Shown here: one piece after another, positions 1-64,000 of the stretch
Layout of the letters: every line of letters starts with the position of its first letter
How positions within the stretch are numbered: position 1 is the first letter of the stretch
Origin: Cyanidioschyzon merolae
Taxonomy: Eukaryota
Reading direction: 5' to 3' (one strand)
NCBI GenBank assembly: GCA_000091205.1
Contig: AP006490.2
Length of the DNA stretch: 64,000 bases
Made by a program: the position numbers and the translations under genes
Notes under the pieces: generated by a model
Told to the model about the DNA's origin: nothing
What the model saw: only the letters and a program-made list of their open reading frames with translations
The model's database searches: none

Positions 1-60
1 GCAATTCGTGCGCTGCATTGACGAGACCAAAAAAATACTCGAGGTCGTCCCATGCCAACT

Positions 61-505
61 TGTTAACGAGCGTATTCCTAAATTTGACTGTGTTTCTTTC
101 GTCAAATAAAACAATCCGCACGAAGAACAGTTCCTGTTCTCTTTATGGCTATCGAAGGGACCGCGTTCTATAGCAACATGATATCTTTCAAAGGATACGT
201 TCGCAGAGGCTACCGTTCTATTTGGACTGTGTTTCTTTCGTCAAATAAAACAATCCGCACGAAGAACAGTTCCTGTTCTCTTTATGGCTATCGAAGGGAC
301 CGCGTTCTATAGCAACATGATATCTTTCAAAGGATACGTTCGCAGATGCTACCACTCTTTTTGGACTGAGTTTCTTTCGTCAAATAAAACAATCCGTACG
401 AAGAACATTTCCTGTTCTCTTTATGAGTATCGAAGGGACCGCGTTCCACAGCAGCACGGTATCTTTCAAAGGATACGTTCGCAGAGGCTGTCGCTCTTTC
501 TGTTT
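61..505. repeat. tandem satellite, ~139-bp unit x ~3.2 copies
   Basis: Unit starting GACTGTGTTTCTTTCGTCAAATAAAACAATCCGCACGAAGAACAG recurs at ~86, ~225 and ~364 (period 139), with a partial copy at 61-85. Copies are ~90-95% identical. ORFs 284..742, 380..937, 504..845 and 618..917 lie inside the array and are repeat artefacts. Confidence 0.85.
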
Positions 506-2577
506 ACATGGAAAAGCGTATCGGGCACGGATTTGAGTCAAAGCAGCGATCGCTGCCAGCGGAGAGAGCGTAAACGCTTCGCACGAAGGCAACGTAGATG
601 GATCGAAATCTCTCCGCATGTTCTTCAGCGTGGATCGCCTTCCAGGACTCGTTTCGTCGTGGATTGCATTGCGTTCGACAAATCCTATGTCGAATGGAAT
701 AGCGTGCGTTTGCGCTTGCACTTGCGGCGGACACAGTACTAGCCGTTGTGATCGTGAAGAGAGCAGGCAGCGGACACTGGGTACGGCGCCGGGCGGGAAA
801 CATTGGAGTGCACCGCGAGGAGCCCTCTTTACCCGCCGAAGGCATGTACCGAGCAGTGAAGAAAACGTTGATGCGCCACGGGCTGCCCCTGGAGTGGAAG
901 GCGCGCTAGACGTATAGAGACTCTCTTCTACATCCAAGAGTGTTCATTGCGAAAAGCTTTCCACTGCTGCATACAAAGAAAATGACCACGGTAAGCGATA
1001 CGTTGGTCGCGACTACTCTCTATGTATCAAATGCATCGACAACTGCGGAAACCGCAAAATCATGACTTTAAAACTGCCATCTACATCCTTCCACTGCTGA
1101 TCACGGGGCCGGAAGGAAAAGACAGATCATCGTATTCAGAGCCGGAGGTAAGAGACAGGCAAGTATGCAGGAGTGGGAAAGCCCGCAAGTACTGGTGCTG
1201 ACGACATTAAGAGCAGGCCCAAACTTTAGAGTCCACACTCGTGTTAGGCAAGTGGACCTCTTGCATGACAGCCGGGCACGGGTGTAACAATATGTCCGAA
1301 GAATCCACAGGCGCTCACGAATGAACCAGACCTGTCTGGATTGTATGCCCATCCGAATCGCATGCTTCCTCCGTCGAATGTGTGATCAGCTCGACTTGCC
1401 CGTCAGGTGCATCCTTCAGGGCACTCATGCTCGGCTGGTGTCGTTCGTCGGAAGCAAGCTAGATGCTGTTCGTGGACGAACGCTGCGACGCCCACCTTGC
1501 CGGGTCGGAACGCGACTCAAACGATGCACACCCGTCAGCTCCGATACGTTCCAAGACAGTCTCGCATGTGCATCAAGTGTTTTGCTTAGACGCCCTTCTT
1601 CGCCTTCGTCGCGTGCGGTCATTTGTTCCTTCCTCCGCCTCGAGGCTCGGTACAGGTTTCACACGAACCTCTTTCAACACCGGTTCATGGAGCGCTTCCG
1701 TATCCCCGGCTGCGGTGCCAAGTGCCTCCGTGGGTTTCTCTTGAAGCTGATGAACGTGCTCTGCATTTCGAGAAAACTCGACTCGCTTCTGCGGCAAAAG
1801 CCGTTCGGCTGCGCGCAGTCGTTGGCGGAAGTACAACCACGTACCAGCGAGAAGCAACACCGTCACCCCGTACGATAGCCATACTTCGGGGTACGCTCGA
1901 GTGATGTCAAACACACCGATTCGTGTTGACTCAGGCTCGTTACTCGGATAGCTTGAAGGCTCTGCGTCAAGCGGTGTGGCGCCCCGCTCTAGCGTTGTCG
2001 CAGCTCCAGTGCGGGTCTCAAGGGGGCTACAAAAAATGAGCCCCTGCCCTAGAGCGAACTTTTTCACAGTACAGCCGGCTTCGTACATATACGACCAGAG
2101 CGACATGGCCTCGATCATTAACTTACGAAAAGGTCACCAGACCCTATCCATATCTTCGCTCGTAACCAGCCAAGTGGGTGCGTTCTGCGAAAGCGTTTGT
2201 CACTGGCGGGCAGCATCATCGAAAGCGCCGCTGTGGCGTCGTGGCTTGCAAGTCCTGTTAGTGTCTTTCAACTCAGTATGTGCAAGCACCACCCCTGTGG
2301 TGTACAGTAAGAGATCGAAATCACGATGCAATGTACCGCATAGATCGTAGAAGAACTGCGTGTTGGATATCTATTCTTTACTGAACAGTGACGGAGGACT
2401 GCATTCTCCTCTGAGGTCAGTTACACTACAGCATTCAGGTGGTTGAGGACCACTGAAAGAAAGAAGCATACGCGCTCCGCATCATAAACCGATATTCTTA
2501 ATGAATGCATGCTACCAGTCGTAGAAAACGACCGACTGATCACTTTGCGTTAGGCGAAAGCGGCGATAATAGACACC

Positions 2578-2910
2578 ATGGGCGCCTCTGTTTCTCAACA
2601 GCTTGTTCGTGTGATCCTGAAAACACTGGAATACGGTTGTGAAAAAAGCGTCCTAGTTCACGTCCGCCCATTTTCCACCGAAATCGCAACGACAGCGTTC
2701 TTGGAACGTCACTATCCATATGAAGCACAGGAAAGTCGGTTTCGTTTTTTTATCGATGATACCTTCGTTGGGCGATTCTGTTGTAGCGTATATGGGTATT
2801 CGCGGAACAGGGTGCCCGTGTTATGCACGACTGAACTCGAAGAGAACGACGACATCATCATTTGTTGGAGCTGTAGTGGAATTATTTGTCGGCCTCAGTT
2901 CCGCCCGTAA
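2578..2910 (+). pseudogene. Tc1/mariner-like (DDE_3) transposase fragment
   Basis: The translation LVRVILKTLEYG...FFIDDTFVGRFCCSVYGYSRNRVPVLCTTELEENDDIIICWSCSGII resembles Tc1 transposase (HTH, the first-D region 'sDEskF', then the ...VWG.FS.G region). It is ~45% identical to the fragment in the inverted-repeat arms (59067..59465 and 63092..63490). The ORF is truncated. Confidence 0.5.
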
Positions 2911-3299
2911 AGCAGGCCCGTACAACAGCACCAACGACTTTGTCGAATCATTGAGGACGTTTTCCTGACGTCTGGCGACGCCCTTACATTAGGAAAAGGT
3001 GGTATTTCACCATTACCCTTCGTGTTCGAGCTTTTGCTTACTCTATCGGGGTAGAGCAGCACTTCATTCTTCCGGACGCTCCGTGTTTCAACTGCATCGG
3101 ATCAGTGTTCTCCATCATGAAACATAACCATCGCTCCACTGGGCGAATCGCTAAATCGTCCAGCACACGGTGACATGCTGGGGCATATTTCCTCATTCTC
3201 GTGCAATCTCTTCTTCTTCTGGGAAGATCGTCACCTACTGGCATTAGAAAGTGCAATCATTTTCAGAACAAAGGAGAGAACGATCTGGGATGTACACTT

Positions 3300-3520
3300 C
3301 AGAGCGTCGAGAAGGAGACAAGGCAGCGGAGCGCTTTGGTGATAGAGAAGTATAGAGAGCTCGCAATGCAGCAAGTGGCACGGAGGGCACGAGCTCTACC
3401 AACCCCTGCACTGACGAGTTCCACCAAAGGCAATAAACGCATGGAGTTCGTGCACTAAGAATTCAACGCCGCCATCTATATCAGACGATATGCAATGCTG
3501 AAGACAAGACCTAGGGGCGT
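3300..3520 (+). pseudogene. Fanzor/TnpB-like RuvC-III remnant
   Basis: ...LTSSTKGNKRMEFVH then a stop, then EFNAAIYIRRYAM continues the RuvC-III signature (D/N-x-NAA-x-NI) seen intact in copies c and d. Broken by an in-frame stop. Confidence 0.5.
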
Positions 3521-3739
3521 GACGCGAGCCAACGTTATGAAGCAGTCTCTCAGGCTCGAAGTGTGTCTGGATGAAACCCGAAACCGATAGCATCGATCTG
3601 GTCGAAAAGTGCTGGAAGGTGGCGTCTGCGCGTGGGTATGCATTTACCCCACATTGTCGTACAAAATACTTGCGCCAATCATATGTAGTTCCCTTGCGCT
3701 TTCACCTGCTCTCTGTGGGCTATTCTTCGAGCAGTATGC

Positions 3740-5677
3740 ATGGGGGTCTGGTCGGACTTTCGAAAATTTCTTGAAGACGGTGCTTTCTTCAACCAGAATG
3801 GGTTTAAACCCGCCTGGTTCGTATACGTGGTGCAGCTCTGGAGCCTCTTGCAAGCTTTCATTCTACCAGCTGCGCAAACCTTGGCGGGGTTGTTCGCGCT
3901 TCGTGTTGCTGCTGGAGTTTTGAGCCGTCTGCGGCCTTTTTGTAGACTGGCTGCTCATCATCTACCTAGTTTGAATTCTCTCTGGAATGATAGGCACAAT
4001 GGTTTGCCACTGGGCACGGACGCGGTCGCACTGCGGAAACGCGGTGCTGTCACCGACCGTGCTGCGGCCCTGGAACCGCTCGGCGCCAAACTAGCGCACT
4101 CCAGGGCGGAAAACGCTGGACGCTGCGACACAGTGGCTTGTGAAGCTGGCGGTGCACCGCGGAACGAGACTTGTATTGCTCGCTGTCGGTCATTTCTGGT
4201 AGAGCTACGACGAAAGCCTCAGCTTGGCTGGCCGAGGCTTCTCTATCGCGTTCTGCAGCTGCTCATTGTGCTGCGCGGGCTCATGCTTTTCAAGCATCTG
4301 GCGCTCACGAACGAGCCACGGACTTATTTTTATTCGACAAGTATCGTACCCCCTCCGTTATGCCCACTGAATGACCTGGAGCCCCTTATTGAGAAGGAGT
4401 CTCGTTTTCTGCAAGTGGAGTTACCTCGTTATGTCGCGCAGGTCCAGGAAGCGCTTTGGCAAGATGCCAGACGCTATGGTGAACCAGGCATCCGGAAGCA
4501 TCGCATTGTGCTGTACCGCGCCAGCTGCGACGGCTTGGGCAACCGCCTGACCGGCCTTGTATCAGCGTTCTACTATGCCTATATGAGCCAGCGTGCCTTT
4601 CTCGTAGACTGGAACGGCTGTGCAGCGGTCGTGAGCGGCACTCTCGAAGATCTGGTCGATCCTCCCTTCGCATGGAGTGCACGCGACCTACTCCGCGTCC
4701 TCGGTGCAGACGATCGCCAGCATGCTGCTCGAAGAAGCGATCAAGATACGGATCCGGTGCTCGTCGAATTTCAACGTATCTTCGGTGATGCCGGTGTGCG
4801 GCGTCTGTCGACTGCATACTGCAGGCCGTGTCCGGAGCGACGCCCTCTGCGAGACCTGGAACATATGCTGTGTGAGCGTTTTGTCGATGACTCGACCCCC
4901 GTTGTCGACTTTTACGGCACACACTGGACTGGAGCGACCATTCAGCATAATCCCTATTTCCGGACTGCTTCTTGCAAACTCTTCGGCAATGATGCCTTTG
5001 GCATCCTTTCGCGTGCGCTGCTCAGGCCAAATGCAGTGGTTCAGCGCATCGCGGCTCCGGTTCTTGAGGAAATGTCAAGGGCGGTTCTCACGATCGCTCT
5101 GCAAATACGACGACGTGACAGCTACGGCATCTCGGCGGCCATGGAGGAGGTCATGTGGCGCTGCGCACAACAGATTCGAGTGCTTCACTTTCAGCGACGA
5201 ACACTCGGAGACCGCTCGAACAAAGCATCGACACCCGGCCATTCGACTGGCCGAAACGAGTCCGGGATCGGGAATCAAACTTTCTACCGCACGCTTTTGT
5301 TCATCGCGGCCGATAACGATCGGTCCCGCAAGCGGATCGAGGACGGCAGTAGCAAGGAGCACACTGGCCTCCATGCGATCTATTTGTCAAGCCCGCTGAC
5401 CAAGACGGAGCTAGTCGGGATACAATACGCTTTTGCGGAGATGTACCTGCTGAGCAAAGCAGATGAGATTATTATCAGCCCGTATTCGAGCTTTGGCAGT
5501 TTCACTCATGGCTGGTCCAGTAAAGTACCATGGATTGCGCTGCGTTCGGGGAAGTGCATGCAAACGACTTCGAGCATGCCATGCGATGTGTATTGGTTTG
5601 GAGTGCAGCGCCTGTCATGTTTCAATGCGAGCATGCTGAGTAGTGAGATGGTGAACATGGATTCATGCTATGGTTGA
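3740..5677 (+). CDS. type II membrane glycosyltransferase, fucosyltransferase-like
   Basis: 645-aa ORF starting at a true ATG. N-terminal hydrophobic anchor (AWFVYVVQLWSLLQAFILPAAQTLAGLFAL). Has the G-L-G-N-R motif (ASCDGLGNRLTGLVSAFYYAY) and a C-terminal motif (YAFAEMYLLSKADEIIISPYSSFGS) typical of alpha-1,2/alpha-1,6/O-fucosyltransferase folds. Family assignment is tentative. Confidence 0.55.
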   Translation: MGVWSDFRKFLEDGAFFNQNGFKPAWFVYVVQLWSLLQAFILPAAQTLAGLFALRVAAGVLSRLRPFCRLAAHHLPSLNSLWNDRHNGLPLGTDAVALRKRGAVTDRAAALEPLGAKLAHSRAENAGRCDTVACEAGGAPRNETCIARCRSFLVELRRKPQLGWPRLLYRVLQLLIVLRGLMLFKHLALTNEPRTYFYSTSIVPPPLCPLNDLEPLIEKESRFLQVELPRYVAQVQEALWQDARRYGEPGIRKHRIVLYRASCDGLGNRLTGLVSAFYYAYMSQRAFLVDWNGCAAVVSGTLEDLVDPPFAWSARDLLRVLGADDRQHAARRSDQDTDPVLVEFQRIFGDAGVRRLSTAYCRPCPERRPLRDLEHMLCERFVDDSTPVVDFYGTHWTGATIQHNPYFRTASCKLFGNDAFGILSRALLRPNAVVQRIAAPVLEEMSRAVLTIALQIRRRDSYGISAAMEEVMWRCAQQIRVLHFQRRTLGDRSNKASTPGHSTGRNESGIGNQTFYRTLLFIAADNDRSRKRIEDGSSKEHTGLHAIYLSSPLTKTELVGIQYAFAEMYLLSKADEIIISPYSSFGSFTHGWSSKVPWIALRSGKCMQTTSSMPCDVYWFGVQRLSCFNASMLSSEMVNMDSCYG

Positions 5678-8600
5678 GGCGCACTGCCTTGTGCTCGACG
5701 CAGACGAACGCTGCCCAGACATGACCGGGTGTATCCGAATGAATAGGAGTCGTTCAAAACGTTCTGCGTAGAGCTGTGAATTCGGGGACACCTGGACTAG
5801 GACGCCTGTTCTGGTCCTGTTTGTTTTCTTGCAGGTACTCGGTAAAAGGAATGTTTCATGTTGATGGGAAAGAGGCTGCCGAGAGACTCTGTGGTGGAGT
5901 CACCGCCGGCCTGTGAAAACTGACCTTACCAGTCTTTCTCAGTATTGGAAGGGTAAGCGGGTGTATAAGCCACGCTTCCCGGAGTCCATAGTCTGAACAT
6001 GGTGTACCCCAATGAGAATGTATTAAACTCTATCTACACAGTTTGCTCCTCGTCAGCTCATTACAGTTTACAAATTTTTCTAAGGTATGCTGCGAGAAAA
6101 TGCAGAGTTTGTGAAGTTTCCGTATCTTTGGATTGAACATCGAGGAAGCGACGCAGGTACGCAAAGCCAAAAGCACCTATCTACCGCAGACTGTCGCGCG
6201 TTGCACAACTCAGTATCAGCTTCATAGGGAAACACGAGTGCTTACACTAGGTGCGACGGGCGTTCATCTGACTCGAGGCGACTTGATTCTAGAAAATGCT
6301 AGCCCTTCACACGGGTAATCCAAGTAGGGCAAACGTGGGTTGGTAATGAAGAAATAAGCGAACATAGCGACGACAGCAGTCCGAGCGGTGATTCCGTCGC
6401 ATGGTCTCTTACAAATCCGCACAGAGACAGTGTTTCTGAACACCGCGTACTTCGTCGAGGCACTGACCGTCGATTCTCCTTCGCATAGAGTTTTGTGCTG
6501 TTCTCGGACAGTGTGGCTCTCCACCTCTCAAAGTCGGCAAGGCGTATTCAGCTAGGATTCGCGTTGAGATGCTTTTCGTGTCGACCGATTTTCTCTGGTT
6601 CAATCCAGTCGAAGAGGTATTCGACTGTTGGTGTGGAAAGCCGTTTCTACGCTCATGTATTGAGAAAAGTTCCGTCTGCATACGGGGCACCTTTCTTCAA
6701 CAAGACGTTCTTCGGAACCTTCACCAGCATTGAACTGATTTTTTGCGTTATTGCTCATGCGTGGGCGGAACCAGAAAGGTGCGCTTCGGTCCGAGCGCTT
6801 GCTCGCTGGGAGAAAATCACGAAACGCAACGTGGAGTATAGTAGGTAAGCAGATGCAAAATGATACTTTCAGTCGGGTCGTCCACCCAGAAATTCGGATT
6901 CCTGAGAGAAACGGATACGGGTTACAGTGACCATATCAATGCTACACTGCCAAATAGAGGAGAAGGAGAAGAAAACGCCGGGCATAGAAAAGATACGATC
7001 CTTCCAAAAAGAAGACATGGAGGAACAGGAAGCATGAGCTCGCTTAGAAGCTGGGCGCAACTATGGGTCGCAAAGCCTCTTACTCGAGGAACGCTTGCCT
7101 TGCGCCACCCGCCGTGAAGCAGCTCGGCGAGCAACTGGTCACAGCAGTTCCAGTCACGTGGCTACAAGCTATCCATATTTCTCACTAATTTTTCGATGAG
7201 GCCTATGTGCGACAACAACAGCTGCTTTTCGGGGTGGACGAAGCGAAATGGCCGGATCGTTGGATCAGGGATTTCCTGACACAATTTCCTGGATACTTTA
7301 AAGCGTCACCGTGCCCCGCTGACGATCGGAATATATCCAGCGCAGGTCGGAAAAGTATCAAATCGATCGATGAGATTCGTTCTGAACCGGTCAAGATGTG
7401 CGAACCGAGAACCTTTTTGATGAACTTGGATTCCAGGCTGAAGAGTATACTGCCCGTTCCGTGAGCTCCACAGCACAAGGACAATGCCGAAGATCTGAAC
7501 GGAAACCATGTGAAGATGCTCTGCTACTCCAGGGCTCCATATTCTCGGAGTTTATATCTGACAGACACCAGTCAACATTCCAAAATGTGGAATGAAGGCG
7601 TCAGAACGCATGCCGACACCCCGTGCATCGTTTCGAGCGGAGGGCGGTGCTTTGTTTGCATCATTCAGCGAGGACGTGAGCTTCCGCATCGCTCATGCGG
7701 ATGACCCTTGGCAGTGGTATCTGAGGGTGCGCGGGGGTCGCCCGCGGTGTCCGTTGTACGGGAGCGAGTAGCTTGCATTCACCAATTTCTCCAACGGGTT
7801 GGAACGGGAAACGACGCACAAGTTGCGACGTTCGGTGGTATCTAAGGGCGCTGGTCGTGTTGGTGCGCGCCTGGGATGCACCCCTGGTCCATCGCCACGC
7901 TCGTGTTGAGAGCTCTGGGATTCATGCTCTCCGCTGCCAATCGACGAATTCGGGGCGGTATTCACGCATAACGTGCACGGTTGCACGCTGGAACTACGAG
8001 AGAAGGAGAGCGTGAAACGTAGCCAGCTGATGGAGATGGTGCTCGGTAAGCTAGCCAAGCATTACGTGGCGAGGAGTTTGAATACGATTGGCTTGCAATG
8101 ACGTGATTCCACCATCAAGAATGCACCCTAGAGGATTTTTCTCTGGGGTCTGAACGGTTCGAGCAGTATCCAGAAAAGTCTCGTGTTTTCTGAGCGTGTG
8201 GCGGCTTTGAATTTTGCAAAGTCTCGAAGAAGTCGTTTGGAGCTCGATTTGGGCCTTTTCTGATGCGTTGAAAACTTTCGAAGAAAAAAGGCAGTGCTCA
8301 GAAGCAAGAAAATTGGTTTCTCACCTAGTGCCCGGCACTGGTAGAGCACGGTCAGCGATCGAGCAAGGCTGGAGCACCCCATATATATTCCGGAACCGGA
8401 TTTTCCTGACGATTGGAGAACGCTAATAGTGGTTCATATTCGATATTACAGAGTATACGCAGGGCCTGGAAAAGGGTCGTCTTGGTTTATAACGCGTTGG
8501 GTGAAAATGCTCAGCTTTGTATGATTGCCATCACCCGCCTAGGCTCTGCGGGTCGCGCAACATACTCGTTAATGCCACGTTCCTCCGGGGGATTCCGGAT

Positions 8601-9187
8601 AGAAGCATTCATCTATTACCATCAGAGACACCCGTTTCTTCACGCAAGCCGACTAATTTCGGAAGCATTAGCGCGACATGTAGCTTACCATCGAGCGCGA
8701 TACCCCAGAGAACACACAGCTCCGAAAACTGCAACCAGAATAGAGGAGAGGACCCGATGCTGTGGTGGCGCGGGAAAAGCGTTCCTCGCGCCTTCCTCAC
8801 AGAATACGATGTACTAGGATGTGAGGCACAGGGGCATCTAAAAGCTCGAGCGCAGTGGCGTCAGCACGCATGCGAGCGAGCGTAGGCAGCATGAAACCCG
8901 GCGTTTCAGACTACAGAGCCCAGCATTCTATTTGCCTGTCTGCGCTGTCTTGGTGCATAGGCATTCCAGCCGTGAACGTTGCACTGCTGTGCATAATTGA
9001 GCGGTCCCGCTGCTTCAAGAATTTCGGGGAATACCTTGCACGGTATCAGCAGCTGGAGACTGCGCCTCGTATCCCGCTTCCGTACCCAGGAATTCGATTT
9101 AGTTTCCCTCACGAATATATCTCGCATGACATCCTCCAGTCTCGCGTGTTAAGTCTACGGCGAAGCGATGCCGCTGGCAGCTCGTGC

Positions 9188-10708
9188 TCAGGCTGGACGA
9201 AGCGTCAATTTCTCGCCGAGCACGGAAACCGCATCAACCAGAGCATCTATAAAGCGATCAATGTCTGCCGAGGAATTATAGACGTAGACAGAAGCTCGGG
9301 CACTCCCTCCGACGCCAAGAGCGTCCCGGTGGAGCGGCTGCGCGCAATGGTGTCCTGCACGAATCGCGATCCCATCTAGGTCGATGATGGTAGCCAAATC
9401 ACTTGGATGCACACCACGCACATTGAATGCACAGAGGGCCGCTCTCTCGAGACCGAGATCGTTGTCCAGGGGCGGCCCATAGATCGATATCTCTTGGAAC
9501 TGTTCCAGGGATTCGTAGAGATATCGGGCAAGCTGGAGCTCGAACTGGTGAATGCGTTTCATGCCGCCAAGGCCATCCTCCAGGTAGTCTATGGCTGCGC
9601 CTAGTGCGACTGCATCGCCAATCGAAGGAGTTCCCGCCTCGAACTTATGCGGCAAATCTGCAAACGTACTGTGGTCAAGAAACACTTCCGCGATCATCTC
9701 ACCGCCACCGAGAAAGGGTGCCATTTCTCTGCGAAGCACGTGCTCTTTCCCATACAGGATACCGATCCCCGTCGGGCCGCACATTTTGTGACCACTGGCC
9801 ACGAGCCACTCGCATCCGATATCCTGGACGTCTACTGGCATATGAGGAACCGCCTGGCATGCATCGACGAGCACGGAAGCTCCTGCTTGATGAGCTAGCT
9901 CCGTTATTCGTCTGACGTCCTGCACGTACCCGAGAACGTTGCCAACATAGGCGATTGCCACCAGCTTTGTTCTCTCCGACAACATTTTCTCGAATGTATC
10001 CATGTCCAAGGCTTGTACCTGTGGCAACAGCGGTATGTGCCGTAGTCGAGCTCCGGTGCGCTGCGCTACAAGCTGCCACGGCACCAGGTTGGCATGGTGC
10101 TCGGCCACCGAGACAATGATTTCGTCGCCAGGAGTGAGGTTCCCGCCCAGCAAACCCCATGCGTACGCTACAGTGTTAATCGCTTCAGTCGCATTCCGGG
10201 TGAAAACAATTTCAGTATCCTTTTTCGCGTTCAAGAATCGAGCGACTTTTGCTCTCGCGCTCTCGAAAGCCTCCGTTGCCTGCTGTGAGAGCCTGTGCGC
10301 CCCGCGGTGGACGTTCGCGTTTTCGTACCGATAGAAGTGCGAGAGCGCTTCGATGACTTGCAAAGGCTTCTGCGACGTCGCAGCAGAGTCCAGATAGACG
10401 AGTTGCTTACCTTCCGTGGTGGTTCTCTCCAGGATCGGGAACGAGTCCTTGTCCAAGGCAGCGATCGCAGGACGATTTCGGCGGTGTCCAGGAGCTTCAA
10501 CAGATGTGCCAGCCTGTCCGACACTGGAGGCTTCAGCCTTCAGCCTGTATGCCCCAACCCAACGAGCAGCTCCTCTGTGATGAGCGCAAGTTCGTCCAGC
10601 AGCACTGAGACACGATTCTAGAGGTGCCTGGTCACGAGTCTTGGCACCGGAAAGCTTGCCGCTTCTACCGAAGCGTGCAGTACCGACGGTGTGCTGCACA
10701 GTAAACAT
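9188..10708 (-). CDS. SUFS: SufS-type (group II) cysteine desulfurase, class V aminotransferase, with ~95-aa N-terminal presequence
   Basis: Motifs: FTRNATEAINTVAYAWG; PLP-lysine region SGHKMCGPTGIGILYGKEH; group II signature RAGHHCAQP; near-colinear with E. coli SufS. The track start at 10723 is a TTG. The first ATG gives MFTVQHTVGTARFGRSGK..., an Arg/Ala/Ser-rich extension that looks like an organellar transit peptide rather than a signal peptide. Confidence 0.85.
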   Translation of the reverse strand: MFTVQHTVGTARFGRSGKLSGAKTRDQAPLESCLSAAGRTCAHHRGAARWVGAYRLKAEASSVGQAGTSVEAPGHRRNRPAIAALDKDSFPILERTTTEGKQLVYLDSAATSQKPLQVIEALSHFYRYENANVHRGAHRLSQQATEAFESARAKVARFLNAKKDTEIVFTRNATEAINTVAYAWGLLGGNLTPGDEIIVSVAEHHANLVPWQLVAQRTGARLRHIPLLPQVQALDMDTFEKMLSERTKLVAIAYVGNVLGYVQDVRRITELAHQAGASVLVDACQAVPHMPVDVQDIGCEWLVASGHKMCGPTGIGILYGKEHVLRREMAPFLGGGEMIAEVFLDHSTFADLPHKFEAGTPSIGDAVALGAAIDYLEDGLGGMKRIHQFELQLARYLYESLEQFQEISIYGPPLDNDLGLERAALCAFNVRGVHPSDLATIIDLDGIAIRAGHHCAQPLHRDALGVGGSARASVYVYNSSADIDRFIDALVDAVSVLGEKLTLRPA

Positions 10709-12457
10709 GTGACCCGAATCCAAGGCTGTGCAAGGAAAAGAGTTCCCGAGTTCGAGTCGTATATTTTAGACAGCTACGCAACTTTGCAGAACGCAGCTGC
10801 TGACCTTCAGTATAGAACCTGTTCTCCGACGCTGGACGTGAATCACAGCGGTCTTGGAGCAGATAATCGTAGCGTGCGGCGAGCGCTGCTGGACCGTCAT
10901 GGCACTTGGTCAATCTCGAAAAACAGTCCTCTTCTTGGTTCGATTCTTTATTTGGTTCACCGCAAGCCTGGAGGCATTGTCCATTCTTCCGTTCAGCATC
11001 TGGTGAGGTTTTTCTGGGATGCTTCTGAATGTCTGCAGAGTAGACGCCGTGCGCTCGCGGTGGGCGGACATCAGCCTTTAAGATCTCGCAGAGCTGTTGC
11101 TCTCCAGTTGACGGCAGACGCCAGGTTGAAGGTCGCGGGAAATCATCTGCTCCGGGCACCAGCGAGCTAGAGTTAAAGCGTCTCAGAAGTACGCTTAGGG
11201 CAAAAAGATAAAATCGGTTTGAAGACGAACACCACGGAGCCGGTTTTGAGAGGCTCGTGGAGTCGAGTTCCTTGCGCTGGGTTTCGGCTGGGCATAACAT
11301 AGCTGTGCGAACTGTATGTGGCGGTTGGCGCGCGAAGAGGCATGAATTGCTTGAAAAAATGCTAGCAAGGGGTTCGATTATGCAACCGCTCGTTGGAATC
11401 CTGCTTCGATGGTGACGAGTGCGGTTTTTCAACACGCTCAGCAATGACGCTGCTTCGCGTGCGTGGCGCTGCGTCCGCACGACCGATGCAGGGATCCAGA
11501 CTCTTTCCCCGAAGCGTCGGACCCAGACTTCGCGTAGTTTCGACGATTGCTCCTCAAGCCAGGTTGCCGAAAAATGCCTGCAATGGCGCCAATTCCGAAT
11601 TCAGCAGCAATAGGTGAATACTGTGCTTCGCATCGCCTACAGGATGAACTGAGGCATCCGATTCGAATCGCAGCTTAGGATCTTTATAGTGTATGGGGCC
11701 ACTGATGCTTCATGGACGTCTCGTGAACTCTCTAGCGAACGCTTGCGCAATTCGACTCAGGAAGAGCTCGTTCCACTTCACCGGTCTTGCTCTATCGCAT
11801 GGGATGCGCAGATTCCGCCACCATGGTGCTCGCCTGAATGGATTCTTCGAAAGCCGTATTCACTGAACGCCTCGGATGTACTAGGGTGCTTTGTACAAAG
11901 GATCTTGTCCCAGAAATAGACAAAAATCCTGGAGCGGGTCGAGCACGCGTTGCCCCGTCGGTAACACCATCGTTGCTGTCTAAGTGATCCGCAGTACGAG
12001 CGAAGAGCGCAAAACTCGCGCAAACAGGAATCAAACGTCACGAAATTGTACAAAAAGTGTCCCGGAGGCGGTGTCCGTGTGATTGCGAACAGACCCGCCC
12101 CGCTGCTCCTGTGTGCGCACGCATGTACGCGTGTGCGCCTCGGGTACTGCCATCGCTCGCCTAGCGGGGCAGCTTTGTCCCGCGGACCTGCGTATGCGTA
12201 TTTGCGTGTTTGTGTGTGTTTGTGAAATCATACGGTGCATACATGCGACATCAGCATTCCAAGAGCATGGCTGTCTATATGAAGCACGCAGGCGAGGCGT
12301 GCGTGCGATCGAGCGTTGACAACGCGGTGCCGACGCACGTTCTGCATGCATGCCGTGTCGGATGCGTGCGTCGCAGGCATGCTCTCCCATCTCCTAGGCG
12401 ACAGCAATATGTTTTGTGCTGAATCTTGGGGTTCTATTTTCCAGTTGCGTCTGAAAC

Positions 12458-13402
12458 ATGAGCGAAAACCGTTTCAAAACTGCAAGCATACTAGGGACGA
12501 GTCGGAAGCTCAGTGCGCCGGACCTGCTTCGTGCACTCGAGACCAAACATACGCCAGCGTCAAGCGAATCCGCAAACCGGACTCTTTATGGACCAATGCC
12601 TCTTTCAAGAGCACTGCTTTCTAGGCAAAGGGCATCGTCGCGTCTCGCAACCGCGTCGATGACAATCTATGCCCATGCGGGCCAGTGTCGGCTGCCGAGG
12701 ATGCCGCTGGAGCTGTGGCAGCGAGCGTTTCGATTCTCTGAGTTTTTCGACTTTGTCAGCTTCTTTATGGGGGCTATGGAAAATCCGTGTCATGCGTGTT
12801 GGGTTCAACTGCGTGCGCTCTATCGAAATCTGTCCTCCGCTCGACTCACTGCGACGGAACGCTTTGTTTTGAACCTCGTTTGCCGGGTACACCCAAAGAT
12901 GCGGGCACTTGATGGGTCGGCGAACCGCAGGTCGCACCGCGTGAAAAGGAAGTGCCCCTCCAACATAGGCGACGAACCTGTGCCGTTTGGCCCCGACTGC
13001 AGTGCCATCGCTGTCGACGTCGCGATCGTGAATGCAGAGCGACTCGGTGTGCCACGACGTCTCATAGAGTCTGCTCTCGGAGATATCGCGTGGAGGCTCA
13101 ATTTCGTTCACTTTGGACAGATGGTTTCCAGGGTTTCTAATCTAGATATGCGAGCGAACATTCTTCGCTGCGTTTTTGCACGCCAAAGGGTCGGTCCGCG
13201 ATCTGCTGCCGCGAATGCCCTAGCAGCGCTCGAGACGGGCGCCGCTGACCGAAGCCTGGAGTTTCTGTGGCGCGTCGTACGCGACTGGGACACGGCGCGA
13301 CGGGCGGAATTTATCGCTGTTGTGCACGCAGCGCTCTCGGATCCGCAGCGTCTTTGCAGTCTGTTCTGCTCAAGAATAGATGGAGTGCCGGGTTTGATCT
13401 GA
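12458..13402 (+). CDS. hypothetical protein (314 aa)
   Basis: Long ATG-initiated ORF in a window where other genes are single-exon. No motif I recognise, apart from a weak F-box-like LPRMPLELWQRAF near the N-terminus. Confidence 0.4.
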   Translation: MSENRFKTASILGTSRKLSAPDLLRALETKHTPASSESANRTLYGPMPLSRALLSRQRASSRLATASMTIYAHAGQCRLPRMPLELWQRAFRFSEFFDFVSFFMGAMENPCHACWVQLRALYRNLSSARLTATERFVLNLVCRVHPKMRALDGSANRRSHRVKRKCPSNIGDEPVPFGPDCSAIAVDVAIVNAERLGVPRRLIESALGDIAWRLNFVHFGQMVSRVSNLDMRANILRCVFARQRVGPRSAAANALAALETGAADRSLEFLWRVVRDWDTARRAEFIAVVHAALSDPQRLCSLFCSRIDGVPGLI

Positions 13403-14561
13403 TGAGAATGGCGCTTCAAGCCGAGTTTTCTGATGCGCTCGAGGACGATGACCCTCGCATAAGTCACTGTCTACGCTATACTCGTGATGAGCAAGTCATT
13501 GTTTTGCGAAGGAACTGAAAGTGTACCACAGAGACGCACCAGTGTTCCCGCTTTCGGGATGGCAAGATTGGATCTGGGCGATGATTGGTTTTCGCGCATC
13601 CAGTGAGCAGAGTTACCTGCATTCACCTCTGTTCCTCCCTGGATCTCAATTGCATGCCATTACAACGTCCGATGTCCTCGAAAACCCGTTCAATCGTGGA
13701 ATGAGTAGTGCTACAATCACACCCGTACTGTGATCGTCGAGGTTCCTCGGACCCGAGATGCCGTCGCCGCGCCCGCCCGATGCGTGACGGTCTCGGCCTT
13801 GCTTTTCTCGATGATGATATCGTGATATGAGTTTTTTGTAAGGTTTGCAGTCTGAAAACGGGTACCCATGCGAAATCACAGGTGAAACTTCAATTTGGCG
13901 TCAATGGGCGGCGCATGCAACACCACGCATCCTCAACGTACAAAGCTTCCGTCGGCAGCTTCTAGCCACGGGAATGGACTCTATGCTGATTTTCCGCCAA
14001 AACTGCTACTCGCCCGCCGGCCTGGGCGTTAGGTGTGCCAAATCACGACCGTCAGAGCGATACCATAGAGATCGCGTAACTCCCGGAGACACAGTGAAGA
14101 TGTATTCATCGAAGGCTACCTCATGGGCTAACTACCAACCACAACGGAGCGGTATAACGCATTCTGGCGCGTACAGTTTCCTCCAAAGTGCACGGTTCTC
14201 CAGCATGTTTCAGTTGCGCGTTCTTAACGAGCACATCCACTGGAAGCGAACCCGTCACCCAGGTATCCGCAGCGTTCAGCTGGCGGACACGCTCGCCGAC
14301 GGTTTGTGACTATAATGGACATTGATGCCCATTTGCATGGATGCGACGCCATGAGCACCTCCGCCGAAGCGCACACCATCGTCAATTGTAGATGTTGGCA
14401 GACGTGTTCTCGCCCCTGCTTCGAAAAGGCATCGTGCCTCGTCGACTGTCGCCACGGGCTCTAGTGTGTTCCCGTCGACGCAATAGCTAGACCCGAAAGG
14501 GCCTCAATGCAGTCCTTGGAATGAGAGTTTGCTCATAACATGCTTGGGTAAACGCTTGTTC

Positions 14562-15317
14562 ATGCCTTTTTCTCACAACTATGGGGGTTTGCTTCGCCCG
14601 AAAACGCGCGTGGTAGCGCTGGCTGACTTCTGGCGTTGTACAGCGCTTGTCGTCCTAAACTCTCCAGATAGATCACTGTCCAACGAACAGGTGCACGGTT
14701 TGGCGTCAGCCTGCGGTTTCGTCGTTGCAGCCGACGGTGGAGCGAACTGGCTGCGCGGAACCAACGTCAGACCCAATGTTCTCGTGGGCGATTTGGACTC
14801 TGTAGAGGACGAAACTAGGAGTTTTTATGAGAAATCTTCAGTTTTATGTCAGAGTGATCCAGATGAGAGTCGAAACGACTTCCAAAAAGCGCTGACTTGT
14901 CTACCGGACGCGTTCCAACGAGCGGTTGTCATCGGCGGTGATGGCGGTCGCTTCGATCACCTGCTGGCAAATATTCATGCCATGTATGCAGACGCTATGC
15001 ATCATCAACACCGAGATGTTGTTCTGCTTTCGAGTAAAAGCATGGCGTTTGTGCTGCGGCCCGGTGGCCATACCATCCACATCGATGAATGTGTAGAAGG
15101 TCCCTCATGCGGCATGTTCCCCATGGGCGGGCCCTGCAATGTCCGCACGCGAAACTTGCAATGGGATGTCAATAGCGAAGGGTGGAATGGTCGTCCTTTA
15201 GAGTTTGGCTCATTCATAAGTTCGTCGAATCGCATTCTCGGAAACTCGGTATTGATTTGGACGGACGCGTTCCTGCTGTGGACCCATGAGGTGCGCTGGC
15301 CGTCGCCAGGTGGATAG
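14562..15317 (+). CDS. TPK: thiamine pyrophosphokinase
   Basis: Shows AADGGANWL, VLVGDLDSV and VVIGGDGGRFDH in the order characteristic of TPK. The track start at 14529 is TTG; the first ATG is at 14562 (MPFSHNYGG...). Confidence 0.8.
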   Translation: MPFSHNYGGLLRPKTRVVALADFWRCTALVVLNSPDRSLSNEQVHGLASACGFVVAADGGANWLRGTNVRPNVLVGDLDSVEDETRSFYEKSSVLCQSDPDESRNDFQKALTCLPDAFQRAVVIGGDGGRFDHLLANIHAMYADAMHHQHRDVVLLSSKSMAFVLRPGGHTIHIDECVEGPSCGMFPMGGPCNVRTRNLQWDVNSEGWNGRPLEFGSFISSSNRILGNSVLIWTDAFLLWTHEVRWPSPGG

Positions 15318-15441
15318 CGGCTGGCCTGCAGTCAAGCCCCATGCGGTGCGTCGCCACTCGTCCTGAGTACGACAACTAGGACCCAGTGAAAGTGCGTTCC
15401 GAGGCAATGCTGTGGATACGTGATCTCCGATAATGCCGAAT

Positions 15442-15571
15442 GGGACTTGTGAGCCTCGTCTTTGGTGTGCCAAAGAACGCCCAATTTTTCGAGATAACGC
15501 TTCCTTTGTTTGGTCTTGGATAAAATCGAGTAGGATGTATGGGCCTCGTCTCTGGTGTCTCAAAGGTCGCC
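15442..15571. repeat. pair of related ~31-nt motifs carrying a hairpin (TCTTTGG-TGTG-CCAAAGA)
   Basis: GAGCCTCGTCTTTGGTGTGCCAAAGAACGCC at 15451-15481 and GGGCCTCGTCTCTGGTGTCTCAAAGGTCGCC at 15541-15571 are 25/31 identical. The first has a perfect 7-bp stem; the second stem is degenerate. They sit in the TPK 3' flank. Confidence 0.4.
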
Positions 15572-16463
15572 GCACATAAGCATCCATTGGCAGAGAACGC
15601 GCTCGAAAGCCCGGCCAATACCGGGAGCCAGCCTAGAGTGTTCAGCACAGTGGCACCGTGGATTTTATATTTCCGCAACCGAGACATTCGACGTTTGTTT
15701 CCGGAAATAGATTCATCGCCATAGTCCCCTTACTAGTCATTGCAGTGAGAAAAGCTTCAAAGGAGATTACATCGGTCAACTGGAATAGAAATCAAGATCT
15801 CAATTAGATACGAGTCCAGAGAGATTTCCTCGACAAGCCCTCTGCGATATGGCAATCCTGAAGTTGAGGCGCCGCGAACCATTTCTGCGCACGCTTGCGT
15901 ATTCATTCCATACAGGCCAGTCATCGCGTACGTCAGTGGAAAGACCTATCCTCAGGCTCAAGCAGGGCGCCGCTCAGACGCACGCTCTCGTACAGGGAAC
16001 CATCTCGTTTTACCTACGCAGTGTGCACTGACGTTATCACCGGAAATGATATCGTATTTGAAGACCGGCATGAGCACACATAATGACCAAGTGACGATTT
16101 TCCTCAGGCCGCCGGCAGGTGCGTGTCTATGTAGCGGAAACTACAACATGTTGCAGCCGCCTCTGCTCATTACGGGACGCCATGATGCGCTCTGAGTTCC
16201 CCCAACACATCCCTGGCACGGCGCTTGTCTTGGGAGTACTCTCCGACCAAGGCATCTCACGCAAGCTTCCACATCCATGTACGGGATGCTAGAGGGAGGA
16301 CACATAGTGTGGTTGTGAAAGAAAGCAACCACCGCTCCACCACTAGAACCGGGGGATAGCTCCAACTGCGCTCGAATCTCAGCTCACTTGCAAAATCTTC
16401 AGCGTATAGTGTAGTCTGATCTGCCACGTTCGTCGCCGTGCTTCGAAACAGACTGTCACTTCA

Positions 16464-16964
16464 TCAATCGCTCGTAAGCTCGTTGACGCTCCAGTCCTCG
16501 TACGCGCCGTTCGGCAAGTGTCGTCGAATCTTCAACGGTATCTTCTTTGCACGAAGTTCTTTCTCCGCTATCAGCAGTGGATCGCTTTCACCCTCGAGGT
16601 CAACCAGCACGGGGGCTCCCAAACTGATCTGCAGAGCACGCGCGCCAAGCACGCGTGCGCGTTCGTACTTGGTCAGGAAAGGAGTCGTCACTCTATTCTT
16701 TAGGTCCGACTGGTCTTTGCTCCAGTGGCTTGATTCTCGAGCAACCTTCTCATTGTCCCCAGCGTATATCGTTGGCTTTTGCTCCTGCTCCCCGTCAGGG
16801 AGTACTTCGGCATCGATCTCTGTTTCAGGAACGGACTCTTTCAGCTCCTCTGACTCTTCCTGAAGTTCCTCACCCTCATAGTCATCGCCATAGTCATAGG
16901 GCAACTCGGGTTCAGCTTCCTCGTCTTCGATATAGTCATCTACGTCTTCCTCATCGGCTGCCAT
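16464..16964 (-). CDS. RPB6: DNA-directed RNA polymerases I/II/III subunit RPB6/RPABC2
   Basis: C-terminus [66 protein letters not shown] is canonical RPB6, preceded by the usual acidic N-terminal tail ([16 protein letters not shown]...). The track ORF extends 48 codons upstream to 17108; I take the start as the internal Met. Confidence 0.85.
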
Positions 16965-18249
16965 TTGCAGTTGTGCAGTGACGTGCCGCAGCAGAAACCT
17001 GTACGCTCGATGAGACGCAAACGTTTGTCTGTGGAAGCTGGTCGGCACGCTGCGACGTCCGCGCTGGCGATGCGCCCCGTGCTGTGGATGGCGCCCGCTG
17101 CTGCGCACTCAGCGACTTCGCATCTTCCACCACCGAGCGTCGCCAGTGTTGCCTAACGAACGTTTAATGACGAAAATTTCCCGCAAAATGTGGATAGCTA
17201 GCAGCCTTGTGTCCGGAACTCCGATGAAGAGCTTCCTGACGCGGAGCTTCCAAGCGAATGAGGCCCGGTGAGCCTTCCCCGAATAAGAAGCTTTAAGATC
17301 CCAAATGACGCCCTGTATATTTCCGTTTCACAGATGTGAACAACTCGTGTCATGATCCTTGAGCGTAAAAACCGATTTTGACAGCAGGAAAGAAGCCTAG
17401 GACATGCCTGAGCCAAAGAGAATAGGCTGTACCGAAGAGCGACTATACGCGATCCCCAACTGCACACTCCGTGACGGATTTCGAGGGACAGACAGCATCG
17501 GTATCTAAATGCACGACAGAGGATTACGGGAAGGAAAAGCCACAGCGAGTGCCTCGACTGAGGATGCGGGATTGAACAGTTCTGTTCGTGTACCGGCGTG
17601 TAGGCATCTACGCGATTGAATCGCTGCCCGGGCTGATATTGTCGTCATTCTCACTTGTCGCTTTTTTACATGCAGCGATTCGCGGTGCCTTCAGTACCCA
17701 TATTCAGTTCTACCATATTTCCCGAATGATGTCTCATCGACTGAGACGAGCATCTGTCCTTTCTATTATCAGCGGTCGCGTCTCATTGCGAAATCGAAAG
17801 TGCGCAATTCGATGCGAAACGGTAGTCGATAGAAGTGTGCTCTTTCTTCGTCCATCTGCGTCCCTTCATTTCGGCTCGTATCAACATTGCGGAAGCTTCA
17901 CATTCAGTAGCTCCTTTGATAGTATTTCTTATGAAAGATATGAAGTGGAACGGATCGAAGAAGATACAATCAAGTAAGTAGAGCTTGATACGTTGGTTTT
18001 TGAGTGCACGACGATCAGAATAGGTACAGCGAGAAGGATCATGTACAGTGTTGCTGCAGTAGAAATACTGATTTGTTCAAGAATCATCGTTTTCCCGAGC
18101 TCGCAATGTAAGCATACAACCTTTCAGCAACAATTCTCCAATCTACAGGACAGATTCCTTGTATTCAATATCAGCGAGAGATAGAAACACAAACAAAAAG
18201 GGAACGCAGGTCCACGTACTCCTGAATTCTCTGCTCTATTTAGCAACCG

Positions 18250-19096
18250 TCGGCCTCTTTAAAATAAGTTGCACTGCTTCCTCGAACCGCAAAAGCAAAT
18301 CAACGACTCAGCCGGTTCTCCCGGTAGTTTCGACCACGGCTTCAAACACGAGGAAATTTTGCCTCAAAGCGGCTGCTCCAGCCGCACCGCAAGAGGCGCA
18401 CCCCACGGAGCTTGCAACCCTTTTGGACGTAGCTTACAATCAGTTGGCTCGGACTTCCTTTCGGTGCAGCTATTCCCATTCTAACCATGGCTCGAGGCCG
18501 CATCCGCTCTTGTATTCTCTAACTGCACTTGAGTTCCACCCTCAGATGCGTATCATCAAATGCTTTTTCGCAGTTTATGGCGGATGCATTCGAAGTGCGT
18601 TCATTTTCAAACATAAAAAATCCAAGGGAAATCTATGGACATCGAAGGCGGGGATCCTCAAGGGCCGTCATTGCCGAGTCCCAGAAGAAAAAACGAAAAA
18701 ACGTCTTATCGCCTACCATCGAGTAAAAAAAGCAAGCGACGACGGCGAAGAAGAAGATGGGAAATAGATGAGAAAGGGTGCTCGCCCGACAGAACGATGA
18801 AGAGACTGTGGTAGCACTGAACCCACCACTTCGAGCAGTCCGTGTAACGGTGAGTCCAACCAGCAGTGCCGCACGGAGGAAGCTCGTGAACCGGGACATT
18901 AACGCTGCCACCAGTACCAGGACATGTGCGGTGCTGAAGACGAGACAACAGGAGCAGATGCGATCCAACTTTTTGGGGCCAGACTCATAGGGTCGACGTG
19001 TGCGCGAGGAAAAACTGAAACCAAAAGCAGGCGGCTCGTACAACTGCCTGGGAGGCGTCTGCGCTTGAGTAGATCTATATTGACCCTCCGTGGTGG
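18250..19096 (+). mobile_element. Fanzor/TnpB-like element remnant (copy e), 5'-truncated
   Basis: ORF 18778..18990 reads TVVALNPPLRAVRVTVSPTSSAARRKLVNRDINAATSTRTCAV, a decayed RuvC-III matching TVVAYRSRVLAILALMSSTRGNKRMEFVNRDFSVAINIRTCA of copy c. The upstream DNA at 18500-18700 aligns with 45800-45960. The 3' module is hairpin CAGGC..GCCTG followed by GGGAGGCGTCTGCG at 19027-19063. The 5' boundary is approximate. Confidence 0.5.
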
Positions 19097-19378
19097 TGAA
19101 ACGTTTTCGTTATGCTGACAAATATAGGTAAGTTTCGTTGAGTGGAGGATCAAACGCGCAATCTACGCAGATCAACGGGGCATGCGTCGCACTTCCACAC
19201 GGGCGTCACCGGAATGCGCGCCATTGCGGTCGGAGAACTCCACGTTCCGCGTGCAAAGGCGGACGCGTTCGCTGCGCTCCTGAGTGCTCAAGTTCCGCAA
19301 CTGGTTTAGGAGCCCTTTCGACGTCACGCAGGCTCTGTATTGGAAAGAGCTACTTCTAGGGCTGTCCAAGAACTTCCC

Positions 19379-22198
19379 ATGGATGTACGTGAAGCGGTTG
19401 ATCTGCTGACGCCGTTTCGCGTACTACACCTCGTTGCAGCTGCGCTTTGTGCACAGGTGCCATGTAACCCACAGATTGACGGAGCAACTGGAACTAACGC
19501 AGCGGTGCAAGAGCGACGCGCCCTCACCTGCTTACACTTGCTCCATGTCGCTCGTGCTGGCCCAGCGGAGAATTTTGACTGGCGACTGAGCAGTCCTGAC
19601 ACATACTTTCCAGCACGCTCTGTACTAGACAGGTTGCCGTCGGCTGAGAGGGAAGAACTCCAACACTTTGCAGACCGCTGGGTAGAGCTTACTCGGCACG
19701 TTTTGAGCGAGTCTGTTGACGTTCTCTACGACGCCTTTGAGGTGCTCTTGGGTGACTTGTTCGTGAGTGTGCCGCTCTCACTCGGTGATGTCGTGCTCGG
19801 TTCGCTGCAGGTTGACGAGAGCTTTCAGTCACATGAGCAATCAGATACATTTGAGCGCGGTATATGCACTGATAGAGTGCTCCAGCGAAGTGCTTTCGCC
19901 GGGGGAAGCGCACTAGGCACTTTTGTACGTCGTTGTCGCGTTGCTTTTGAATCGCTTCCATTTGAGGCCGTCGCTCAACTGCATCGGGAAGTGACGCTTG
20001 ACCATACGAAGGCACCAAGCACTCATTATGCAAACGTGGTACATACCTCCTTCGACTTTAGTGCAGTTCGACGCGCGGCGCATCGTGCAGTGCGTGCGAT
20101 TGTTATTGCTGGTGGCCCGCCGCATCCGCGGGACCGAGCGCTTCTGAAGGCATCCACTGACCCAGCGGCTGAGCTCTTCCGCTGGGTTGACGCCGTATGG
20201 AGGCGGAACCTGAACGAGGCGAATTTCGCCCTCCGGCGTTACAACGATCTGGCAATAGCCCGATGCAATAGAGGTATGTTCGATAGCGGCCCTCAGGAGG
20301 CCGCTGTTGCGGTTGCGGGCATGCTGGTACTGATGGGACACCCGGTGCAGGCGAGAATTGCACTAGAAGAGAGCATTCGCGTTGCGCAGCAGACCGGTGA
20401 TCATGTAACGCTCTCGAGAGCCTTGACGTGGATAAGTCGCCTCACGGAAAATGAGCGCAAGCGGCTGCGATACCTCAAAGACTGCTGGACGCGTTCTCCA
20501 AAACTCAGCCAAGAGAGCGTATTAGCTCGCTTGGCAGCTGCGCACACGCTTCTGAATATGAATTTTCCCCTCGGAAATCATACAGCTACCAAGTTTCGGA
20601 AATGGCGACGAATTCTTCGGCACATGGAGTGCGCATACGCTGCGAGCGTGAACTCTCCAGAGGACACACATCTGGTGCTCGCATCGATGCACACATTGGC
20701 AGTCCTGTCTGGACAGCCGCTTGTCCTTCGAGAGTCGCTTACGGAGATGCGGCTCCGGTCGCTGCTCCCAAATATCAGGGAATTTACAGAAGATGGAGAT
20801 CACCGCACTCACGATGAAACTACCTCGAGTCTCTCGTCTGTAGATCATGATTCGTGCGAATCGAACGCAAAGAAAGCTGGCGCCGGCGCAAACTTTGGAG
20901 AGCATGAACGCTCGAGGCATCCTCTTGGAGAGCTCCCCGTGCAGTTACATCAATCCGCCTCGATTGATGATGGACCGGAAGATGCTGCTCATGTCGATGC
21001 GAATTTTCTACTGACCTCGAAGGAGCTTGGATTAGCCCCTACCGAGCATCTCGCGAGAGCTTTGTGCGCTGCAAGCGCCGAAACGCTCATGAGGCATGGC
21101 ATTTTGCGAGCTTCCTGGACAGCTGCTTTGCCGCTTCGGAACGCTTGCGCTCTTGTACGAGCGGCTGACGATGAGCCCGAATCGTCGCCCGTTTTGCGCA
21201 TTTTGCACCAGTGCCTCGCTCGGATCGCGTTCGAGTATGCGGTCGCCCGAGAGGAATGGCAGATCGCTGCCGCCTGCCTAGAGCGTCTAACATCATTCGC
21301 ACCTCCTATCGTGCAAGAGAAGTATCCAGATTTGGCCGGAAACTCCGCATCGACGGCTACCTTGAACGCCATATTAGATGTGCTCGACTGTCATGCGCGA
21401 TTCTGGCTCTGTCGTGCACAAGTCTCTGAAGCATTATATTTCGCGGAGGAATTCGCTCAAACCGCTAACAAATATGCAGCCCTTGGTTGCCGCTCGCGTC
21501 TCGTTGACGCTTTGCTTCTGCAAGTTGAGTGCTATCTGAGCGCCGAGATGAATGCGCGGGCGCTGGCGGCGTCGCTGGCAAGCATATCTCTCGCTGAATC
21601 CATTGGCGACGAGCCGCGGCGTTTTCGTGGTATTCTGTCCCTTGCACAGGTCCGATTAGCAATGCAAGCCGTGGACTCCGCATCTCGGTTGCTTGAGTCG
21701 GCAGACTCTATGCTTCTGGATCAGAAAGATTCTGCGTCCCTCGGTAGTGCAGCTCTCTGGAAGTCTTTGGTCAGTGAAGAGAGCTGTTTGTCACATTCAG
21801 ATAGGGCTCGAGTCTGGATGATGTTGGGCGGAATCGCGCTTGTCAAGATGCAGTCGCAGCAATCCGTTAACACCGGAGAGGCAACCAGCTGCTTCGAGAT
21901 GGCGTTCAGGACAGCGGACTTGGTCGCCCTTCAACGCGAGGCGTTGTTCGCGCTCCTGCATACCCGCGGTGCCAAGACGGATATCGCGGCCATGACAAAC
22001 TTCGAATTTAAGATGCAGTGCGTACGTCGACAGCAGAGCAGCTGGGCGGAAGCTCTGCAAGTTTCCGGCTCCACCGAATGGGAGCAAAATGTATGTTGCT
22101 ACCTCCAGCATACCCGAACAGAATTTCATGAATCCAGGAATTCAGAGAGCGATCTTTACATGGAAGTCGCGGCGGCAAACCGGAAAAGCGAGTGTTGA
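19379..22198 (+). CDS. large alpha-helical/TPR-like protein, possibly anaphase-promoting complex subunit 5-like
   Basis: 952-codon track ORF starting at a TTG; the first ATG at 19379 gives ~939 aa. The segment ...CNRGMFDSGPQEAAVAVAGMLVLMGHPVQARIALEESIRVAQQTGDHVTLSRALTWISRL resembles the ANAPC5 signature as I recall it (..AIRIAQE..DHVCL...L.WL). TPR-like helices follow in the C-terminal third. The coding call is strong; the product assignment is tentative. Confidence 0.75.
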   Translation: MDVREAVDLLTPFRVLHLVAAALCAQVPCNPQIDGATGTNAAVQERRALTCLHLLHVARAGPAENFDWRLSSPDTYFPARSVLDRLPSAEREELQHFADRWVELTRHVLSESVDVLYDAFEVLLGDLFVSVPLSLGDVVLGSLQVDESFQSHEQSDTFERGICTDRVLQRSAFAGGSALGTFVRRCRVAFESLPFEAVAQLHREVTLDHTKAPSTHYANVVHTSFDFSAVRRAAHRAVRAIVIAGGPPHPRDRALLKASTDPAAELFRWVDAVWRRNLNEANFALRRYNDLAIARCNRGMFDSGPQEAAVAVAGMLVLMGHPVQARIALEESIRVAQQTGDHVTLSRALTWISRLTENERKRLRYLKDCWTRSPKLSQESVLARLAAAHTLLNMNFPLGNHTATKFRKWRRILRHMECAYAASVNSPEDTHLVLASMHTLAVLSGQPLVLRESLTEMRLRSLLPNIREFTEDGDHRTHDETTSSLSSVDHDSCESNAKKAGAGANFGEHERSRHPLGELPVQLHQSASIDDGPEDAAHVDANFLLTSKELGLAPTEHLARALCAASAETLMRHGILRASWTAALPLRNACALVRAADDEPESSPVLRILHQCLARIAFEYAVAREEWQIAAACLERLTSFAPPIVQEKYPDLAGNSASTATLNAILDVLDCHARFWLCRAQVSEALYFAEEFAQTANKYAALGCRSRLVDALLLQVECYLSAEMNARALAASLASISLAESIGDEPRRFRGILSLAQVRLAMQAVDSASRLLESADSMLLDQKDSASLGSAALWKSLVSEESCLSHSDRARVWMMLGGIALVKMQSQQSVNTGEATSCFEMAFRTADLVALQREALFALLHTRGAKTDIAAMTNFEFKMQCVRRQQSSWAEALQVSGSTEWEQNVCCYLQHTRTEFHESRNSESDLYMEVAAANRKSEC

Positions 22199-23186
22199 AG
22201 CGTACGGAGCGTTCCTCACGTTCCTATGAAGGCCGGCTTGCTGTGGCCTGACAACAGGACTTTGAACCTATTTCCAGTGGGTTCCAACAAGGGCTCTGCA
22301 TCCTTCGCCTTCTGTTTCTGTAGCTTCCATGTACAAGTAGCCGGAAATTTCGTATTTCTGCAACTAATCATCGGCAAAAATGTGCCTGTTGCAGAAGTAA
22401 ACACACGGATGATCGAGAAGACAACTTGTATACATGCCATACATCCACGACTTGAAAGTGAAAGGGTGCGCGATACGTCAATCGGCACGCGCCCTTGACG
22501 CGAATCTCATTCCTGGACAAGCGCAGAGTACAATCCGTTTCGCCGAAATTTTTAGCGGCGACGGCGACGACGGCGGCAGCAGAAACCCCTGTAGCAATAC
22601 TCGTTTGCGGATAGCCGCACAAGTTGAGTCATGACAAACTTTCCCTCGCGCCCACGAAGAAAAACTCTAAGCGGGAGGCCATCTTAGGATAACAATTGCT
22701 ACACGCTCAAACATGCGCACTCTAGTCGTGATCAGAAGCTGCATCCCGCAGCCAATGCCAATTAACGGCCGCATTTTAAGCTGATATCCGCGCTGCAGCC
22801 AATCCAAGCACAGCGCTCGAAAAGTAGAACGCGCTCTGCGTCCACGTGGCGCTACACAGAACAGGAGTGGCATGCATGAGACATTTCAGACAAAGACATC
22901 CCTGAGTGCTTCGAGGGCGAGCGCTCTGGACGCGCGTCGAGCCGTACACGCTGCATCGCCAGCCTCGTCACATGAGAAACACTGTATAGCCTGGGCAATC
23001 CACAAGTGATGCCCCTGCGTGAACCCTTAAGGCATGCTGCGGTAAACCGACATTCAGCCGCGCGGTTGCCGCCGTTGAGGCTATTGCGGCATGCCACAGC
23101 GATATTGTCAGCTACGATATCCCCGCACGCGTCGTGGCACCGTGAGAATGTGCGATTCCTTATGTGAGACGCATTCACCGCGGATT

Positions 23187-24560
23187 TCAGTGCGAACGGT
23201 ATCCCCAAGCAGCGGCGTGGAAATGGCCCATCGTTGCTCGATCGACTCGGAAACCTGGTGGCAACTGCACTCTGACGGGTTCAAAAGCCATGCGCGGCGC
23301 TCCGGCCCCAATGCCAAGTAAGCCGTATTCGCCGCTACCCGTGACGTATATCTCGTTATCGCTCACTAGAAAAAGTGTGTTCTCGTGGCCACAGGCAATG
23401 CCAGTCACTCTGCGAGAGGCAAGTGGTGAATTCCTAGTGTTGAGAATTTGCGGAGTCGGCGTCATTGTGATACTCTCGCCCAAGCCAAGCTGACCACTCA
23501 TACCATGACCCCAGCAGATCACTTCACCTTGATCACTCAAAGCGACCGAGTGACGCTCCCCGCAGGCAATCTGAGCAATGCGGCGGCCGGCGAGCGCGCC
23601 GCCTGTTAGGAGCCGAGGCTCGGAGAAAACACACTGCTTACTCGTGGGATTCTCTGCTGTTTCCTGATCGCAGGACATGGTGATGCCAAGTTGGCCGTAT
23701 TCATTGCTTCCGAATCCATAAATGCGACCGTCATCAGTCAGGACGAGCGTGTGTCGGTCACCGCTGGCCACTTTGATGATTCGAAGATTAGGCAAAGCGT
23801 TCCCATGTTCGTCCCGAAAAGTGACTGCCAAGAGCGATGGTTCGTCGTTGCAGCTTCCGTGACCCAGCTGGCCATAGGCACCCCATCCGCAAGTATACAC
23901 CACGCCGATAGCGCTTAAAGCGACGGAGTGATGGTACCCGCACTCAACAGCGACGATCTGGCATTCACTGGGGATTGCTAGCGAGCGACGAACATTGCCT
24001 GGTTGGCCCGGGACTTTCTCCTGGACGGTACTCACGGGCCACGGTAGGAACGACCTCAGCTCTGTTCCTGTACCGAGGCGGCCATTCTTCCCGCCTCCCC
24101 AGGAGAAAAGCCTCCCGTCGCTCGAGACTGCGAAAGTGTGATAGCGTCCACAAGCCACGGCCTCTATGGGCGGCAGGGCTACGGCAGAGCTGCGACCCAC
24201 GTTTGTGATCGCTTCTGGACCTAGTACGCCTCGTACGCGAGTTGGTAAGGAAACCCTACGTATTCTTTGCCCAAGACCTAGTTGTCCGTACAATCCGTGA
24301 CCTACTGTGTACAAGGCGCCGTTCCGCAACAGAATTGCAGTGTGACTGCCTCCACAAGCGACCTGCAGAACGTGGTTGGGCGTCCTTCGATCACTTACCA
24401 GTCGATCTAATACAATTTTTGGAAGTTCGCTCGGCTGGAATATGTCACCTTCGGCGTATGGAATGCCCAGTCGATGGTTCTTCGCTCTTCCCCACACAAC
24501 GAGGGCTGGTTGCAGCTCCGAACCTTCCTCAGTGCCTCTCTCCAAACCTTCTCTCCTCAT
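23187..24560 (-). CDS. RCC1-repeat (beta-propeller) protein
   Basis: Seven RCC1-type blades with recurring motifs: GHGLYGQLGLGQ, GWGAYGQLGHGS, GFGSNEYGQLGI, CWGHGMSGQLGLGE, VTGSGEYGLLGIG. ATG start confirmed at 24558-24560. Confidence 0.8.
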   Translation of the reverse strand: MRREGLERGTEEGSELQPALVVWGRAKNHRLGIPYAEGDIFQPSELPKIVLDRLVSDRRTPNHVLQVACGGSHTAILLRNGALYTVGHGLYGQLGLGQRIRRVSLPTRVRGVLGPEAITNVGRSSAVALPPIEAVACGRYHTFAVSSDGRLFSWGGGKNGRLGTGTELRSFLPWPVSTVQEKVPGQPGNVRRSLAIPSECQIVAVECGYHHSVALSAIGVVYTCGWGAYGQLGHGSCNDEPSLLAVTFRDEHGNALPNLRIIKVASGDRHTLVLTDDGRIYGFGSNEYGQLGITMSCDQETAENPTSKQCVFSEPRLLTGGALAGRRIAQIACGERHSVALSDQGEVICWGHGMSGQLGLGESITMTPTPQILNTRNSPLASRRVTGIACGHENTLFLVSDNEIYVTGSGEYGLLGIGAGAPRMAFEPVRVQLPPGFRVDRATMGHFHAAAWGYRSH

Positions 24561-25783
24561 CCAACCAGCTGCCTCGTTGCCGACGAAGACGCTTTATCCC
24601 AACAAACCGGTGCAAGCACACCCAAAGAGCGTTTTGCACTGAGGTTAACCCTGCTTCCAAGTCCAGATGCGTCTACTTGACCCTGCGACAAACTCAGCAT
24701 TTGATTGGCGCTGCAGTAACCAATTCGCGTCGCCGGCGCCGCAGCGGCGGGCGGACACGCTGTCTGAGCGCGAAGGCTCCATTTCGCGGGGGCGAAGGCG
24801 CCTCCAGGTACGCGCACGTGCACGATGCCCCGGGGCAGTACCGACTTTGTCTGCTGCACGATCGAGGCGTGCGAAGGAAAACTGATGCAGCTGAGAATCC
24901 GATTGCGTCGTTCGCGCGCGACGCTCGAGCTCCAGTTTGGCGTTTGTATCATGCCCAAGCTGGAACGACGCGAATCGGACCTTGGTTGATGCAGACGCTC
25001 TAGAACGCTGGAAGACGCTTTCAGTTGGTTTGTAATAAAAGTTGTGCGTTCGGAGGCACTTGAACTGGATCATTAAGGGCTGGTGCGACCCGGGTGGTGG
25101 CGTTTCTTCTTTAAATAAGTAGGTGCCTATCGGTGACAACCGTATCAGATTCGAGTGGAAACTGAACTGATCGTTCTGTTCCTGCCTTTGGAGTCTTTCC
25201 GAAGCTTTTTAGATATGCAGCTTCGAGATTCGTAGTGCAGCAATATGGGCTTACGTACAATTGCTTTGGTGTAGGATTTCTGGTCATCTTTTCGAAGTGG
25301 CAAGTTCCACGCTTCGCCGCTGGCGTTCGGTATATCAGCGTAAACGAGATGTTTCGAGATTTCGCTGAACAAGTGTTCGCAAAATAACGGATATCATTAT
25401 CCACCTAGTATAAACAAGCGTACACTCTTCCCCGTTCCTTTCGAGTATAATTTTCAAAACACGCAAACCTTGAATTTTCTACATTTGTGTCCCAAAGCGG
25501 CTTGTGGGCGCAGCCGTCGCGCATATAGTTCCCGGAAAGGTACAAAAGCACCGAACCTCGCTCCGCCGTTTTCCGGAGCCAGCGGAACAATACGCGCAAG
25601 CGGACCGGAACAAGGCACTGTTTGCTGGAAACAGTCCTCAGAAACACAGTACAGGTCTTGAGCAGCTGTCTCTGGCGCACGCAAAGCACCCCAGAAAGCG
25701 ATGACCCCATAAGAACCGAACAAGCTCTCCGAAGTATTGCTCGCATTAGAGCTGGAGGAGCGCTACAAATCGTGCGCCAATGA

Positions 25784-28033
25784 TCAAGAGCACCCACAAA
25801 ACCAGTCTGGAATCGGATAGATAGACGAATAGATGCGCCGAAGAACGATATAAATGTGGTCCCGTAGTTTCGTGTCCTTGCAAGTGACTTCACCGGTCTC
25901 GTGGTTCACGATCACTGGCGTGTTTTCGATGACCAATCGCGTCTCGCTCCTTCCCGTTACTTCTACGGAACCGAATCGTTCGGCAAGCAGCCGCCGCGTA
26001 AGACGAAGCTCACGCAATGCATCCTGATCTGGATAACCCTTTGGAGGCTCATGAACAGAACGATCAGCTAGGAAGGCGATCAAGGCGTCCACAATGGCGT
26101 CAGCCTGGAATGACGAATCCCACTCGAATGTGAGGAACCGATACCCAGTTTTTGGCTCTGTCCCAGATATACGAACATGGACGGCACCCTGGACAAGAAA
26201 GACTCGTTCTTCAGAGCCGCACTCGGTGTCTTCGGTCACGACCTTGGAAAACATACCCCGCAGTTCCTCTTCAAAGCTCTCGATACCTCCTCCGAGACAA
26301 AACGGTGCCACGAGTCTTTGCAGAATCCGTGATGTTTTCATCGCTGTGTATTGCTCCAAATCCGAAGGTTCCAGCAGAGAGTACTTATAGTCCCGTTTCA
26401 ATAAAACGCCCGATGCGCGGTGTCCAGCTTCTGGGCGGCTCTTCGCAAATTTGCCGATTGCCTTTCCAATGACCTCACCCTGGAATCGTAATAGAACGGC
26501 TTTCGTATTTCGAGGTGTAAAAATCCGAAGACGCTTTGAATCGTCTTGGTTCGCATCTTTGACACGCATTGTGTCGCGGACACTACCAGTCGTGACCCCC
26601 GAAAGCGGCGCCAGGTTGCTCGGAAGTACATCAACATCTGGCTCGTATACGTCTTTCTCATTCGACCCCACCTGGACAGCAGAGGCCTCCGCAATGGCGG
26701 CCTCAAAGGTTGCTTTGCGATTGAACCGGCTATCTAGCGCTTGTGCCAACCGCTGCATTTCAGATTTCTCCCCGTGAACGAGGACCAGATTCGATGGCCG
26801 GCACTGCTCGATGAACTCGCTCGTCTGCATGAAATCCGAATGAGCAGAGAAGGTTATATAGTCCACAGAGCATCGCAATGGAACATGTTGTCCATCAAGC
26901 CGGGGTACTGTCGCCGGATCCGTCAGAATGTACTTTGCAAGGGTGCCCTGCACAGAGTATCCGGGCAGAATGACGCCATTCCGTCTGTCGCTACACCACT
27001 TCTCGAAGAGGCGACGACTCATGCCGGACTGCAACATCCCGGGTGATGCCATGAATACACAGGGCCCGGAATCCTCGAATTCATCCAGCGATCTAATGTT
27101 CATCACATACTTGAAGGCAAAAGGATTACCGAATCTCCGGTAGCGTTGCTGAATATTCTGGTTCATCTGATGGATATACGTGGAGTAGATGGCCATACAA
27201 CGCTTCGCGATTGATGACGAATAATAAATCGGAATCTCTTGCAATTCCGGATGGGCGTCCCAGTATTCCTCCAGGATGAGCAACAGCTCTTGAGCCCGAC
27301 CGAGCGCAAATACGGGTAAGAGGCATCGACCTCCGCGCTTCACAACTTCTGCAACCCGTTGCGTGAAGCGTGCCTCCCGGACTCGTCGCGGTTCGTGAAC
27401 CTGCACGCCGTATGTCGACTCACAAATCAACACATCGATGTGAATGCCTCGCGGTATCTCTGCTTCCATCAAGTGGCGGTCCTCCTGTCGTGAGAAGTCT
27501 CCTGTGTACAGAACTGAAACACCGGCGACCTCCACGAGGAACATCGCGGCGCCGAGCACGTGCCCGGCGTTGTACGCGCTTATGCGCACACCAGAGACAT
27601 CGATATGCTGATGATAATCGATGCATTCGATACGTGCCATTGTCTGGTTGAGGTCGGACTCTGTGTAAATTATACCAGCGTAGTCCGACGAGCCCACGCG
27701 AACAAAATCACCTATCAGAGAGCGATACACTGCTTTCGTCGGATGCGTCATAAGAATCCTCGCACGCGGGTTTAGATTCGTTTGCGTGACGAGGTACGGC
27801 AGACCAGCACAGTGATCCAGATGAAAGTGGGTTATTAGGATCACATCAATCTCACTGGGATCGATCTCGTCGAAAAACGGCAGAGCAGCAAGTCCGGAGT
27901 ACGCGGGATGCACGCCACAGTCAAAGAGAATCGTTTTCTTTTTAAACTTCAGCACTATACAAGATCGTCCCACCTCGGATCCTGCACCTAACGGTATAAT
28001 AGAGAGCGTGTCATCGTCTGTCGCGGGTGGCAT
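25784..28033 (-). CDS. CPSF3: cleavage and polyadenylation specificity factor 73-kDa subunit (CPSF3/Ysh1)
   Basis: Metallo-beta-lactamase motif ILITHFHLDHCAGLPY. Long colinear match to CPSF73 (GAGSEVGRSC, HAGHVLGAAMF, YTGDFSRQEDRHLMEAEIP), plus beta-CASP and C-terminal domains. The track start is GTG; the first ATG is at 28033 (MPPATDDD...). Confidence 0.9.
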   Translation of the reverse strand: MPPATDDDTLSIIPLGAGSEVGRSCIVLKFKKKTILFDCGVHPAYSGLAALPFFDEIDPSEIDVILITHFHLDHCAGLPYLVTQTNLNPRARILMTHPTKAVYRSLIGDFVRVGSSDYAGIIYTESDLNQTMARIECIDYHQHIDVSGVRISAYNAGHVLGAAMFLVEVAGVSVLYTGDFSRQEDRHLMEAEIPRGIHIDVLICESTYGVQVHEPRRVREARFTQRVAEVVKRGGRCLLPVFALGRAQELLLILEEYWDAHPELQEIPIYYSSSIAKRCMAIYSTYIHQMNQNIQQRYRRFGNPFAFKYVMNIRSLDEFEDSGPCVFMASPGMLQSGMSRRLFEKWCSDRRNGVILPGYSVQGTLAKYILTDPATVPRLDGQHVPLRCSVDYITFSAHSDFMQTSEFIEQCRPSNLVLVHGEKSEMQRLAQALDSRFNRKATFEAAIAEASAVQVGSNEKDVYEPDVDVLPSNLAPLSGVTTGSVRDTMRVKDANQDDSKRLRIFTPRNTKAVLLRFQGEVIGKAIGKFAKSRPEAGHRASGVLLKRDYKYSLLEPSDLEQYTAMKTSRILQRLVAPFCLGGGIESFEEELRGMFSKVVTEDTECGSEERVFLVQGAVHVRISGTEPKTGYRFLTFEWDSSFQADAIVDALIAFLADRSVHEPPKGYPDQDALRELRLTRRLLAERFGSVEVTGRSETRLVIENTPVIVNHETGEVTCKDTKLRDHIYIVLRRIYSSIYPIPDWFCGCS

Positions 28034-31000
28034 CGCAGACACTCGGAGAGCCACTTGCCCGCCCAGAACAGGTCGTGGAAAACAACAGCAGTTGTACCCC
28101 TTGCGAAACGCGAGCCGAATCCACGGCTTGAGATTGATTGATCGATCGCACTGGACCTGCCCCGACGTGGCGACCCGGTTCTAGAGACAACGAGCGGCGA
28201 GGAGGAGCGCTGGCTGCAGCGCACAGCCGGTGCTGGGCCTTGCTTTTCCGCTGATATCGAATAGACGAGTCTGTACCCATGTCAGAATGGAATAGAACAG
28301 ACCCTTGATGCTAACTCGGAAGTGCACTGTAAAGTAATAGTCTCTTCCCTATGTCAGCGACACCGGGCTTCGGGGAATTTTTCTACGACTGCTTCCTCTT
28401 TCTCACTTTTATCTCCGGGTTGAAATCTGCCGGTCCATTCTTTCCCTGTATCCCCATGGTCAGCACTTGGTGGATGTGGATTGCAGCGTTAAAGTTCCCG
28501 TTTCGCAGATTCCGGCTGTTGTAGACGCATTTGATGTTCAGGTGGTGCTTGGAATCCGCGCACCTCCTGTAAAGTTAATCTTCTTTGTACATAGCATCCT
28601 CTTGAACTTTGGATCGGTGCGACTTTGCCGTGGTCAGGTGTTCTGACACATCCACCATGCGTCGTCCGAGTTCCAACGTATCGTGCGTGAACGCTCGCAC
28701 CATCGCTCGGATTGCACCCTAGACGAGTCCATAAGGCGCTCATCGATGCCCTCCTCGGTTTCCGTACCTAGTTTAGTACCCTACGATCGCATGCTACTTC
28801 TTGCCGATTTGCTTGGCGAGAACTCTGTCCGCTAGAGGCGCAAACGCTTCCTGTCTTATTCGGTAAGGGATTTGCAGCGCGCGATCTTGTAAATAATGAA
28901 ACGAGTTCCGGACGAAAATTTCGGGCTGAATTACAAGTCAGGCATACTCGATCCCTCTACGCTTCCTTCCCGCAAAGCGGTAACGCAAGCTCTACTGGAA
29001 GCGATCGCTTCAGTGACTGAGTTCCGAGGTCAACACATTGTTCCATGCAAATAGCAGAGATAGACCTCTTTGGTACCGGGTCCCGTTATAGGCCCTTGCC
29101 GGTGCCGGATTCCGTCTCGTCGCTGGCCAATAACCGCGATGGATTCGTATTCCGAACGTAATCGATAATTCGATGCGACAAGGTCACTAGTATTTCCGCA
29201 TAAACGTGTAAAGTTGGCGTCAACGGGTCACGTCGAGTTCTCTCCTCGTCAATCGAGCGGCCGAATCGCTGCGGCGACGAGTTGCCCCGAAACTGAAAGA
29301 TCGAAACCGTAACCACTTCGTGATTTGAGCCTGGTAAATGTAAGGAACGAAATCAAATCGAGATTGACACGCACGAATTTGTCGATCATAGAGGTCATCT
29401 TCAGAAACCGAAGTAGAGCGCATCGAGAATCATCTTCATGCCGGTTACGCGGAGAATTACTCCCGCAAAAGATTTGAAGGAGCCACGCTGACCAGGCAAC
29501 CAAACATCCGAAATCCTAGTAGGAATCGATAGGCCCTTATTACTGGGCTTTGAATGTCGAGGCTGTATATTCCAGAATAGTTCGGAAACAAATTGAAAGG
29601 CGGGAACTGAGCGAGGAATTCGGTGTTCCATTTTTGTACAACGTAGGCATAGTGAGACGTATTTGTCCACGTGCAAACTTCGTCCATTTTGAAGCCCTTG
29701 AGGAACTTCAAACAGAAACGGAGACATATCTTATAATGAACACTGGCGGATTTTGCATCGAGACGTGTTCGACGCGCCCTCTCGCAGAGAACTGGACCCC
29801 AAAAGTACCGTACGGGTTATCCAATTGATGCTCAATAGCACAGCAAGTGCGATACGAGTATCATGGGCACTTAATTTGCGCTGGAACCTTGCTCCACTTC
29901 GAAACCGTAATGATCAAAGAGCCACTGTCTCTATGCTTTTAAAAGGATGAAAATGTGCGTACAGCTGCTCGTCAGATCGCTGAGAACAGCATGCAATGGT
30001 ATCGTCTTAGATTGGATGCAAAATCTGAACCAACTTATTCTTCGGGAAATCCTCCAATCCAGCGCGAAACTTCGGCATCTAGATATGCGAAACTTCCGAA
30101 TACAAGAGATAGTGTGGCGCGAGTCTTCCGGCCTGCAGGTCCGGACCTGCGTAAGCCTTGTTTTGCGCGTCAAACGATCTGTGAGCGCCCCAAGTATAAA
30201 GTTCGGTGCTCTCGTGCAGCACACATTCTTATAGGACCCTTACAGACCCGATATCAATTCTTTGTATTCATCTATCTATTCATGCTCTATACTGGCGCTT
30301 TTCCATGCTATGAGAACTCTGAATACGACACACAATTAACCAACCTCAAAGTTTGAACACGTTAGCGTGAGGAAGTTTCCAGTGGGATGCTGTGATTGGA
30401 GCACGCCTGGAATATATTAGTGTGTACATACCTAGCATATTACTCCAGAGTCATGGACTGGCTCAGAAACACCACTCGATGGGGTTTTCTGATATGAACG
30501 GATATCTGCCTCATCGGCAAGATATTGTGCTTCACATGTGATTCGCATACGATATGCGGATCGTTAGGCGCGAATACGCAAATGGGGAGGCTTCAGAGAC
30601 GCCACTAGCTGGCTCTCGGTGATTATTACAACGGCCGTGGCACAAATTTCGCGGAAAATGATTCTGAATTCGCTTCCAACAGCTTCCTGAGCGCCAGTCC
30701 CTAACCAGATACGAGCAAAGTGCCGCCTGACATATGCCGAATATTCTCTAAGCCCGCAACGGTGCGATCAAAATGTCCTTCGTCGCACGCGCTAGTTGCC
30801 AGGGTGCATTGCGCGCATTTCCCAAGCCCCCGACTTCGTGAACTGCATCGAAATATTTTTTGTTCTTCAAAATTTTTGGATAGGAATATGAGCGAGGCAG
30901 CGAAACTTAGTTTTCCGGGTAGTTCATTCAACAAGTAATTCTAGAACATTATAGGGTGTAAGTGGCCATGAAGAATAACTTTTGCGGTGGACTCTGCCTA

Positions 31001-31678
31001 ATTCTGGACGATCGCGCACCAATATATTGCGTCGGCCGCGGTCAGGGGCCACATCGGAAAGTGACTAGAACTTATCGGTGTTCCCAAAGAGGCGTCCGCT
31101 CTGTGGAAACCCGAACGTAAGGGCTCTCGAGCGGGGTGGTAGATGCCCCTTTACTTGTAGGCAAAAATCGCGCATCCGATCGGTCTTTTGATAGTCTCAC
31201 CGATCGCACGCCATGAAAGCAACTGTCCCCAGGTGGTACTTACATCCTGAATTGGCCCATGAAACCGGAAATGTTAACTCGGAGGCCCTGCTCGAATTTG
31301 CTGTGTGCTCAGCGGCCAAAGCGAATGCTCGCTCACCACACTGGGTGCTTTCACAGGATACTGAGTGCGTCGAGTTCTTGTTTCGGTTCCCTTGCTACAC
31401 TCAGAATAAAAACAGAGAATAAGAGACCAGAGCAAGCCTCTTAACGTGAAAGAGCACAATTTTTTCTCGGAACTCTTCTTGCCCGAAGGGTCCAACGTAA
31501 ATCATTGTCAAAAATACTCAGTGCCTGTCTTTCATAACTGAAAGAAGCAGATTGTTCTGGTGCAACTTTCCCTGTTAAGACAGTATCCCCATGCGACACA
31601 GCAACACGGCTGTCGATGAAACTAATAGTATCCATACCATAGGCAATATCCGAAACTGCCCCAGGTCAATAGCGTTAC

Positions 31679-32026
31679 TCAGACTGCTTCCAACACCACC
31701 GCTGTTCCATATGCAGTTACTTCGTTCATAAGATAACCAGCTCCTGAGCCAAACTCACTCGAATCGAAGCGCATGGCGAAGACCGCGTTTGCCCCCAGGG
31801 ACAGCGCATGCTTTGCTAGTTCCTGTAGAGCGTCATCACGTGTGGCAGAGATCATTTTAGTGTACCCGGGCTGCTTTCCACCACGCACCGCACGGAAGCA
31901 GCTCACCCAGTTGCCCCCTATGCTGCGGGTTCTCACTGATGTTCCGTAGACAGGACCGATGACACGAAGAACTCGCATGCCAGGGCAATCATTCGTGGTA
32001 AGGATGAGACACTGCTTCTCCGTCAT
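31679..32026 (-). CDS. YbjQ/DUF74 (UPF0145) family protein, bacterial-type
   Basis: 115-aa ATG-initiated ORF. LGANAVFAMRFDSSEFGSGAGYLMNEVTAYGTAVVLE and the N-terminal G..V.G pattern match E. coli YbjQ over its full length. Stand-alone in an 8-kb gene-poor stretch. Confidence 0.6.
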   Translation of the reverse strand: MTEKQCLILTTNDCPGMRVLRVIGPVYGTSVRTRSIGGNWVSCFRAVRGGKQPGYTKMISATRDDALQELAKHALSLGANAVFAMRFDSSEFGSGAGYLMNEVTAYGTAVVLEAV

Positions 32027-33739
32027 AAAAGCTCCAAAGGAATGATCCGTTTTCCCGTTAGTGCGGGCGACTTGCTAACCAACGGCTGTGACCGCAGCGC
32101 CAATCTGCATTGCGCTCGGCATTACTGGATCTCATGCGCAGCCCAGGATTCCGCATCTCGACGAGATGGATTTTTCCATCAACGCAGAGTTTTTGATGTA
32201 TTTTTTTCAGTACATGGTCTCCCGAACGCAACAATGGTGCGTGACGGACTATGGTGTCGTACCCAAACTTCTGCACTCGCATCCAACAAAGGAAAATGTA
32301 TTGCTGCAGTTATTGCGTTTCCGAACGGTGCGGGTGGCAGAAGATCGACGCGTGTTTGCTGTACAATTGAGTCGCTGAAAGGCTGAGTGCTCATTTGATC
32401 AACAGTATTATCGATTATCCCGGAGAAATTGCGTGAAAATTCTGGAAATGTGTGAGTTCAGGGGCCTTAACGGAACCCTAACGAGAAAAATGCATCAAGG
32501 TTACGTTCCAATTAGCGCTGCTTGGTGCAAGAGCGCTCTAGCCCGAAAATGTCAATGAGCCAACTAGATGTCTCGCAGTCTGGTGTCTAATACCGGCTCA
32601 ATTCTCTGTCCAGTTTTCGCACGTCGGGCGCAGAAGCCGGTGCAGCAAAAGCTGCCCCATTCTACGCCATGGGAATATATTACTTTTGCAGTTACTATGA
32701 ACACACTGGCTCGAGACGCATGAGCATTCGTGGAAACTGCTCAGAACCCCCGAATGAGACAAATTTTTCTAGTTCTGCAGATGCTCCGAACGACTCGTAA
32801 AATGCCCTCGCTTGCGGTGCTCAAATCGAGTGGAGACATGCTGCCGACGGATAAAAAAATGGTCAAGGCCATTGATCCAATGTACCCCTAGTGGACCTGC
32901 ATGCTTGTTTCGTACGAATCCATACAATAAACTAATAACGTGATTGTGCCCCGATCGAGAGCCATAATCAGAGGGAATGGCGATATTCCCCCAGATAGTA
33001 CCAACTTCCATGTAGAAGCAAAAGCAATGCCCACATACGAGTATGGTTTTGCGATTCGCAAGATTTCGAACCTAGCAGTGAGCGACCTATGCATGTAATT
33101 TCGAGTCAGCCGAATCTGTATCATTGCCATGAACTAGTTATGATGTGTTTACATAGGTAGCTTATTCGTGTAGATCGGGAATCGCGAAGCGTTCTAGACG
33201 ACAAATAGTTTGTATAGGCTCGTGCTCTACAGAGCTGAACAGGTCTATGAAGTCTATTATGGGTCATCTGAGCAGGTTATGAAAAGGCGTATGAAAGGTG
33301 CCTTGCGAAAAGGGTCCGGTGGTGCGGAGATGGTTAAGGACTTTGCTGCTGGAACGTTTAGGGCCACTACACGAAAGCTTCGTGGATTGTACCTACTGGT
33401 ATTCTTCGCCTGGTTTCGCATCATGCCTATACGACAAGCAATACGTAATTTATAACAGAAAAGTAAATTGAATTGAGCTCATTTGCTGAAAACCTTTCTA
33501 TGAAGAATACTATGTGGTTTCAGATGACAACGTTGAAGCGGTCGCTGTAAACAAAATAAGGCCTTTGTTAGAACGACGACTCTTGGTATCTGTTAATGAG
33601 GTACCACCTTTCAAACTCTGAGCGGTTTCGCTTATCATGCTCTCAAAAGCATTTAAGGTGGGTGCCGGCATTGACATCGTCTGTGTGAATATTTGCATTT
33701 TTCGTTGGACATAAAGGCGGCGGTCAATGATACAGACTG

Positions 33740-34450
33740 CTTCACAACTGTGGAGGGCAAATATGTCTCCCTACCCGCAGACCCGTCTCGCTCTTTTTCA
33801 ACCGGCGTCTTGCTATTGTTTTCAGCTTCTCCTTTTAACCTTCGAGTCTGGGAGACTGTCCGACAAAGTTGTCTCGCGTCAGCTCCTCGGGGCCCGACTT
33901 CAGCAGTATACATCGTCGGCTATTGATGGAGGCTTGAAGACTTAGTCCACGAATTCTATGCGTTCACTGCCTCAGGTGGAACTCATCTATGCAAGGATTG
34001 CTCGAACTCGAGCTCACTTTGCCGCCGCGGCCTCGTTATTGTCCAGTCGGGCAAGCCCTCTTTCACGACTTTCTCTCCCGTACTACTTCGTCGTCGTCAC
34101 TCATTCGTCTTCGCTCGATGGTTGGCAAGAAGAGGATTTTCGTCTTTTTCCTAGTCGCACGCGATGACGGCACTCCAGGATCTCAGACTTCCATTCCGAG
34201 AACATTCCCTTGGGTTTTTTGTTTTTGAAAATGAAATCACTTCGAACAAGTATGCTATAAACCTCGAGAAAGCATTTGATTATGCTCACCAGGGGGTGGG
34301 ACACAATTGAGGTGGAGGAATAAAATCCCTTCGTGGACGAATATCCGCTAACGGTTAGAGCTAGAATAAGAAAACCAATACGGAATTGAAGCCGTAAATG
34401 CCAGTGCATACTCTCCGATTCTCCACGCTTGATCCGCTTTTTCGCCATAT
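33740..34450 (-). mobile_element. Fanzor/TnpB-like element remnant (copy b), 5'-truncated
   Basis: Minus-strand frames match copies c and e: IIKCFLEVYSILVRSDFIFKNKKPKG vs IIKCFFAVYGGCIRSAFIFKHKKSKG, and YTAEVGPRGADARQLCRTVSQTRRLKGEAENNSKTPVEKERDGS vs the copy c tail. The 3' module on the minus strand (plus 33745-33805) reads GACGGGTCTGCGGGTAGGGAGACATATTTGCCCTCCACAGTTG. Confidence 0.5.
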
Positions 34451-35877
34451 GGAAACGCTCCGAGCATATGAGAAAAAATTGCTTTGCGAATGGCCATATC
34501 GAAAACGTTCCGAGAAAGCGTATCTCCTCAGGCGCTTAAACAGTTGTCTGAGAGCGTAAGACTACCACATCATCCCATTTATGCAAGTACACTACAATGG
34601 GAAGCTTTTTACAGCATTCCGGTAGCTGTCTCGCCTTGGATGGTATAAAAATGAGCAGTCGAATGTACGTGCTTCATCAACGGCAAGTACGCTTTGGAAT
34701 CGATAAAATATATAGCAAGTAAATTCTGAGACTTCTTTATCGAAAAGTCGACAACCCGTTTTTCATTCTCGAATATACGATTCATTGGGTGTTTGCTTCT
34801 GCGAAGATATGAGCCGATTAAAATGCACTCTTCCAGGGAACTAAGGAAGATGGAGAAACCCAATCAGCGGGCGACAGCTCGCGTTGGAGAATTCAAGACC
34901 AACTCAGAGGTTTTTCGCAGATCCACGTCACGACCAAGGCGCACTAAAAACAATTCTGAGAGCGGATTAAGAAATAAATGTTTCTCTTTGATGGAGTTTT
35001 TCTTGATCACTGAAATGCCGACCAGTGCCAAATAAAACATACTCCCGAAGGTGAATTCGTCAAAATTCGAATTCTAGCGGCAGGTACCGAAATATGAATC
35101 AGCGTTTTGGTGTGGTGCAAAACATATTTGTCTTTGGCTTCAAAGAAGAATTACCATGCCATGAAAGTGACCGTATTCAATACATCGGCCGCAGGCTCTC
35201 TTATTGGGCAGTCACCCGAGATAAGCGGAAGCGACGCGAGGTCGGCCGCACTGTAAGAGGTCCTGCGGATAAGCTCCGCCAGTTGCAATTAAATTTACCA
35301 GTAACTGGCTCGGCAACTTGAACGATCGATTTTTTCAACGAATAAAATGCTCGATTAAGCGATATATGCTGGTATCGAGTACTAATCGTTTATGGAGCGC
35401 ATCACAAAAAAGGATGCGAAACCGGTTACTATAGCAAAGAGATTACAGTCCGAAATATGCTTGAATACGCGCATGCTATTTGTATCAAAAATGAAAAATA
35501 GCTCTAGGATCTAGAGCGACACGGGACAGAATTCAGGAAAAAAGTAAAGCATTCCAGAGAGTTTCCCATTTTCAACTGAGAACCACCACCCAGAAAATCA
35601 TTCGCGTCAAGTCGATCTTAGGCTCTCGGAGGATCTCCTGTACCAATACTTACATAAATTTTGAAAAGCATTCTTCACGATCATTTCTTTCCATTAAATT
35701 TCAGGCTGTGAAGTAAATCCATACCCAGCTTTCTCTTGCCTCGACTTTTTCTGCGATACTACTCATCCACAGCCAAGAGATTAGTGAATACAGGACAGCA
35801 TTTCATCGAGTGGGGACGGAATGCATTCCAGCCAATGCAGAACAAGTTACTTCACGAGGATGCTTGAATTGTTACTC

Positions 35878-35920
35878 GCCGCTTGGCGGCAAAGTCCCTG
35901 GTAGGGTGTGTCTGCGCGTC
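35878..35920 (+). repeat. solo fragment resembling the element 3' module
   Basis: GCCGCTTGGCGGC hairpin followed by AAAGTCCCTGGTAGGGTGTGTCTGCGCGT. The same GG-AGG-GTGTCTGCGCGT core occurs at 3613-3635 in copy a. No adjacent ORF similarity. Confidence 0.3.
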
Positions 35921-36430
35921 CGAAGGCATCGGGTTTAAGAAATCGGGATCGGCCGCTACAAAACATCGCGCGTGCTCATCGAAATTCTATGTAAAAATTT
36001 GATTTAAAAATTCCCGGTGCCATAGCTTCGAGCAAACCCATACGATTTATTACCGCTAAACTGGTTCGATACAATGCCTTTGATTTAGAAATCATTTTAC
36101 GAAAAGGACGGCTTGTTCCCTGGGCTGCGGGCTTTGAATATTTCGCTGTTTTTTGGCAGAGTCGATTATCACATGCTGCCTGGATCACTGCATTTCGTAG
36201 GGGTGCTGGCTGGATGGCATCGTACTTTCTGTATTTAACCTGGATTGGAATAGCAGCGTGTTATTCACTTCGAAATGCTCGGGACGCTGACTTTTTTATG
36301 CACTCGTTAGCTGAACCACACGAGTTTTTAATCTTCCTCTTGCGCATATACTGGGAGTGCTGCATAAATTGGGGGACGTTCCGATCGCCCGCAAAGCGAC
36401 CAATTAATCAAATCCGTCTTGTGATTATTT

Positions 36431-37909
36431 ATGGCGCCGCTGCAAGAACTTTTGAAGTCGAGCGGCGAGTCCGCTAAGCGAATATCTGCTCACAGTCACG
36501 TGAAAGGTCTTGGGGTTGATTGTGAGACAGGAGTTGTGAGAGATGTCGAACAAGGCTCGGAGCAGTTTTGCGGACTTGTTGGACAGACTCCAGCGCGCGA
36601 GGCAGCCGCTTTGGTCGTGGACTTGATCAAACTCAAGAAGATGGCTGGACGTGCCGTGCTGCTCGCAGGGCCGCCTTGTACGGGGAAAACGGCTATCGCC
36701 CTTGCCATTTCACGGGAGCTTGGGAGAAGGGTTCCCTTCTGTGTTCTGAACGGCGCGGAAGTGTATTCCTCCGAGGTGAAAAAAACGGAAATTTTGACGA
36801 GCCACTTTCGAAGAGCGATTGGCGTGAGGGTCAAAGAAATAAAAGAAGTCTACGAGGGCGAAGTGACGGAGCTGGCGGCAGAGGAGTCTCCAGTTCCTGA
36901 CCCAGCGAGTGGTTATTCACGCTCAATATCGCGGGTCGTAATTGGCTTGAAGACCACGAAGGGCACGAAAACGCTGCGGCTTGATCCGAGTGTACACGAA
37001 GCCATTTTACGTGAGCGTGTTGAGGTTGGTGATGTTATCTATATAGAGGCATCGTCGGGTACTGTGAAGAGGGTCGGTCGCTGCGAGGCCTATGCCTCTG
37101 AGTTCGACATAGAGGCTGATGAGTACGTGCCGCTTCCGAAAGGAGACGTACACAGACGCCGTGAGGTCGTGCAGGACCTCACGCTGCATGACTTTGACGT
37201 CGCGAACTCCAGACCAACTCAAACTTTTTCAGAAGATAACGACGTTATCGCTGTGCTCAATAATCTAAGTCGGCCGAAGAAGACCGAGATAACCGACAAA
37301 CTTCGGAACGAAATTAACCAGTTGGTGAGCCAGCTCGTTGATCAGGGAAAAGCGGAAGTCATACCTGGTGTCCTGTTCATCGACGAGGTGCACATGCTGG
37401 ACATTGAGTGCTTCACGTTTCTGAATCGCGCTCTAGAGAGCAATTTAGCACCCATTGTGATTTTTAGCACGAATCGTGGAATATGCACTGTCCGTGGCAC
37501 AGACATGCAAAGCCCGCATGGGATTCCCTACGACCTATTGGACAGATGCATGATTATTCGAACTGAGCCATATTCGAAGAACCAAATTCAGCGCATTCTT
37601 TCTATTCGTGCCAAAATAGAGTCCATTTCCGTCCGCACTCTTGAGCCATTAGCATGCGAGAATGAGAACGGTGAAGAAGGGGAAAGTTCCGCTATTCCTG
37701 ATGATGCTCTACACATTCTAGCAACTGTTGCTGAAAGGACATCGCTGCGATACGCATGTAATATCCTTACACCCTCTTACATACTAGCGAAGGTTGCGGG
37801 TAGAGACCAAGTAACTGCTCAGGATATTCACGAGGCGAATGCATTGTTCTTAGATGCGAAATCATCAGCAAAGTTTGTAATGGATAGATCGGAGAATTAC
37901 TTGTCATAA
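36431..37909 (+). CDS. RUVBL1: RuvB-like 1 (pontin/RVB1) AAA+ ATPase
   Basis: HSHVKGLG, Walker [40 protein letters not shown]...[11 protein letters not shown], and Walker [12 protein letters not shown]. The [14 protein letters not shown] pattern points to RuvBL1 rather than RuvBL2. ATG start confirmed. Confidence 0.9.
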
Positions 37910-39837
37910 AATGAATCTTCGATCCCCCGATCTTTGATTGTTACCAATAGTTCTCGTTTGCCTCTTGCGGTAGACAAGGACCATATTCCAAGATCCCTCA
38001 GTCGACGTATTGCCCTTTGGACCCGAGATTCTAAATTGTACAGAATCCTGTCCATGCACAGAAGAAATTTTTGGAGAAGCGTCTGTTCAGGTGGCAGGTT
38101 CCTACTGATAGTATCAATAACTGTCGGGTTCGATCTGGGAACGCCCACATCTAGATGATTCAAGCTAAGGCGGTGCGCCGATTCAACCTTGCCGCCGGAG
38201 GCATAGGCATAGATCTCGTACTTTCCATCAGAATACATATGCCCAGTTGGTTTCATCGCGCGCCCGGACGGAAATGCAACAGAATGCCGCCAAAGGCGAA
38301 CATGGTTTCGAACGTGGTTTTTCAAATACCCAAAGCGTCGTATCCTGTATACGTGAGGAGTACTCGTCCGAGCGGAAGAGGCAGGAATATTCACAACAGA
38401 ATCCATTTGGCGGCTGTCATCTGCTGCATCGAGCTGGAAACCCCCGTCTGTGTCCCTTGCAATCGAGGATGCTCTCTGGTTCGCCTGTAGAGGTTGATTG
38501 ATCAGCTCTCGCCTTATTCTGGTTCTCGACAATGCCCACGTGGGATCGAGAGGAAGCCTCCGACGGTGAAACCAGTCCATAATATGCGAGTGATAGCGAA
38601 GAAGTACCCGAGTATCGTTGCTCTTTGTCACCAAGTGTGAGTTTCGCGTTTCCCGTGTACGTCGTCCAGATGGAAGCAAGAACTTTGTAGTATCAGTGTT
38701 CTTGCTAATCGTAATAGAAAGCGCGGCAGTACTGAGCCCAACAACGCCGGCGTTGACTGCGTCCATTCCGAGAAAAAGAAAAAACAGGGTGCTTAGAGCG
38801 ATAGCAACTGGTACAGCTGTAATCTGGCCTCGAGTCGTTGACGGTAAAACGCGATACGTATTAAACAGCCGCGCATCTGCGTAAGTCTTTCGCCCCGATG
38901 AGTGTACGTGCAGTGATAATCGCTTACGAGACAAACCCGTAAATGCTCCAGTTGTAGACTGTAATTGTCGAAACCACATTGAGAAGCGGCTAGCAGCAGA
39001 GATGAGCCCCGAAGCTGGCTCCAGAGCCTCATCGTGCACAATCAGGTTACTGTTTTCCGATGGAAGGTGGCCCCGAATCGACCCTAGAAGTTCGCGATGA
39101 CCTGCTACATGAACGAGATGTTTCCAGGATATTTTGATATTCAAATTCGATGGATCGAGTCGCTTGAAAAAGAATCTGGAAGCCCACGCAGCGTAGCGCA
39201 CTAGTCCATTCATTTGCGATAAACGAGGAGAGTCGAGGTTCTCTCCGGAGACTTCGACTGCACTTTGTGCTCCATAGGTAGTTCCGGACTTTCTCCATGA
39301 AAGCAAATGATAAAAGTGACGTAGACTGGGCCCTAGTCGCTTCGAGTCACTTCTTGCAAGCTTAAACGAGAAAGTTAAAGATCGAGCGACGAGCGTCGCA
39401 CTACTGAGCGCAACTCGCAGCCATCTAGCCACACAAGCACTGTCGTTCACTGCACGCTCTTTTGTATGATTGTATATTGCCGACAACGCTCGGAAAGAAG
39501 CGCTTTGGCCAAAGCTTTTCTCTCGAGCGGAGCCTATCTGCTTCGAATCGTTTGCCCTTGTTGGACGAAAAGGTTCGCCCTGCTTTTTCCAGCTGTGCCC
39601 GTCATCTCTCTCAAGTGCGCACCAACTCTTCCATGCGGGTTGTTTTCGATTGCTTAGCCCTGTAGTCCCAAGTTTTCTGGCATGCCTCCGTGAAAGATCA
39701 GGTCCACCGGACGTTCCGACAAAGAGCACGGCTGCCGGTGTAGTTTTTGTCCGAACTGTCTCTCGTCGTAAGTTGGTGCGTTCAACTGGAGGAACTTTGT
39801 TCCTTCGGAACTCACCCTGGACTCCGTTGCCAGTCAT
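37897..39837 (-). CDS. hypothetical protein (~646 aa) with one predicted TM segment
   Basis: 652-codon ORF, the longest unexplained one; a chance ORF of this length is essentially impossible at this GC. The track start is TTG; the first ATG gives [10 protein letters not shown]... Hydrophobic segment [37 protein letters not shown]. No recognisable catalytic motif. The 3' end overlaps the convergent RUVBL1 stop by ~13 bp. Confidence 0.5.
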
Positions 39838-40831
39838 ATGCTCCCGAACTGCCAAAACACAACAGTATTCATTTCAACGTTGCCCTGAGAACACAACCTT
39901 TATGAATGAACTTTCGCTGTCGCGCTACGATCATGTTGCCGCGCACACACCTCGCGACGAGTCGATCGCGGTCGAGACGAACCGGAAAAAGTTCCTGCAG
40001 ACGTCAGTGCGGATGTTCTGTGATGGAACGCTGTCTCTGGTCGGCGACCATAGAGATGCATCCGGTATCACCACAGGCTGGTCCCCGGCATTGTATTGTT
40101 TGCATCTTGGCGAAAACTGGATATATTCATTGCCCTTATACCATGAAAAAAATCATCATTAGCGCTCGCGCTAGTCTCGATTCCCAGAAGCCAGCTGGAT
40201 CGGCCCGAGAGACTTCATCGCTTTAACAACATGGAATAATCATCGCAGGCCCGCGCCGTGGATCTCGCACCTAGGATACCTTTGGACGAGTCATCCGTCT
40301 CTTATAGACTGGATGAGGGCTCTGGATGCAGGGAAGGGCGATCTCTATCGTAATTGCTAGCTGTACAAGCGCAGCTACAGGATGATGGTTAGGCTCATCG
40401 ATCTTCCACTATGCGAAAGCGCTATTTGGTGGCACAAGAGACTGCAAATTTATATTTTACGTTCATAGCGTGGCATCAATGCATCTAATCTGCATTTTCT
40501 CTGGCAAGGACAAGGGAGAAAAATTTCGGTTGTACGAGTCACTCAAATAGAACGCAGGCCCGAGCTTGTATGTACGTCGCTGGACCTAGATAAGTGGCAG
40601 CCCATCCAGTGCCATCCTGCCTGAACTTTGCTTCAAATGCCCGCACTTCGAGTGCTGCCCAGTAACCGATATTGCCCCAGGGCAGCAATCCTGATGGATT
40701 AGATCTAATTCAGAGACAGCGCCGAGCGCATCGCAACGCACATCTTGTGGAGGCAGGACGGCCCCAGCATTTGGAGGTGTCCGATCGTATACGACGTGTA
40801 AAATTTTGTCGCTGCGAACGAGCGTAGCAGC

Positions 40832-42112
40832 ATGAAGCGTCCGGTGTCTCGAAGTTGTGCGTTCGCGACGCCATTGCGAGTAGTTTGTGTGAGACACGGT
40901 TTGAGTTTGACTCACAGAGAAGGGTCGTATGGCTGCAGAGGACCCGCTCGGTTCTCAGTGCGCGTGGCGACGAGTATGTCGCTGGACCCTGGCATCGTTC
41001 ACAAGCTACAGTCGACACAGGCGGCCTACGATGATTTGACGAAAAGTCTCTCCGATACTGCCGTTTGCGCTGATGCGGGGGAGCTTGCCCGGTTAATGAA
41101 GGCACGTGCGAAACTGGAGCCTATCTGTGAAGCGTACGGTGAGTGGAAAAGGCTGCAGGAAACTATCGCTTCGCTCTCGGAACTTTTAGAGGACGAGGAG
41201 CTTCGGGAGCTCGCGCGTTCCGAAATGCAGGAGGCAACGTCAAAGCTGGAGGAGACTGAAGAACGGATACGATTTTTGCTCTTACCCCAGGATCCGAATG
41301 ATGAGAAAAATATCATGTTAGAAATACGAGCGGGCACTGGCGGTGATGAGGCGTCCCTCTGGTGCGGTGACCTTGTGAACCTCTACACGCGTTATGCACA
41401 GTCGAAAAAGTGGTCGGTAAAGCTAGTTTCGGCAAGCGCTGCAGACGTAGGAGGTTACAAGGAGTGCATTTTGGAGATTTCTGGAGACAATGTGTACTCT
41501 CGTCTCAAGTTTGAGGCTGGCGTCCATCGAGTCCAACGTGTACCGGCCACAGAAACAATGGGTCGCGTTCACACGTCGACTGCCACAGTCGCTGTTATGC
41601 CTCAAGTGGATGAGATCGAGGTCAAAATAGACCCGAAAGATTTGGAGATTCAAACAGCGCGTTCCGGTGGTGCTGGTGGCCAGAACGTGAATAAGGTCGA
41701 GACTGCTGTTGATTTGTATCACAAACCTAGCGGAATTCGCGTTTTCTGTACCGAGGAAAGAAGTCAGCAGAAAAACCGAGAACGTGCGCTGCAGATTTTA
41801 CGAGCAAAACTTTATGAAATTCAGCTCAACGAACAGCGGGAAAAGATTGAGGGCTTGCGAAGATCCCAGGTGGGCACTGGTTCCCGCAGCGAGAAGATTC
41901 GTACCTACAATTACAAGGACGCTCGAGTAACAGATCATCGCCTTTCGCAGAATTTTTCGCTCGAGAATTTTCTGCAGGGTAAGCTCGATGAAATCATTGA
42001 TGCCCTCATTTTCGAAGACCAGCAGAGACGCATCGAGAGCATGATGATTGATCCGGGCCCTGCAGCAGCAGATACAGACATGATGCGGAGCTCGAATGCC
42101 GTGCGTCGCTAA
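40832..42112 (+). CDS. organellar (bacterial-type) peptide chain release factor 1
   Basis: PxT tripeptide anticodon ([13 protein letters not shown]) marks RF1 rather than RF2. GGQ motif ([50 protein letters not shown]). A ~60-aa N-terminal extension ([23 protein letters not shown]...) suggests a mitochondrial or plastid targeting peptide. Confidence 0.85.
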
Positions 42113-43547
42113 AACCTAATCGTAAAAGAGATGCACGAAACGATTGCAAAGCCACCCAACGGTGCTATGGCACAGCAGCCTCTCCGTGGCACGACCTTCG
42201 GAGCCGGATCACTGAAAGTGACGAGGAACGATCACAAGTGTTACCGTTTGAAACTAAATACGAGCCTCTTGGCTTTCCGGGACCGACCAGAGAAGATGAA
42301 TTCTGACGAAAACCCAGTATTGGAGGAGCGGCGCACTCAGAACAAGACTTTGCAGTGGCATCTGCGATTCGGAGTGCGTATCCATGTGCCCTACATATGA
42401 ACACGAGTGACGCGAGCCATATCTTTTCATAGTTTTGACCAAGGGCGCCGACAAGAGGTTGTAGAGAGAGAAAGAGAACGAGCGCATGGCAGAGCTTTGC
42501 ATAGAAACAGCGGCGGCAAAGGCCAGTCCTCGAACTGGTGGGCCCTGCAGTTGTGCCCGCCCGTGAGCAGCGAGCATTCTAATAGGGGAAGAACGAGGAG
42601 AAACTAACCGCTAACTAGCAACTCGATAACAGTGCTGTTTGACATTGATAGTAAGCGTTGAAAAGGGGAAAGTTTCCGTATCTTCGAAAGCTTACCCTAT
42701 AGGCGGAAGGTCCCGCTAGCCGGACGAGTCTCCAAGGATCGTGCTTTATGCTCCTCCAAGTGGAAGGTGCTGTATTGAAATCTGAGCGGATCGTCCGCAA
42801 CGCAATTCATTCTGGGACTAGGAGCGCGTATGCTGCGTCTGGGCGTCGCCTTGGTCGCAGTGGGCTCTTTGTAGATCGGTTCGCGCTATCGCAGGCTCCC
42901 AGAATAATTATGTACTCCGACGTCGTGTCGGATGAATTACGCCTCGAGCCGACGCCCTCAGTGGAATGGCAATGCCGTCCTGTATCCGTGCAGCATCTGC
43001 TTCAGCGGGATAAGCGCAACGGCGGGTGCTCACGGCAGGCAGTCGTCGCAGGACAGAACGTGCGAGACGACCAGTATATCCGAGAGGAAATATCGGTAAT
43101 GGAACTTGAATGTAAGTGCTTCATGATGCACGCCTTCCCGGAAGCCAGTCTCCGTTCCGAATTCTGGGATCCATCGTAAATGTAAACTTTTTGTCATCTG
43201 CAAAAATCTGCGATTCGGAAGCATCGTCAATAATGGACGCTTCTTTTGCTAGTGTCCTGGGTAGATAGCATCGTCGCTCTCTGAGCATGGCGGTTTTGAT
43301 GTGGTACAGACTGTCGCTATGGCGCTGTGTGCCTGCCTGGATCGCCTCTGTTTCATTCAGCGACAGTACGTCTTTGAGTCCTTGTTCGCGTGCCACTGCG
43401 GGCTTGCGTGAAAGACTGAATATGCGTTTTCCTTATGTTTTCATAGGAACGCGCCCACTGTCTTTTTCTTGAGCGCTTGGAAGACTTGCTACACTTGTTG
43501 CAAAAGAGGGAACACTGTTTCGGCAAACCGGGGAAAACTTGCTGGTT

Positions 43548-44471
43548 ATGCCCACACAGCGCAGGGACCTCGAAGTGCAGCGATCCTATGTTTTTTTCAC
43601 AGAGCTTATTTCGCATGCAGAACTATATTCACCACCTCTGGAGGTTACCAAAGCGCAAACTTTGATTTCTGCCGTTCAAGATATCCTGCACAACGTTCGC
43701 GCTGGTGATTCAACGCTCGCCGCAATACTTTGGAAAACAATACCGGTCCACAGTCGCTTGTCGGGAGCGGCGCACTTGAACGCTTTATCAGGTCTGGCTG
43801 CGATCCTTTCAACGATACACTTATCTTCGATAGCTCACAGCTCGCACTTGGTTCGCTCCTGTTTTAGGCGAACTATTCGAGAGCTCGAATCATTTGGGCC
43901 GAAGAGCCTAAACCGTGGAAGTAAGCTCTACTCAGCAATAATTCTTTTCGGCATGCTTATTCACGAGCGAGTGATCAGCGCTGAGGCGCTGCTGGTTTTG
44001 TGGCAACATCTACGGGAATGCTTTGTTCGGATACTGGGTGCGGGACTGAGTTCCCCGCAGGAAGCGATGGACTTGGACGCCGCTGACTGGACGCTACATG
44101 CTGCCCTGGATATTGCATATATAACTGGCGATATTCTTGCAAAAGAGGAACCTGGGTCCAAAATTTACACTGGCCTATGTCTATTCAAGGAGCGCCTTCG
44201 GCGCGCAATATGGGAGGGCGTTCTAGAGCATCACGCACAACCGTGCCGTATGTGCCACATATCCTCCGAGCGCAGCCTTGCGGAACGAGCGGTAATCTTT
44301 GTCGAGGCTTTGGATCGAAACGGTGCTGGAGTTCTCCAACGGAATGCGCATCGGGCATCCACGGATCTGCTTAAAGAGATATGTATGCCCCCTGAGCTCA
44401 AACAAGGTGTCCACCGTTATCCATGCATCTCATTACCCGCATTTCAGAATAGAAGGGAACGGGTCTTGTAA
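43548..44471 (+). CDS. hypothetical protein, alpha-helical (possibly MIF4G-like)
   Basis: 310-codon ORF. The track start is TTG; the first ATG is at 43548. The helical repeat text (SAIILFGMLIHERVISAEALLVLWQHLRE) is weakly reminiscent of MIF4G/ARM-like folds. No firm assignment. Confidence 0.4.
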   Translation: MPTQRRDLEVQRSYVFFTELISHAELYSPPLEVTKAQTLISAVQDILHNVRAGDSTLAAILWKTIPVHSRLSGAAHLNALSGLAAILSTIHLSSIAHSSHLVRSCFRRTIRELESFGPKSLNRGSKLYSAIILFGMLIHERVISAEALLVLWQHLRECFVRILGAGLSSPQEAMDLDAADWTLHAALDIAYITGDILAKEEPGSKIYTGLCLFKERLRRAIWEGVLEHHAQPCRMCHISSERSLAERAVIFVEALDRNGAGVLQRNAHRASTDLLKEICMPPELKQGVHRYPCISLPAFQNRRERVL

Positions 44472-45649
44472 ATCGGGCTTACATGCTAAAATTTGGGCCT
44501 CTTCCGACTATCGTCGACTCTAGCGGTTGCGGGCTCTTCTTCCAACTGCGTCTTTCTCTTCTCTCATATCGCCCGCCATAAATGCGTCGATTTTTACTGT
44601 AACTCCAGCGCTGTTTTTGGCAGTCGAATGATCTTCACTTCAGGCTGAAGTTTCGATTTCACCGCTTGCGGTTGTCGTTTACCCATGGCGCGTACAGGCG
44701 ATAGTTGAGATCTGCGCTACGCTTGCGAATTTCATCTTATTCATATAAACCCTGTGTGTGGCCTTCACAGCTTTGACACTTGAATGCAATCAATAGTTTT
44801 CATGTATACACCACACTCCCCGTACCGCGGGCTGCCTTCTAGCAGAAGAACGCTCGCTTTATCGCCGGGTGCATGCCCGCGATGGCAAGAGAAGGTTCGC
44901 ATCGATGCTCTATTTCGTTTACGCTCCTGGTTCCGTACTCTAAGATCACAGCTTCGTCTAAACAATCCTGTTTGCAACTAATTTAACCGCTGCTCGTGCA
45001 AACGCATACTAATTCATTCGATAGGTCACTCCCTGCTTCCCATCACGTCCTTGATTGAGTTCTAGATTGGTTTGAACCATAGTCAAAAAGTTGGAGAGTA
45101 TGTTATCACCAATCCTCTGCTCATTGTTGTTTCCCGTGCAGTTGAGTACTTTTAAAATGCAACGTTACCAATTATGGAACAAGCATCGGAAGGAAGATCC
45201 AGGCTGGACATCAAGTCATGAAAAATTCCGTCCGTCTTAGCTATTCTCTTGCAAATCCGTAAGGCATGCTCCATTGGAAGCGCTTGCTGCGATGTTTGGA
45301 GTCCGGGCCCAATACCACTTTCCATGCAAGTAGAAGCGACGGAAGCTTCTGGGAACATGTACCCTAAGACGTACTGCGCTGCAGCGGAATATCGTTCTGT
45401 TACTAGCCGGAAAGGGAGAAGGAGCTGGCATTCGAAACGAGTCTCGTACATTACCAGAGGAGGTCTGGGAACTTTCTGAGTAAGATTTTGAAGATTTTAT
45501 CAAGGTCGATATCGACTGTTTTCCTCATCAATATTGCGGAGCGAATCGCTTTGCCTACGAGTCCCCTGAGGCCGAAAGATCGAAATTTTGAAGAATGCGT
45601 GATTTGTAATTGCTGAACATGAGCAATATAGAAGAGTGAGGCTTGTTGA

Positions 45650-46387
45650 GAGAGTTGGATAATGTTTTCGGTAATTTTGGGATCCCTTGTTCGTGGTCGT
45701 CGCGAAACATCTGGAGTCCGATGACTTGACAAATTCTGTCGGCAAAGTGTTGAAGGAGCCAACCTCAAAAGACAGCCGAGATTCTATAACGACGTATGAA
45801 TGCCAGAATCCTTCAAGTCTTTCACCTGAATTGCGTTCCAGCCTCAGGAGACTACAATCAAATGCTTTTTCATGGTTTATGGAAGATGAGTGCGAAGTGC
45901 GCTCATTTGAAGAAATAAAAATCCAAGGCAAAGGTATAGAAGTTGAAGCCCACGATCTTGGGGGCCCGCTGGCACCGGATTTGGAGAAACTACGAAAAAA
46001 AATCCTCATCTCGCCGACAATCTTGCGAAGAATAGCGAACGACGAAGAAGAAGAGAGGAGGTAGACGAGAAAAGGTGTTTGCCCTACTGGACAATGACGA
46101 GACTGTAGTGGCATATAGGTCACGAGTTCTAGCAATCCTTGCATTGATGAGTTCAACCAGAGGCAATAAACGTATGGAGTTCGTGAACCGAGACTTCAGC
46201 GTCGCGATCAATATCAGAACATGTGCGTTGCTTTACACGAGTCCCGAGAAGCTGGCCCAATTCCTTCTTCGTGGGACAACTTCTCAGGCTCGAAGTGTAC
46301 AAGGAGAAACTGAGACCGATAGCACTCGACCGGTCAAAAAGGACCGGGAGGTGTCTGCGTGTGGATATTAGTTACCCTACACGGTCG
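45650..46387 (+). mobile_element. Fanzor/TnpB-like element remnant (copy c), 5'-truncated
   Basis: ORF 46075..46371 carries an intact RuvC-III signature (GNKRMEFVNRDFSVAINIRTCA). The 3' module is CCGGTC-AAAAAG-GACCGG hairpin at 46330-46347, then GGGAGGTGTCTGCGTGTGG, ending ~46387. Frameshifted relative to copy d in its tail (46223..46507 frame). Confidence 0.55.
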
Positions 46388-46606
46388 AGACACATTTTTT
46401 GTTTCGTTGGCAGTGAACTGCAGGAATCGAGCGAGTGGTTCCGCGCTCCACTCTTATTCAAGACAACGTTCCTCGCGGATTCCCAATCACAGAGAACGAG
46501 AGGTTGACAAGATTCAAGTATTGAAAACTGTCGCTCCTTACTTAAGCACACACTTAAAGCTCGAAGCCTTTGAGTGAACGAAGTGCAGAAGAGTCTGTTT
46601 GCCTCT

Positions 46607-48487
46607 ATGAAAGGAGAACGGAAACGCCCTCAGAGGCACGACAGGGACGCAGATAGAGAGCTGGCGTTGCGCCTCCACAACGAAGAAAAACAGGAGCTTC
46701 GAGGTTTGCGTCGCCAGACCCGAACTTCTGCGGATAAAGCTGTTGTGGAAGACGCAACAGTGATGGGTAGACCATGTGAGACAGTCACTGGATTGGATTC
46801 TTTTCTGAGCTCCTGTCTAAACGAAACAGGCCGACATTCACGCCCCCGAGCGAGCAGGAAAAGAACAGTTGAGAACGCTTTTGAGCATTTTTCTGTCGCA
46901 AAATATACAGAAAAGCATGCAAAACTCGAACCTCGCAAGCAAGGTACCAGCGCCCTACCCATAGACGAGATTCAGACTGTGCCAATCAAGGACCTCGATC
47001 AGTTTCCGAGCTGTGTTGGAGTTGCAGAGAACCAGAAAACCTCAAGCAGTCTTCGTAGGCAGATACGGGAGCAAATTAGGCGCTTGAATGATGGATACTA
47101 CATCAACTGTGATCTTCGTTACTTCAACCTTGCGTACTTGCGTGAATGTGTGGGGAATTTCGACGTGGTGCTCATTGATCCCCCGTGGCGCATCGCGGGC
47201 GGCCAGCGAGCGAGCACGCCGAATGGACCCATGTTCACCAATAATCACTGGGCAGTCAACTATAATACGTTGTCCAATGAAGAGATTCTGGATTTGGACA
47301 TTGGATGCCTCTCGAATAGTGGTCTCTGTTTCCTCTGGGTCGTCTCATCCCAGCTGCCAACAGGTATGGCCTGCCTCTCGCGCTGGGGCTACGAATACAT
47401 TGACAAAATCACGTGGATCAAGAAGCGCCAGGGGAAGCTCCACGTGAGCCACGGGTATCATTTCATGCATTCATCTGAATTGTGTCTCATTGGGGTCAAG
47501 CGGCCCTGCGAATTCATTGGAAAAGTTTCAAACGATCTCATTTTCGCAGAGGTGCGTGAAAAAAGTCGCAAACCAGATGAATTGTACCATGTTGTTGAGA
47601 CAATGCTTCCAGGTACTGCCAAGATAGAGCTTTTCGCTCGGAACCACAATATTCGCAGAGGCTGGCTGAGTTTGGGTAACGAGCTCGGTGAGCAGTTCTG
47701 CGACTGGTTCAATGACTTCGAATGTGACATGTGCGGAGCACGCATTCATTTCGGTGAGAGGCGGTACAAAGCGAAAAATCGACCCAATTCGGACTTTTGT
47801 CGGGACTGCTATCTGGAAGCAATTTCCGCAGGAGTGACAACGGAAACAGAGTGGTTCGAGCTGGCTAATGATGCCGCAGATCCTGTCTATCATGAGTACT
47901 ACGAGTGCAATCATTGCAACATCTATCCCCTTTGGGGAGTCCGCTTTCATAGAGACCCAGACATGGATCTTTGTGAGCAGTGCTATGATGAGCTGGTAGC
48001 CAATGACGCGGAAACAGAGGATGCGTCCAATAATGCACGCACCAGCAGCCCTGACGACTGGACTGCGATCGAGTCTCCTATTTGCGGCGGCTCGTTACCT
48101 GTCCACCGCAATATTCGCTGTTCATCCTGCCTCCAGTGTCCGATCATTGGATACCGCTTCTCATGCACCTGCTGCGAGAATTTAAGCTTGTGTCAAAAAT
48201 GCTTCTTTCAACAAAAATGCCCCAAAGGGCACAATGCAGATCATGACATAGTGATCATTGTCGATTCTGAGGCCGCACTGAACGCGCTTGTTCGGTGCGA
48301 TGGATGTGGAATTCGCCCCATCCTTGGTACGCGATACAGATGCAATACCTGTTACGCCTTTGACCTGTGTGAGACGTGTTACAAGAAAGTTGAGCAAGGA
48401 GAATACGATTTGCAACAGGTTTCTCAAAAGAAGTTAGCGGAACACAATCGATCTCACGCGTTTTCAGCGATTCCCGTCTCAGCCTGA
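46607..48487 (+). CDS. MT-A70 family adenine-N6 methyltransferase fused to four C-terminal ZZ-type zinc fingers
   Basis: MT-A70 core with catalytic DPPW (NFDVVLIDPPWRIAGG) and downstream blocks (LCFLWVVSS, ITWIKK, ELCLIGVKR, ELFARNHNIRRGW). It is followed by four C-x2-C...C-x2-C ZZ modules (CDMCGARIHFGERRYKA...CRDCY; CNHCNIYPLWGVRFHRD...CEQCY; CSSCLQCPIIGYRFSCTCCENLSLCQKCF; CDGCGIRPILGTRYRCNTCYAFDLCETCY). The track start at 46574 is GTG immediately after an in-frame TGA; the first ATG is at 46607. Confidence 0.85.
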   Translation: MKGERKRPQRHDRDADRELALRLHNEEKQELRGLRRQTRTSADKAVVEDATVMGRPCETVTGLDSFLSSCLNETGRHSRPRASRKRTVENAFEHFSVAKYTEKHAKLEPRKQGTSALPIDEIQTVPIKDLDQFPSCVGVAENQKTSSSLRRQIREQIRRLNDGYYINCDLRYFNLAYLRECVGNFDVVLIDPPWRIAGGQRASTPNGPMFTNNHWAVNYNTLSNEEILDLDIGCLSNSGLCFLWVVSSQLPTGMACLSRWGYEYIDKITWIKKRQGKLHVSHGYHFMHSSELCLIGVKRPCEFIGKVSNDLIFAEVREKSRKPDELYHVVETMLPGTAKIELFARNHNIRRGWLSLGNELGEQFCDWFNDFECDMCGARIHFGERRYKAKNRPNSDFCRDCYLEAISAGVTTETEWFELANDAADPVYHEYYECNHCNIYPLWGVRFHRDPDMDLCEQCYDELVANDAETEDASNNARTSSPDDWTAIESPICGGSLPVHRNIRCSSCLQCPIIGYRFSCTCCENLSLCQKCFFQQKCPKGHNADHDIVIIVDSEAALNALVRCDGCGIRPILGTRYRCNTCYAFDLCETCYKKVEQGEYDLQQVSQKKLAEHNRSHAFSAIPVSA

Positions 48488-49192
48488 GGAAGGCAACTGA
48501 CTTTCTCGATTTCTGAGTTATCTCTTTTCGGCATGATGCAACCCGGAGAAAATCTTGGAATCCCTCTGGTATGCTGATGAATCCTGTCGAGGGAGCTCCA
48601 CGCAAGTTTTCGAACCTTCAATTCGCCTCCGGATCTATACGATAGATCTGGATCCATCCGGACGTTGCCTACCTGGAAGCACGCACGTGTGAAGCGAGCG
48701 GGTAGTCGTTTCCCACACCTGCTGAAAGGCCCTCCACGTAAACGTACCATGAATGATGCACTGCTCGCGACGAGATCCTTCGCTCGTTTCTCAGGAATCC
48801 TTAGTTCAGTCGCTCGAATTTGCGTTGCCGGCGATCTCATGATCCTGATCTGTACGTTACAAGCCGATGAATTCGCTGCGATAGGTAAATTTCCGTTTTT
48901 TACTAAATACCGAGGAAGCGCTCTCAAATATATTTCAGGACTGTGACGTGAAACAAACCTCACAGGTCCCCATTGCGACCCTCTTTGCACAACGCCTCGT
49001 GATCCACCGAGCACATGGTGCTGAGTGTGCGTGCTGGCGGCGTTGCGAATCACCGAGCAACAGACATTGACGCCCGCAATGTGTCGCGGTGTCTAGAGTG
49101 AGGCGCTCTACGCGCGAGGACGTGCGCCAAAGATGCTAGCAGCACGACTTCAATCAGAGCGCATATATTCATTGATTTCGTCCCCAGATCAT

Positions 49193-50011
49193 TCAGGAAA
49201 CAGCTGACTTCACAGCAGTTTCATTTTTCTGAGAACTTTCAACCTTTTCATCCTTTTCTAGAGACCCCGGATTCCGTTTGTGAAGGAATCGCGAAAGATG
49301 CTGCGGCTTGAGAGTCCAGACCGCCTGATTGCCTACCACGACCGTTTCGAAATAGTCATTGAGCGCAAGTGTATGCCGGATCGCGCTTTTAATCCACATG
49401 TGGTCGTGGACATTTGGATGCAGCTCGAACACGCGGTCGACTATGTCGTCATAGAGCATTCTATGCCCCTCCGCAGAAGCGATGAGTTCACCGAGGTATT
49501 GTGGCAAGTCGTTGATGAGGCGCTGAGAAATCTTGCTCTCCGTAAGCGGTGCTCGATGCCCTCCTTGCTCACTCTGAGCCATAGTAAGAGGCGTCTTGTA
49601 CCGCAAGTCTGCACCGCCTAGTTTCTTCCTTTTCCGAGGTCCAAGTCCTTTCGCGCAAGGCAGGAGAAACCAAAGCGTACAAGAGCCGGCCTGCAGAACG
49701 TCCTGGCTTCGAAGCTGAACAGGTGCGCTATTCGGGCAAACGAACGATCCGTTCACTTCCATCCCGTTTTTCCCCTGAACAAATAGTTCGAAACTCTGCA
49801 TATCTACGTTCAACGCGATTGTTGCGTGGATTCGGGACACTGCACGGTCCCGAGAGGGCAACCATAAGGTATACTCCGAAGCCAACCCAGCAGTTTTGTT
49901 GCTGCTTCGACCTATGGTCAAAGTAGGCTTGGTCATATAGTGACTTTGTGACTCGGTTATGATTTTCGCATAGAGTATAGCTGGAACTTTCGTCTCTGCT
50001 AAGTACGGCAT
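49193..50011 (-). CDS. FHA-forkhead transcription factor (Fkh1/Fkh2/Fhl1/FoxK-like architecture)
   Basis: N-terminal FHA: TLTIGRSS...AVSRIHATIALN...FELFVQGKNGMEVNGSFV. C-terminal forkhead domain: YLGELIASAEGHRMLYDDIVDRVFELHPN...MWIKSAIRHTLALNDYFETV...AVWTLKP, which matches W-x-N-S-I-R-H-N-L-S-x-N-x-x-F and the GKG-x-x-WTL-x-P wing. The track start is TTG at 50030-50032; the first ATG is at 50011. Confidence 0.8.
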   Translation of the reverse strand: MPYLAETKVPAILYAKIITESQSHYMTKPTLTIGRSSNKTAGLASEYTLWLPSRDRAVSRIHATIALNVDMQSFELFVQGKNGMEVNGSFVCPNSAPVQLRSQDVLQAGSCTLWFLLPCAKGLGPRKRKKLGGADLRYKTPLTMAQSEQGGHRAPLTESKISQRLINDLPQYLGELIASAEGHRMLYDDIVDRVFELHPNVHDHMWIKSAIRHTLALNDYFETVVVGNQAVWTLKPQHLSRFLHKRNPGSLEKDEKVESSQKNETAVKSAVS

Positions 50012-50031
50012 TAGTGCCCTCGCGAACGCCA

Positions 50032-51501
50032 ATGACTAAACGACAATTGGCACTGTATATCGCGGTTTCCATGAAAGTGCTCCAAAGCTGTCGCTTCGGC
50101 CAGTTGCGAAAACTTTTGTTGATTATCGTGCTCGCTATTTACATAAGAGCGTCCATAGGCCTCTTCCCTTACTCTGGAGAGCACAGACCTCCAAGATTCG
50201 GAGACTATGAAGCGCACCGTTACTGGAGCGCAGTGACGCTGCACATGCGGCCAGTTGCGAACTGGTATACGCATCCCGGTGACTACTGGGTTATAGACTA
50301 CCCGCCCCTATCCGCTTATTTGGCTTTCGCTATTGGCATTTGCGCAAGACTTTTAGATTTTGAGGGCGCGGTGCAAGCCGACGCCTACGGTTACGAGAGC
50401 GAGTCGAGTCGTGCTTTCTTCCGGGGGACTGTGCTGCTTGTAGACTTGCTGTTCTTTTTCCCAGCAGCATATTTCGCGTCTGGTGGCGATCTCAACCGCT
50501 TTGCGTCCCTTACCCTGTTTCAGCCCTGCTGGATTTTGATCGATCATGCCCACTTTCACTACACATGTATCCAGCTAGGTTTCATCCTATGGATGATCGC
50601 GCGATATCGCACAATCAAGCTCACTATGATAGCGACAGCGGTGCTCTTCAAGCAGACATCCATCTACTTCCTGCCCGTCCCTGCAATGGACGCGCTGCGA
50701 CAGGCATGGAGGCGAGCGTTCCCAGACAACGATGTCCTTTTTTCCGTTCTTGTTGCTCTTTTCATCCTGTACCCGTTCAAGTTGGACGCTTTGTTAAGGA
50801 GGGTGTTCCCATTTCATCGAGGCGTTTTCGAGGACAAGGTAGCAACGTTTTGGTGTACAATATCGCCGCTGCTGCGTCGAACTGGGCTCCTACGGAGCAG
50901 GTTTCTGCCCCCAGCCTGCGGGCTCATGACCCTAGTGGCAGTTATCCCGTTTCTTATGGGCTCACCGGGTCGTTGTATTACGGAAAGCGATCGTCTTCGG
51001 CTATGTATTCGACTCACAGGGTGCTCGCTTGCGTTCTATCTTTTCTCGTACCATGTTCATGAGAAGCATATTCTCCTACCACTTTTGCCGCTATCGTTAT
51101 GTGCCCATGAGTATCCTGATATCATCATTTGGGCCACTTCCACGGCAGTATTCTCTCTCCTGCCTCTGTTTTTGCATGAAGGCTCAGCGATGGCGCTAGT
51201 AGCGCTGATAATTTGGACGTGTTTAGGAAGAGGTCGCCGTCCTTCTGTAGCCTGGATGCTTCTCGCCCTTCCTCTTGGAATACTTCTCGCTGTTGACGGG
51301 AATCCTTTTCGGGAACGTTATCCGTACTTGCTTCCTTACTTCGTTGCAATCTTCTGCTTCCTGAACTTTCTTATGCTCCTGCTTTGGTGTTACAAAGAGC
51401 ACGCAAAGTTGTCGGGTTGCTCTTTCACTGTCGAGGGCGCTCGGAACTTGTTGTTTCGCTCCTTGAATTTTTCGAGGGCTCCGCCACAAAAACTCTCATA
51501 A
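50032..51501 (+). CDS. ALG6/ALG8-family dolichyl-P-glucose glucosyltransferase (GT57)
   Basis: Multi-TM protein with GDYEAHRYW, WVIDYPPLSAY, LIDHAHFHYTCIQLGF and YHVHEKHILLPLLPLSL, matching ALG6/ALG8 signature blocks in order. The track start at 50014 is GTG; the first ATG is at 50032. Head-to-head with the FHA-forkhead gene: their first ATGs are ~20 bp apart. Confidence 0.8.
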   Translation: MTKRQLALYIAVSMKVLQSCRFGQLRKLLLIIVLAIYIRASIGLFPYSGEHRPPRFGDYEAHRYWSAVTLHMRPVANWYTHPGDYWVIDYPPLSAYLAFAIGICARLLDFEGAVQADAYGYESESSRAFFRGTVLLVDLLFFFPAAYFASGGDLNRFASLTLFQPCWILIDHAHFHYTCIQLGFILWMIARYRTIKLTMIATAVLFKQTSIYFLPVPAMDALRQAWRRAFPDNDVLFSVLVALFILYPFKLDALLRRVFPFHRGVFEDKVATFWCTISPLLRRTGLLRSRFLPPACGLMTLVAVIPFLMGSPGRCITESDRLRLCIRLTGCSLAFYLFSYHVHEKHILLPLLPLSLCAHEYPDIIIWATSTAVFSLLPLFLHEGSAMALVALIIWTCLGRGRRPSVAWMLLALPLGILLAVDGNPFRERYPYLLPYFVAIFCFLNFLMLLLWCYKEHAKLSGCSFTVEGARNLLFRSLNFSRAPPQKLS

Positions 51502-54500
51502 CGCTATGAGCCGGCACTACAGTGAGCGAGAAGCGTCGTTCCTGCCAAGTTTGGGGCGTAGGACACCATACCTCTTCCACCGCATCGTACAAGACGAGAT
51601 TCTTGAGACCGTCGACGCAGTAAAGCCTTCCTCTCACGCGCTGGCGCTCGTCCTGGAGCAGCACTAGAAGTTCACGGTGAAGCAGTGACTCAAGGAACGC
51701 CCTTCCTTCGTTCGCATTGTGGACGCCCATGAGTTTGTAGACGTCTCACCTGTAAAGCGAGATGCAAGAGCCTACGCAGCTACCGCTCTCAAAGTGAAGC
51801 ACATAGCTTGACGGCTAGCGCATTAAGATAACATTAATAGTTTGGATCTCTATTGTATGGGAACTCCGACCAGACGGAAGCTGCACACAAGCAGCAGCAC
51901 ACAGCCTGCCGTTCCTTGCACTCGAAAAAAACCTCATTTGTCTGCAGTGTTCCACGGGGGCGCCAGCCTCCCTCGTGGAGTGCGCACCATGGTGGCGTTC
52001 GCGAAAAACTTAATGTCCTCTTGTCTGAAGCCTGAAATCCCGTGTATTTATGGTGTATCAGTGCAAGTCTGAAAGGACATGCCCGTATACGCAAGCTCTG
52101 CCCGTGGTTAACGAGTGAAACTATGTTGTTTGACGCTTGCGATGGCATTGTTTAGCCTCCCTTTCACGGCCCGATCTAAGCGACTGTATCCCAAGCGCTC
52201 CAGCGAATGCCTCTGCTACGCCTGACAAACCGGGAAACCATGTCGTTAGATTGATCGAGCCTCCACATTCTCGGGTTTCATCATAAACTGGAACCGGTGG
52301 CTCGTAGGGACTCGTGTCAAGGTATTCATCCAGCCTTCACGCCGGGTGTTCATCTCCAAATGGAATTGGTTGAACGGAGGAGCGTCCGTGCTAAAGTCGG
52401 GATCTCCCAGTCGCTTTTATGTAGAGGAGTGAAATGCAGAACACGTATACAAGCACATTCCTCTCGGTCTTATTTATTTTTCCCATTGGTAGTCAACAAA
52501 ATCACTGTTGCGTTTGTACTAGAGAAAGACTGCAGAAAGACCTGATGCCCTCATTGCTGGACATCGAACAAACCGGCTTTACCTCTACAAGCCAGTTATT
52601 TGATGCTAAGCATGTGGACCTACCGCCCTTCTCGTAGTCCTCATTCTGAGCACCGAGCACCAAAAGCAGTACTCATCAGTCGCTATCTACACGACTGTCT
52701 CCTCCTCAATCATTTCCACTCGATTCTTTTTCGAAGAAAGACTACTGAGGAACCCACAAAACGGTGATCACCCTTTTCGTCCATACGAAGGAGACAAAGA
52801 AACACGGACTGATAGCAATAAAATCGCGCTTCTAGAGGAGACCGTCGAGGTTTTTTGCAGTATGCTGTCGCTTTGCGAATGAAATGAGAACGTTCGTTAC
52901 GGTACGGACGGTTGTTCGTCTCATTTGATGCGGCTTCATTCAGGAGAAATGCTAGACCTATTAATAGGTAATCAGAAGAGTGCAAGCGAATGCTATTAAA
53001 GCCGAGAGGAGCGAGAAGGACGATAACAGCTCTAATCGCGATTCAAACATATGGTTGCGTCCAAATTGTCCAATGGACATTATTGTGCAGCACCGTATCC
53101 TTCACTGAAGCACTCATCCAGTCTTTCTTCATACATTCTTGTGTCCTGCTATCAGACAGCATCGATTCCCTTGTCTTAAAAGAGGGCAATTGTACGCAGG
53201 CAGGATTCGCACTCAGCTGCTCTTCGTCCCAGCATATTATCCCTGGTTGTGTCATGTCGTCAGCATTAACCACCTTGTCAAACGACACTTCTACCCTACA
53301 GCTGCAGTAGACGAGTCAATCGCAACTGTTGCACCATTCTTCGAAGAGTCTTTGAAGGAGAATTTGTGTCCAGTGTTCATTTGTCCTGAACTGATTTGTG
53401 GCTCCTCTGCTTGTCGCCGGGAAAGAGCCGAAAGGCTCGCAAAGTTTCGATATCTTTCTCGCGATGTGGTAAGTGACGAAGATATTCCTGAAGATTGATA
53501 AGCTACAGCGTTGGACATGATGGAGTGCGCAATGCCCGTGCTCATACTCCTTCCAAAAGAGCATAGAACGTGTGAAGAAAATCTATTCTCTACGATTTTC
53601 ATCGATGAGTTCAGGTTGACACACGCATTACGAGCGCGGATGCACGCTGAAACTGATACGGAAGTCGACAGTGCAACAGGAGCCGATACACGAGCTGTTG
53701 TATGGTAAACTGACCAACAGCGAGATTACGAAGCCATCAAAGGCAAGAGACTTGATATTACGTGATTTCAGTAGTAATTATGCGCACGAGCACCTTCTGC
53801 ACAGAGACTTGAAAGCTCTGATCAAAATCCGGAAATGGTCCCGGCCTCCAGAGCGCCCAGTTCCTTTATGCCAAGCGAAATTTCGAGCAATTGTTTTTTG
53901 CACAGTGTGGTCACGAAGTTGAAACGAGAATGATTTGCCATTATAAGAGTCAATTGCAAAGAGAGAGGACGGTGGATTCTCGCACGGAGTGAGGTACTAG
54001 AATGGTACGGTCCACATTTCAAGGCTGGAGCGCTATTTATCCAACGCAAATGGCGTCGCTGGGCACTTAGCAGACGATAATGGTGTTCATTTGTTCGATA
54101 TTACTGAGCATGCATATAGCTATCCCTGATTTGGCAAATTTTAATTACACTCATCGATTCTGCAGCCGAAACTCTACGACATCTGGCCTTCCCAAAGCGC
54201 GCGCGTCAGTCATATTATCGAAAAGACGCTGGTCTGCTACAATTTGGCTTGCTTGTTCTGCTCCCCGATCGAGACTCTTCGTAAGAGTTTGCTCGCAAAT
54301 ATCAACCGCTCTGGCTGTATCGAACGTCGCTTTGGTACAGGCGTCTATGATGTTGATGTCCGCAAGGCCCTGCTAAGCTAAAACCAAACGTTTCACGACG
54401 ATCGAGGAAAGCTTTTCAAACGAAACGCTGCATATTCGTGGGAGAGTTTGTATCGAGATTAGGCGTATTGCACCGATCGAGCATCGAGAAATAGACGACG

Positions 54501-55572
54501 CCCTTTCAGAAAGACATCTGCTCTATATACCCCATCCAGATGGCCCGTATACTTCACACCTTGCTCTTGCATCTGTCGGCACTCGATTACAGTTTGCTAT
54601 ATTTTTCAGACCTGCAGCGTTCCCCAGTATGGATTTGGGATTCTAAACCAGGACCCGCACTTGAATTTGTTCATTTAGGCCAAGAATGAAGCATGCTATT
54701 TCGATATCTTCTGGTTACCAGCCGACAATGAGCTCGCAAGAGGACGACGGCCGCAACCAATGATCACATCAAGCAATACACTTATAGGCAATGATCCCCG
54801 TAAAGGCATCCCGTCGAGGTGTTCGATCGCCTCTCGTGCGAAACATATGCAGTTTATGAATGGCATAGTCGAATGTAGAATTTCAGTACAATGGGAATTG
54901 GTCGACATTGTCGGTAAACGCCGTGCCCGCAAGTCCGCCAAGTATCCGGAACGTGATCGAGAGAAAGCTTTTCCACGCGTTCGCTACTGTATCATTAAGC
55001 TCGATGGCAACACGTGATCCGAAACACTTTTCTTGTGCTTCCGGATGGTCCGGTCGGCTTCATGAATCCTGCATCCCTTAACCCAGCACGAGTGCATTGC
55101 GCACAGCAGACGCAGCATACGAAATTAGGCGCAATGCATTCATGATATCTGCGAAGGTCTTTCTGATCCTACTGGCAACTTACTCGCGCAGGCGAAGCCA
55201 TGAGATCGCCAATAGGCCCAGATTGCGCTTGAAACCGACAAGAACAAAATTGAGAGGACGTCAAACACAAATGAAACGTTTGGGGACCGACTGTGCACAG
55301 GATGAACACACTGATCAAGGAGGCGTCCAGTGATGGAGTCAATCAGTCGTCGTGTTCTGATTCATGCGTTGCATTCGCCTCCTCTGGTCGATTTTCATAC
55401 GTATGCGAGCCCAAATTCCTTTTTGTCATTTCCGAAACCTTCGGGCTGCGTTCTGGTGGGCTGGTGGATGAGGTTTGCAAGGGGCCCAGCGTTCTCAGGT
55501 GTGGAGACCTTGCTGAAATCCGGTACAGTAGCGTAGGATCCCTAGTCGGTATGAGTATGATCAAAATCACGC

Positions 55573-56337
55573 TTATAGCGCACATCTAGACATGCTTGCT
55601 TTGATCGCGCGCTCGAGAAGAACCAAGTGCGACTCTAGTACCCACCGTCTGTGCCCCCACAGCGCCGACAATGGCTCGGATGATTGACTGCGTTCGCCTA
55701 TGATGATGCAGTAATCTGAGGTTTCCCTCAGGTGATAAACCGATAGTTGGAAGCCGCGTGAACCAGTGATGCTCCACATCCTATGTCCGAAATGATTCAA
55801 ATTCATGCAATCATCATCTCGTGACGTGTATCGTGCGAAACGGTGCCGGGGAGCGCTCAGAACATCGAAAATTGTATCCGCAGCATACGCTGCAGATGCG
55901 AGAAAGAGGGGCCCTATCATATCACTTACGTTATTTTCACCGCTGTCCGTTGCAGCGCAATAGCTAGCCAATACTTTGGAATCGCTCTTTCGCAGGAGGA
56001 GCGCCCGTCTAACGTTTCGGTTACGAAACGTCTCGTCTATCCAGCTCGCGAAAATTGAGCTAATATCGTGCTTCCCCTCCGATGAGGCCTCTGACGAAGT
56101 TTTCGGCGCGTCTGCGATCGCGTCCCTACTTTCAGCGGAGACTTGCGAAACTGACAGACCGGTGCAGTGCGCTTTCGTTTCGCCCGGCAGCTCGTTCGCC
56201 GGCTCCTGCTGCGGTGCCTGAGGTGTGTCGTTACTTAGTGCTTCGAGATTTGCTGGTAGTCCACCACGGTTCTCAGTCCCAAAGTCCCTTTCAACGGCCA
56301 AGCAGGGAAAACAGGTCCTGAGTAACCGCGAAGTCAT
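55573..56337 (-). CDS. hypothetical protein (~254 aa)
   Basis: 285-codon track ORF starting at a TTG (56430) that overlaps the last codons of the Fanzor-like ORF in another frame. The first ATG is at ~56337 (MTSRLLRTCF...). No recognisable domain. Lies immediately downstream of, and co-oriented with, element copy d. Confidence 0.4.
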   Translation of the reverse strand: MTSRLLRTCFPCLAVERDFGTENRGGLPANLEALSNDTPQAPQQEPANELPGETKAHCTGLSVSQVSAESRDAIADAPKTSSEASSEGKHDISSIFASWIDETFRNRNVRRALLLRKSDSKVLASYCAATDSGENNVSDMIGPLFLASAAYAADTIFDVLSAPRHRFARYTSRDDDCMNLNHFGHRMWSITGSRGFQLSVYHLRETSDYCIIIGERSQSSEPLSALWGHRRWVLESHLVLLERAIKASMSRCAL

Positions 56338-56422
56338 GCTGAGAACCCGCTGCCGACAGCGAACGCCTTTCAAAAGAAAAACGTTGCTGCCGGCGGTGGA
56401 CAGGAGCAGCGAGGAAGCCGCC

Positions 56423-57252
56423 CTAGACAAGACGTCTCCAACTTACGTACAGACGCCTCCCAGTCTCTTTCGACCGGCCACCCACTACTGGTTCCAACTT
56501 TTTCTCATATAATCCTACCTTAAGCGGTTGTCCAACAAAATATTCTCTTGTCAACTCCGGAGGTCTTCTTTCCATCACCGCACATTTCCTTATATTGATA
56601 GCGGCGTTAAAGTTTCGATTCACAAACTGCATGCGTTTCTTGCCATTGGTAGTTGGACTCACTAGTGCAAGTAGTCCACGAACTTTCGTCCTCCTTTCCA
56701 CTTGCTCTTTCGTCAGCGCTCCGAACATTTTTATATCCTCAGGGGTCTGCTGGCACTTTTCATCTCCAATCTCTGACGTTTACACCCCAATTGGTGGTGT
56801 GTATTGGTCGTTCGGAACTCATCTATCGGTATCGTGACGAAACGGTATGCGCACTCCTTGTACGCTCGTGTCGTTGGAGATGGCGCACACCTTTTTTTCG
56901 ACGCCCAGCGCCTTGCTCCGTATGCCACTACGAGCCTCTGACTCTTGTGCTCCTTCAGGGCGCTCAACTGATTGAAAAAGTTCGCGAGCGCGCGCCGCTT
57001 CCCACAATACAGGTTCACACGCAGAGGAGCCCACCGGCGATTTGTATACTCTTTCCACAGCGCCTCCCAATGAGCAGCGCGAACTTCCATGAATTTCAGA
57101 AAAGTCTGAAAGTCCGCTCCGCGGCTCGTCACCTCGCTCATAGCTTCCAGGTGGTCCTTCATTCCTTCGTTCCACATCTCGATTTTCTTCCTCGCATTCA
57201 TCATACCGGATTCTCGATAGTATCTCGCTCTCGAGAGCTTTAAAAGACGCAT
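56423..57252 (-). pseudogene. Fanzor1/TnpB-like RuvC nuclease C-terminal region (RuvC-II + RuvC-III), frameshifted or intron-containing
   Basis: ORF 56731..57252 ends ...QRLVVAYGARRWASKKRCAPSPTTRAYKECAYRFVTIPIDEFRTTNTHHQLGC. This aligns with ISDra2 TnpB, as I recall it, at ..VVEDL...LEYKAKWYGRELIIADRFFPSSKLCSNCG. The canonical RuvC-II E is replaced (VVAYG) and a D-E sits in the pre-zinc-finger IDEF position, which matches the Fanzor1 pattern. ORF 56423..56728 carries GKKRMQFVNRNFNAAINIRKCA (RuvC-III, D/N-x-NAA-x-NI). The two ORFs are in different frames, and the zinc-finger cysteines are largely missing. Confidence 0.6.
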
Positions 57253-58556
57253 GTCTTTCTGACTTAAGTTGCCTTCAATGCCTCTTCCGCGCGCTTGGGT
57301 GCTGCGATGGCTATAATATTCGTGTTTCTGGGGTCCGCGCCAACGACAACGTCGTTCTCATGTACTTCTCGCGTCGCATGACCCGCCTCCTTCTCATCTT
57401 CATGCTTCGCCGCATCAACGACAAAGTCGGTCTCCTGCACCTCCTGCGTCGCAGGTTCCGCATCCTTCTTTTCTTCATGCTTCGCCGAGTGCGAAGCCGA
57501 AGACGGAACTGGACGATCCGCCTTCAAGAGCCGATAGTGTGCACATACGGGTACTCCATCGCTTTCGGTTATCCCCGTGAATATCTTTTTCTTGCCCTTA
57601 TTGAGACGTTTGAAGTCGGATATAGTTTTCCAAGAAGTCTAGAGGTTTCCACCAATAGATGCCTCCCCGCTTACATCTAACTCCGAACTGATCTCCAGCA
57701 TTACGTTGTGAATGTCGCTGGCGTCGATTGTCACAAAATGTGACTTGACGCCGCCGAGAGCAACGACGCTGAAGCGCCTCTCCGGAAACACAGCCATCCG
57801 TTTCGCCGACTCTCTATTTTCCCCCTACTCATCTGCAGTTCGGCCTTGCGTTCGAATTCTCGGTTCAGGAACACGAAATAGCGCAGGATGAGGGGATAAT
57901 ATCTTTTTCCATATCTGATACCTATTCTGCTGGGCTGACCAGCCCCAGGACCGCACGGTGCTCTTGAGCAGCCGCAGGGATCACAGAAGCTGCATTCGTG
58001 CTCTTGGTTGATGTCTTCTTGTCGACAAATTCGATCTCCTGTCCATTCTTACTATCGTTCGTGATGCTGGCAATGATGGTCCATCTCGCCCAGTGTGAGA
58101 CGCCCAAGTAGAGAGCAAAATTGGAGCGTTTCATGAAGCGTTCCAGGTTCATGGCCATATGGGTCTTTAGGTTCGTGAGGGACTTGATCGCCCCGTATTC
58201 GTAAATACGCGAGTCACCCCTCTATCGAGTACCGTTGAAGCGGTAGTTGGAGTGATGTTCGTGGAGGGCATGTAATCGCTCATTTCTCATCGACATTTAC
58301 CCTGTGCCAAATATTAGGTCACCAATAAAGGTCTTGTTGAAAAACTCTTCCGGAATCTCGAATATTTTGATGTGCGTGACGTCGCGATACATCTCCCTCG
58401 CCATATACATCAGTCCCAAAGAGGCGTAATTAACACTCCTGGAGTACGACTCCACACGGTTTCTGACGGCCTTTTGCGTCTCTTGCTCGTAGGGGTCCTT
58501 GATATGTCCAAGAAGACAGGCGTTCACTACCATCTCGTCGTACTCTCATCTTTCAT

Positions 58557-59698
58557 GCAGCATGTGACATCGGACCTCCTGCATCTGCTTCTTCGTTTTC
58601 TCGTGTTCCTCTTTGCTCGGCGCGGTTTTTCTTTTTTTCCCGGCGGCCGGCAACATCGGCCCTTCAGGATCCCGACTTGCATGTGCGCTGCTTTCCTTTG
58701 GCGTTTTTATTTCGTCAAGATGATCGCACGTCTTCTTGCTCTTAGATGGGGCCTTCTCGGAGGGAGGGGGACTTTCGCAAGAAAAGCGACATGTGCCCCC
58801 ATGTTTTAGCGTGTGCAGAACGCTCAGCGATTTACCCAGCGCAGTGTTCATCAAAATTCTCGATAGAAAACGCTCCTTAGATGCGGCCGAACCACGGCGT
58901 GTACGAAGTAATGAGAAGCAACCCTATCCCTACAGATTCGGCAAAGACTCGAACGCAAGGGGAACGGTAAAACATCACGTTGCCCGACAGAGGGATGTTT
59001 CCAGACGTCAGGGGAAGAGTCTGCAATGATTCGACGCAGTGGTCGGTACCGTTGTATGACCGCTATCTACGAGCGAAGCTGAGGCCACCAGATGAATCCA
59101 CTCCACCCGTACCAGATGATATTCTCGTTCTCTTTGAGTTCGATCATACACACTATGGGCGCCCTGCTCCGCGAATACCCATGTACGCTCCGACAGTATC
59201 GTCCGAAGCAAGTCTCATTGACTAGAAAAACAAATCGATGCCCCTGCGCTTCAAACCGATCGCGACGATCCGAAGACGCTGTTGTTGCGATGTCGTTGGA
59301 CGATGGCCGAGCGTGAAATTGGTATTCGTTTTTCCGACTGTATCGCAGTGATTTCAGGACCACACGAACAAGCTGGTGAGTAAGAGAGACACCCGTTGTG
59401 GCTTCTATCATCGCTTTTGCCTTCCACGCGGTGATGAATCGGTTGTTTTTTACCACGGACCCCAAGCACGCTTTGTGAATATCGGTTTTTTGATACGGAG
59501 CGGGTGTAGTGGTTTCTTTCGGTGTTCCTCAACCAGCTGAGTACTCTCGAAAGACTGACCTGAAGGAGGAATACATTACTTGCACGCTTCAGTCAAGGAT
59601 ATATATCCTACATGCAAATCGCCTATGTTCTATACGGTACATTGCAGAGTGATATCGATCTCCTCCTATACACTGCAGCAGGGGTGAAACGTAATTGA
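58557..59698. repeat. left arm of a long inverted repeat (identical at the protein level to 62859..64000)
   Basis: All ORF pairs mirror with x+y=122557 and identical translations: 59251..59532 with 63025..63306, 59067..59465 with 63092..63490, 59092..59316 with 63241..63465, 58980..59225 with 63332..63577, 58736..59029 with 63528..63821, and 58372..58809 with 63748..63993. The inner junction, checked base by base, is TCAATTACGTTTCACCCCTGCTGCAGTG. The arm probably extends further left; the window end limits the comparison. Confidence 0.9.
59067..59465 (-). pseudogene. Tc1/mariner-like transposase fragment (in left inverted-repeat arm)
   Basis: ...ITAWKAKAMIEATTGVSLTHQLVRVVLKSLRYSRKNEYQFHARP...HRFVFLVNETCFGRYCRSVHGYSRSRAPIVCMIELKENENIIWYGWSGFIWWPQL shows an HTH followed by the DDE_3 first-D region. 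The first D is mutated to N (NET, against DDT in the 2578 copy). Truncated. Confidence 0.5.
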
Positions 59699-59996
59699 GT
59701 TGAAAGAGCGCAGCTGGGAACATCGACTGTGTCGCAGTTCGCGCGCCCTGTACCGCCATTGAAATCATCGCGATCGCCGCGCTAGCGCGGGACACCATCG
59801 ATCCGATCCGCATGGCAGCTCGCGGGACGTCATCGATCCAACGGAAAACTATTTTTCGACGGACTGCTCGCATCATGAGGGTCTTTGAGAGCCTCAAATA
59901 TTAGGCTGAAGTGAAGTTTCGCTAACAATTTGGGTCCTTGCTGCTTTAAGTTGAGGTGTTTTGGTTTAGTGAGCACCTCATCTTGGGACGAATTGG

Positions 59997-62300
59997 ATGA
60001 TCCCCCGAAAACTTCCAACCAGCGAAACTCGATCGAAGCCTCCGAGCTTCGGCCATAGAGCTGGACAACGTCACCGCACGCAGCTTGTGGAACGTCAGGG
60101 AGGTCAGGAGTGGAAACACGATCATTTGGGAGAGTCCACAGAAGGCCGGTCGGTTTGTTCCTGTGAAGCTTGCCGGACACTGAGCCTAGCCGGTTTCCCG
60201 AACAGCAGCAACAGCAGCAACAGCAGCAACAGCAGCAGCAGCAGCCTCTCTGAGCTCGAGGACCGTCCACAGTGTATTGGTGGCTACTCTAGTTCTAGTG
60301 GTGGGGCCGCAGAAGGAGTCGATCAATACGTATGGGAACTGCATGAGGGTTTCAATATGGGGACACCAACCCAAACAATACAGCGTCCTGCTGAGTGTCC
60401 TAGCTTCGGTTACGGTGCTTTTCGTTCCAGACGAGCAGACTCTGGAAGCGAGCCCCTTGCTAATGAACCACTCGAAACCATGCGGGACCTCTCCATTCAT
60501 GATGCCGCGTCTCATGATACGCAAAAGCTGCCATCGATGAAGCACCGCGCTGGAGACGTGAGCTCAGTTACTGTTCCGTCAACGAATGCTAAATTTGCGG
60601 TAGCAGGGCATTCGGATGCACCGAAAATTTTCAGTTCTCCTGAGGCGGAAGCACGCCTACTGCCCTGTAGCTCATACGCAGACTCGGCTACAACGGGCTC
60701 TTCTTCATTGCATGAAGGCTTGGTTCAGCTTGATGTTGTCGATTATCGAATGCGCATAGTCTCGAAACAAATTTCGAGCAGCATGCCTGTCTACGAAACT
60801 AGGCAACTCTCAACGTCCCGCGCGAGTTCTCGGAACACGGCGGTGCTTGGACGTCTCTGGTCAGTCGCGTCACTTGGAGTCAACAGACCTAATGAGGACC
60901 GTTGGCACGTAGAACGCCAGCGTCTGATATGCGATTTCCAGTCATACGCGCCTTTCAAGCTTTCGCAAGCCAGTCTAAGATCTGAGGCGGGCACAAGCTC
61001 GGTCGCCGCTCTCAAAAGCGTGAAATGCAGCGGATCGGCTGTGGGTTTCACACGACCAGCAACTCCGCCTGGGAGTCACGATGTGGCAGAGTGTGAAGTC
61101 GCTGACTGCGACAGCGGTTTCGAATCTGATGACTCGTTTACGGTGGGCTTGTTTGATGGACACGAAGGAGCCACGTGCTGCGAGCTAGTTGGCGAACTGC
61201 TTCTAGAAACGATTCGAGACCGATGCACTAAGAATGGAAAATATACGACTATGCTCCAGGAGCTTGGAATTGAAGGCTTTGCAAGATGTCTGATAGAGAC
61301 GTTTGAATTTGTCGACAAGAAGATCCTGGAGCTCCTCTGGGAACATCTAGAGCGAAGTGGCGACGGACATTTTGCAATAACAGGAGCCTGTTGCATAACA
61401 GCAACGCTGATGAATGGTGGAAGGGATCTCTTCGTTGCCTCGCTAGGAGACTGTGAGGCCTATTTGGGCCGTCGATGTTGCGCGGCTGCGGAGCTCCCGC
61501 ATCCTCAAGAAGGAGCGAATAAGCGTATGGCTCGAAAAAATTTCGAAGCGATTCGGCTGTGTCGCTCACATAATCTTCGAATCAGCGAGAATTCGAAAGC
61601 TCTCATGGAGCGGTTTCCCAACGATCCCTCCGTAGTGCAGAAAATAGGCAATAATTTTTTCGTCAAAGGCAAGCTGCAGGTATCGCACGCCTTTGGAAAT
61701 GGATACCTGAAAGAGCAAAGATTCAACGAGCGACTCTACCCTATTTTTAGGGCGAAGTCACCTTACTGTGGAGGATACGTGTCCGCAACTCCGCATGTTG
61801 AGCATGTGTCCTTGATGGATCGGGACGAATTTCTGATTTTAGGAACGGATGGATTCTGGGAGAACGCTGAACCAGAGGTAGTCGTCGAGCTTTTGGGTCA
61901 CTTTTTTCACGATCGGGAGATTCTGGAGGGGAATCTAGACCAGATCTCAATAGATCCAAGAAGGGCAAGCGAGCTCTTGATGCAGTACGTGTGGCTTCGC
62001 CTCCACGACAGTATAGAACCCGCGAGCTTGCGTACAGCGGGCCAGACTGGTGGCAAAAGCAGTGGAAGCTGTGCTGCTGAGCCGCGCCCTCAGCTTCGTG
62101 ACGACTGCTCAGTTCTGGTTTTATTCCTCCGTCCAACGGAGATCGGGGATGCAGAAGAAGCCATATCATACACAGGCAATATGGATTGTACAGATTTTTG
62201 TGAGCAACTAGATGGTGATACCAAGGAGCGCATTCAACGTCTGCGAGCATCGATTTCCGAATGGATGCGCACATATGGCGAGCATTCCGATGAAATATGA
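59997..62300 (+). CDS. PP2C-family Ser/Thr protein phosphatase with long disordered Ser/Asn-rich N-terminal half
   Basis: 767 aa with a confirmed ATG. PP2C motifs in the C-terminal half: FTVGLFDGHEGATCCELV, LFVASLGDCEAYLGRR, QVSHAFGNGYLK, FLILGTDGFWENAEPE. The N-terminal half is low-complexity (NSSNSSNSSNSSSSS). Lies entirely within the 3.16-kb spacer between the inverted-repeat arms. Confidence 0.85.
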   Translation: MIPRKLPTSETRSKPPSFGHRAGQRHRTQLVERQGGQEWKHDHLGESTEGRSVCSCEACRTLSLAGFPNSSNSSNSSNSSSSSLSELEDRPQCIGGYSSSSGGAAEGVDQYVWELHEGFNMGTPTQTIQRPAECPSFGYGAFRSRRADSGSEPLANEPLETMRDLSIHDAASHDTQKLPSMKHRAGDVSSVTVPSTNAKFAVAGHSDAPKIFSSPEAEARLLPCSSYADSATTGSSSLHEGLVQLDVVDYRMRIVSKQISSSMPVYETRQLSTSRASSRNTAVLGRLWSVASLGVNRPNEDRWHVERQRLICDFQSYAPFKLSQASLRSEAGTSSVAALKSVKCSGSAVGFTRPATPPGSHDVAECEVADCDSGFESDDSFTVGLFDGHEGATCCELVGELLLETIRDRCTKNGKYTTMLQELGIEGFARCLIETFEFVDKKILELLWEHLERSGDGHFAITGACCITATLMNGGRDLFVASLGDCEAYLGRRCCAAAELPHPQEGANKRMARKNFEAIRLCRSHNLRISENSKALMERFPNDPSVVQKIGNNFFVKGKLQVSHAFGNGYLKEQRFNERLYPIFRAKSPYCGGYVSATPHVEHVSLMDRDEFLILGTDGFWENAEPEVVVELLGHFFHDREILEGNLDQISIDPRRASELLMQYVWLRLHDSIEPASLRTAGQTGGKSSGSCAAEPRPQLRDDCSVLVLFLRPTEIGDAEEAISYTGNMDCTDFCEQLDGDTKERIQRLRASISEWMRTYGEHSDEI
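60201..60246 (+). repeat. (AGC/CAG)n-type trinucleotide microsatellite inside the PP2C coding region
   Basis: AACAGCAGCAACAGCAGCAACAGCAGCAACAGCAGCAGCAGCAGC encodes NSSNSSNSSNSSSSS. The opposite strand gives the poly-Cys artefact ORF 59830..60270. Confidence 0.8.
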
Positions 62301-62858
62301 ACATCAGCACAAACCTGAAGATGCAGCCAGTCGTGCATATTGTGAAGCGGTCTTCTCGTTCCTAGTTGTTACTGCAGGAGATTGCTTGTCCGGCTGATGC
62401 TGGGTCTCACGTATGTTAAGGGCGAGAGCAATCAAAGTGTAACCTCCGTCGAATGACAAAGGGAGCGCAACGATTGCACCTCTGTGGAACGCGGAACTCA
62501 CTGCTCTCAACGCTTCGCAGAACGACGTGGGCCATCAGCTCGGTGCGCATGTTTGCTTTGCAGCTCTCGAGAATCAAATGAACTGCTGGCGTAGCGCAAA
62601 ATAGTGCCCAATTCGCGCGCTAGTGCTTGCGTAAATTTACAAATCGTCGGGATAGAGAATTTCTCAAGTCGGCGTCAGAACAGCCCGTTCTGCCACAATC
62701 CTACACGGTGCAGCTCCACATAAAACCCTTTTCCCAACCGATCCACGAATCCGACAAGACTTTTGCTCACTTGTGGCGCAATTCTGCGAAACATGGACTG
62801 AGCAAAGGAGAAGAAGGAGCCTGTCGCTTATTCTCGTGTACAACTAACGTCTTTCGAA

Positions 62859-64000
62859 TCAATTACGTTTCACCCCTGCTGCAGTGTATAGGAGGAGATC
62901 GATATCACTCTGCAATGTACCGTATAGAACATAGGCGATTTGCATGTAGGATATATATCCTTGACTGAAGCGTGCAAGTAATGTATTCCTCCTTCAGGTC
63001 AGTCTTTCGAGAGTACTCAGCTGGTTGAGGAACACCGAAAGAAACCACTACACCCGCTCCGTATCAAAAAACCGATATTCACAAAGCGTGCTTGGGGTCC
63101 GTGGTAAAAAACAACCGATTCATCACCGCGTGGAAGGCAAAAGCGATGATAGAAGCCACAACGGGTGTCTCTCTTACTCACCAGCTTGTTCGTGTGGTCC
63201 TGAAATCACTGCGATACAGTCGGAAAAACGAATACCAATTTCACGCTCGGCCATCGTCCAACGACATCGCAACAACAGCGTCTTCGGATCGTCGCGATCG
63301 GTTTGAAGCGCAGGGGCATCGATTTGTTTTTCTAGTCAATGAGACTTGCTTCGGACGATACTGTCGGAGCGTACATGGGTATTCGCGGAGCAGGGCGCCC
63401 ATAGTGTGTATGATCGAACTCAAAGAGAACGAGAATATCATCTGGTACGGGTGGAGTGGATTCATCTGGTGGCCTCAGCTTCGCTCGTAGATAGCGGTCA
63501 TACAACGGTACCGACCACTGCGTCGAATCATTGCAGACTCTTCCCCTGACGTCTGGAAACATCCCTCTGTCGGGCAACGTGATGTTTTACCGTTCCCCTT
63601 GCGTTCGAGTCTTTGCCGAATCTGTAGGGATAGGGTTGCTTCTCATTACTTCGTACACGCCGTGGTTCGGCCGCATCTAAGGAGCGTTTTCTATCGAGAA
63701 TTTTGATGAACACTGCGCTGGGTAAATCGCTGAGCGTTCTGCACACGCTAAAACATGGGGGCACATGTCGCTTTTCTTGCGAAAGTCCCCCTCCCTCCGA
63801 GAAGGCCCCATCTAAGAGCAAGAAGACGTGCGATCATCTTGACGAAATAAAAACGCCAAAGGAAAGCAGCGCACATGCAAGTCGGGATCCTGAAGGGCCG
63901 ATGTTGCCGGCCGCCGGGAAAAAAAGAAAAACCGCGCCGAGCAAAGAGGAACACGAGAAAACGAAGAAGCAGATGCAGGAGGTCCGATGTCACATGCTGC
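62859..64000. repeat. right arm of the long inverted repeat (second, inverted copy of the Tc1-like/Fanzor-like element; truncated by the window edge)
   Basis: Mirror image of 58557..59698. Contains the Tc1-like fragment (63092..63490 +) and the start of the KRKT-rich ORF (~63703 onward, open to the window edge). Confidence 0.9.
63092..63490 (+). pseudogene. Tc1/mariner-like transposase fragment (in right inverted-repeat arm)
   Basis: Amino-acid sequence identical to 59067..59465 on the opposite strand. Confidence 0.5.

What the first reader, a model, noticed from the sequence alone, without database searches (positions are those of the whole stretch)
2578..3740. Fanzor-like elements end 0-290 bp upstream of, and co-oriented with, the next host gene in 4 of 5 copies
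Copy a ends at ~3660 and the fucosyltransferase-like ATG is at 3740, both on +. Copy e ends at ~19096 and the APC5-like gene starts at 19340/19379, both on +. Copy c ends at ~46387 and the MT-A70-ZZ gene starts at 46574/46607, both on +. Copy d ends at ~56425 and the hypothetical gene runs 56430/56337 down to 55573, both on -. Only copy b lacks a gene within 300 bp. Position is expected for surviving TEs in a compact genome, but 4/4 shared orientation has a chance of ~1/16. There are several possible explanations. The elements may insert selectively into promoters or 5' regions in one orientation (TAM- or structure-guided, as for IS200/605-like elements). They may supply promoter or 5'UTR sequence to host genes. 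Or host promoter read-through may transcribe the 3' RNA module.
Basis: seen in the sequence. Interest (0 to 1): 0.7.

Follow-up and report, generated by a model that had tools for sequence, protein, structure and literature searches.

The report
Fanzor transposons abut host start codons

Summary
The window is C. merolae 10D chromosome 8. The repeats are decayed copies of the known Fanzor1 family CMe-1A, the "253-copy WSV486-like repeat".

- a ends at 3681, 58 nt before the CMH013C ATG.
- e ends at 19120, 258 nt before APC5.
- c ends at 46412, 194 nt before MT-A70.
- d ends at 56352, only 14 nt before the CMH030C ATG.

Two copies were missed: g (about 7492-8430, opposite to its downstream gene) and f (62850 onward).

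The window statistic is weak. Copies a, e, d and b lie between divergent genes, where co-orientation is automatic.

The pattern generalises. In 52 independent non-redundant loci from C. merolae-like metagenome contigs, the next gene is co-oriented in 37 and opposite in 15 (p=0.003). Within 300 nt the split is 34 to 5 (p=2e-6). The median gap to the ATG is 88 nt, and 13 gaps are 40 nt or less. A start codon lies within 100 nt of the 3' end in 11 of 18 loci, and of the 5' end in 1.

The mechanism is unresolved: strand-specific targeting or selection, with host transcription leaving the element tail. No held paper reports this bias.

Also seen: three inversions relative to Cyanidiococcus, with all six breakpoints at Fanzor copies.

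The parts
2290..3681 (+). Copy a: a short composite derivative. It has a 5' module (2290-3191, homologous to d 59686-58788 and to f) plus a Fanzor C-terminal and 3' remnant (3324-3681).
   Evidence: The same composite structure recurs at L027, L031 and L053.
3682..3739 (+). 58-nt spacer between the 3' end of copy a and the CMH013C start codon.
3740..5677 (+). CMH013C, a fucosyltransferase-like host gene.
   Evidence: Exact match to BAM79719. Pfam XG_FTase.
7492..8430 (+). Its 3' end is estimated. It faces the 3' end of sufS, so it is opposite to its downstream gene.
   Evidence: tblastn at 28-34% identity over 7492-8020. PIDEFG motif at 7937 and RD-like motif at 8102.
16464..16964 (-). RNA polymerase subunit Rpb6 gene. 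It makes the gap that holds copy e a divergent one.
   Evidence: Pfam RNA_pol_Rpb6, E=7e-11. An ortholog is present in Cyanidiococcus.
18510..19120 (+). Copy e: the recognisable 3' part of an older subfamily.
19379..22198 (+). APC5 (CMH018C). Its ATG lies 258 nt after copy e.
   Evidence: Exact match to BAM79723.
33722..34325 (-). Copy b: the recognisable 3' part. Its 3' end is at 33722.
45823..46412 (+). Copy c: the recognisable 3' part.
46607..48487 (+). MT-A70/ZZ methyltransferase gene. Its ATG lies 194 nt after copy c.
   Evidence: Exact match to BAM79731.
55573..56337 (-). CMH030C, a hypothetical protein. Its ATG at 56337 lies 14 nt after the terminal stem-loop of copy d.
   Evidence: Exact match to BAM79734. 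An ortholog is present in Cyanidiococcus.
56352..59707 (-). Copy d: the most complete copy and a pseudogene (RuvC-III reads NRN, with frameshifts). Bases 58708-56354 are homologous to canonical copies. Bases 59707-58710 are a different 5' module.
56352..56394 (-). Terminal stem-loop of copy d.
   Evidence: DNA fold -15.7 kcal/mol, z=-4.1, 0 of 200 shuffles as good.
59997..62300 (+). PP2C phosphatase gene, flanked by the inverted pair d and f.
   Evidence: Pfam PP2C. Inverted relative to Cyanidiococcus.
62850..64000 (+). Copy f: its 5' part is about 100% identical to d 59707-58557 in inverted orientation. It runs off the window.

Best explanation
What it is. The repeats are old copies, mostly pseudogenes, of the known Fanzor1 transposon family of C. 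merolae. This is CMe-1A of Bao & Jurka 2013, and I infer (the sources are not linked in any paper I read) that it is the same repeat as the 253-copy, 3.2-kb, WSV486-related repeat of Nozaki 2007. An element is essentially one long Fanzor ORF followed by a non-coding tail of about 100 nt. In the younger copies the tail ends in a long stem-loop.

Placement. The family is not placed at random. Its 3' tail ends a median of 88 nt upstream of the start codon of a gene on the same strand, and 40 nt or less upstream in a third of cases. Its 5' end stays several hundred nt from its neighbour.

Most likely mechanism. The element integrates strand-specifically into the narrow interval between a host promoter region and the host ATG. 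It may also persist only there. The host upstream region then comes to lie 5' of the element. The host mRNA must start within, or be read out of, the element's 3' tail. In TnpB and Fanzor systems this is the part transcribed outward across the element boundary to make the guide RNA.

Shown here: family identity by motifs, element ends, positions, orientation bias, 3'/5' asymmetry, independence from the window, and absence of the elements at the syntenic sites of Cyanidiococcus.

Inferred: oriented targeting, outward transcription, and use of that transcription by host genes.
For: Independent sample. It holds 54 non-redundant loci from C. merolae-like contigs, none overlapping the window.
- Next downstream gene: 37 co-oriented, 15 opposite, 2 with no gene called (p=0.0032).
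- Within 300 nt: 34 against 5 (p=2.4e-6).
- Co-oriented gaps: median 88 nt, interquartile range 27-141; 13 are 40 nt or less. Opposite gaps have a median of 669 nt.

Asymmetry. In the 18 loci where both neighbours are known, an ATG lies within 100 nt of the 3' end in 11 and of the 5' end in 1 (p=0.006). The ratio d3/(d3+d5), where d3 is the 3' gap and d5 the 5' gap, is below 0.2 in 12 of 15 loci (p=1e-6).

Context. Nine loci are divergent, eight tandem (six co-oriented, two opposite) and one convergent. Element-free divergent gaps are the shortest class, with a median of 267 nt.

Controls.
- The gene caller shows no strand bias (94 plus, 90 minus).
- The second and third downstream genes are not co-oriented in excess.
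- Neighbours are real genes by Pfam. For RPL37a the domain starts at residue 4, and its ATG is 34 nt from the element end.

Age. Co-oriented copies close to an ATG are no older or younger than the rest: body identity to the consensus is 0.895 against 0.891.

Empty sites. Cyanidiococcus has no Fanzor at the syntenic sites. Its genome is only 0.59% repeats, against 12.7% in C. merolae (PMC9812998).

Established knowledge. TnpB and Fanzor guide RNAs are transcribed across the element's 3' boundary (Karvelis 2021; Altae-Tran 2021; Saito 2023; from my own knowledge). The C. merolae repeats are reported as transcribed (PMC1955436).
Against: - No transcript data were available, so no host transcription start site has been placed inside an element.
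- The terminal 130 nt is not better conserved in copies that abut a co-oriented ATG: 0.829 against 0.820 identity, p=0.57. It is less conserved than the coding body (0.82 against 0.89).
- No target motif was seen in the flanks.
- No transposase is encoded, and the 5' ends are heterogeneous and unresolved.
- All copies are old, so insertion preference cannot be separated from selection.
- 15 of 52 copies break the rule.
- Within tandem gaps alone the orientation bias is 6 to 2 (p=0.29).
- About half of the repeats carry the repressive H3K27me3 mark (PMC5405695). That sits awkwardly with a promoter role next to genes such as RPL37a.
- The sample consists of the 80 best-scoring, most intact copies.
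- Gene calls come from a codon-usage ORF caller.
Confidence: 0.45

Rival explanations
1. Random insertion followed by selection. Elements land anywhere, but the compact genome keeps only those whose outward or read-through transcription runs in the sense direction into the neighbouring gene. Copies that send antisense transcripts into a gene, or that split a terminator, are purged. No targeting is involved.
For: All copies are old, about 11% from the consensus in the coding body and 18% in the tail, so selection has had time. The genome is compact: element-free divergent gaps have a median of 267 nt. The orientation bias is partial, at 71%.
Against: Selection alone does not explain why 3' ends pile up within about 100 nt of the ATG when roughly 1 kb is available in tandem gaps (d3/(d3+d5) below 0.2 in 12 of 15). 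It also does not explain why the shortest and most constrained class, divergent gaps, is the most occupied and convergent gaps the least (9 against 1). There is no age difference between conforming and non-conforming copies.
Confidence: 0.3
2. Erosion after insertion. Elements inserted anywhere upstream and took over transcription of the gene. The now useless DNA between element and ATG was then deleted in this streamlined genome, which brought the tail up against the start codon.
For: Seven of 48 copies lack the terminal hairpin, as if deletions had run into the element. Spacer lengths vary widely.
Against: The spaces on the two sides add up to about the size of element-free gaps. The Cyanidiococcus empty sites (1052-1647 nt) are not clearly longer than d5+d3 in C. 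merolae. This rival still requires the element to drive the gene.
Confidence: 0.1
3. No biology: a chance pattern in one subtelomeric window of a compact genome.
For: Inside the window only copy c is informative for orientation, and copy g is a counter-example.
Against: An independent sample gives p=0.003 to 2e-6, and the strand and neighbour controls are flat.
Confidence: 0.03
4. The juxtapositions were created secondarily by the inversions that have Fanzor copies at their breakpoints.
For: There are three inversions relative to Cyanidiococcus in this window, and all six breakpoints are at Fanzor copies.
Against: For b, c, d, e and f the 3' junction lies outside the inverted segment, so the inversion leaves it unchanged. 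Only g's 3' junction faces an inverted block, and in the Cyanidiococcus order g would be co-oriented with Rpb6.
Confidence: 0.04

Closest known systems
Fanzor1 family CMe-1A of C. merolae (Bao & Jurka 2013, PMC3627910), which I infer to be the '253 copies of a novel interspersed repeat related to WSV486' of Nozaki 2007 (PMC1955436)
   Same: Same organism. Length of about 3-3.3 kb, high copy number, about 80% identity to the consensus, no terminal inverted repeats, no target-site duplication, Fanzor D/E/RD motifs, and a 5' module that also exists on its own.
   Different: The papers call the distribution random or say nothing about position. The 3' terminal stem-loop, the start-codon proximity, the orientation asymmetry and the link with inversion breakpoints are not described in the papers I could read. 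The Repbase consensus was not available for a direct alignment.
Chlamydomonas CRe-1/2/3: Fanzor1 carried by non-autonomous Helitron2 elements (PMC3627910)
   Same: Only a Fanzor ORF is encoded. The 3' ends are intact and carry a subterminal hairpin. The 5' ends are truncated or carry extra captured sequence.
   Different: No asymmetric terminal inverted repeat could be found. No TTTT target or target-site duplication was established. No Helitron Rep/helicase partner is known in C. merolae.
Bacterial IS200/IS605 elements with TnpB and omega-RNA
   Same: A RuvC nuclease ORF is followed by a structured 3' end whose RNA reads across the element boundary. They have subterminal hairpins, no inverted repeats and no target duplications. 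Insertion is strand-specific because the target is single-stranded DNA (established knowledge).
   Different: No TnpA was found here. No TAM motif was identified. Any strand bias here is relative to transcription units, not to replication.
Transposons that target promoters in compact genomes (Tf1 of S. pombe, Ty1/Ty3, P elements, Helitron/Helraiser)
   Same: Accumulation just upstream of genes in gene-dense genomes (established knowledge).
   Different: Those are largely orientation-neutral and sit about 100-400 nt or more upstream. Here one particular end abuts the ATG at tens of nt, and the asymmetry is strong.

Membership tests
Fanzor1 / TnpB-like RuvC nuclease (motif of Bao & Jurka 2013) | RuvC-I aspartate | tested here: met
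   The consensus reads 'GADPGNTNIITIA' in 30 aligned members. Window copy d reads 'GADPRNTN'.
Fanzor1 / TnpB-like RuvC nuclease (motif of Bao & Jurka 2013) | RuvC-II glutamate followed by [TS][TS], 125-275 residues after the aspartate | tested here: met
   'VDEFRTSYTHHELGC' lies about 175 residues after the aspartate. Copy d reads 'IDEFRTT'.
Fanzor1 / TnpB-like RuvC nuclease (motif of Bao & Jurka 2013) | C4 zinc finger between the glutamate and the RD motif | tested here: not met
   The consensus has only two cysteines in this stretch (GC...KC). The second CxxC pair is absent. The family consensus therefore departs from the canonical motif.
Fanzor1 / TnpB-like RuvC nuclease (motif of Bao & Jurka 2013) | RuvC-III 'RD' motif | tested here: met
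   The consensus reads 'VNRDFNAAINIRRCAV'. In the window, c and e keep RD, d reads NRN, and a and b have stop codons there, so those copies are pseudogenes.
Fanzor1 / TnpB-like RuvC nuclease (motif of Bao & Jurka 2013) | Profile or fold similarity to TnpB or Fanzor | tested here: inconclusive
   No Pfam hit at E<=0.1. No hit to solved structures apart from noise. The AlphaFold model has pLDDT 36 and is unusable. Only weak precomputed PF26935 (DUF8286) hits exist. Membership rests on the motifs and on PMC3627910.
Fanzor1 / TnpB-like RuvC nuclease (motif of Bao & Jurka 2013) | Guide-RNA scaffold overlapping the ORF end and the 3' boundary | tested here: inconclusive
   A conserved non-coding tail of about 100 nt is present. 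All 39 complete ends have a strong predicted fold there (MFE of -8 kcal/mol or lower), and representative folds are stem-loops. RNAalifold found no covarying consensus structure, and Rfam gave no hit. No RNA data were available.
Helitron2-type non-autonomous element | Asymmetric terminal inverted repeats plus hairpins at both ends | tested here: not met
   The 3' hairpin is present. No reverse-complement match of the pre-hairpin segment occurs near any 5' boundary.
IS200/IS605-like single-strand transposon | Encoded or partnered HUH transposase and a fixed target motif next to the left end | tested here: inconclusive
   The elements carry only the Fanzor ORF. The 5' ends fall into several unrelated modules, so no left-end target could be read.
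Promoter-proximal, orientation-biased transposon placement | Excess of one element end next to gene starts over chance | tested here: met
   37 against 15 overall, 34 against 5 within 300 nt, and 11 against 1 for the 3' end against the 5' end.
Transposon-derived promoter (exaptation) | Host transcription start inside the element, and purifying selection on the donated part | tested here: inconclusive
   Selection test: no excess conservation of the tail in copies that abut genes. The transcription start site cannot be tested with these tools.

The most novel reading that the evidence does not exclude
Fanzor1 elements in C. merolae are inserted strand-specifically at the transcription start or 5'UTR of RNA polymerase II genes, for example by using single-stranded non-template DNA or R-loops there, or by an RNA-guided step. 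They act as promoter traps whose outward-reading guide-RNA unit then serves as the 5' end of more than 100 host mRNAs. The same copies also drive the small inversions that distinguish C. merolae from Cyanidiococcus.
Probability: 0.25. Interest if true: 0.85.

Novelty: new variant of a known kind. Interest (0 to 1): 0.66.

Why it matters
What Fanzor elements do in their native eukaryotic hosts, and how they choose insertion sites, is still open. C. merolae is a minimal, genetically tractable eukaryote with homologous recombination, almost no introns and about 250 copies of one family.

A reproducible rule, tail against start codon on the same strand, gives a directly testable handle on three questions:
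- whether insertion is oriented relative to transcription;
- whether the guide-RNA transcription unit feeds host genes;
- how about 5% of a streamlined genome is tolerated inside promoter regions.

It also has a practical side. 'Promoter fragments' cloned from upstream of C. merolae genes may consist largely of Fanzor tail. The repressive H3K27me3 reported upstream of some genes may simply mark these elements.

Tried and rejected
- Empty sites in close strains. Metagenome contigs carrying CMH013C are 99.2% identical to the window and contain copy a, so they are uninformative.
- Nucleotide-level empty sites in Cyanidiococcus. Intergenic DNA does not align, so only gene order and gap lengths could be used.
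- Outgroup to polarise the inversions. The more distant contig L094 shares only MT-A70, FHA and ALG6.
- Structure route to test Fanzor membership. The AlphaFold2 model was too poor (pLDDT 36), so no fold search was run.
- Pfam and PDB sequence searches of the family found nothing.
- Rfam on the window gave no hit.
- RNAalifold on 38 tails gave almost no consensus structure, partly because the two hairpin variants use different registers.
- A Helitron2-type asymmetric inverted repeat was sought at the 5' ends and not found.
- Defining the 5' terminus failed. At least six unrelated 5' modules exist, and coverage-based boundaries are unreliable there.
- Target motif in the 3' flank. Information content falls to zero about 13 nt after the hairpin and no motif follows.
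- Exaptation signature. The tail shows no extra conservation in gene-abutting copies.
- Literature. No held paper reports the position or orientation of these repeats relative to genes.
- The sigma-70 promoter scanner was not used because it does not apply to a eukaryote.
Full report
**Origin of the window.** Exact look-ups of translated ORFs identify the window as part of the 739,753-bp chromosome-8 record of Cyanidioschyzon merolae 10D. The matched genes include:
- CMH012C (1573-2118, minus) and CMH013C (3740-5677, plus);
- sufS (9188-10708, minus);
- APC5/CMH018C (19379-22198, plus);
- a UVR8-like gene, CPSF3, pontin, CMH023C, RF-1 and CMH025C;
- MT-A70 (46607-48487, plus), FHA1 and ALG6;
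- CMH030C (55573-56337, minus).

Pfam adds three genes: Rpb6 (16464-16964, minus), a YbjQ-like gene (31679-32026, minus) and PP2C (59997-62300, plus).

**What the repeats are.** Self-BLAST and tblastn with a stitched translation of the best copy show one repeat family. Its conceptual protein carries the motifs GADPxNTN, (V/I)DEFRT(S/T) and NRDFNAAINI. These are the D, E and RD signature that Bao & Jurka 2013 used to define Fanzor/TnpB.

That paper lists one Fanzor1 family in C. merolae, CMe-1A. It has about 150 copies of about 3 kb, about 80% identity to the consensus, no terminal inverted repeats and an undetermined target-site duplication. Its 5' part also exists as a separate repeat.

[quoted passage not shown] White spot syndrome virus is one of the Fanzor1 carriers in Bao & Jurka's table. 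I take the two descriptions to be the same element.

Membership could not be confirmed by profile or fold. Pfam and PDB sequence searches found nothing, and the AlphaFold2 model was unusable. The consensus also lacks the second cysteine pair of the canonical zinc finger.

**Anatomy of the 3' end.** I aligned many members fetched from C. merolae-like metagenome contigs. In the window region those contigs are 99.2% identical to 10D. The younger copies continue about 90-100 nt beyond the ORF stop. They run through a conserved 'GCCACTACTGTACAC' box into a terminal stem-loop, and homology stops 50-65 nt after that box.

The stem-loop has two sequence variants:
- CGTCGTTCGA-CTT-TCGAACGGCG;
- AACGTTTTTC-TTTT-GAAAGGCGTT.

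A GT-rich tail pairs back onto the segment before the hairpin. All 39 complete ends have a strong predicted fold there (MFE of -8 kcal/mol or lower). Representative folds give z=-3.5 for variant 1 and z=-4.1 for window copy d. Information content falls to background about 13 nt after the hairpin.

The older subfamily, to which a, b, c and e belong, ends in '...TTTTTTGTTTCGCTGAC' and has no significant hairpin.

**Checking the observation.** With these models the ends become:
- a: 3681;
- e: 19120;
- c: 46412;
- b: 33722 (minus strand);
- d: 56352 (minus strand).

The gaps to the co-oriented start codons are 58 nt (CMH013C), 258 nt (APC5), 194 nt (MT-A70) and 14 nt (CMH030C). Copy b is co-oriented with the YbjQ-like gene 1695 nt away.

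Two copies were missed. Copy g is a diverged remnant at about 7492-8430 on the plus strand. It sits in the convergent gap between CMH013C and sufS, and so is opposite to its downstream gene. Copy f starts at 62850 on the plus strand and runs off the window.

**Is it more than chance within the window?** Hardly. Between divergent genes, an element's 3' end faces a co-oriented gene whichever way the element points. Copies a (CMH012C/CMH013C), e (Rpb6/APC5), d (CMH030C/PP2C) and b (YbjQ/pontin) are all in divergent gaps. Only c is in a tandem gap, and g is a counter-example. The stated 1/16 is therefore not valid.

**Surrogate genome-wide test.** The finished genome itself could not be scanned, so I built a surrogate sample in these steps.
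- A protein search with the C-terminal half of copy d returned 212 Fanzor fragments from hot-spring metagenomes.
- An alignment of 30 of them was used to fetch 80 loci with 10-kb flanks.
- These collapsed to 48 non-redundant loci with usable downstream sequence.
- Six further independent loci came from contig look-ups.
- None overlaps the window, and none duplicates another even at low stringency.

Genes were called with a codon-usage log-likelihood model trained on the window's annotated genes. The model separates real ORFs from shadow ORFs cleanly. Thirty neighbours were checked with Pfam. Most had domain hits, including HSP70, RPS4, RPL37a, SUMO, Tim17, FtsZ, eIF5B, PGM, patatin and ClpB-like proteins.

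**Results of the test.**
- The next downstream gene is co-oriented in 37 loci and opposite in 15 (71%, p=0.0032). Within 300 nt the split is 34 to 5 (p=2.4e-6).
- Co-oriented start codons lie a median of 88 nt from the element end (interquartile range 27-141). Thirteen are within 40 nt. Opposite genes lie a median of 669 nt away.
- In the RPL37a case the Pfam domain starts at residue 4, so the ATG is secure. It is 34 nt from the element end.
- In the 18 loci where both neighbours are known, the contexts are 9 divergent, 6 tandem co-oriented, 2 tandem opposite and 1 convergent.
- An ATG lies within 100 nt of the 3' end in 11 of those loci and of the 5' end in 1 (p=0.006).
- The 3' gap is under a fifth of the total free space in 12 of 15 co-oriented loci (p=1e-6).
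- Element-free gaps measured with the same caller have medians of 267 nt (divergent), 1059 nt (tandem) and 922 nt (convergent).

Controls were flat. All called genes split 94 plus to 90 minus. The second and third downstream genes are 14 to 23 and 11 to 16.

Secondary, older copies found by chance in the flanks give 3 co-oriented (222-294 nt) and 2 opposite. The three co-oriented ones (in L027, L031 and L053) are short 'a-type' composite derivatives like window copy a, so all four known a-type copies sit upstream of a co-oriented gene.

**Interpretation.** The pattern is real and has two parts. Elements prefer gaps that contain promoters. Within those gaps, their 3' end specifically hugs a start codon.

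With 40 nt or less left in a third of the co-oriented cases, there is no room for a separate core promoter plus 5'UTR. I infer that host transcripts start in, or pass through, the element tail. This matches a known property of TnpB and Fanzor elements: the guide RNA has to be transcribed outward across the 3' boundary (established knowledge).

The space on the 5' side has a median of about 400 nt. That is about the size of a whole element-free divergent gap. The element therefore looks as if it were inserted between an intact upstream region and the ATG.

I favour oriented integration into that interval, with tolerance provided by outward transcription. Three points support this over selection alone:
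- the sharp peak next to the ATG;
- the over-use of the shortest and most constrained gap class;
- the lack of any age difference between conforming and non-conforming copies.

Several points weigh against the favoured reading:
- There are no transcript data.
- No target motif was found.
- No transposase is known.
- The 5' ends are heterogeneous.
- The tail shows no extra conservation in gene-abutting copies (0.829 against 0.820, p=0.57).
- About half of the repeats carry H3K27me3.

Selection alone, or later erosion of the spacer, remain live alternatives.

**Comparison with a sister species.** Cyanidiococcus yangmingshanensis has 0.59% repeats against 12.7% in C. merolae, and shorter intergenic regions (PMC9812998). 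Its two syntenic loci contain no Fanzor sequence. They serve as empty sites at the level of gene order:
- sufS to APC5: 1052 nt;
- pontin/MT-A70: 1425 nt;
- PP2C to CMH030C: 1647 nt.

Unexpectedly, the window differs from Cyanidiococcus by three inversions. The inverted blocks are sufS..Rpb6, pontin..CMH025C and PP2C alone. All six breakpoints coincide with Fanzor copies: g and e, b and c, d and f. By chance this would happen about 2e-4 of the time, given 7 occupied gaps out of 20.

Pairs b/c and d/f are inverted, with their 5' ends facing the inverted block. Copies d and f share at least 1151 nt at about 100% identity. The 3' junctions of b, c, d, e and f lie outside the inverted blocks, so the inversions did not create the start-codon proximity. 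In the Cyanidiococcus order, g would sit upstream of, and co-oriented with, Rpb6. An outgroup contig could not polarise the events.

**Novelty.** The element family is known. I found no held paper that reports its placement relative to genes, and Nozaki 2007 calls it random. Promoter-proximal transposons are a known kind. One specific end abutting start codons, for a Fanzor family, is a new variant.

Noticed in passing
Window 9188-16964, 36431-44471 and 59708-62849, compared with L092 and L093: There are three inversions relative to Cyanidiococcus yangmingshanensis. All six breakpoints coincide with Fanzor copies (g/e, b/c, d/f), and the Cyanidiococcus loci have no Fanzor. Pairs b/c and d/f are inverted, with their 5' ends facing the inverted block. 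This fits recombination between copies. Pair g/e is in direct orientation and is not explained that way.
   Followed up: partly
Window 58557-59707 and 62850-64000: A 1151-nt inverted repeat at about 100% identity (copies d and f) flanks the PP2C gene. Other copies of the family differ by 20-30%. This suggests a recent inverted duplication or ongoing gene conversion, or less likely an assembly artefact. The repeat may extend beyond the window end.
   Followed up: partly
Window 83-499: Three tandem copies of a 139-nt unit (89-96% identical) lie upstream of CMH012C. They are also present in the metagenome strain L001.
   Followed up: no
Window 57335-57484; alignment A2 columns ~240-390: There are 75-nt tandem repeats inside the Fanzor ORF. 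They encode an acidic 25-residue unit (of the type ...KHEDEKEADPATQEVEDNDLVV...). The number of units varies from about 1 to 6 between copies, which accounts for part of the element length variation.
   Followed up: no
Window 2290-3681; L027 ~11825-13226(-), L031 3270-4529, L053 ~15404-16809(-): A short (~1.3-1.4 kb) composite derivative joins a 5' module to the last ~350 nt of the element. It occurs at least four times. Each copy is upstream of and co-oriented with a gene, 58-294 nt away.
   Followed up: partly
Window 59707-58710 (copy d) against canonical copies such as L007 8264-9200: The 5'-most ~1 kb of d, a and f is unrelated to the 5' ~0.9 kb of most other copies. At least six different 5' modules exist in the family, while the 3' ends are uniform. 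This suggests one-ended or capture-prone mobilisation.
   Followed up: partly
Window 28054-33722 and 51501-55573: These are long gaps with lower G+C (0.45-0.50) and few ORFs. The first contains a YbjQ-like gene that is absent from the syntenic Cyanidiococcus locus. The second is 4.1 kb, against 1.2 kb in Cyanidiococcus. Both probably hold other decayed insertions.
   Followed up: no
38 aligned copies, last 950 nt: The coding body is closer to the family consensus (0.89) than the non-coding tail (0.82; p=1e-10). This suggests purifying selection on the Fanzor ORF during the family's spread. It agrees with Bao & Jurka's remark that some old copies keep intact ORFs.
   Followed up: no
Protein P0185 (alignment A2): A metagenome gene call reads from the Fanzor ORF straight through the tail into a downstream LEA-like ORF in the same frame. 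It shows how tightly the element and the host ORF are packed.
   Followed up: no

Follow-up and report, generated by a model that had tools for sequence, protein, structure and literature searches.

The 3' module of a Fanzor1 repeat relic on Cyanidioschyzon merolae chromosome 8 belongs to CMe-1A and may fall within a guide-RNA-producing region of live copies

Repeat copies in the window and the family they belong to

The stretch of DNA analysed in this study (the window; 64,000 nt) covers the left end of Cyanidioschyzon merolae 10D chromosome 8; its assignment to this chromosome follows from exact protein matches. At positions 46327-46387, a first-pass annotation had singled out a short hairpin followed by a GGGAGG-N-GTCTGCG module, recurrent at the 3' end of several Fanzor-like repeats and put forward as a candidate omega-RNA or right-end element. 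Judged by sequence similarity, this segment is part of the published Fanzor1 repeat CMe-1A—and its detection amounts to a re-discovery of the 3' end of a known repeat. The family was described in the red alga C. merolae with a 3169-bp consensus that encodes a 734-aa Fanzor1 protein and has no terminal inverted repeats (TIRs) (Bao & Jurka 2013, PMC3627910). The novel interspersed repetitive element reported earlier, with a WSV486-like ORF and 253 copies stated to be transcribed (Nozaki et al. 2007, PMC1955436), is the same family. A 3' RNA is discussed in neither paper.

Five copies in the window, designated a to e, carry the module (Table 1). In blastn comparisons, copy e showed 80-87% identity to the CMe-1A consensus and covered positions 871-3169, with the hairpin at 56460-56477 and the module at 56448-56461; beyond these come the stop and 60 nt of tail, and the copy reaches its right end at 56364. 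Copies a-d displayed 68-77% identity and matched the 5'UTR/start region and the 3' coding end, the segments covered being 2849-3084 for c (at 72%), 800-969 and 2871-2970 for both b and d, and 2739-2972 for a. Copy c, in which the module under study resides, joins consensus positions ~800-969 to ~2849-3084, adds a subfamily-specific tail and retains only the last ~100 codons of the Fanzor ORF; its ends are approximate, to about +/-15 nt, the right end being placed where 13-15 copies stop aligning.

Table 1. Repeat copies and sequence features in the window
Feature	Coordinates	Strand	Description
Copy c	45806..~46412	+	~610-bp internally deleted, non-autonomous CMe-1A derivative, 'group 2'; from blastn and the b/c/d alignment
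Hairpin hp1 of copy c	46330..46347	+	CCGGTC / AAAAAG / GACCGG; ancestral codons D-R-S-K-R-T-G
Module of copy c	46346..46359	+	GGGAGGTGTCTGCG; ancestral codons G-R-C(R)-L-R
Group-2 3' tail of copy c	46360..46412	+	TGTGGATATTAGTTACCCTACACGGTCGAGACACATTTTTTGTTTCGTTGGC
Copy e	56364..58729	-	Near full-length CMe-1A pseudogene; several stops and frameshifts; RuvC-III reads NRN
Copy b	18505..19119	+	Group-2 derivative; module 19050-19063; only an out-of-register 5-bp stem
Copy d	33723..34331	-	Group-2 derivative; module decayed to GACGGGTCTGCG (33776-33789); no stem
Copy a	2275..3680	+	Fanzor 3' part and group-2 tail behind a different 5' segment (2275-3191, IS630/Tc1-like reading); module 3617-3630 with a 3-nt insertion; no stem
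5' segment upstream of copy e	58730..59707	-	Replaces consensus 1-870; weak IS630-like HTH and first-D motifs
Solo copy of the CMe-1A 5' 640 bp	42588..43198	-	Equivalent to TE-N2_CMe (Bao & Jurka); 78% identity

Hot-spring metagenomes yielded 118 copies of the family, and the architecture of copy c recurs among the metagenome copies. Compared with the CMe-1A consensus, copies b, c and d, together with the 3' part of a, represent an internally deleted subfamily of ~610 bp with a different tail after GTCTGC, of which 13-15 non-redundant copies were recovered and for which we found no description. Copies b, c and d hold ~230 nt of 3' coding sequence and ~170 nt of 5'UTR/start, together with the altered tail. 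In the window, the ORF-less derivatives of this length (b, c, d) were located just upstream of host gene starts and in the same orientation, in four out of four cases. The segment upstream of copy e is 100% identical to an inverted duplicate at 62850-64000.

The proposal that these repeats are relics of a Fanzor (TnpB-like) gene was borne out by their similarity to CMe-1A, by RuvC motifs and by a profile match. The consensus translation contains, in its C-terminal half, the D/E/D motifs VVGADPGNT, VDEFRTSYT and FVNRDFNAAINI, and a 41-sequence family profile aligned by hhalign to the Pythium ultimum PUl-1 Fanzor1 with a probability of 84% (E 7.3e-6, over 54 columns around RuvC-II). The consensus protein has no canonical C4 zinc finger between RuvC-II and RuvC-III; the region holds only THHELGC and, after 10 aa, KC, possibly a variant of the finger or a degenerate one. 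The Fanzor consensus had no significant match in Pfam, NCBIfam or PDB (phmmer), and an AlphaFold2 model of protein P0057 built with 41 homologues was too poor for a fold comparison (mean pLDDT 41.5). Nucleotide diversity among master copies (pi 0.18/0.15/0.27 at the three codon positions) points to purifying selection on the protein; its nuclease activity is presumed. The copies in the window are dead because copy e carries NRN at RuvC-III and copy c only the last ~100 codons: all five are pseudogenes, copy c is an inert relic, and nothing functional is left at 46327-46387.

Reading frame, recurrence and hairpin of the module

The module corresponds to consensus positions 3056-3085 of CMe-1A, and its recurrence was confirmed: GGGAGGYGTCTGCG, with up to two mismatches, occurs five times in the window against 0.79 expected, a count reached by none of 100 shuffles. 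All five sites—3617 in a, 19050 in b, 46346 in c, ~33782(-) in d and 56461(-) in e—belong to homologous repeat copies, which share the module through descent from common master copies. A further site at 35878, previously taken for a solo fragment, proved not to be a family member, as nhmmer profiles of both subfamilies gave no match there at E<=10; we attribute it to chance, GTCTGCG alone occurring 13 times in the window.

The overlap with the nuclease gene was likewise upheld, the module covering the last ~18 codons of the ancestral Fanzor ORF. In the ancestral frame, GGGAGG-N-GTCTGC encodes Gly-Arg-Arg-Leu of the basic Fanzor C-terminus, which ends in GGRSKKTGRRLHVSWRRFV followed by the stop codon, and the hairpin arms correspond to Gly-Arg-Ser and Lys-Thr-Gly codons. 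The family consensus places the stop 27 nt after GTCTGC. The stop codon at 46369-46371 in copy c belongs to a frame-shifted pseudo-ORF; the ancestral frame of this copy reads ALDRSKRTGRCLRVDISY, with no stop. The core AGGCGTCTGCAC ranks among the most conserved 12-mers of the last kilobase of the family (pi 0.084, third codon positions included). Between the two subfamily consensus sequences, the module forms an island of ~85% identity, against ~50% upstream and ~45% downstream; it stands out because both subfamilies keep it while their flanking sequences diverge, from ~30 nt before the module and directly after GTCTGC, where the tails differ.

A coding explanation should be considered at this point, namely that the module has no RNA role and is kept by descent and as part of a basic C-terminal peptide (RSKKTGRRL, which might serve in nuclear localisation or in binding nucleic acids). 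Any function as omega-RNA or right end would then be confined to the ~60 nt that follow the stop. Both subfamilies indeed keep the frame and the peptide (GGRSKKTGRRL vs GGRSKKAGRRL), the pattern of diversity by codon position fits coding constraint, a synonymous change breaks the hairpin stem, and the scaffold of SpuFz1 lies wholly downstream of its stop codon. However, third codon positions in AGG-CGT-CTG-CAC are nearly invariant (pi 0-0.2 vs a baseline of 0.27), a relic heavily truncated at its 5' end, from one ancient locus, begins within the module at consensus position 3073, and the omega-RNAs of GtFz1 and TnpB overlap the ORF end. We consider an exclusively coding role of the module possible but on the unlikely side.

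The first-pass annotation had read the hairpin and GGGAGG-N-GTCTGCG as a selected structural module of an omega-RNA, marking the 3' end of each copy, with a stem that changes in sequence and stays complementary. Part of this description stands: copy c does contain the hairpin, overlapping GGGAGGTGTCTGCG (46330-46359 in all), and the stem is also present in copy e and in both subfamily consensuses (CCGGTC/GACTGG and CCGGTC/GGCCGG); a double change from U-A to C-G was seen in one lineage (L036/L037), and the module is a conservation island. The claim of a differing and still complementary stem fails, however, in the window copies themselves. The stems of c and e are the same apart from one C/T, copies a and d have none, and the stem CAGGC/GCCTG of copy b is out of register, its 5' arm being shifted by 7 nt and its loop measuring 13 nt. 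Similar hairpins are also common by chance, perfect 6-bp examples occurring at 1.4 per kb in the window and at 6 per kb if one G.U pair is allowed.

Covariation tests on 52 + 13 non-redundant copies did not uphold complementarity preserved through sequence change either. Across CMe-1A copies, hp1 was fully paired in only 7/48, and 25/47 had a G.G mismatch because of a synonymous T/G (ACT/ACG) polymorphism, which leaves the stem disrupted in over half of them. Pairing and covariation showed no excess over shuffled alignments, the controls matching or almost matching the observed values: over the complete predicted structure, paired cells made up 73.2% vs 72.1% in shuffles and the covariation score was reached by 12/500 shuffles, and for group-2 hp1 the observed pairing was reached by 229/500. 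RNAalifold returned a consensus of three pairs for group 1 and none for group 2, and synonymous-site diversity over the hairpin was not depressed (pi3 0.26 vs a baseline of 0.27). Two candidate compensatory changes from C-G to U-A, in copy c (GTGTCT/AGACAC) and in L050 (GAAATG/CATTTT), were rejected, each consisting of paired CpG transitions in a single decayed copy. The hairpin is best described as an ancestral palindrome that is compatible with an omega-RNA and not demonstrably under selection, and common descent together with coding for the basic C-terminal peptide explains the conservation of the module equally well. A selected module is largely refuted and, with the element running 55-90 nt past it, improbable.

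Right end, tails and terminal structures of the element

That every copy ends with the module did not hold, as conserved sequence extends to ~46412 in copy c. In copies of the CMe-1A type it reaches 86-90 nt past GTCTGC (~55-90 nt over the subfamilies), and the module lies ~115 nt from the right end of the transposon at consensus position 3169. The family consensus of the group-2 tail contains GTGGGTAT and, further on, ATTTACCCTCCATGGTCGTGAAACGTTTTTCGTTTTATTGAC, with possible hairpins GTGTGG/CCTACAC and CGAGACA/TGTTTCG. Over its whole length, the non-coding tail is no less diverse than synonymous sites (pi 0.27-0.40); within it, the blocks GTCTAGGGCG and CGCCACTACTGTACAC, separated by a variable loop, have a pi of ~0-0.2 per site.

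Could the module be a terminal inverted repeat of a Tc1/IS630-like carrier, present at both ends and unrelated to the nuclease ORF? In its favour, a weak resemblance to an IS630 N-terminus was seen in the translated 5' segments of a, f and g (Pfam HTH_33, E 0.1; NCBIfam IS630, E 0.029). Yet no inverted repeat was found between the module or tail and the 5' end in a, b, c or e+f, and no copy shows one to its own 5' end; the IS630-like segment is wholly missing from b, c and d, and the description by Bao & Jurka includes no TIRs. For the module itself this explanation is refuted, and we assign it hardly any weight.

A different matter is whether the conserved 3' region acts mainly as DNA, i.e., as a right end working in cis, whose subterminal hairpins a putative transposase would recognise in an element that lacks TIRs. 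The family has defined ends with neither TIRs nor recognisable TSDs, the two tail variants each possess their own perfect terminal hairpin (CGTTTTTC/GAAAGGCG and CGTTCGA/TCGAACG), and a palindrome, AAACGTTT, is found near both ends. When reverse-complemented, the CMe-1A left end is also similar to the group-2 tail, with a score of 27 vs a 99th percentile of 25 in shuffles, but this similarity is weak and is absent from most individual copies in local alignments. No transposase was identified. Moreover, the right end and the omega-RNA coincide in all TnpB and Fanzor elements studied, and a DNA role does not exclude an RNA role. A mainly DNA-based function is compatible with the explanation we prefer below; as the principal role of the region, we deem it conceivable rather than likely.

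The last ~115 nt of live copies as a candidate omega-RNA scaffold

Our preferred explanation is that the locus holds a dead CMe-1A copy and that, in live masters, the last ~115 nt probably correspond to an omega-RNA scaffold—a reading we favour with some confidence. In such masters, this interval, which starts at the hairpin, includes the stop codon and extends to the right end, would probably be transcribed as part of the Fanzor mRNA and processed from it into the scaffold, with the hairpin and GGGAGGCGTCTGC inside the presumed scaffold region. As in other Fanzor1 systems, DNA flanking the element would supply the guide, and the terminal DNA would presumably double as the cis-acting right end for transposition. 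Of the original omega-RNA proposal, the placement survives, since the position from the ORF end to the right end fits Fanzor1 omega-RNAs; the covariation argument and the claim that the module is the end of the element do not. The module itself may thus lie inside a guide-RNA-producing region of live copies.

The omega-RNA role of this region appears plausible on the basis of its position, the conserved non-coding blocks and modest folding z-scores. The terminal 117 nt folded modestly better than shuffles in the consensus (z -1.46), the group-2 consensus (-1.76) and copies c (-1.79) and e (-2.17), whereas z was about 0 or positive for copies b, d and a. The mean over 41 copies, which are not independent, was -1.29 vs -0.11 and -0.67 in coding windows and +0.30 in the flank, values that are weak for a structured RNA. 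No Rfam 15 family matched at gathering thresholds when the full window was searched, and positions 46150-46500 gave no match at E<=1.

Characterised Fanzor1 systems offer a useful frame of reference. The SpuFz1 scaffold measures 75 nt and follows the stop codon, the GtFz1 RNA overlaps 17 ORF codons, and the SfAV Fanzor1 scaffold is ~120 nt long (Saito 2023 PMC10432273; Jiang 2023 PMC10530073; Yoon 2023 bioRxiv 10.1101/2023.08.09.552727). Like the omega-RNAs (fRNA/reRNA) of SpuFz1, GtFz1, SfAV and CrFNuc, the CMe-1A candidate spans the stretch from the 3' end of the Fanzor ORF to the right end, its ~115 nt fall within the published Fanzor1 range of 75-200 nt, and its partial ORF overlap parallels that of GtFz1. 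Unlike the described Fanzor1 scaffolds, it is unrelated in sequence, belongs to no Rfam family, has no IR/TIR at the right end, and is a candidate known from DNA, with no covariation and weak predicted stability. In the TnpB systems of IS200/IS605 (e.g., ISDra2), the scaffold similarly shares its sequence in part with the 3' end of the nuclease gene and stops at the right end, as proposed here; CMe-1A, in contrast, is eukaryotic, ~3.2 kb long and devoid of TnpA, and hairpin-based recognition of its ends is conjecture.

That the ~610-bp ORF-less derivatives retain the 3' terminal region counts in favour of the RNA reading and invites a comparison with Spizellomyces punctatus, whose 'ghost loci' have lost the ORF but retain IRs and the omega-RNA region (Saito 2023, PMC10432273). 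Copies b, c and d are likewise short, ORF-less and multiplied, and keep the Fanzor 3' terminal region; unlike the ghost loci, they carry ~230 nt of 3' coding sequence, ~170 nt of 5'UTR/start and an altered tail. A more far-reaching proposal would be that live CMe-1 Fanzor1 copies of Cyanidioschyzon, a thermo-acidophile, use a ~115-nt omega-RNA with a scaffold running from the CCGGTC/GACYGG hairpin, within the last 18 codons, to the right end. The ~610-bp ORF-less b, c and d would then act as 'ghost' carriers of a guide RNA whose scaffold has an alternative tail, placed preferentially upstream of host gene starts. We advance this extended version as speculation and think it rather doubtful. Should the last ~115 nt of CMe-1A indeed encode an omega-RNA, no guide-RNA scaffold of a red-algal Fanzor1 would have been described before it. 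Its host grows at ~42-45 C and pH ~2, which could be of interest in the search for robust, compact genome editors, and it would help to explain how the CMe-1A family came to make up ~5% of a genome that otherwise has almost no transposons. For now, the practical value is limited, the locus being a dead relic that carries the 3' end of a published repeat.

Two other views of the family were set aside. Many blastn matches start at consensus position 2117, as they might in a LINE-like, 5'-truncated retroposed family, but tblastn revealed full-length copies with a more divergent N-terminal part; the alignments of the metagenome copies L041:2352-5508 and L028:7185-10329 cover residues 1-734. Finally, five loci that resembled a non-autonomous 'solo-tail' family starting at the module turned out to be one orthologous locus, situated beside a protochlorophyllide-reductase-like gene.

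A published Fanzor1 family on chromosome 8

Of the window's long ORFs, four match annotated C. merolae 10D proteins exactly—including CMH013C and RuvB-like, RCC1-like and RF-1 proteins, all of chromosome 8 (739,753 bp)—and Pfam matches describe a eukaryotic, intron-poor gene set. This identifies the window as red-algal nuclear DNA lying close to the left end of chromosome 8. The sequence at 46330-46359 comprises a hairpin (hp1), CCGGTC AAAAAG GACCGG, that overlaps GGGAGGTGTCTGCG. Searching the window for GGGAGGYGTCTGCG with ≤2 mismatches gave five sites against 0.79 expected, a count reached by no shuffle, and self-comparison together with profile searches placed all five inside homologous repeat copies, a-e. 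The module of hairpin plus GGGAGG-N-GTCTGCG described in the first-pass annotation is thus real and repeated. The 'solo fragment' at 35878, previously counted as a copy, is not a family member: nhmmer with both subfamily profiles returned nothing there even at E≤10, and the window has 13 occurrences of GTCTGCG by itself. Copy e carries several stops and NRN at RuvC-III, copies a-d are fragments, and every window copy is a pseudogene.

Alignment of the window to the consensus in the supplement of Bao & Jurka (2013) identifies the copies as the Fanzor1 element CMe-1A, with copy e at 80-87% identity. CMe-1A was reported to have about 150 copies with ~80% identity to a 3169-bp consensus, to code for a 734-aa Fanzor1 in a single exon and to lack TIRs, its TSDs and class not being settled (Bao & Jurka 2013, PMC3627910). 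The '253-copy novel interspersed repetitive element'—a transcribed repeat of about 3.2 kb with a WSV486-like ORF that makes up about 5% of the genome (Nozaki et al. 2007, PMC1955436)—is the same family. The earlier recognition of a Fanzor 3' end was correct, for a repeat family already in print. A 41-sequence CMe-1A protein profile aligned with Pythium Fanzor1 PUl-1 in the RuvC-II region (hhalign probability 84%, E 7e-6), and the consensus protein has the D, E and RD motifs; no canonical C4 finger was found in it. Pfam, NCBIfam and PDB sequence searches did not recognise the protein, and its AlphaFold2 model (pLDDT 41.5) was too poor for use.

Features of the window, with matching CMe-1A consensus spans and downstream ORFs
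Feature	Position	Strand	Consensus span	Right end to ORF start
Copy a	2275-~3680	+	2739-2972	3680 to 3740, fucosyltransferase-like CMH013C
Copy b	~18505-19119	+	~800-969, then ~2870-2970	19119 to 19340, ANAPC5-like ORF
Copy c	~45806-46412	+	2849-3084	46412 to 46574, MT-A70/ZZ ORF
Copy d	34331-~33723	-	~800-969, then ~2870-2970	
Copy e	58729-56364	-	871-3169	56364 to 56430 (-), 285-aa ORF, minus strand
Copy g (sixth copy, cut by window end)				
CMe-1A 5' 640 bp (TE-N2_CMe of Bao & Jurka), standing alone	43198-42588			
Segment replacing consensus 1-870 (a, f, g)	2275-3191, 58730-59707, 62850-63830			
1151-nt inverted duplication	58557-59707, 62850-64000			
PP2C-like ORF	59997-62300			
75-nt tandem duplication in copy e Fanzor ORF	57335-57484	-	~2120-2196	
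139-nt unit, three in tandem	83-499			
Divergent Fanzor-like relic	5900-8230	+		
Divergent Fanzor-like relic	52570-53886	+		
Divergent Fanzor-like relic	17185-17850	-		
Divergent Fanzor-like relic	28400-29500			
Divergent Fanzor-like relic	44100-45800			

A search at the protein level gave 305 related ORF fragments, every one from JGI or ENA metagenomes, and a pattern scan of metagenome contigs yielded 79 loci (L001-L079; 0.94 Mb in total). Together with the window, these loci supplied 118 copies of the 3' region; removal of near-duplicates left 58 of group 1 (CMe-1A-type) and 15 of group 2 (a-d type). The group-2 copies form one coherent family of ~610 bp, in which consensus ~800-969 is joined to ~2806/2870-3084, followed by a tail of its own (consensus ..GCGTGGGTAT..ATTTACCCTCCATGGTCGTGAAACGTTTTTCGTTTTATTGAC). 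Its members are multiplied deletion derivatives without the ORF, comparable to the Spizellomyces 'ghost loci' (Saito 2023, PMC10432273).

Position and pairing of the module

Identity between the group-1 and group-2 consensus sequences is ~0.9 around RuvC-III, 0.5 some 30-60 nt upstream of the module, 0.85 over GGTGGCCGGTC.AAAAAG.C.GGGAGGCGTCTGC and 0.45 directly after. The shared module is therefore a true conservation island, but an internal one and not the terminal element that had been proposed. Group-1 copies remain strongly conserved as far as consensus 3169, with about two T more, and conservation collapses beyond; group-2 conservation reaches about ..YTGAC, roughly 55 nt past GTCTGCG, which puts the right end of copy c near 46412, not 46387. 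The consensus ORF terminates in ..VVGGRSKKTGRRLHVSWRRFV*, and the module is coding: the 5' arm CCGGTC lies within GGC-CGG-TCC (G-R-S), the 3' arm GACTGG within AAG-ACT-GGG (K-T-G), and GGGAGGCGTCTGC reads GGG-AGG-CGT-CTG-C (G-R-R-L-H). The stop follows 27 nt past GTCTGC, with 59 nt more to the right end ..CGTTTTTCTTTTGAAAGGCG. The TAG of copy c at 46369 is in a shifted frame, the ancestral frame being ..FFVGQLLRLEVYKEKLRPIALDRSKRTGRCLRVDISY...

Stems that differ between copies yet stay complementary had been taken as the mark of a functional RNA; this argument did not withstand comparison across the family, and the copies argue against hp1 as a selected structure. Of 47 group-1 copies, 25 have G.G and 18 have G.U at its middle pair—the T/G polymorphism being synonymous ACT/ACG—and all six positions are paired in only 7/48. 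When the whole MFE structure of copy e was projected onto 52 copies for pairing and covariation, 73.2% of cells were paired (72.1% when shuffled), and the covariation score of 0.126, reached in 12/500 shuffles, lay within the range of unconstrained related sequences by the tool's own calibration. For hp1 in 13 group-2 copies, 73.7% of cells were paired versus 72.9 ± 2.4% when shuffled, a value reached by 229/500 shuffles. RNAalifold retained a 3-bp GGC/GCC stem alone in group 1 and zero pairs in group 2. Moreover, the stem of copy b (CAGGC/GCCTG) is not a compensated form of the hp1 helix, because its 5' arm is shifted 7 nt upstream and its loop is 13 nt, and no stem was found in copies a and d. 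The window holds 1.4 perfect 6-bp hairpins per kb, or 6/kb if one G.U is allowed. Double changes in copy c (GTGTCT/AGACAC) and in metagenome locus L050 (GAAATG/CATTTT) were set aside as paired CpG transitions in single decayed copies. Since most copies decay neutrally, the lack of covariation among them is no disproof of a master-copy structure.

The tail and published guide RNAs

Nucleotide diversity by codon position (0.18/0.15/0.27; 48 non-redundant copies) shows selection on the protein among master copies. The 12-mer AGGCGTCTGCAC has a diversity of 0.084, third positions included, as low as that of catalytic-motif codons; synonymous diversity across the hairpin itself (0.26) is at the baseline. 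Past the stop codon, conservation is high in the blocks GTCTAGGGCG and CGCCACTACTGTACAC, and the 7 nt between GGCG and CGCC are highly variable, as expected of a stem whose loop can vary freely. Two tail variants each carry a different perfect terminal hairpin (CGTTTTTC/GAAAGGCG versus CGTTCGA/TCGAACG). Over the whole tail, conservation is no greater than at synonymous sites. The terminal 117 nt folded modestly better than shuffles, with z-scores of -1.46 (consensus), -2.17 (e), -1.79 (c) and -1.76 (group-2 consensus), but about 0 or positive in b, d and a; they also outdid adjacent windows, the mean over 41 non-independent copies being -1.29, versus -0.11 and -0.67 in coding windows and +0.30 in the flank.

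The guide RNAs of published Fanzor (Saito 2023, PMC10432273; Jiang 2023, PMC10530073; Yoon 2023, bioRxiv 10.1101/2023.08.09.552727) and TnpB systems derive from the 3' end of the nuclease gene and run as far as the right end. SpuFz1 combines a 75-nt scaffold downstream of the stop with a 14-15-nt guide; the RNA of GtFz1 overlaps 17 codons; SfAV Fanzor1 has a ~120-nt scaffold and a ~20-nt guide; the ApmFNuc RNA runs 200 nt beyond the ORF; and the ISXfa1 TnpB RNA is ~150 nt. In CMe-1A, the distance to the right end is 113 nt for the hairpin and 59 nt for the stop codon, so the module could be the 5' part of an omega-RNA scaffold or lie just outside it. The candidate omega-RNA reading is a reasonable inference for live family members only, not for the dead copy c. 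Rfam gave no match, and our literature search found no paper joining Fanzor guide RNAs to Cyanidioschyzon. The rival reading of the module as a TIR was ruled out: no copy has an inverted repeat between module or tail and 5' end.

The group-2 tail (e.g., 19090-19119; consensus TCCATGGTCGTGAAACGTTTT) is similar, in reverse complement, to the left end of CMe-1A (consensus 8-30, AAAACGTTTACATTGACCATGGA), with a local alignment score of 27 (shuffle mean 19.7, 99th percentile 25); the signal is weak in individual copies. The palindrome AAACGTTT lies close to both family ends. In about 28 independent insertions among L001-L079, the first ~12 nt beyond the right end are G/T-rich with a TT or GT start, with recurrent short forms (TTGTTGGTGTGTG, GTGGTGTC, TTTGTTTCCAGGGG, TTCGCTGTCG.CAGCG) independent of tail variant; either a target preference or a terminal extension that varies could account for these flanks.

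Neighbouring genes and further repeats

Copies a, b, c and e each direct their right end towards a host ORF on the same strand that begins 40-220 nt away, copy and ORF sharing orientation in 4/4 (chance probability 1/16). Upstream of the Fanzor ORF, the segment replacing consensus 1-870 in a, g and f (the 5' segment upstream of e) translates into an IS630/Tc1-like N-terminus, with an HTH and then FLVNETCFGRY. Its IS630-type signals are weak (Pfam HTH_33, E 0.1; NCBIfam IS630 NF033545, E 0.029), and it possibly belongs to the eight 'bacterial-like transposase' relics of Nozaki 2007 (PMC1955436). The 1151-nt inverted duplication, with 99.8-100% identity in blastn and a repeat search, consists of this 5' segment and the Fanzor ORF start, on either side of the PP2C-like ORF; it touches the window end and may be longer, and recent gene conversion or duplication is a possible origin.

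Additionally, the window holds a second, much more divergent set of Fanzor-like relics (e.g., ..PLPIDEFGAVFTHNVHGC.., ..IFIDEFRLTHA..), mutually similar and without DNA-level similarity to CMe-1A. The 75-nt tandem duplication of copy e (80% identity) corresponds to an acidic/lysine-rich linker, of which metagenome proteins have ≤5 repeats (e.g., P0050). Near the window start, the three 139-nt units are 89-96% identical.

Follow-up and report, generated by a model that had tools for sequence, protein, structure and literature searches.

The locus and its surroundings

Within the window, the 64,000-nucleotide stretch of DNA analyzed here, an open reading frame ran unbroken on the plus strand from either GTG 46574 or ATG 46607 to position 48487. 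The 626-residue protein read from the ATG was identical (626/626) to Cyanidioschyzon merolae 10D BAM79731.1/XP_005536017.1 in RefSeq; it is thus the already annotated C. merolae gene for an MT-A70 adenine methyltransferase that bears ZZ zinc fingers at its C-terminus. The features of the locus are as follows.

45823..46387, plus strand: degenerate dispersed-repeat copy ("Fanzor-like copy c"), stop-broken, outside the gene (self-blastn)
46607..48487, plus strand: CDS of the MT-A70/ZZ protein, assigned to the AMT2/5 type; complete, intronless, 626 aa plus stop (ORF list)
46607..47080, plus strand: N-terminal region, aa 1-158; basic, pI 9.75, no Pfam match
47081..47689, plus strand: MT-A70 methyltransferase domain, aa 159-361 (Pfam core 185-359; Pfam, PDB phmmer, Foldseek)
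47177..47188, plus strand: catalytic DPPW motif, aa 191-194, read directly (52/52 family members)
47633..47641, plus strand: FxR SAM-binding motif, F343-A-R345 (F in 52/52 family members, R in 50/52)
47711..47842, plus strand: ZZ1, aa 369-412, one-zinc variant (C373, C376, C398, C401; pLDDT 95-98)
47891..48016, plus strand: ZZ2, aa 429-470, first zinc site only (C434, C437, C456, C459)
48104..48247, plus strand: ZZ3, aa 500-547, two-zinc ZZ (C505/C508/C520/C523/C529/C532/H542/H546), without the acidic pocket residues
48281..48460, plus strand: ZZ4, aa 559-618, two-zinc ZZ (C564/C567/C579/C582/C588/C591/H613/H617)

The upstream repeat shared 67-73% identity with positions 3374-3659, 18510-19063, and 33773-34325 of the window in the self-blastn comparison, and its translation contains a TnpB/Fanzor-like "FVNRDxxxAINIR" sequence, a likeness at the motif level only. 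The original prediction had placed the gene immediately downstream of a Fanzor-like copy; the adjacency held, with the repeat ending approximately 220 bp before the ATG, whereas the Fanzor identity found no backing in Pfam or PDB searches. Fanzor/TnpB gave no Pfam match in four of the six frames, the repeat ORFs, or the best-preserved copy (56423-57252), and no PDB phmmer match for that same copy; the assignment was dropped for lack of sequence support from either source. The further remark that CpG is not avoided, which had been read as compatible with 6mA-based marking, was borne out by a CpG observed/expected ratio of 1.13 in the window, although the absence of CpG depletion says nothing direct about 6mA.

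The N-terminal region was modeled mostly as low-confidence helices (AF2 pLDDT mostly <60) and is not conserved in the ZZ-bearing family, whose consensus is blank there. A Pfam search at E<=1 returned MT-A70 and ZZ only, with no CCCH fingers, and the three cysteines of aa 1-158 do not form a CCCH pattern. An HMM scan of all six frames showed no other MT-A70 gene in the window that could encode a partner.

The catalytic domain

The MT-A70 core proposed from the DPPW motif proved to be complete: the Pfam MT-A70 profile (PF05063) matched aa 185-359 with an E value of 9.9e-36 and was covered from position 1 to 172 of 172, with DPPW at aa 191-194. DPPW is the signature of adenine-N6 methyltransferases. 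Among AMT2/5 proteins, DPPW together with FxR characterizes the active AMT2 type, with the AMT5 type eroded to APPF and FTK (PMC12077518). The active site of the C. merolae protein is of the AMT2 type as judged from its residues, with both motifs intact, and catalytic competence is predicted. The AMT2/5 type is present in one copy in C. merolae, with no eroded AMT5-like paralogue.

Comparisons with known structures brought the domain close to both RNA and DNA methyltransferases. In the PDB phmmer search, METTL3 (E 1e-37, 133 bits) and Tetrahymena MTA1 (E 3e-36, 128 bits) were both recovered, and the best structural match in Foldseek was the METTL3 MTD (TM 0.80). Sequence identity averaged 58% to the ZZ clade and reached 39-42% to human METTL3 and 35-38% to Tetrahymena MTA1/AMT1, making METTL3 marginally nearer than AMT1. 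The ZZ-bearing family also has a 17-residue insertion of its own after DPPW (aa 197-219), in which the consensus MFSN appears as MFTN in the C. merolae protein.

Phylogenetic position and the question of an RNA substrate

A neighbor-joining (NJ) tree, a distance method, was built from 138 domains over 189 columns with 200 bootstraps; its ciliate anchors were the ZZ-bearing proteins of Paramecium and Ichthyophthirius, and Tetrahymena AMT2/AMT5, METTL14, METTL4, and AMT6/7 were not part of it. All 67 ZZ-bearing MT-A70 sequences, the C. merolae protein included, formed one clade (195/200) that takes in Galdieria, Cyanidium, Cyanidiococcus, Naegleria, Willaertia, Paramecium, and Ichthyophthirius. 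METTL3 (human and 33 sequences from plants, fungi, animals, and protists) and AMT1 each formed a clade of their own in 200/200 bootstraps, with the C. merolae protein outside both. The order among the three clades was divided, with ZZ joining AMT1 in 100/200 bootstraps and METTL3 in 64/200. The core thus did not group with mRNA m6A writers, in line with the original prediction. Orthology to METTL3 was ruled out by the tree and the lack of CCCH fingers. Orthology to AMT1 was likewise ruled out, as genuine AMT1 proteins share 50-79% identity with Tetrahymena MTA1 (Galdieria phlegrea AMT1, 54%) and the C. merolae domain only 35%.

The pairing of MT-A70 with several C-terminal ZZ domains, whose novelty the original prediction had implied, is real but not novel. 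This architecture was described in 2015-2016 by Iyer et al., received the AMT2/5 name in 2019, was re-surveyed in 2025, and is the defining trait of the AMT2/5 subclade (PMC4738411, PMC7145601, PMC12695648); the exact C. merolae protein was already in RefSeq. Its domain content and clade membership identify the protein, at the level of sequence, as the C. merolae 10D member of AMT2/5, a subclade of the MT-A70 methyltransferases of eukaryotes. The 2025 census scores C. merolae as AMT1=1 and AMT2/5=1, with AMT6/7, METTL3, METTL14, and METTL4 all 0 (PMC12695648 supplementary table). Cyanidiophyceae do have AMT1 orthologues as separate proteins (Galdieria XP_005705595.1). An exhaustive search with the Galdieria phlegrea AMT1 query found the Galdieria orthologues and did not recover a C. 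merolae AMT1 sequence. The same query also matched a 344-aa AMT1-type protein on intronless metagenome contigs, one of which has a GC content of 54%.

Database names such as "IME4" and "N6-adenosine-methyltransferase" imply that the protein could be an RNA m6A methyltransferase replacing the METTL3-METTL14 pair. Such a role would accord with MT-A70 scores about as high for METTL3 (42% identity) as for the DNA enzyme MTA1 (35%), with the METTL3 MTD as top structural match, with the scoring of METTL3 and METTL14 as absent from C. merolae (PMC12695648), and with the fact that no substrate has been biochemically proven for AMT2/5 enzymes (PMC12077518). We nevertheless regard it as quite unlikely, given the position of the protein outside a METTL3 clade recovered in every bootstrap, the absence of the CCCH fingers that METTL3 needs to bind RNA (PMC7145601), and the lack of a METTL14-type partner (census METTL14=0; PMC12695648). 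Moreover, the only genetics available for the family concern DNA 6mA, and ZZ domains bind protein, not RNA.

Composition and predicted fold of the ZZ array

The four ZZ fingers originally proposed were found by Pfam ZZ (PF00569) as four separate stretches (joint E value of 1.2e-22; best stretch 562-595) and were predicted to adopt the ZZ fold, but the full cross-brace ligand set (Cys4 plus Cys2His2; eight ligands) could be read from the sequence only in ZZ3 and ZZ4, ZZ1 and ZZ2 having the Cys4 site only. In ZZ1, a conserved basic R-Y-K-x-K/R stretch with an invariant K388 takes the place of the second-site CxxC. In ZZ2, R449 stands where 47/52 relatives have cysteine, and the second zinc site is gone in the alignment. 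The family alignment indicates that ZZ1 lacks the second site throughout the family and that the ZZ2 loss is limited to the Cyanidioschyzon/Cyanidiococcus/Cyanidium lineage. These zinc-ligand details of ZZ1-ZZ4 are new, albeit minor; the lineage-specific loss in ZZ2 and the family-wide one-zinc ZZ1 point to the parts that the array can do without.

All four modules, ZZ1 and ZZ2 included, were modeled as beta-beta-alpha modules with high confidence (pLDDT >90), and the AF2 model of the array (pLDDT 88, pTM 0.77) predicts that they fold as one compact, acidic, rigid unit. The array of the C. merolae protein has a pI of 4.9 and a net charge of -16; acidity as a family-wide trait was ruled out by a median charge of only -3. 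The best PDB sequence match of ZZ2 was the ZZ domain of ZZZ3 (E 1e-4). ZZ4 matched the HERC2 ZZ (E 7e-10; Foldseek TM 0.80) and also those of PRT1, BIG, and p62.

ZZ domains that read protein N-termini bind the free amine in an acidic pocket, to which the first CxxC knuckle contributes an Asp and the segment ahead of the third Cys pair a D-x-D; the Asp at -2 from that pair also belongs to the general ZZ consensus. The corresponding positions are D374 and D396 in ZZ1; N435, D452, and D454 (48/52) in ZZ2, within the motif D452-M-D454-L-C; and D565 and D586 in ZZ4 (C-D565-G-C and D586-L-C), with Ala at -4. In the 52-member alignment, these acidic positions were retained only in part: well in ZZ1 and ZZ2, variably in ZZ4, and not at all in ZZ3. 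A protein N-terminus is a plausible ligand because the array folds like the ZZ domains of HERC2, BIG, PRT1, and p62 and because ZZ2 resembles that of the H3 reader ZZZ3. The ZZ domains of AMT2/5 were called "of unknown function" in the 2025 survey (PMC12695648), and the suggestion that the array reads the H3 tail remains a conjecture.

The ZZ array might instead bind DNA directly, or the enzyme might act on a substrate other than nucleic-acid adenine. Wang et al. listed "binding the target DNA molecule" among the options for the ZZ fingers, and the invariant basic stretch that replaces the second zinc site of ZZ1 would suit such a contact. We consider these proposals highly improbable, as the array is acidic in the C. 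merolae protein, its close structural matches are all peptide-binding ZZ domains, and DPPW marks adenine-N6 chemistry.

A proposed role in DNA 6mA

Taken as a whole, the gene is probably the C. merolae AMT2/5 orthologue, of the AMT2 type, and its product most likely a nuclear SAM-dependent N6-adenine DNA methyltransferase whose ZZ array serves as a targeting or partner-binding module. In Tetrahymena, de novo DNA 6mA genetically requires AMT2/AMT5, which are dispensable for maintenance 6mA; AMT2 plus AMT5 alone reportedly showed no activity in vitro or in vivo, and missing components were inferred (PMC12077518). By analogy, we infer that the C. merolae enzyme would lay down 6mA de novo on nuclear DNA, after which an AMT1 maintenance enzyme would propagate the mark at ApT. 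The ZZ array would grip a protein N-terminus or basic tail rather than DNA, with histone H3 as the obvious candidate. No report of 6mA in Cyanidiophyceae was found in the literature searched.

The protein could also be a heterodimer partner of AMT1 rather than an independent writer, in a lineage without AMT6/7, with the ZZ domains docking on AMT1 or cofactors instead of chromatin. MT-A70 enzymes act as heterodimers, and both C. merolae and Naegleria are scored as AMT1=1, AMT2/5=1, and AMT6/7=0 (PMC12695648). The 2025 survey noted that AMT2/5 and AMT1 occur together, "hinting at a potential partnership" (PMC12695648), and Wang et al. named AMT1 as a possible interactor of the ZZ fingers. This possibility appears unlikely to us, since the non-catalytic partners METTL14, AMT7, and AMT5 have eroded motifs, whereas DPPW and FxR are strictly conserved here, and since Tetrahymena maintenance 6mA proceeds without AMT2/5.

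Returning to a DNA methyltransferase, a broader and rather doubtful extension is a minimal two-enzyme 6mA system, in which AMT1 would be joined by a ZZ enzyme recruited via the H3 N-terminus, read by its acidic array, and acting either as de novo writer or as AMT1 dimer partner. C. merolae has a 16-Mb genome and routine gene targeting. Should the two-enzyme reading be true, these traits, with the absence of CpG depletion, would make the alga the simplest system for finding the AMT2/5 ZZ ligand. The weight of the locus as a discovery is limited, the gene being in RefSeq, the family named, the Tetrahymena function known, and the C. merolae copy already scored; its value lies in a tractable organism for addressing the ZZ ligand, the direct substrate of AMT2/5, and nuclear 6mA in Cyanidiophyceae.

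Comparison with known systems

The closest counterparts are Tetrahymena thermophila AMT2 (TAMT-1) and AMT5, which likewise have MT-A70 followed by several C-terminal ZZ domains, with the intact DPPW and FxR of the C. merolae protein matching AMT2. The clade shared in the NJ tree is with the ciliate ZZ proteins of Paramecium and Ichthyophthirius, the Tetrahymena sequences not being in the tree. Unlike Tetrahymena, C. merolae has a single copy, has lost the second zinc site of ZZ2 along with Cyanidiococcus and Cyanidium, and lacks nuclear dualism. Tetrahymena MTA1/AMT1, which works in MTA1c with MTA9/AMT7, p1, and p2, has in common the DPPW MT-A70 fold tied to DNA 6mA, but it belongs to its own clade, lacks ZZ domains, and bears the signature DPPWQLAxANPTRGVA.

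Human METTL3 (yeast Ime4) is the best match of the catalytic domain in sequence and structure, with conserved SAM-binding residues, whereas the C. merolae protein lacks the CCCH fingers, the leader helix, and the METTL14 partner and has the 17-residue family insertion. Known N-terminus readers include the ZZ domains of HERC2, p300, and ZZZ3, which read the H3 tail, and those of p62/SQSTM1, PRT1, and BIG, which read N-degrons; of the acidic positions in C-D/N-x-C and D-x-D-L-C, ZZ2 retains both sets, ZZ1 and ZZ4 some. The C. merolae protein differs from these N-terminus readers in carrying a tandem array of four modules, predicted to be rigid, two of which are one-zinc variants.

Domain content and family membership

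An uninterrupted open reading frame on the plus strand (46574/46607-48487; 626 aa counted from the ATG at 46607) carries a complete MT-A70 domain (Pfam; aa 185-359, E = 9.9e-36) as well as four stretches of ZZ type (E = 1.2e-22), with no further Pfam domain at E ≤ 1, and the DPPW motif was read directly at residues 191-194. Among solved structures, the catalytic domain scored almost alike against human METTL3 (1.1e-37, 133 bits) and MTA1/AMT1, the DNA methyltransferase of Tetrahymena (2.8e-36, 128 bits), and much lower against METTL14; the last ZZ resembled the ZZ domains of HERC2, BIG, PRT1, p62 and dystrophin. The MT-A70 plus ZZ feature is therefore genuinely present, far above chance. The protein is identical over 626/626 residues to BAM79731.1/XP_005536017.1 of C. 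merolae strain 10D, "similar to (N6-adenosine)-methyltransferase", which identifies the window as nuclear DNA of this alga. The gene is thus already known: it is annotated in a model alga and belongs to a named, published family defined by exactly this architecture, C. merolae having been included in the tree of Iyer et al. A 2025 Nature Genetics survey of six MT-A70 families scores C. merolae as AMT1 = 1, AMT2/5 = 1, AMT6/7 = 0 and METTL4 = METTL3 = METTL14 = 0 (supplementary table, PMC12695648).

Orthologues in Cyanidiococcus yangmingshanensis (66% identity), Cyanidium caldarium (53%) and Galdieria (48%), and remoter relatives of about 40% identity in Naegleria, Willaertia and many protists, share this domain content. 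A distance-based neighbour-joining tree (189 columns, 200 bootstraps) was built from the MT-A70 domains of 67 ZZ-bearing proteins (with the ciliates Paramecium, P0321 and P0328, and Ichthyophthirius, P0324), 16 AMT1 proteins (with Tetrahymena MTA1, PDB 7f4l, and Galdieria phlegrea P0311), 33 METTL3-type proteins (human METTL3, PDB 5l6d, plus plants, fungi and animals) and 22 prokaryotic proteins; Tetrahymena AMT2/5, METTL14, METTL4 and AMT6/7 lay outside this set. The ZZ-bearing proteins formed a single clade in 195/200 bootstraps, and the AMT1, METTL3 and prokaryotic clades were each recovered in 200/200. The branching among the three eukaryotic clades was split (ZZ with AMT1 in 100, ZZ with METTL3 in 64 and METTL3 with AMT1 in 36). 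An RNA m6A writer standing in for the missing METTL3/14 would fit the METTL3 match of the catalytic domain; the separateness of the METTL3 clade makes this the less likely reading, and the core was not placed firmly among mRNA writers. Mean identity of the MT-A70 domain to the ZZ clade was 58%, compared with 42% identity for human METTL3 and 35% for Tetrahymena MTA1. An AMT1 identity was ruled out, since true orthologues of AMT1 share 50-79% identity with MTA1. Because DPPW is invariant among 52 family members and at least 50 of them carry F343-x-R345, the protein can be assigned from its motifs to the active AMT2 type. The original prediction was essentially correct about this gene.

Predicted activity and substrate

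The protein is most likely a SAM-dependent adenine-N6 methyltransferase, its activity being predicted from an intact active site. Judging from its AMT2/5 family membership and from Tetrahymena genetics, its substrate would most likely be nuclear DNA and its role the establishment of 6mA; an AMT1 enzyme could then keep up the mark. On this reading C. merolae would carry 6mA; no report of it was found in the literature searched. AMT1 orthologues were confirmed in Galdieria by sequence comparison, and one is listed for C. merolae in the published census (PMC12695648). Alternatively, in a lineage lacking AMT6/7, the protein might serve as the dimer partner of AMT1, a less favored role. In Tetrahymena, AMT2 depends on its DPPW motif, and AMT2+AMT5 by themselves are reported to be inactive in vitro and in vivo (PMC12077518).

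A JGI metagenome contig (3300041539, L001 3001-4035) encodes a 344-aa AMT1-type MT-A70 protein (P0485; DPPWQLATANPTRGVA) with 63% identity to Galdieria phlegrea AMT1. The contig is intronless, with 54% GC and a CpG o/e of 1.07, and P0485 is possibly the AMT1 of the Cyanidioschyzon/Cyanidiococcus lineage.

Genomic neighborhood

The proposed lack of CpG avoidance held across the window (CpG o/e 1.13; TpA 0.65), and the CpG ratio is uninformative about 6mA. The 64-kb window contains no second MT-A70 gene, and the genes around the methyltransferase have ordinary housekeeping roles (TIP49/RuvBL, RF-1, an FHA/forkhead-like protein, ALG6/8 and PP2C). The FHA frame (49193-50032, minus strand; 279 aa) pairs an FHA domain (E = 5e-8) with a weak forkhead match that falls short of the Pfam cutoff (E = 2.6e-4). 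It is arranged tail-to-tail with the methyltransferase gene, and 19 bp at its 5′ end are shared with the start of the ALG6/8 frame. A degenerate dispersed repeat of 290-550 bp occurs in copies that are 67-73% identical in DNA.

Copies of the dispersed repeat in the window
3374-3659, plus strand, repeat copy
18510-19063, plus strand, repeat copy
33773-34325, minus strand, repeat copy
45823-46387, plus strand, repeat copy ending about 220 bp ahead of the methyltransferase ATG
56423-57252, minus strand, better-preserved copy reading "...IDEFRTT..." and "...FVNRNFNAAINIR..."

Several copies lie directly upstream of plus-strand genes (3740, 19340, 46607). The broken frames include "...RMEFVNRDFSVAINIR..." and contain RuvC-like motifs of the TnpB/Fanzor kind ("IDEFRTT", "FVNRNFNAAINIR", "FVNRDFSVAINIR"). 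Pfam and PDB sequence searches of the repeat gave no match, hence no TnpB/Fanzor support. The gene does lie next to "Fanzor-like copy c" (45823-46387). From motif likeness, a degenerate Fanzor remnant is a plausible rather than a verified identity for that copy; no functional link to the methyltransferase gene is seen.

Elsewhere, about 8.4 kb (28055-36430; GC 0.45-0.50 vs. 0.51 for the window) lacks any ORF of at least 134 aa in an otherwise gene-dense, intron-poor genome; it holds the copy at 33773-34325 and could be an island of decayed repeats or transposons. At the window start (83-502) lies a tandem repeat whose units, about 139 bp long, are 90-93% identical. An inverted repeat of 1151 bp (99.8% identical; 58557-59707 and 62850-64000), each arm encoding an identical 132-aa ORF ("MGSVVKNNRFITAWKAK..."), flanks the PP2C phosphatase ORF (59997-62300), and a third copy at 2290-3191 (71% identical) encodes a 110-aa ORF related to these; the arrangement may reflect a recent duplication, or else the terminal structure of a mobile element enclosing a host gene.

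The ZZ array

Ligands were assigned from the Cys/His pattern and a 52-sequence family alignment. Four ZZ fingers had been proposed; all four modules are recognizable, and the full set of eight ligands is present only in ZZ3 (aa 500-547) and ZZ4 (aa 559-618). ZZ1 (aa 369-412) has the first Cys4 site only (C373, C376, C398, C401), the position of the canonical second CxxC being a basic R-Y-K-S-R stretch family-wide, with K388 invariant. ZZ2 (aa 429-470; window 47891-48016) retains C434, C437, C456 and C459; R449 stands where 47/52 relatives carry Cys, and the other Cys and the two His ligands of that site are missing as well. This joint loss of four ligands is, from the alignment, lineage-specific, since it is shared by Cyanidioschyzon, Cyanidiococcus, Cyanidium and two related metagenome proteins, whereas Galdieria, other eukaryotes and 47/52 family members keep the site (P0002-P0005 compared with P0006/P0008). 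The loss indicates that the array's role, whatever it is, does not need the second zinc site of ZZ2. As judged by alignment, the zinc-site loss in ZZ1 and ZZ2 is a new, small observation; the gene's remaining value lies there and in the questions of the ZZ ligand and of 6mA in Cyanidiophyceae.

The array is most plausibly a recruitment or partner module whose ligand would be a protein N-terminus, e.g., the H3 tail. DNA binding by the array is a less plausible alternative. The C. merolae array is acidic (pI 4.9, net -16), the ZZ charge across the family being only mildly negative (median -3), and the N-terminal region is basic (pI 9.75). AlphaFold2 with the family alignment modeled the full protein at pLDDT 73, with the MT-A70 core and ZZ region confident and the N-terminal ~145 residues and a family-specific loop (197-219) of low confidence. 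Modeled alone, the array formed four beta-beta-alpha modules (pLDDT 88.4), and its pTM of 0.77 suggests that they pack together compactly and are not strung out like beads.

In N-terminus-reading ZZ domains, certain acidic positions hold the free N-terminal amine. The corresponding residues are D374 and D396 in ZZ1, N435, D452 and D454 in ZZ2 (D454 in 48/52), and D565 and D586 in ZZ4, which has Ala at the -4 position; ZZ3 retains none of these acidic positions in the family alignment. This pattern is compatible with N-terminus reading rather than proof of it, because an Asp two residues ahead of the third Cys pair also belongs to the general ZZ consensus. In sequence comparisons, ZZ2 came nearest to ZZZ3, a reader of H3 (E = 1e-4), and the best match of ZZ4 was HERC2 (E = 7e-10). 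In Foldseek, the modeled array matched the HERC2 ZZ domain (TM 0.80) as well as those of BIG, PRT1 and p62, all of them crystal structures with N-terminal peptides bound.

Follow-up and report, generated by a model that had tools for sequence, protein, structure and literature searches.

Copies assigned to the Fanzor1 transposon CMe-1A in a 64-kb window of the Cyanidioschyzon merolae genome: decay, deletion derivatives and a candidate transposase module

CMe-1A is a Fanzor1 transposon of Cyanidioschyzon merolae that was described by Bao & Jurka (2013; Mob DNA 4:12) and is held in Repbase (PMC3627910). Its consensus is 3169 bp long, the first 635 bp being made up by a module named TE-N2_CMe, and approximately 150 genomic copies lie at about 80% identity to it (PMC3627910). 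The CMe-1 protein is a 734-aa Fanzor1 encoded by one exon, entered as "734 (1)" in the supplementary table; no transposase was listed, no terminal inverted repeats (TIRs) were reported and the classification was given as unknown (PMC3627910). A second described system, PUl-1 of Pythium ultimum, holds a Mariner transposase and a Fanzor1 within 24-bp TIRs and has a TA duplication (PMC3627910). In Fanzors, Pro or Gly replaces the canonical RuvC-II Glu (PMC10530073), and the RuvC-II site is rearranged, with an alternative Glu just upstream of the zinc-finger region (PMC10530073, PMC10711439). Prokaryotic TnpB (e.g., of ISDra2) and Cas12f resemble the CMe-1 family in having a single RuvC nuclease with a D..E..D triad, and are distantly related to it in fold. 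However, their RuvC-II Glu is in the canonical place, their RuvC-I reads D-hydrophobic-G, their host is prokaryotic and their companion is a TnpA Y1 or a serine recombinase.

The repeated loci in the window (the whole 64-kb stretch of DNA that was analysed) are almost certainly dead copies of CMe-1A/CMe-1 in the nuclear genome of C. merolae 10D (Table 1). They agree with CMe-1A in genome, family, all protein motifs, multi-copy state and an identity of about 80% to the consensus. Since CMe-1A was described in the C. merolae genome in 2013 (PMC3627910), these Fanzor1 relics are real but not new; the family is already known, and Fanzor function has been on record since 2023. The agreement has limits. 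The first ~790 bp of the CMe-1A consensus (TE-N2_CMe and a spacer) are absent from copies d, a and g, in which a ~900-bp decayed-transposase module directly follows the left-end motif, and copy d has an imperfect TIR whereas the CMe-1A paper reports none (PMC3627910). The left-end motif, located at consensus ~790, also starts copies a, g, b, c and e. The 5' 635 bp of CMe-1A is attached to no copy in the window, and the window copies are therefore regarded as sister subfamilies of 'A' rather than strict 'A'.

Table 1. Positions of CMe-1-family copies and associated features in the window.
Feature	Position	Strand	Description
Copy a	2264..3676	+	Left end and transposase remnant (2392-3128); of the Fanzor gene, just a C-terminal remnant (3279-3563); internal-deletion derivative
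Copy f	7414..8197	+	Old, heavily decayed Fanzor1 relic, RuvC-I to RuvC-III; PIDEFG still readable
Transposase-type fragment SVDETSFGKYGRTEYGY	17682..17750	-	Weak, E=0.003
Copy e	18516..19120	+	Non-autonomous derivative of ~600 bp; consensus ~788-1069 fused to ~2851-3092
Copy b	33722..34319	-	Same ~600-bp derivative type as copy e
Solo TE-N2_CMe-like element	42588..43198	-	blastn to consensus 2-640, 78% identity
Copy c	45818..46412	+	Same ~600-bp derivative type as copy e; VNRDFSVAINI kept
Copy h	53524..53883	+	Old C-terminal Fanzor relic (IFIDEFRLT...)
Copy d	56362..59707	-	3.35 kb, more complete than any other element in the window
Right end, copy d	56362..56391	-	TIR arm overlapping terminal hairpin AACGTTTTTC-TTTT-GAAAGGCGTT
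Fanzor1 (CMe-1) pseudogene, copy d	56423..58688	-	516/734 residues identical to CMe-1, consensus-frame projection
RuvC-III FVNRNFNAAINI (VNRNFNAAINI), copy d	56591..56626	-	Catalytic Asp to Asn (NRD to NRN)
IPIDEFRTT, copy d	56806..56832	-	Relocated (alternative) RuvC-II Glu
LVVAYGARR, copy d	56908..56934	-	Gly in place of canonical TnpB RuvC-II Glu
RuvC-I VVGADPRNTN, copy d	57318..57347	-	Catalytic Asp kept; family DPG reads DPR
Acidic repeat, copy d	57335..57484	-	2 x 75-bp unit, 25 aa each, just upstream of RuvC-I
Tc1/mariner/IS630-like transposase remnant, copy d	58841..59642	-	Between left end and Fanzor gene; also in a, g
Left-end TIR arm CTTTCAACTCAATTACGTTTCACCC, copy d	59682..59706	-	17/25 bases = reverse complement of 56367-56391
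Copy g	62850..64000	+	5' part of inverted d twin, cut off by window end

At least eight loci from one TnpB-like family (a to h) were located within the 64 kb by tblastn, with the copy d ORFs and intact relatives as queries. The initial annotation, made from the letters alone, had named five loci (a to e) and a solo end. These five are real and homologous, with tblastn matches at all of them (3279-3563 in a, 18829-19035 in e, 33942-33772 in b and 46075-46363 in c, besides d) and homology confirmed at the DNA level; the total has to be raised by f, g and h, and copy g is probably the solo end. Deletion has reduced copies a, b, c and e to the left end, the first ~50 and last ~90 codons and the right end. 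They lack ~1.8 kb of the Fanzor gene and are 64-72% identical to the CMe-1A consensus over the retained parts, and b, c and e have one deletion junction in common. Copy f has an amino acid identity of only ~26-36% to CMe-1. Copy g is identical to d over positions 59698-58557 of the latter, and two mismatches lie at 59699 and 59701. The two copies are near-identical and stand in inverted orientation on either side of a PP2C gene. Exact-protein look-ups for the chromosome past 64000 yielded a single 3.2-kb contig, which stops at the repeats. The proposal that the family was or is proliferating here has partial support: near-identity is confined to the d/g pair, and most copies are judged to be old, because they are 66-84% identical to the consensus. 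No tRNAs were found by ARAGORN.

Copy d is ordered as left end, transposase remnant, Fanzor1 pseudogene and right-end hairpin, its 5' boundary being the point where the resemblance among d, g and a ends. It matches consensus positions 855-3169 of CMe-1A at 84.2% identity over 2295 columns in local alignment (80.6% by blastn). Its reading frame is broken by five frameshifts (consensus 922, 1696, 1779, 2249 and 2771) and five in-frame stops (aa 48, 131, 156, 256 and 354); the start ATG has also gone. Divergence differs little between the three codon positions (0.177/0.124/0.170), in line with neutral decay. In metagenome copies, divergence at the third codon position is higher (0.187 vs 0.118 and 0.094), and this excess is not taken as selection because the loci were chosen by protein similarity. 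The 25-aa acidic repeat occurs in one to six units among family members, and the metagenome loci differ in how many they have. Copy d is a family member of full length, but a broken one. The earlier statement that every copy is interrupted holds, with frameshifting indels and stops in d, internal deletions in a, b, c and e and multiple stops in f and h, and an active nuclease cannot come from any copy in the window.

The catalytic motifs were compared across an alignment of 73 sequences (A2). The family RuvC-I reads GADPGNTN, in which D421 is invariant and the P and G are at least 90% conserved. G559 of VVAYG is invariant, as is E592 of DEFRT, which lies 33 residues downstream. Both VVAYG and the block AYKECAYRFVTIPIDEFRTT quoted in the initial annotation are present in copy d, and its reading of a Gly at the canonical RuvC-II site and a relocated catalytic Glu was correct; the aligned counterparts of IPIDEFRTT in PpFz1 and SpuFz1 are LIDEFRTSS and LLDEYKTSS, respectively. 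The RuvC-III consensus of the family is FVNRDFNAAINI, which fits xNRDxNAAxNI, and the peptides quoted for this signature were found again (VNRNFNAAINI in d, VNRDFSVAINI in c and VNRDINAATST in e), with the correction that the catalytic Asp of d is mutated. The D-E-D triad is invariant or nearly so across these 73 diverse members. In contrast to the published Fanzor/TnpB motif, the CMe-1 clade has no C4 zinc finger (CxxC...CxxC) in the stretch from the Glu to RuvC-III, which reads TSYTHHELGCTLQRVEMEKC ... RGLLALVST (THHELGC...); in the wider clade a single Cys is left of it, in RGLLWC. Judged from these sequences, the zinc finger of the CMe-1 clade is degenerate rather than canonical.

Sequence profile and the predicted fold of a relative both place the encoded family in Fanzor1. 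In hmmsearch against PDB sequences, profile A2 matched PpFz (6.3e-22), SpuFz (6.5e-15) and GtFz (3.1e-8) over 300-390 residues, and the alignments bring the catalytic motifs into register; only Fanzor1 was matched at E<1, and the next match had E=1.9. A shallow 29-sequence profile (A1) gave only a chance match to angiogenin in the PDB (E=0.54). Pfam gave nothing significant on the six ORF pieces of copy d or on seven intact close relatives. In more distant relatives, Pfam Cas12f1-like_TNB (formerly OrfB_Zn_ribbon) was found below threshold (E = 7e-4 to 0.09). The structure prediction suggested in the initial annotation was carried out on a relative, P0255, which is ~40-54% identical to CMe-1-like proteins and was modelled in place of a window copy. 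The AF2 model (pLDDT 88.8, pTM 0.87; a run on a shallow alignment with pLDDT 36.9 was discarded) matches solved Fanzor1 in its predicted WED, REC and RuvC fold. Foldseek placed SpuFz, GtFz and PpFz first (E~1e-16, TM 0.52-0.72) and the top seven matches were all Fanzor1, with Cas12 enzymes (Cas12o, Cas12f and others) only distant (Cas12f at E~1e-4). The CMe-1 family aligns with SpuFz1 (8GKH, 9CEU-9CEZ), PpFz1 (9CF0-3) and GtFz1 (9CER-T) at DPG, at the DEF/YxTS that holds the relocated Glu and at NRDxxAxxN; sequence identity is only 13-15%.

The transposase remnant of copy d is 44-45% identical to a better-preserved metagenome relative at locus L003 (tblastn, E=2e-43). A further relative, P0404, scores 31.6 bits with Pfam HTH_Tnp_Tc3_2, just over the cutoff of 31.5 (E=2e-7), with weaker matches to HTH_Tnp_IS630, HTH_33 and HTH_32; the window copy itself matches HTH_33 only (E=0.04-0.08). 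In L003, VDETCFG, MDNVAFYHS and ITPYGTxFN follow one another in DDE order, as read by eye, and Pfam gave no DDE_3 match for the 5'-module transposase. Compared with the PUl-1 Mariner transposase it is collinear but barely alignable (BLASTP, 21% identity, E=0.058), and tblastn of the latter against the window gave nothing significant. PUl-1 and copy d share the order and orientation of TIR, transposase, Fanzor1 and TIR and are of similar size (3.6 kb vs 3.35 kb). However, PUl-1 has a TA duplication and none is seen at d, whose TIR is weak.

The score of the 25-bp imperfect TIR of copy d was reached in 0 of 2000 shuffles, and no TIR above chance was found in a, b, c or e. Copies d, g and a show no target-site duplication, TA or otherwise. 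The right-end hairpin of copy d has a minimum free energy (MFE) of -9.6 kcal/mol (z=-3.2). Across 55 family copies this hairpin occurs in two sequence versions with a median MFE of -9.0, and z is below -1.5 in 36 of them. RNAalifold predicted no pairs on 57 right ends, and Rfam gave no matches. Two small post-stop hairpins in the 3'-UTR were 80.9% paired vs 79.9% in shuffles, so covariation, which was not significant, is not claimed. The transposase module, the imperfect TIR in d and the right-end hairpin are details missing from the 2013 paper.

A bacterial IS200/IS605 or IS607 TnpB could have entered the assembly by contamination or recent horizontal transfer, and the RuvC-III pattern xNRDxNAAxNI, common to TnpB, and the sub-threshold Cas12f1-like_TNB matches in distant relatives would suit such an origin. 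However, the elements are flanked by eukaryotic single-exon genes (RuvBL1, CPSF73, APC5, RCC1 and PP2C), and the RuvBL1 ORF at 36431-37909 is a letter-for-letter match to C. merolae 10D protein XP_005536013.1/BAM79727.1. A TnpA-type ORF is lacking, the family carries DPG and the relocated Glu with Gly at the canonical RuvC-II position, and its best sequence and structure matches are to eukaryotic Fanzor1 and not to TnpB. The exact C. merolae protein, the A2 profile matches and the Foldseek ranking lead us to reject a bacterial origin as exceedingly improbable, and the initial annotation was right to favour a eukaryotic Fanzor1, here on a nuclear chromosome. That the motifs come from an unrelated protein family and resemble RuvC by chance has an equally slight probability. 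The empty Pfam searches on the window ORFs and the failure of profile A1 in the PDB would agree with it, but it is rejected on the A2 matches to three solved Fanzor1 proteins with their catalytic motifs aligned and on the match of the relative's predicted full-length fold.

The initial annotation had left open whether the loci are relics or genes with introns that an ORF scan cannot see. Fanzor genes have acquired introns in some eukaryotes (PMC10530073), but the CMe-1 ORF as published occupies one exon, and the consensus that was proposed for reconstruction exists as CMe-1A with an intact 734-aa ORF (PMC3627910). Measured against this ORF, the breaks in copy d are deletions of 1 bp and 10 bp together with five stops due to point mutation, in an otherwise collinear coding sequence, with no inserted segments; its substitutions are spread evenly over the codon positions and its RuvC-III catalytic Asp has become Asn. 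The missing part of the gene in a, b, c and e likewise counts against functional genes. C. merolae has very few introns, which also speaks against this explanation. Functional, intron-containing genes are thus very improbable, and the relic half of the earlier alternative is retained.

Going by what is established for Fanzors (Saito 2023; PMC10530073; PMC11423790), intact CMe-1 would be an RNA-guided DNA endonuclease with one RuvC site, formed by the D of DPG, the relocated E of DEFRT and the D of NRD. Its guide would be a putative omega-RNA whose template is the 3' end of the gene together with the right end of the transposon, and cleavage would take place at sites adjoining a short motif. 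The protein may serve transposon homing or retention rather than the catalysis of transposition. Transposition itself was most likely carried out by a Tc1/mariner/IS630-type DDE transposase, with decayed remains in the d, a, g subfamily, where, in the predicted layout, the transposase is preceded by an imperfect 25-bp TIR and followed by the Fanzor gene, as in PUl-1. Copies d, a and g and the metagenome loci L003 and L004 may represent the ancestral autonomous form of CMe-1, i.e., an imperfect-TIR Tc1/mariner/IS630-type transposon with a Fanzor1 passenger. Separately, intact members of the clade may be active, zinc-finger-less, heat-tolerant RNA-guided nucleases, because the D-E-D triad is invariant despite the loss of the C4 motif and the host is an acidophile living at 42-45 °C. 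Taken jointly, these two proposals are tentative, with a likelihood somewhat short of even.

The Fanzor1 family proved recognisable from raw sequence alone, down to the relocated catalytic Glu, which provides a calibration point. The canonical zinc finger appears to have been dispensed with in the CMe-1 clade, which bears on minimal Fanzor design. The map of the window leads from one autonomous-type element to ~1.4-kb and ~0.6-kb non-autonomous derivatives. If the proposed ancestral form is correct, a family left as "unclassified, no TIRs" in 2013 would gain a class, and the near-identical d/g pair would imply very recent mobilisation or gene conversion. For this family, whose means of mobility had been left unassigned, the analysis puts forward a plausible partner transposase and a TIR.

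The TnpB/Fanzor-like copies in the window are, judged by sequence identity within the same genome, members of CMe-1A, the family given for Cyanidioschyzon merolae by Bao and Jurka (2013; PMC3627910), who named Fanzor1 and Fanzor2. CMe-1A was described as ~150 copies, ~80% identical to a 3169-bp consensus that encodes CMe-1, a 734-aa single-exon protein; no terminal inverted repeats (TIRs) were reported, the target duplication was undetermined, the class was unknown, and the first 635 bp were assigned to another repeat, TE-N2_CMe (PMC3627910). When the consensus and protein were taken from the supplementary files of that paper, copy d, the most complete element, aligned to consensus 855-3169 with 84.2% identity over 2295 columns (80.6% by blastn); for copies a, b, c and e the alignment is partial, at 64-72% identity. 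A solo TE-N2_CMe-like repeat is also present; TE-N2_CMe-related pieces likewise adjoin Fanzor copies in a metagenome locus (L001). The frame-corrected C-terminal 316 residues of copy d matched 261 proteins, the best of them 72% identical and all from metagenomes. The observation in the initial annotation is real and its interpretation correct, yet the finding has been known since the 2013 publication.

The surroundings contain long single-exon eukaryotic genes (RuvBL1, CPSF73, APC5, RCC1, mitochondrial-type RF-1, NifS and PP2C). The RuvBL1 ORF exactly matches BAM79727.1/XP_005536013.1 of C. merolae 10D, encoded on a 739,753-bp record; a protein search with it gave a match at 99%, and its nearest named relatives there are from Cyanidiococcus (81%) and Cyanidium (65%). 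The 645-aa product of the ORF directly downstream of copy a contains a xyloglucan fucosyltransferase domain (E=2e-12) of GT37, a plant-type glycosyltransferase family, here in a red alga. In the PP2C ORF, a (AACAGCAGC)5 repeat in the N-terminal region encodes SNS repeats, and the strand opposite this low-complexity coding stretch can be read as poly-Cys or poly-Ala. Three copies of a 139-bp tandem repeat, 89-96% identical, stand at the window start.

Positions of elements, motifs and neighbouring features in the window
Feature	Position	Strand	Remark
Tandem repeat	86-499
Copy a	2264-3676
GT37-domain ORF	3740-5677	+
Copy f	7414-8197	+	tblastn
Copy e	18516-19120
Copy b	33722-34319
Solo TE-N2_CMe-like repeat	42588-43198	-	78% identical to CMe-1A consensus 2-640
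Copy c	45818-46412
Copy h	53524-53883	+	tblastn
Copy d	56362-59707	-
RuvC-III motif FVNRNFNAAINI	56591-56626	-	copy d
Region without canonical zinc finger	56640-56800	-	copy d
IPIDEFRTT	56806-56832	-	copy d
LVVAYGARR	56908-56934	-	copy d
RuvC-I motif VVGADPRNTN	57318-57347	-	copy d
75-bp repeat	57335-57484	-	copy d
Copy d segment shared with g	58557-59707	-
Low-complexity stretch	59830-60270
PP2C gene	59997-62300
PP2C N-terminal repeat	60201-60245
Copy g	62850-64000	+	inverted twin of copy d 5' part; runs off window

The five loci first named (a to e) are present and homologous, as seen by tblastn of the window with copy d pieces and intact relatives and by DNA-level homology in a self-comparison of the window; their boundaries were refined, and tblastn added three homologous loci, f, g and h. 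Copies f and h, with many stops and ~30-35% amino acid identity to CMe-1 and likewise to its distant relatives, are much older relics than the other copies. Their source may be an earlier wave or a second family; for C. merolae, Bao and Jurka record a single Fanzor1 family (PMC3627910).

Copy d consists of short ORFs that form one TnpB-like protein when joined across frame changes. The initial annotation left two readings of such interruptions, relics or intron-containing genes. Scored against the single-exon CMe-1A consensus ORF, copy d has lost its start codon and carries five in-frame stops, along with five frameshifting deletions (1, 10, 1, 1 and 1 bp), an Asp to Asn change in RuvC-III and one additional 75-bp in-frame repeat unit. 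Its breaks being 1- or 10-bp deletions and stops, the intron reading was rejected; the relic reading held, the other copies being deleted or decayed. Divergence of copy d by codon position is nearly even (0.177, 0.124 and 0.170), the pattern expected from neutral decay. The 75-bp unit, just upstream of RuvC-I, encodes an acidic, predicted disordered 25-aa repeat (KHEEKKEA.PATQEVQ.NDFVV) present in 1 to ~6 units among family members (L005-L084). Copies b, c and e, each ~600 bp long, share a deletion junction (consensus ~1050 joined to ~2840); of the element they retain only the two ends, left and right, with ~50 N-terminal and ~90 C-terminal codons in between. They descend from a single non-autonomous derivative, later amplified. 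The same deletion is found in copy a, which has a 5' module in addition. A published survey of MITEs reported none in C. merolae (PMC3964958). None of the copies in the window is able to encode an active protein.

In independent tests of Fanzor1 membership, Pfam gave no match on window ORFs or close relatives, a shallow family profile matched no PDB sequence, and an AF2 model from the shallow alignment was unusable (pLDDT 36.9). A profile scan of 1.84 billion representative proteins recovered 1723 relatives, many of 600-740 aa, and a deeper profile built on an alignment of 73 of them was used for PDB search and AF2. It matched the Fanzor1 structures of Parasitella (E=6.3e-22), Spizellomyces (6.5e-15) and Guillardia (3.1e-8) with catalytic motifs aligned, the next match having E=1.9. 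The AF2 model of relative P0255 (pLDDT 88.8, pTM 0.87) had the same three proteins as top structural matches (E~1e-16, TM 0.52-0.72), with Cas12 enzymes (Cas12o, Cas12f and others) far behind; Pfam Cas12f1-like_TNB matched relatives below threshold only. Profile and fold thus both place the family in Fanzor1, as had been proposed.

Among the 73 relatives the D of DPG, the G of AYG and the E of DEFRT are invariant, and the D of NRD is kept in at least 90%. The suggested relocation of the catalytic Glu agrees with Fanzors, which have DPG, an inert Gly/Pro in place of the canonical RuvC-II Glu and, right before the zinc-finger region, an alternative Glu (PMC10530073, PMC10711439). The CxxC...CxxC zinc finger, a defining Fanzor feature, is absent from the CMe-1 clade, where THHELGC...EKC followed by RGLLALV stands between the relocated Glu and RuvC-III. 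In wider relatives RGLLWC alone is left there, and the D-E-D triad is still conserved across the 73.

The element start TCTTTCAACTCAATT is shared by d, a and g, and also by b, c and e, and lies at ~790 of the consensus. In d, a and g it is followed by ~900 bp that the consensus does not have. Metagenome contigs (L003, L004, P0404) contain a less decayed relative of this module, which matches Pfam HTH_Tnp_Tc3_2 at 31.6 bits (gathering threshold 31.5; E=2e-7) and IS630-type HTH models more weakly; its VDETCFG, MDNVAFYHS and PYGTxFN are ordered like the motifs of a DDE triad; it does not match DDE_3, and reaches E=0.058 by BLASTP against the Mariner transposase of PUl-1, a Pythium ultimum element. 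The ends of copy d form a 17/25 inverted repeat (reached by 0/2000 shuffles); the short copies show none above chance, and no target duplication was seen at d, g or a. On balance, the d/a/g subfamily seems to keep an ancestral layout of TIR, Tc1/mariner-like transposase, Fanzor1 and TIR, as in PUl-1. No mention of this layout for CMe-1A was found in the published papers covered by the search.

Copies d and g form an inverted pair that flanks the PP2C gene. They are identical from the element 5' end inward (1141 bp visible in the window) apart from mismatches at 59699 and 59701, both within the first ten bases; their flanks are unrelated. The inverted arrangement is probably real, because a 3160-bp JGI contig (L002) that carries an identical PP2C stops exactly at the two repeat edges. 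Other copies show differences of 16-35% while d and g are near-identical; the pair therefore reflects an event of very recent date, be it duplication, gene conversion or mobilisation.

For the CMe-1 family, homology, predicted fold and conserved catalytic residues are shown, and we infer its mechanism from characterised Fanzor1 proteins. Intact CMe-1 would bind an omega-RNA derived from the 3' end of the CMe-1 gene and from the transposon right end, and would cleave guide-matched DNA beside a short motif; such cleavage would aid persistence of the element and would not move it. Among 55 family right ends taken from C. merolae-like algal metagenome contigs, most carry a terminal hairpin, of which there are two sequence versions, CGTTTTTC-TTTT-GAAAGGCG (as in copy d) and CGTTCGA-CTT-TCGAACG, with median MFE -9.0 kcal/mol and z<-1.5 in 36/55. 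Downstream of the stop codon, two smaller hairpins lack significant covariation, and RNAalifold predicted no structure on the family right ends. A structured RNA and a DNA end signal are both compatible with the terminal hairpin, which proves neither. The additions to the 2013 account of the family are modest: the transposase module, the TIR, the right-end hairpin, the missing zinc finger and the d/g twin.

Follow-up and report, generated by a model that had tools for sequence, protein, structure and literature searches.

Organisation of the PP2C locus

The right-hand end of the 64,000-nucleotide stretch of DNA analysed here, referred to as the window, carries an intact gene for a PP2C-family protein phosphatase with a copy of a mobile element, designated E, on either side, the two copies being in inverted orientation. 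The host is a Cyanidioschyzon-like, cyanidialean red alga of hot springs. The features of the locus are listed below.

50014..51501, + strand: ALG6/ALG8 glycosyltransferase, the synteny anchor on the B side of the locus (PF03155, E=2.2e-69; tblastx to L002, L003)
55573..56337, - strand: gene X, 254 aa, the ancestral downstream neighbour of PP2C (BLASTP E=3e-53, full length)
56354..59707, - strand: left copy of E, with its 5' end (59707) toward PP2C and its 3' end (about 56358-56364) toward gene X
56426..58671, - strand: Fanzor1 (CMe-1 family) pseudogene within E (tblastn of the published 734-aa CMe-1 protein)
57335..57484, no strand: 75-nt tandem duplication, 80% identity, in the Fanzor1 pseudogene just upstream of RuvC-I
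58557..59698, no strand: left arm, visible part of the perfect inverted repeat (direct comparison)
59070..59528, - strand: IS630/Tc1-mariner-type transposase fragment, 153 aa, with a helix-turn-helix (HTH) and the start of a DDE domain
59708..62849, no strand: unique spacer of 3142 nt, the putatively invertible segment
59997..62300, + strand: PP2C-family protein phosphatase, 767 aa, intact (Pfam PF00481, E=2.7e-17)
62850..64000, + strand: right copy of E, perfect from 62859 and cut by the window end

PP2C is the sole credible gene of the spacer, as a reading made from the sequence alone had proposed, and no tRNA or Rfam family was detected across 54-64 kb. Its orthologue is Cyanidiococcus CCYA13G3617, with an identity of only 42%, and an exact-sequence look-up with the window protein returned no match. 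In all contigs PP2C is intact, and amino-acid changes fall outside the catalytic domain. The BLASTP partner of gene X is a 253-aa gene that lies beside PP2C in Cyanidiococcus; in the window a gap of 17-27 nt separates the gene X ATG from the E 3' end.

The inverted repeat and its four junctions

A repeat search returned a single inverted pair, 58557-59707 and 62850-64000 (1151 nt). Direct comparison of the arms revealed perfect complementarity over 1142 nt (58557-59698 versus 62859-64000), exactly the intervals given in the sequence-only reading, followed inward by 9 further nt that include two mismatches, at 59699 (G/T) and 59701 (T/C). A perfect repeat of 1142 nt cannot have arisen by chance. 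Its outer limit is only the end of the window, because the mirror position of 64000 is 58557. The right copy in metagenome contig L004 continues for 3350 nt, reaching the equivalent of window position 56358, which puts the real arm length at about 3.35 kb instead of 1.14 kb. Full-length right copies with both element ends are present in L004, L010 and L013, and the sequence-only reading, in which the right copy runs off the window, is supported on this point. The left copy is collinear with L001 at 99% and is the reverse complement of these three right copies. The whole structure occupies approximately 9.85 kb, comprising two arms of 3.35 kb each with the 3.14-kb spacer between them. The right copy of the window is predicted to run about 2.2 kb past 64000 and to end, in reverse complement, with a terminus of the CGCCTTTCAAAAG type. 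Sequence past 64000 lies outside the window, and the ERCC4 gene would flank the right copy there, as read from L013 only. An extra CGAAAG hexamer is present on the ERCC4 promoter side in L001, L009 and L013.

All four junctions were found again in independent metagenome assemblies from at least eight samples, and the repeat is therefore not a misassembly. The earlier suspicion of an assembly artefact thus falls for the repeat itself; only the orientation of the spacer is subject to assembler ambiguity. A fold-back assembly artefact was also considered and was rejected, since independent assemblies repeatedly contain the 3.1-kb unique spacer and both of its junctions.

The two copies of E lie head to head, each with its 5' end toward PP2C. 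Transcription reading through both arms would in principle yield a 3.35-kb double-stranded stem, and the locus might then be a source of hairpin RNA silencing the element family or neighbouring genes; the sequence-only reading had suggested silencing of the flanks. The Fanzor frames of both arms, however, point outward from the spacer, so that no single transcription unit is expected across both arms, and neither Argonaute nor Dicer is present in C. merolae or Galdieria, in which RNA interference is non-functional (PMC11376382). We regard such a silencing role as highly improbable.

Element E is a degenerate CMe-1A Fanzor1

CMe-1A is a Fanzor1 transposable-element family of Cyanidioschyzon merolae with a 3169-bp consensus (Bao & Jurka 2013, Mob DNA 4:12, PMC3627910). 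In blastn comparisons, consensus positions 2120-3169 aligned with window positions 57411-56364 at 87.0% identity, and consensus positions 871-2196 with 58729-57410 at 80.6%. Residues 7-734 of the CMe-1 protein aligned piecewise by tblastn on three reading frames, at 56-80% identity, implying at least four frameshifts in the Fanzor1 frame of E. Fanzor1 proteins are defined by the motif D ... [TS][TS] ... zinc finger ... RD (PMC3627910), and the CMe-1 family alignment displays GADPGN, VDEFRTS and NRDFxAAIN. Element E retains RuvC-I as VVGADP and RuvC-II as IDEFRTT; its RuvC-III reads NRNFNAAINI, the RD of the family being changed to RN. Intact relatives of up to 752 aa, possessing complete catalytic motifs, are present in the same metagenomes. 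Neither Pfam nor PDB yielded a significant sequence match to the frameshift-corrected E protein, to the intact relative P0020 or to a 33-sequence profile, and the quality of the AlphaFold2 model obtained for P0020 (mean pLDDT 36) did not permit its use; the name Fanzor1 for the family therefore rests on its published description (PMC3627910).

Consensus positions 1-790 are missing from E, including the TE-N2_CMe module (the 5' 635 bp that CMe-1A has in common with TE-N2_CMe); a TE-N2_CMe-like copy lies elsewhere in the window, at 42588-43198. The 5' terminus of E, TCTTTCAAC, is common to five other copies in the window and matches the consensus at about 795-835. On these grounds E represents a subfamily variant. 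No conserved motif adjoining the 5' ends was found among the six copies compared. A search for an inverted pair joining the ends of E, together with direct reading of the junctions, revealed no terminal inverted repeats, nor was a target-site duplication found at the junctions, where the flanks read ...GCTGC/E/GCGCAG..., not TA.

In the transposase fragment, the first Asp of the DDE domain is replaced by Asn. A phmmer search with the fragment gave 104 hits among 1.8 billion representatives, and hits of about 300 aa are Pfam DDE_3 proteins that also carry HTH_Tnp_Tc3_2 and HTH_33; the fragment alone matched only HTH_33 in Pfam, and weakly (E=0.052). A complete DDE_3 transposase was not found in E, which holds the 153-aa N-terminal part only. 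In contrast to a Tc1/mariner-IS630 transposon, E has neither terminal inverted repeats nor a TA target-site duplication.

By these alignments E belongs to the CMe-1A Fanzor1 family as a degenerate copy, and the description of the arms as two inverted copies of one Tc1-like/Fanzor-like element stands, through the CMe-1A consensus and protein on the one hand and the DDE_3-type relatives on the other. E shares with the family a length of about 3 kb, the lack of terminal inverted repeats and of a recognisable target-site duplication, and the presence of many degraded copies in the window. It differs in possessing a 0.9-kb 5' module with the IS630/Tc1-like transposase fragment, and in having a broken coding sequence in which the RuvC-III RD has become RN. 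Its host was moreover taken to be a different species, PP2C having an identity of only 42% to Cyanidiococcus.

PP2C occupies its ancestral site

In Cyanidiococcus and in contig L002, which serve as outgroups, the gene order is ERCC4(-) PP2C(+) X(+) Alg6(-) FHA MT-A70, and no CMe-1 element was found near PP2C in either. Relative to these two outgroups, all B-side genes of the window match in reverse, whereas PP2C matches in the forward direction. Judged by gene order, PP2C occupies its ancestral syntenic site, ERCC4 - PP2C - X - Alg6, and in the window assembly it is inverted with respect to both outgroups.

The arrangement of a gene between inverted mobile-element copies recalls the composite transposons of bacteria, and it had been proposed that the two elements form a composite unit mobilising PP2C as cargo. 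PP2C is, however, situated between ERCC4 and X/Alg6 just as in the two element-free outgroups, both elements are frameshifted pseudogenes with a mutated RuvC-III motif, and every contig bearing either the 101-aa open reading frame of E or PP2C maps to one locus. Mobilisation of PP2C as cargo is accordingly the kind of origin to which we attach almost no probability.

Arm divergence and probable gene conversion

The perfect identity of the arms over 1142 nt might be taken to mean that the inverted duplication is very recent and that the arms are identical for want of time, with no gene conversion. Frameshifts common to the two copies, and 6-10 nt that both carry past the point where the published CMe-1A consensus ends on its 3' side, would agree with this explanation. 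Against it, the same four junctions are present in strains whose spacers differ by 0.7-1.1%, and the structure thus predates the strain split. Moreover, 14 sites within the inner 394 or 324 nt distinguish the two arms in L001 and L005, about 3.6-4%, an inner-arm divergence more than three times that between strains. At these 14 diagnostic sites the arms of L004, L006 and L010 are mosaics of the left and right allele sets, although the mosaic alleles, read from metagenome consensus sequences, could in part be consensus chimeras of co-occurring strains. The left arm of the window carries right-arm alleles throughout, except at 59699 and 59701.

Since the arms of related strains are 3.6% apart at their inner ends and are mosaic, the perfect identity in the window points to arm-to-arm gene conversion, and nuclear homologous recombination is highly efficient in C. 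merolae (PMC11376382). The sequence-only reading had offered a very recent duplication or ongoing gene conversion as causes of the high identity. Of these, conversion agrees with the divergence and mosaicism of the arms; recent duplication is at odds with a structure common to strains about 1% apart and with the greater divergence of the arm edges, and we consider it quite improbable.

Orientation of the spacer

The orientations of the spacer were read from assemblies, in which short reads cannot reliably phase across an arm. Contig L001 has the order ERCC4-E-5'PP2C, the ancestral orientation, and L013 has 3'PP2C-E-ERCC4, the window isomer, with the qualification that L001 could be an arbitrary assembly path and that L013 may be a collapsed path, since it has single-base Ns exactly where the arms vary. 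Reading of about 40 contigs identified just two flanks at the outer end of E (the ERCC4 side and the X/Alg6 side) and just two neighbours at its inner end (PP2C 5' and PP2C 3'). Short-read and consensus assemblers are unable to link an outer flank to a spacer end when the intervening sequence is identical for about 3 kb. Assemblies break at the arms, and for this reason the majority of PP2C-bearing metagenome contigs measure 3.1-3.7 kb, the size of the spacer; at least 23 B-flank contigs recovered by a gene X look-up end 117-340 nt inside E, giving no phase. An attempt to phase the outer flanks to the spacer ends by single-nucleotide polymorphisms (SNPs) within E failed; SNPs in E are strain-level rather than copy-specific and therefore do not phase the flanks.

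It is accordingly necessary to weigh an explanation in which the repeat is real while its perfect identity and the inverted orientation are assembly products, a collapsed node having been used twice along an arbitrary path. Most short-read assemblies do break at the arms, E-only collapsed contigs such as L014 exist, L013 has its Ns at arm-variable sites, and ERCC4 is joined to opposite ends of the spacer in two contigs, as arbitrary paths would give. The window contig, however, crosses one entire arm (3.35 kb), then the spacer and a further 1.15 kb in the second arm; the short-read contigs (at least 23) stop 117-340 nt in, a contrast which suggests that long-range information was available for the window. 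Contig L014, spanning 59698..56358, ends exactly at these two positions, and populations whose arms are truly identical over their full length therefore exist. In addition, the two mismatches at the inner end are preserved in the window. We hold this explanation to be unlikely, though it retains appreciable weight, and we infer that both orientations arise from recombination rather than from assembler choice. The suggestion that such a structure can invert the enclosed gene gains support from PP2C being flipped in the window relative to two outgroups and from the other orientation in L001.

Discussion

The most probable account of the locus, in which we have reasonable though not full confidence, is that inverted copies of E surround PP2C, are homogenised by gene conversion, and have had the spacer between them flipped by crossover. 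Two dead 3.35-kb copies of a CMe-1A-type Fanzor1 occupy the intergenic regions on either side of a resident PP2C gene, having arrived either as two insertions or by one inverted duplication. The homologous-recombination machinery of the host would pair the two arms. Non-crossover repair, that is gene conversion, would keep the arms identical, and in the strain of the window homogenisation would stop only 9 nt short of the inner ends of the arms. Resolution by crossover would invert the spacer; the window assembly has the flipped isomer, with the 5' end of PP2C toward X/Alg6, the outgroups and L001 having it toward ERCC4. Since both E copies are pseudogenes, they would play no active part.

A bolder version, to which we assign only a very small probability, is that the locus is a flip-flop still switching in natural hot-spring populations and that its unusually thorough homogenisation is driven by RNA-guided cuts made by CMe-1 Fanzor1 in addition to spontaneous breaks. 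Intact CMe-1 copies elsewhere would cut at or beside the element ends, and repair would proceed from the other arm. If true, this would amount to evidence from a natural setting that homology-directed copying in a eukaryote is promoted by Fanzor nucleases, as proposed for bacterial TnpB, and the flip-flop would operate in a eukaryote devoid of RNA interference.

A structure at first suspected of being an artefact has thus proved genuine and open to explanation. Contigs from public metagenomes were by themselves sufficient to provide the length of the repeat, its four junctions, the evidence for conversion and the ancestral orientation. Degraded CMe-1A-type Fanzor1 copies would act as portable homology that alters gene order in a very compact cyanidialean genome, and the locus can be flagged as one at which short-read assemblies always break or mis-orient.

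The locus is a familiar kind of genome structure and adds no new mechanism. Inverted low-copy repeats are known to flip the genes that they enclose, as do the 11.3-kb repeats around FLNA/EMD at human Xq28 and int22h at F8. As in those cases, arms of several kb with more than 99% identity enclose one or two intact host genes, the segment appears in both orientations among the assemblies, and the mechanism would be homologous recombination between the arms; unlike those cases, the arms here consist of transposon copies in a unicellular alga, and the evidence for both orientations is drawn from assemblies, not from direct typing. Arm-to-arm gene conversion also maintains palindromes, among them P1-P8 of the human Y chromosome, and the flip-flop inverted repeat of plastid genomes. 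There too the arms are near-identical although the structure predates the divergence of lineages, and residual divergence lies at the arm edges, whereas the arms described here are 3.35 kb long, contain no functional genes and imply no selective benefit of homogenisation. Finally, IS elements in bacteria and Ty elements in yeast mediate inversions in which two inverted copies of a mobile element serve as portable homology for host recombination; the present locus differs in its element family, Fanzor1 carrying an IS630/Tc1-like fragment, and in that the inverted segment, of 3.1 kb, comprises only one gene.

Extent of the inverted repeat

A repeat search recovered one large inverted repeat in the window (58557-59707 / 62850-64000), and base-by-base comparison gave perfect complementarity over 1142 nt (58557-59698 / 62859-64000), exactly the arms assigned by the sequence-only reading. 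Inward of the perfect arms the repeat continues for 9 nt, with mismatches at two positions (59699 and 59701), and its outer limit is set by the window end alone. The spacer gene encodes a 767-aa PP2C phosphatase (PF00481); the spacer has no tRNA match and no Rfam match.

Features of the repeat and its flank
55573-56337, minus strand, X, a 254-aa gene flanking the left copy (E=3e-53 to a Cyanidiococcus gene)
56354-56363, 3' extension shared by both element copies (about 4230-4245 in contig L001)
59708-62849, spacer with one credible gene, PP2C

Retrieval via PP2C, via X, and via an ORF of 101 aa close to the outer arm end yielded approximately 40 independent contigs with 98.9-99.9% identity to the window. 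Two of these (L004 and L010) contain the left-arm end, the spacer, and a right copy of 3350 nt ending at window-equivalent 56358, and L001 has the left copy in full and runs through the spacer into the right arm for 394 nt. These contigs show each arm to be an element of ~3.35 kb, designated E (window 56354-59707), and the entire structure spans ~9.85 kb. Across the ~40 contigs the outer end of E has only two flanks, ERCC4 (side A) or X/Alg6 (side B), and its inner end only two neighbours, as it meets the PP2C spacer either at the 5' end or at the 3' end. Contigs with PP2C are mostly 3.1-3.7 kb, one contig (L014) consists of E only (exact span 59698..56358), and at least 23 B-flank contigs end 117-340 nt within E, one B-flank contig being 56 kb long; the breaks fall where a collapsed repeat would cause them. 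An assembly artefact had been considered possible, and the recurrence of two outer and two inner junctions in independent contigs rules out a fold-back or chimeric origin. The inverted repeat is genuine and widespread.

Two ERCC4-side contigs, L001 (1-102) and L009 (7164-7331), both terminate in sequence 96-97% identical to window 28685-28852, which is probably another dispersed repeat where assemblies break.

Identity of the element

On the minus strand of the window, E carries an N-terminal transposase fragment and, after it, a long, disrupted frame that contains the RuvC-like motifs VVGADP, IDEFRTT, and NRNFNAAINI. Direct Pfam and PDB searches with the Fanzor-like protein of E and its relatives gave no significant match. 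The ~3.2-kb Fanzor1 element CMe-1A is present in ~150 copies in Cyanidioschyzon merolae, has no terminal inverted repeats, and has undetermined target-site duplications (Bao & Jurka 2013, PMC3627910); its consensus and the CMe-1 protein sequences were taken from the supplement of that paper. Because consensus positions 871-3169 match window 58729->56364 at 80-87%, and residues 7-734 of the 734-aa CMe-1 protein align to E piecewise in three reading frames, E is a degenerate CMe-1A-type Fanzor1 element in which the RuvC-III RD is mutated to RN. Terminal inverted repeats were sought in E and none were found. Five further degraded copies in the window have the 5' terminus of E (TCTTTCAAC..., window 59707), so the arm ends on its inner side at a genuine element end. 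The 5' module of E (0.9 kb) is not in the published consensus and holds a 153-aa fragment distantly related to full-length DDE_3 (IS630/Tc1-mariner) transposases. The original label of a Tc1-like/Fanzor-like element thus described both components correctly; E does not qualify as a Tc1/mariner transposon.

Within the Fanzor1 pseudogene, a 75-nt tandem duplication (80% identity, window 57335-57484) repeats a 25-aa acidic segment directly before RuvC-I that is single-copy in the published consensus. Among the CMe-1 relatives P0020-P0052, many are assigned Pfam PF26935 by precomputed database annotation.

Other degraded CMe-1A/Fanzor1 remnants in the window number at least six.

Further CMe-1A/Fanzor1 remnants
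3279-3563
7414-8197
18534-18978
33772-34310
45816-46363
53620-53883

Three of them (~18.5, 34, and 46 kb) join consensus ~790-969 to ~2849-3084 and resemble short derivatives with internal deletions. The inner 0.9-kb module of the arm, which bears the IS630/Tc1-like fragment, occurs a third time at 2290-3191 (71% identity to the arm), in the orientation opposite to that of the left arm; this copy shares the 5' terminus of E and leads into the remnant at 3279-3563. Window 42588-43198 matches the initial 640 bp of the CMe-1A consensus at 78% identity and is a putative copy of the TE-N2_CMe type, a separate family of ~70 copies (Bao & Jurka).

The 3' end of each copy of E adjoins the 5' end of an outer gene (window 56337-56364; L001 4052-4230), the X ATG lying 17-27 nt and the ERCC4 ATG 178 nt from the element end. 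Because the Fanzor frames of both copies point toward these genes, transcription of X, at least, may rely on signals within E. Both copies continue past the published consensus 3' end with 6-10 nt in common (element strand: TTCGCT(GTCG)), which may be a longer subfamily end or co-duplicated flank; in the ERCC4-linked copy the hexamer is duplicated (element strand, TTCGCT; window plus strand, CGAAAG).

Maintenance of arm identity

In L001 and L005 the two arms differ at 14 sites in the inner 394 or 324 nt (~3.6-4%), and L004, L006, and L010 are mosaics of left-arm and right-arm allele sets. The left arm of the window carries right-arm alleles at all sites but 59699 and 59701. Since strain divergence in the spacer is only 0.7-1.1% and the structure is common to all strains, the arms predate the strains, and their divergence once exceeded that now seen between strains. 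Of the two explanations originally offered for the high identity, the mosaic arms favour gene conversion, and the age of the arms argues against a very recent duplication. Conversion between the arms probably accounts for their present identity and, in the lineage of the window, has spread nearly to the arm edge; such conversion typically leaves residual divergence at the edges of the arms. Nuclear homologous recombination is efficient in C. merolae (PMC11376382). Stimulation of conversion by active Fanzor1 relatives is very improbable.

Orientation of the PP2C gene

The best PP2C homologues are a JGI metagenome protein (98% identical), another metagenome protein (53%), and a protein of the red alga Cyanidiococcus yangmingshanensis (42%), which places the source of the window among the cyanidialean red algae of acidic hot springs. 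The gene is intact in all contigs, with amino-acid changes outside the catalytic domain, and looks functional. A Ser/Asn-coding trinucleotide repeat (SSNSSNSSNSSSSS, window 60200-60260, codons ~70-85) varies in length among strains, and the protein has 767 aa in the window vs 771 aa in L005, L006, and cluster members.

Two outgroups, Cyanidiococcus (L003) and L002, share the order ERCC4(-), PP2C(+), X(+), Alg6(-), FHA, MT-A70, and neither has CMe-1 sequence near PP2C. Because X, Alg6, FHA, and MT-A70 of the window all match the outgroups in reverse and PP2C matches forward, PP2C occupies its ancestral locus, inverted in the window relative to side B. That position rules out the proposal that PP2C is the cargo of a composite transposon; the reversed orientation, in line with the proposed inversion of the enclosed gene, is the outcome expected from recombination between the arms.

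The contigs show both linkages: L001 links ERCC4-E-5'PP2C, the ancestral orientation, and L013 links 3'PP2C-E-ERCC4, the isomer of the window, with single-base Ns at sites differing between arms, although short-read assemblers cannot phase over 3 kb of identical sequence. The contig of the window passes through the arm, where many short-read contigs end. The inversion is probably present in the genome of the window, and an orientation polymorphism in the population is plausible.

Silencing by hairpin RNA, a further suggestion of the sequence-only reading, is unlikely, given that the Fanzor frames in the arms point outward and that C. merolae and Galdieria are without Argonaute and Dicer (PMC11376382).

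The inverted repeat is thus confirmed, and its initial interpretation is partly supported. In its mechanism the structure belongs with the standard recombinogenic inverted low-copy repeats, and it is made of two copies of a known transposon family. Comparable cases are the FLNA/EMD-flanking repeats, Y-chromosome palindromes, and IS- or Ty-mediated inversions.
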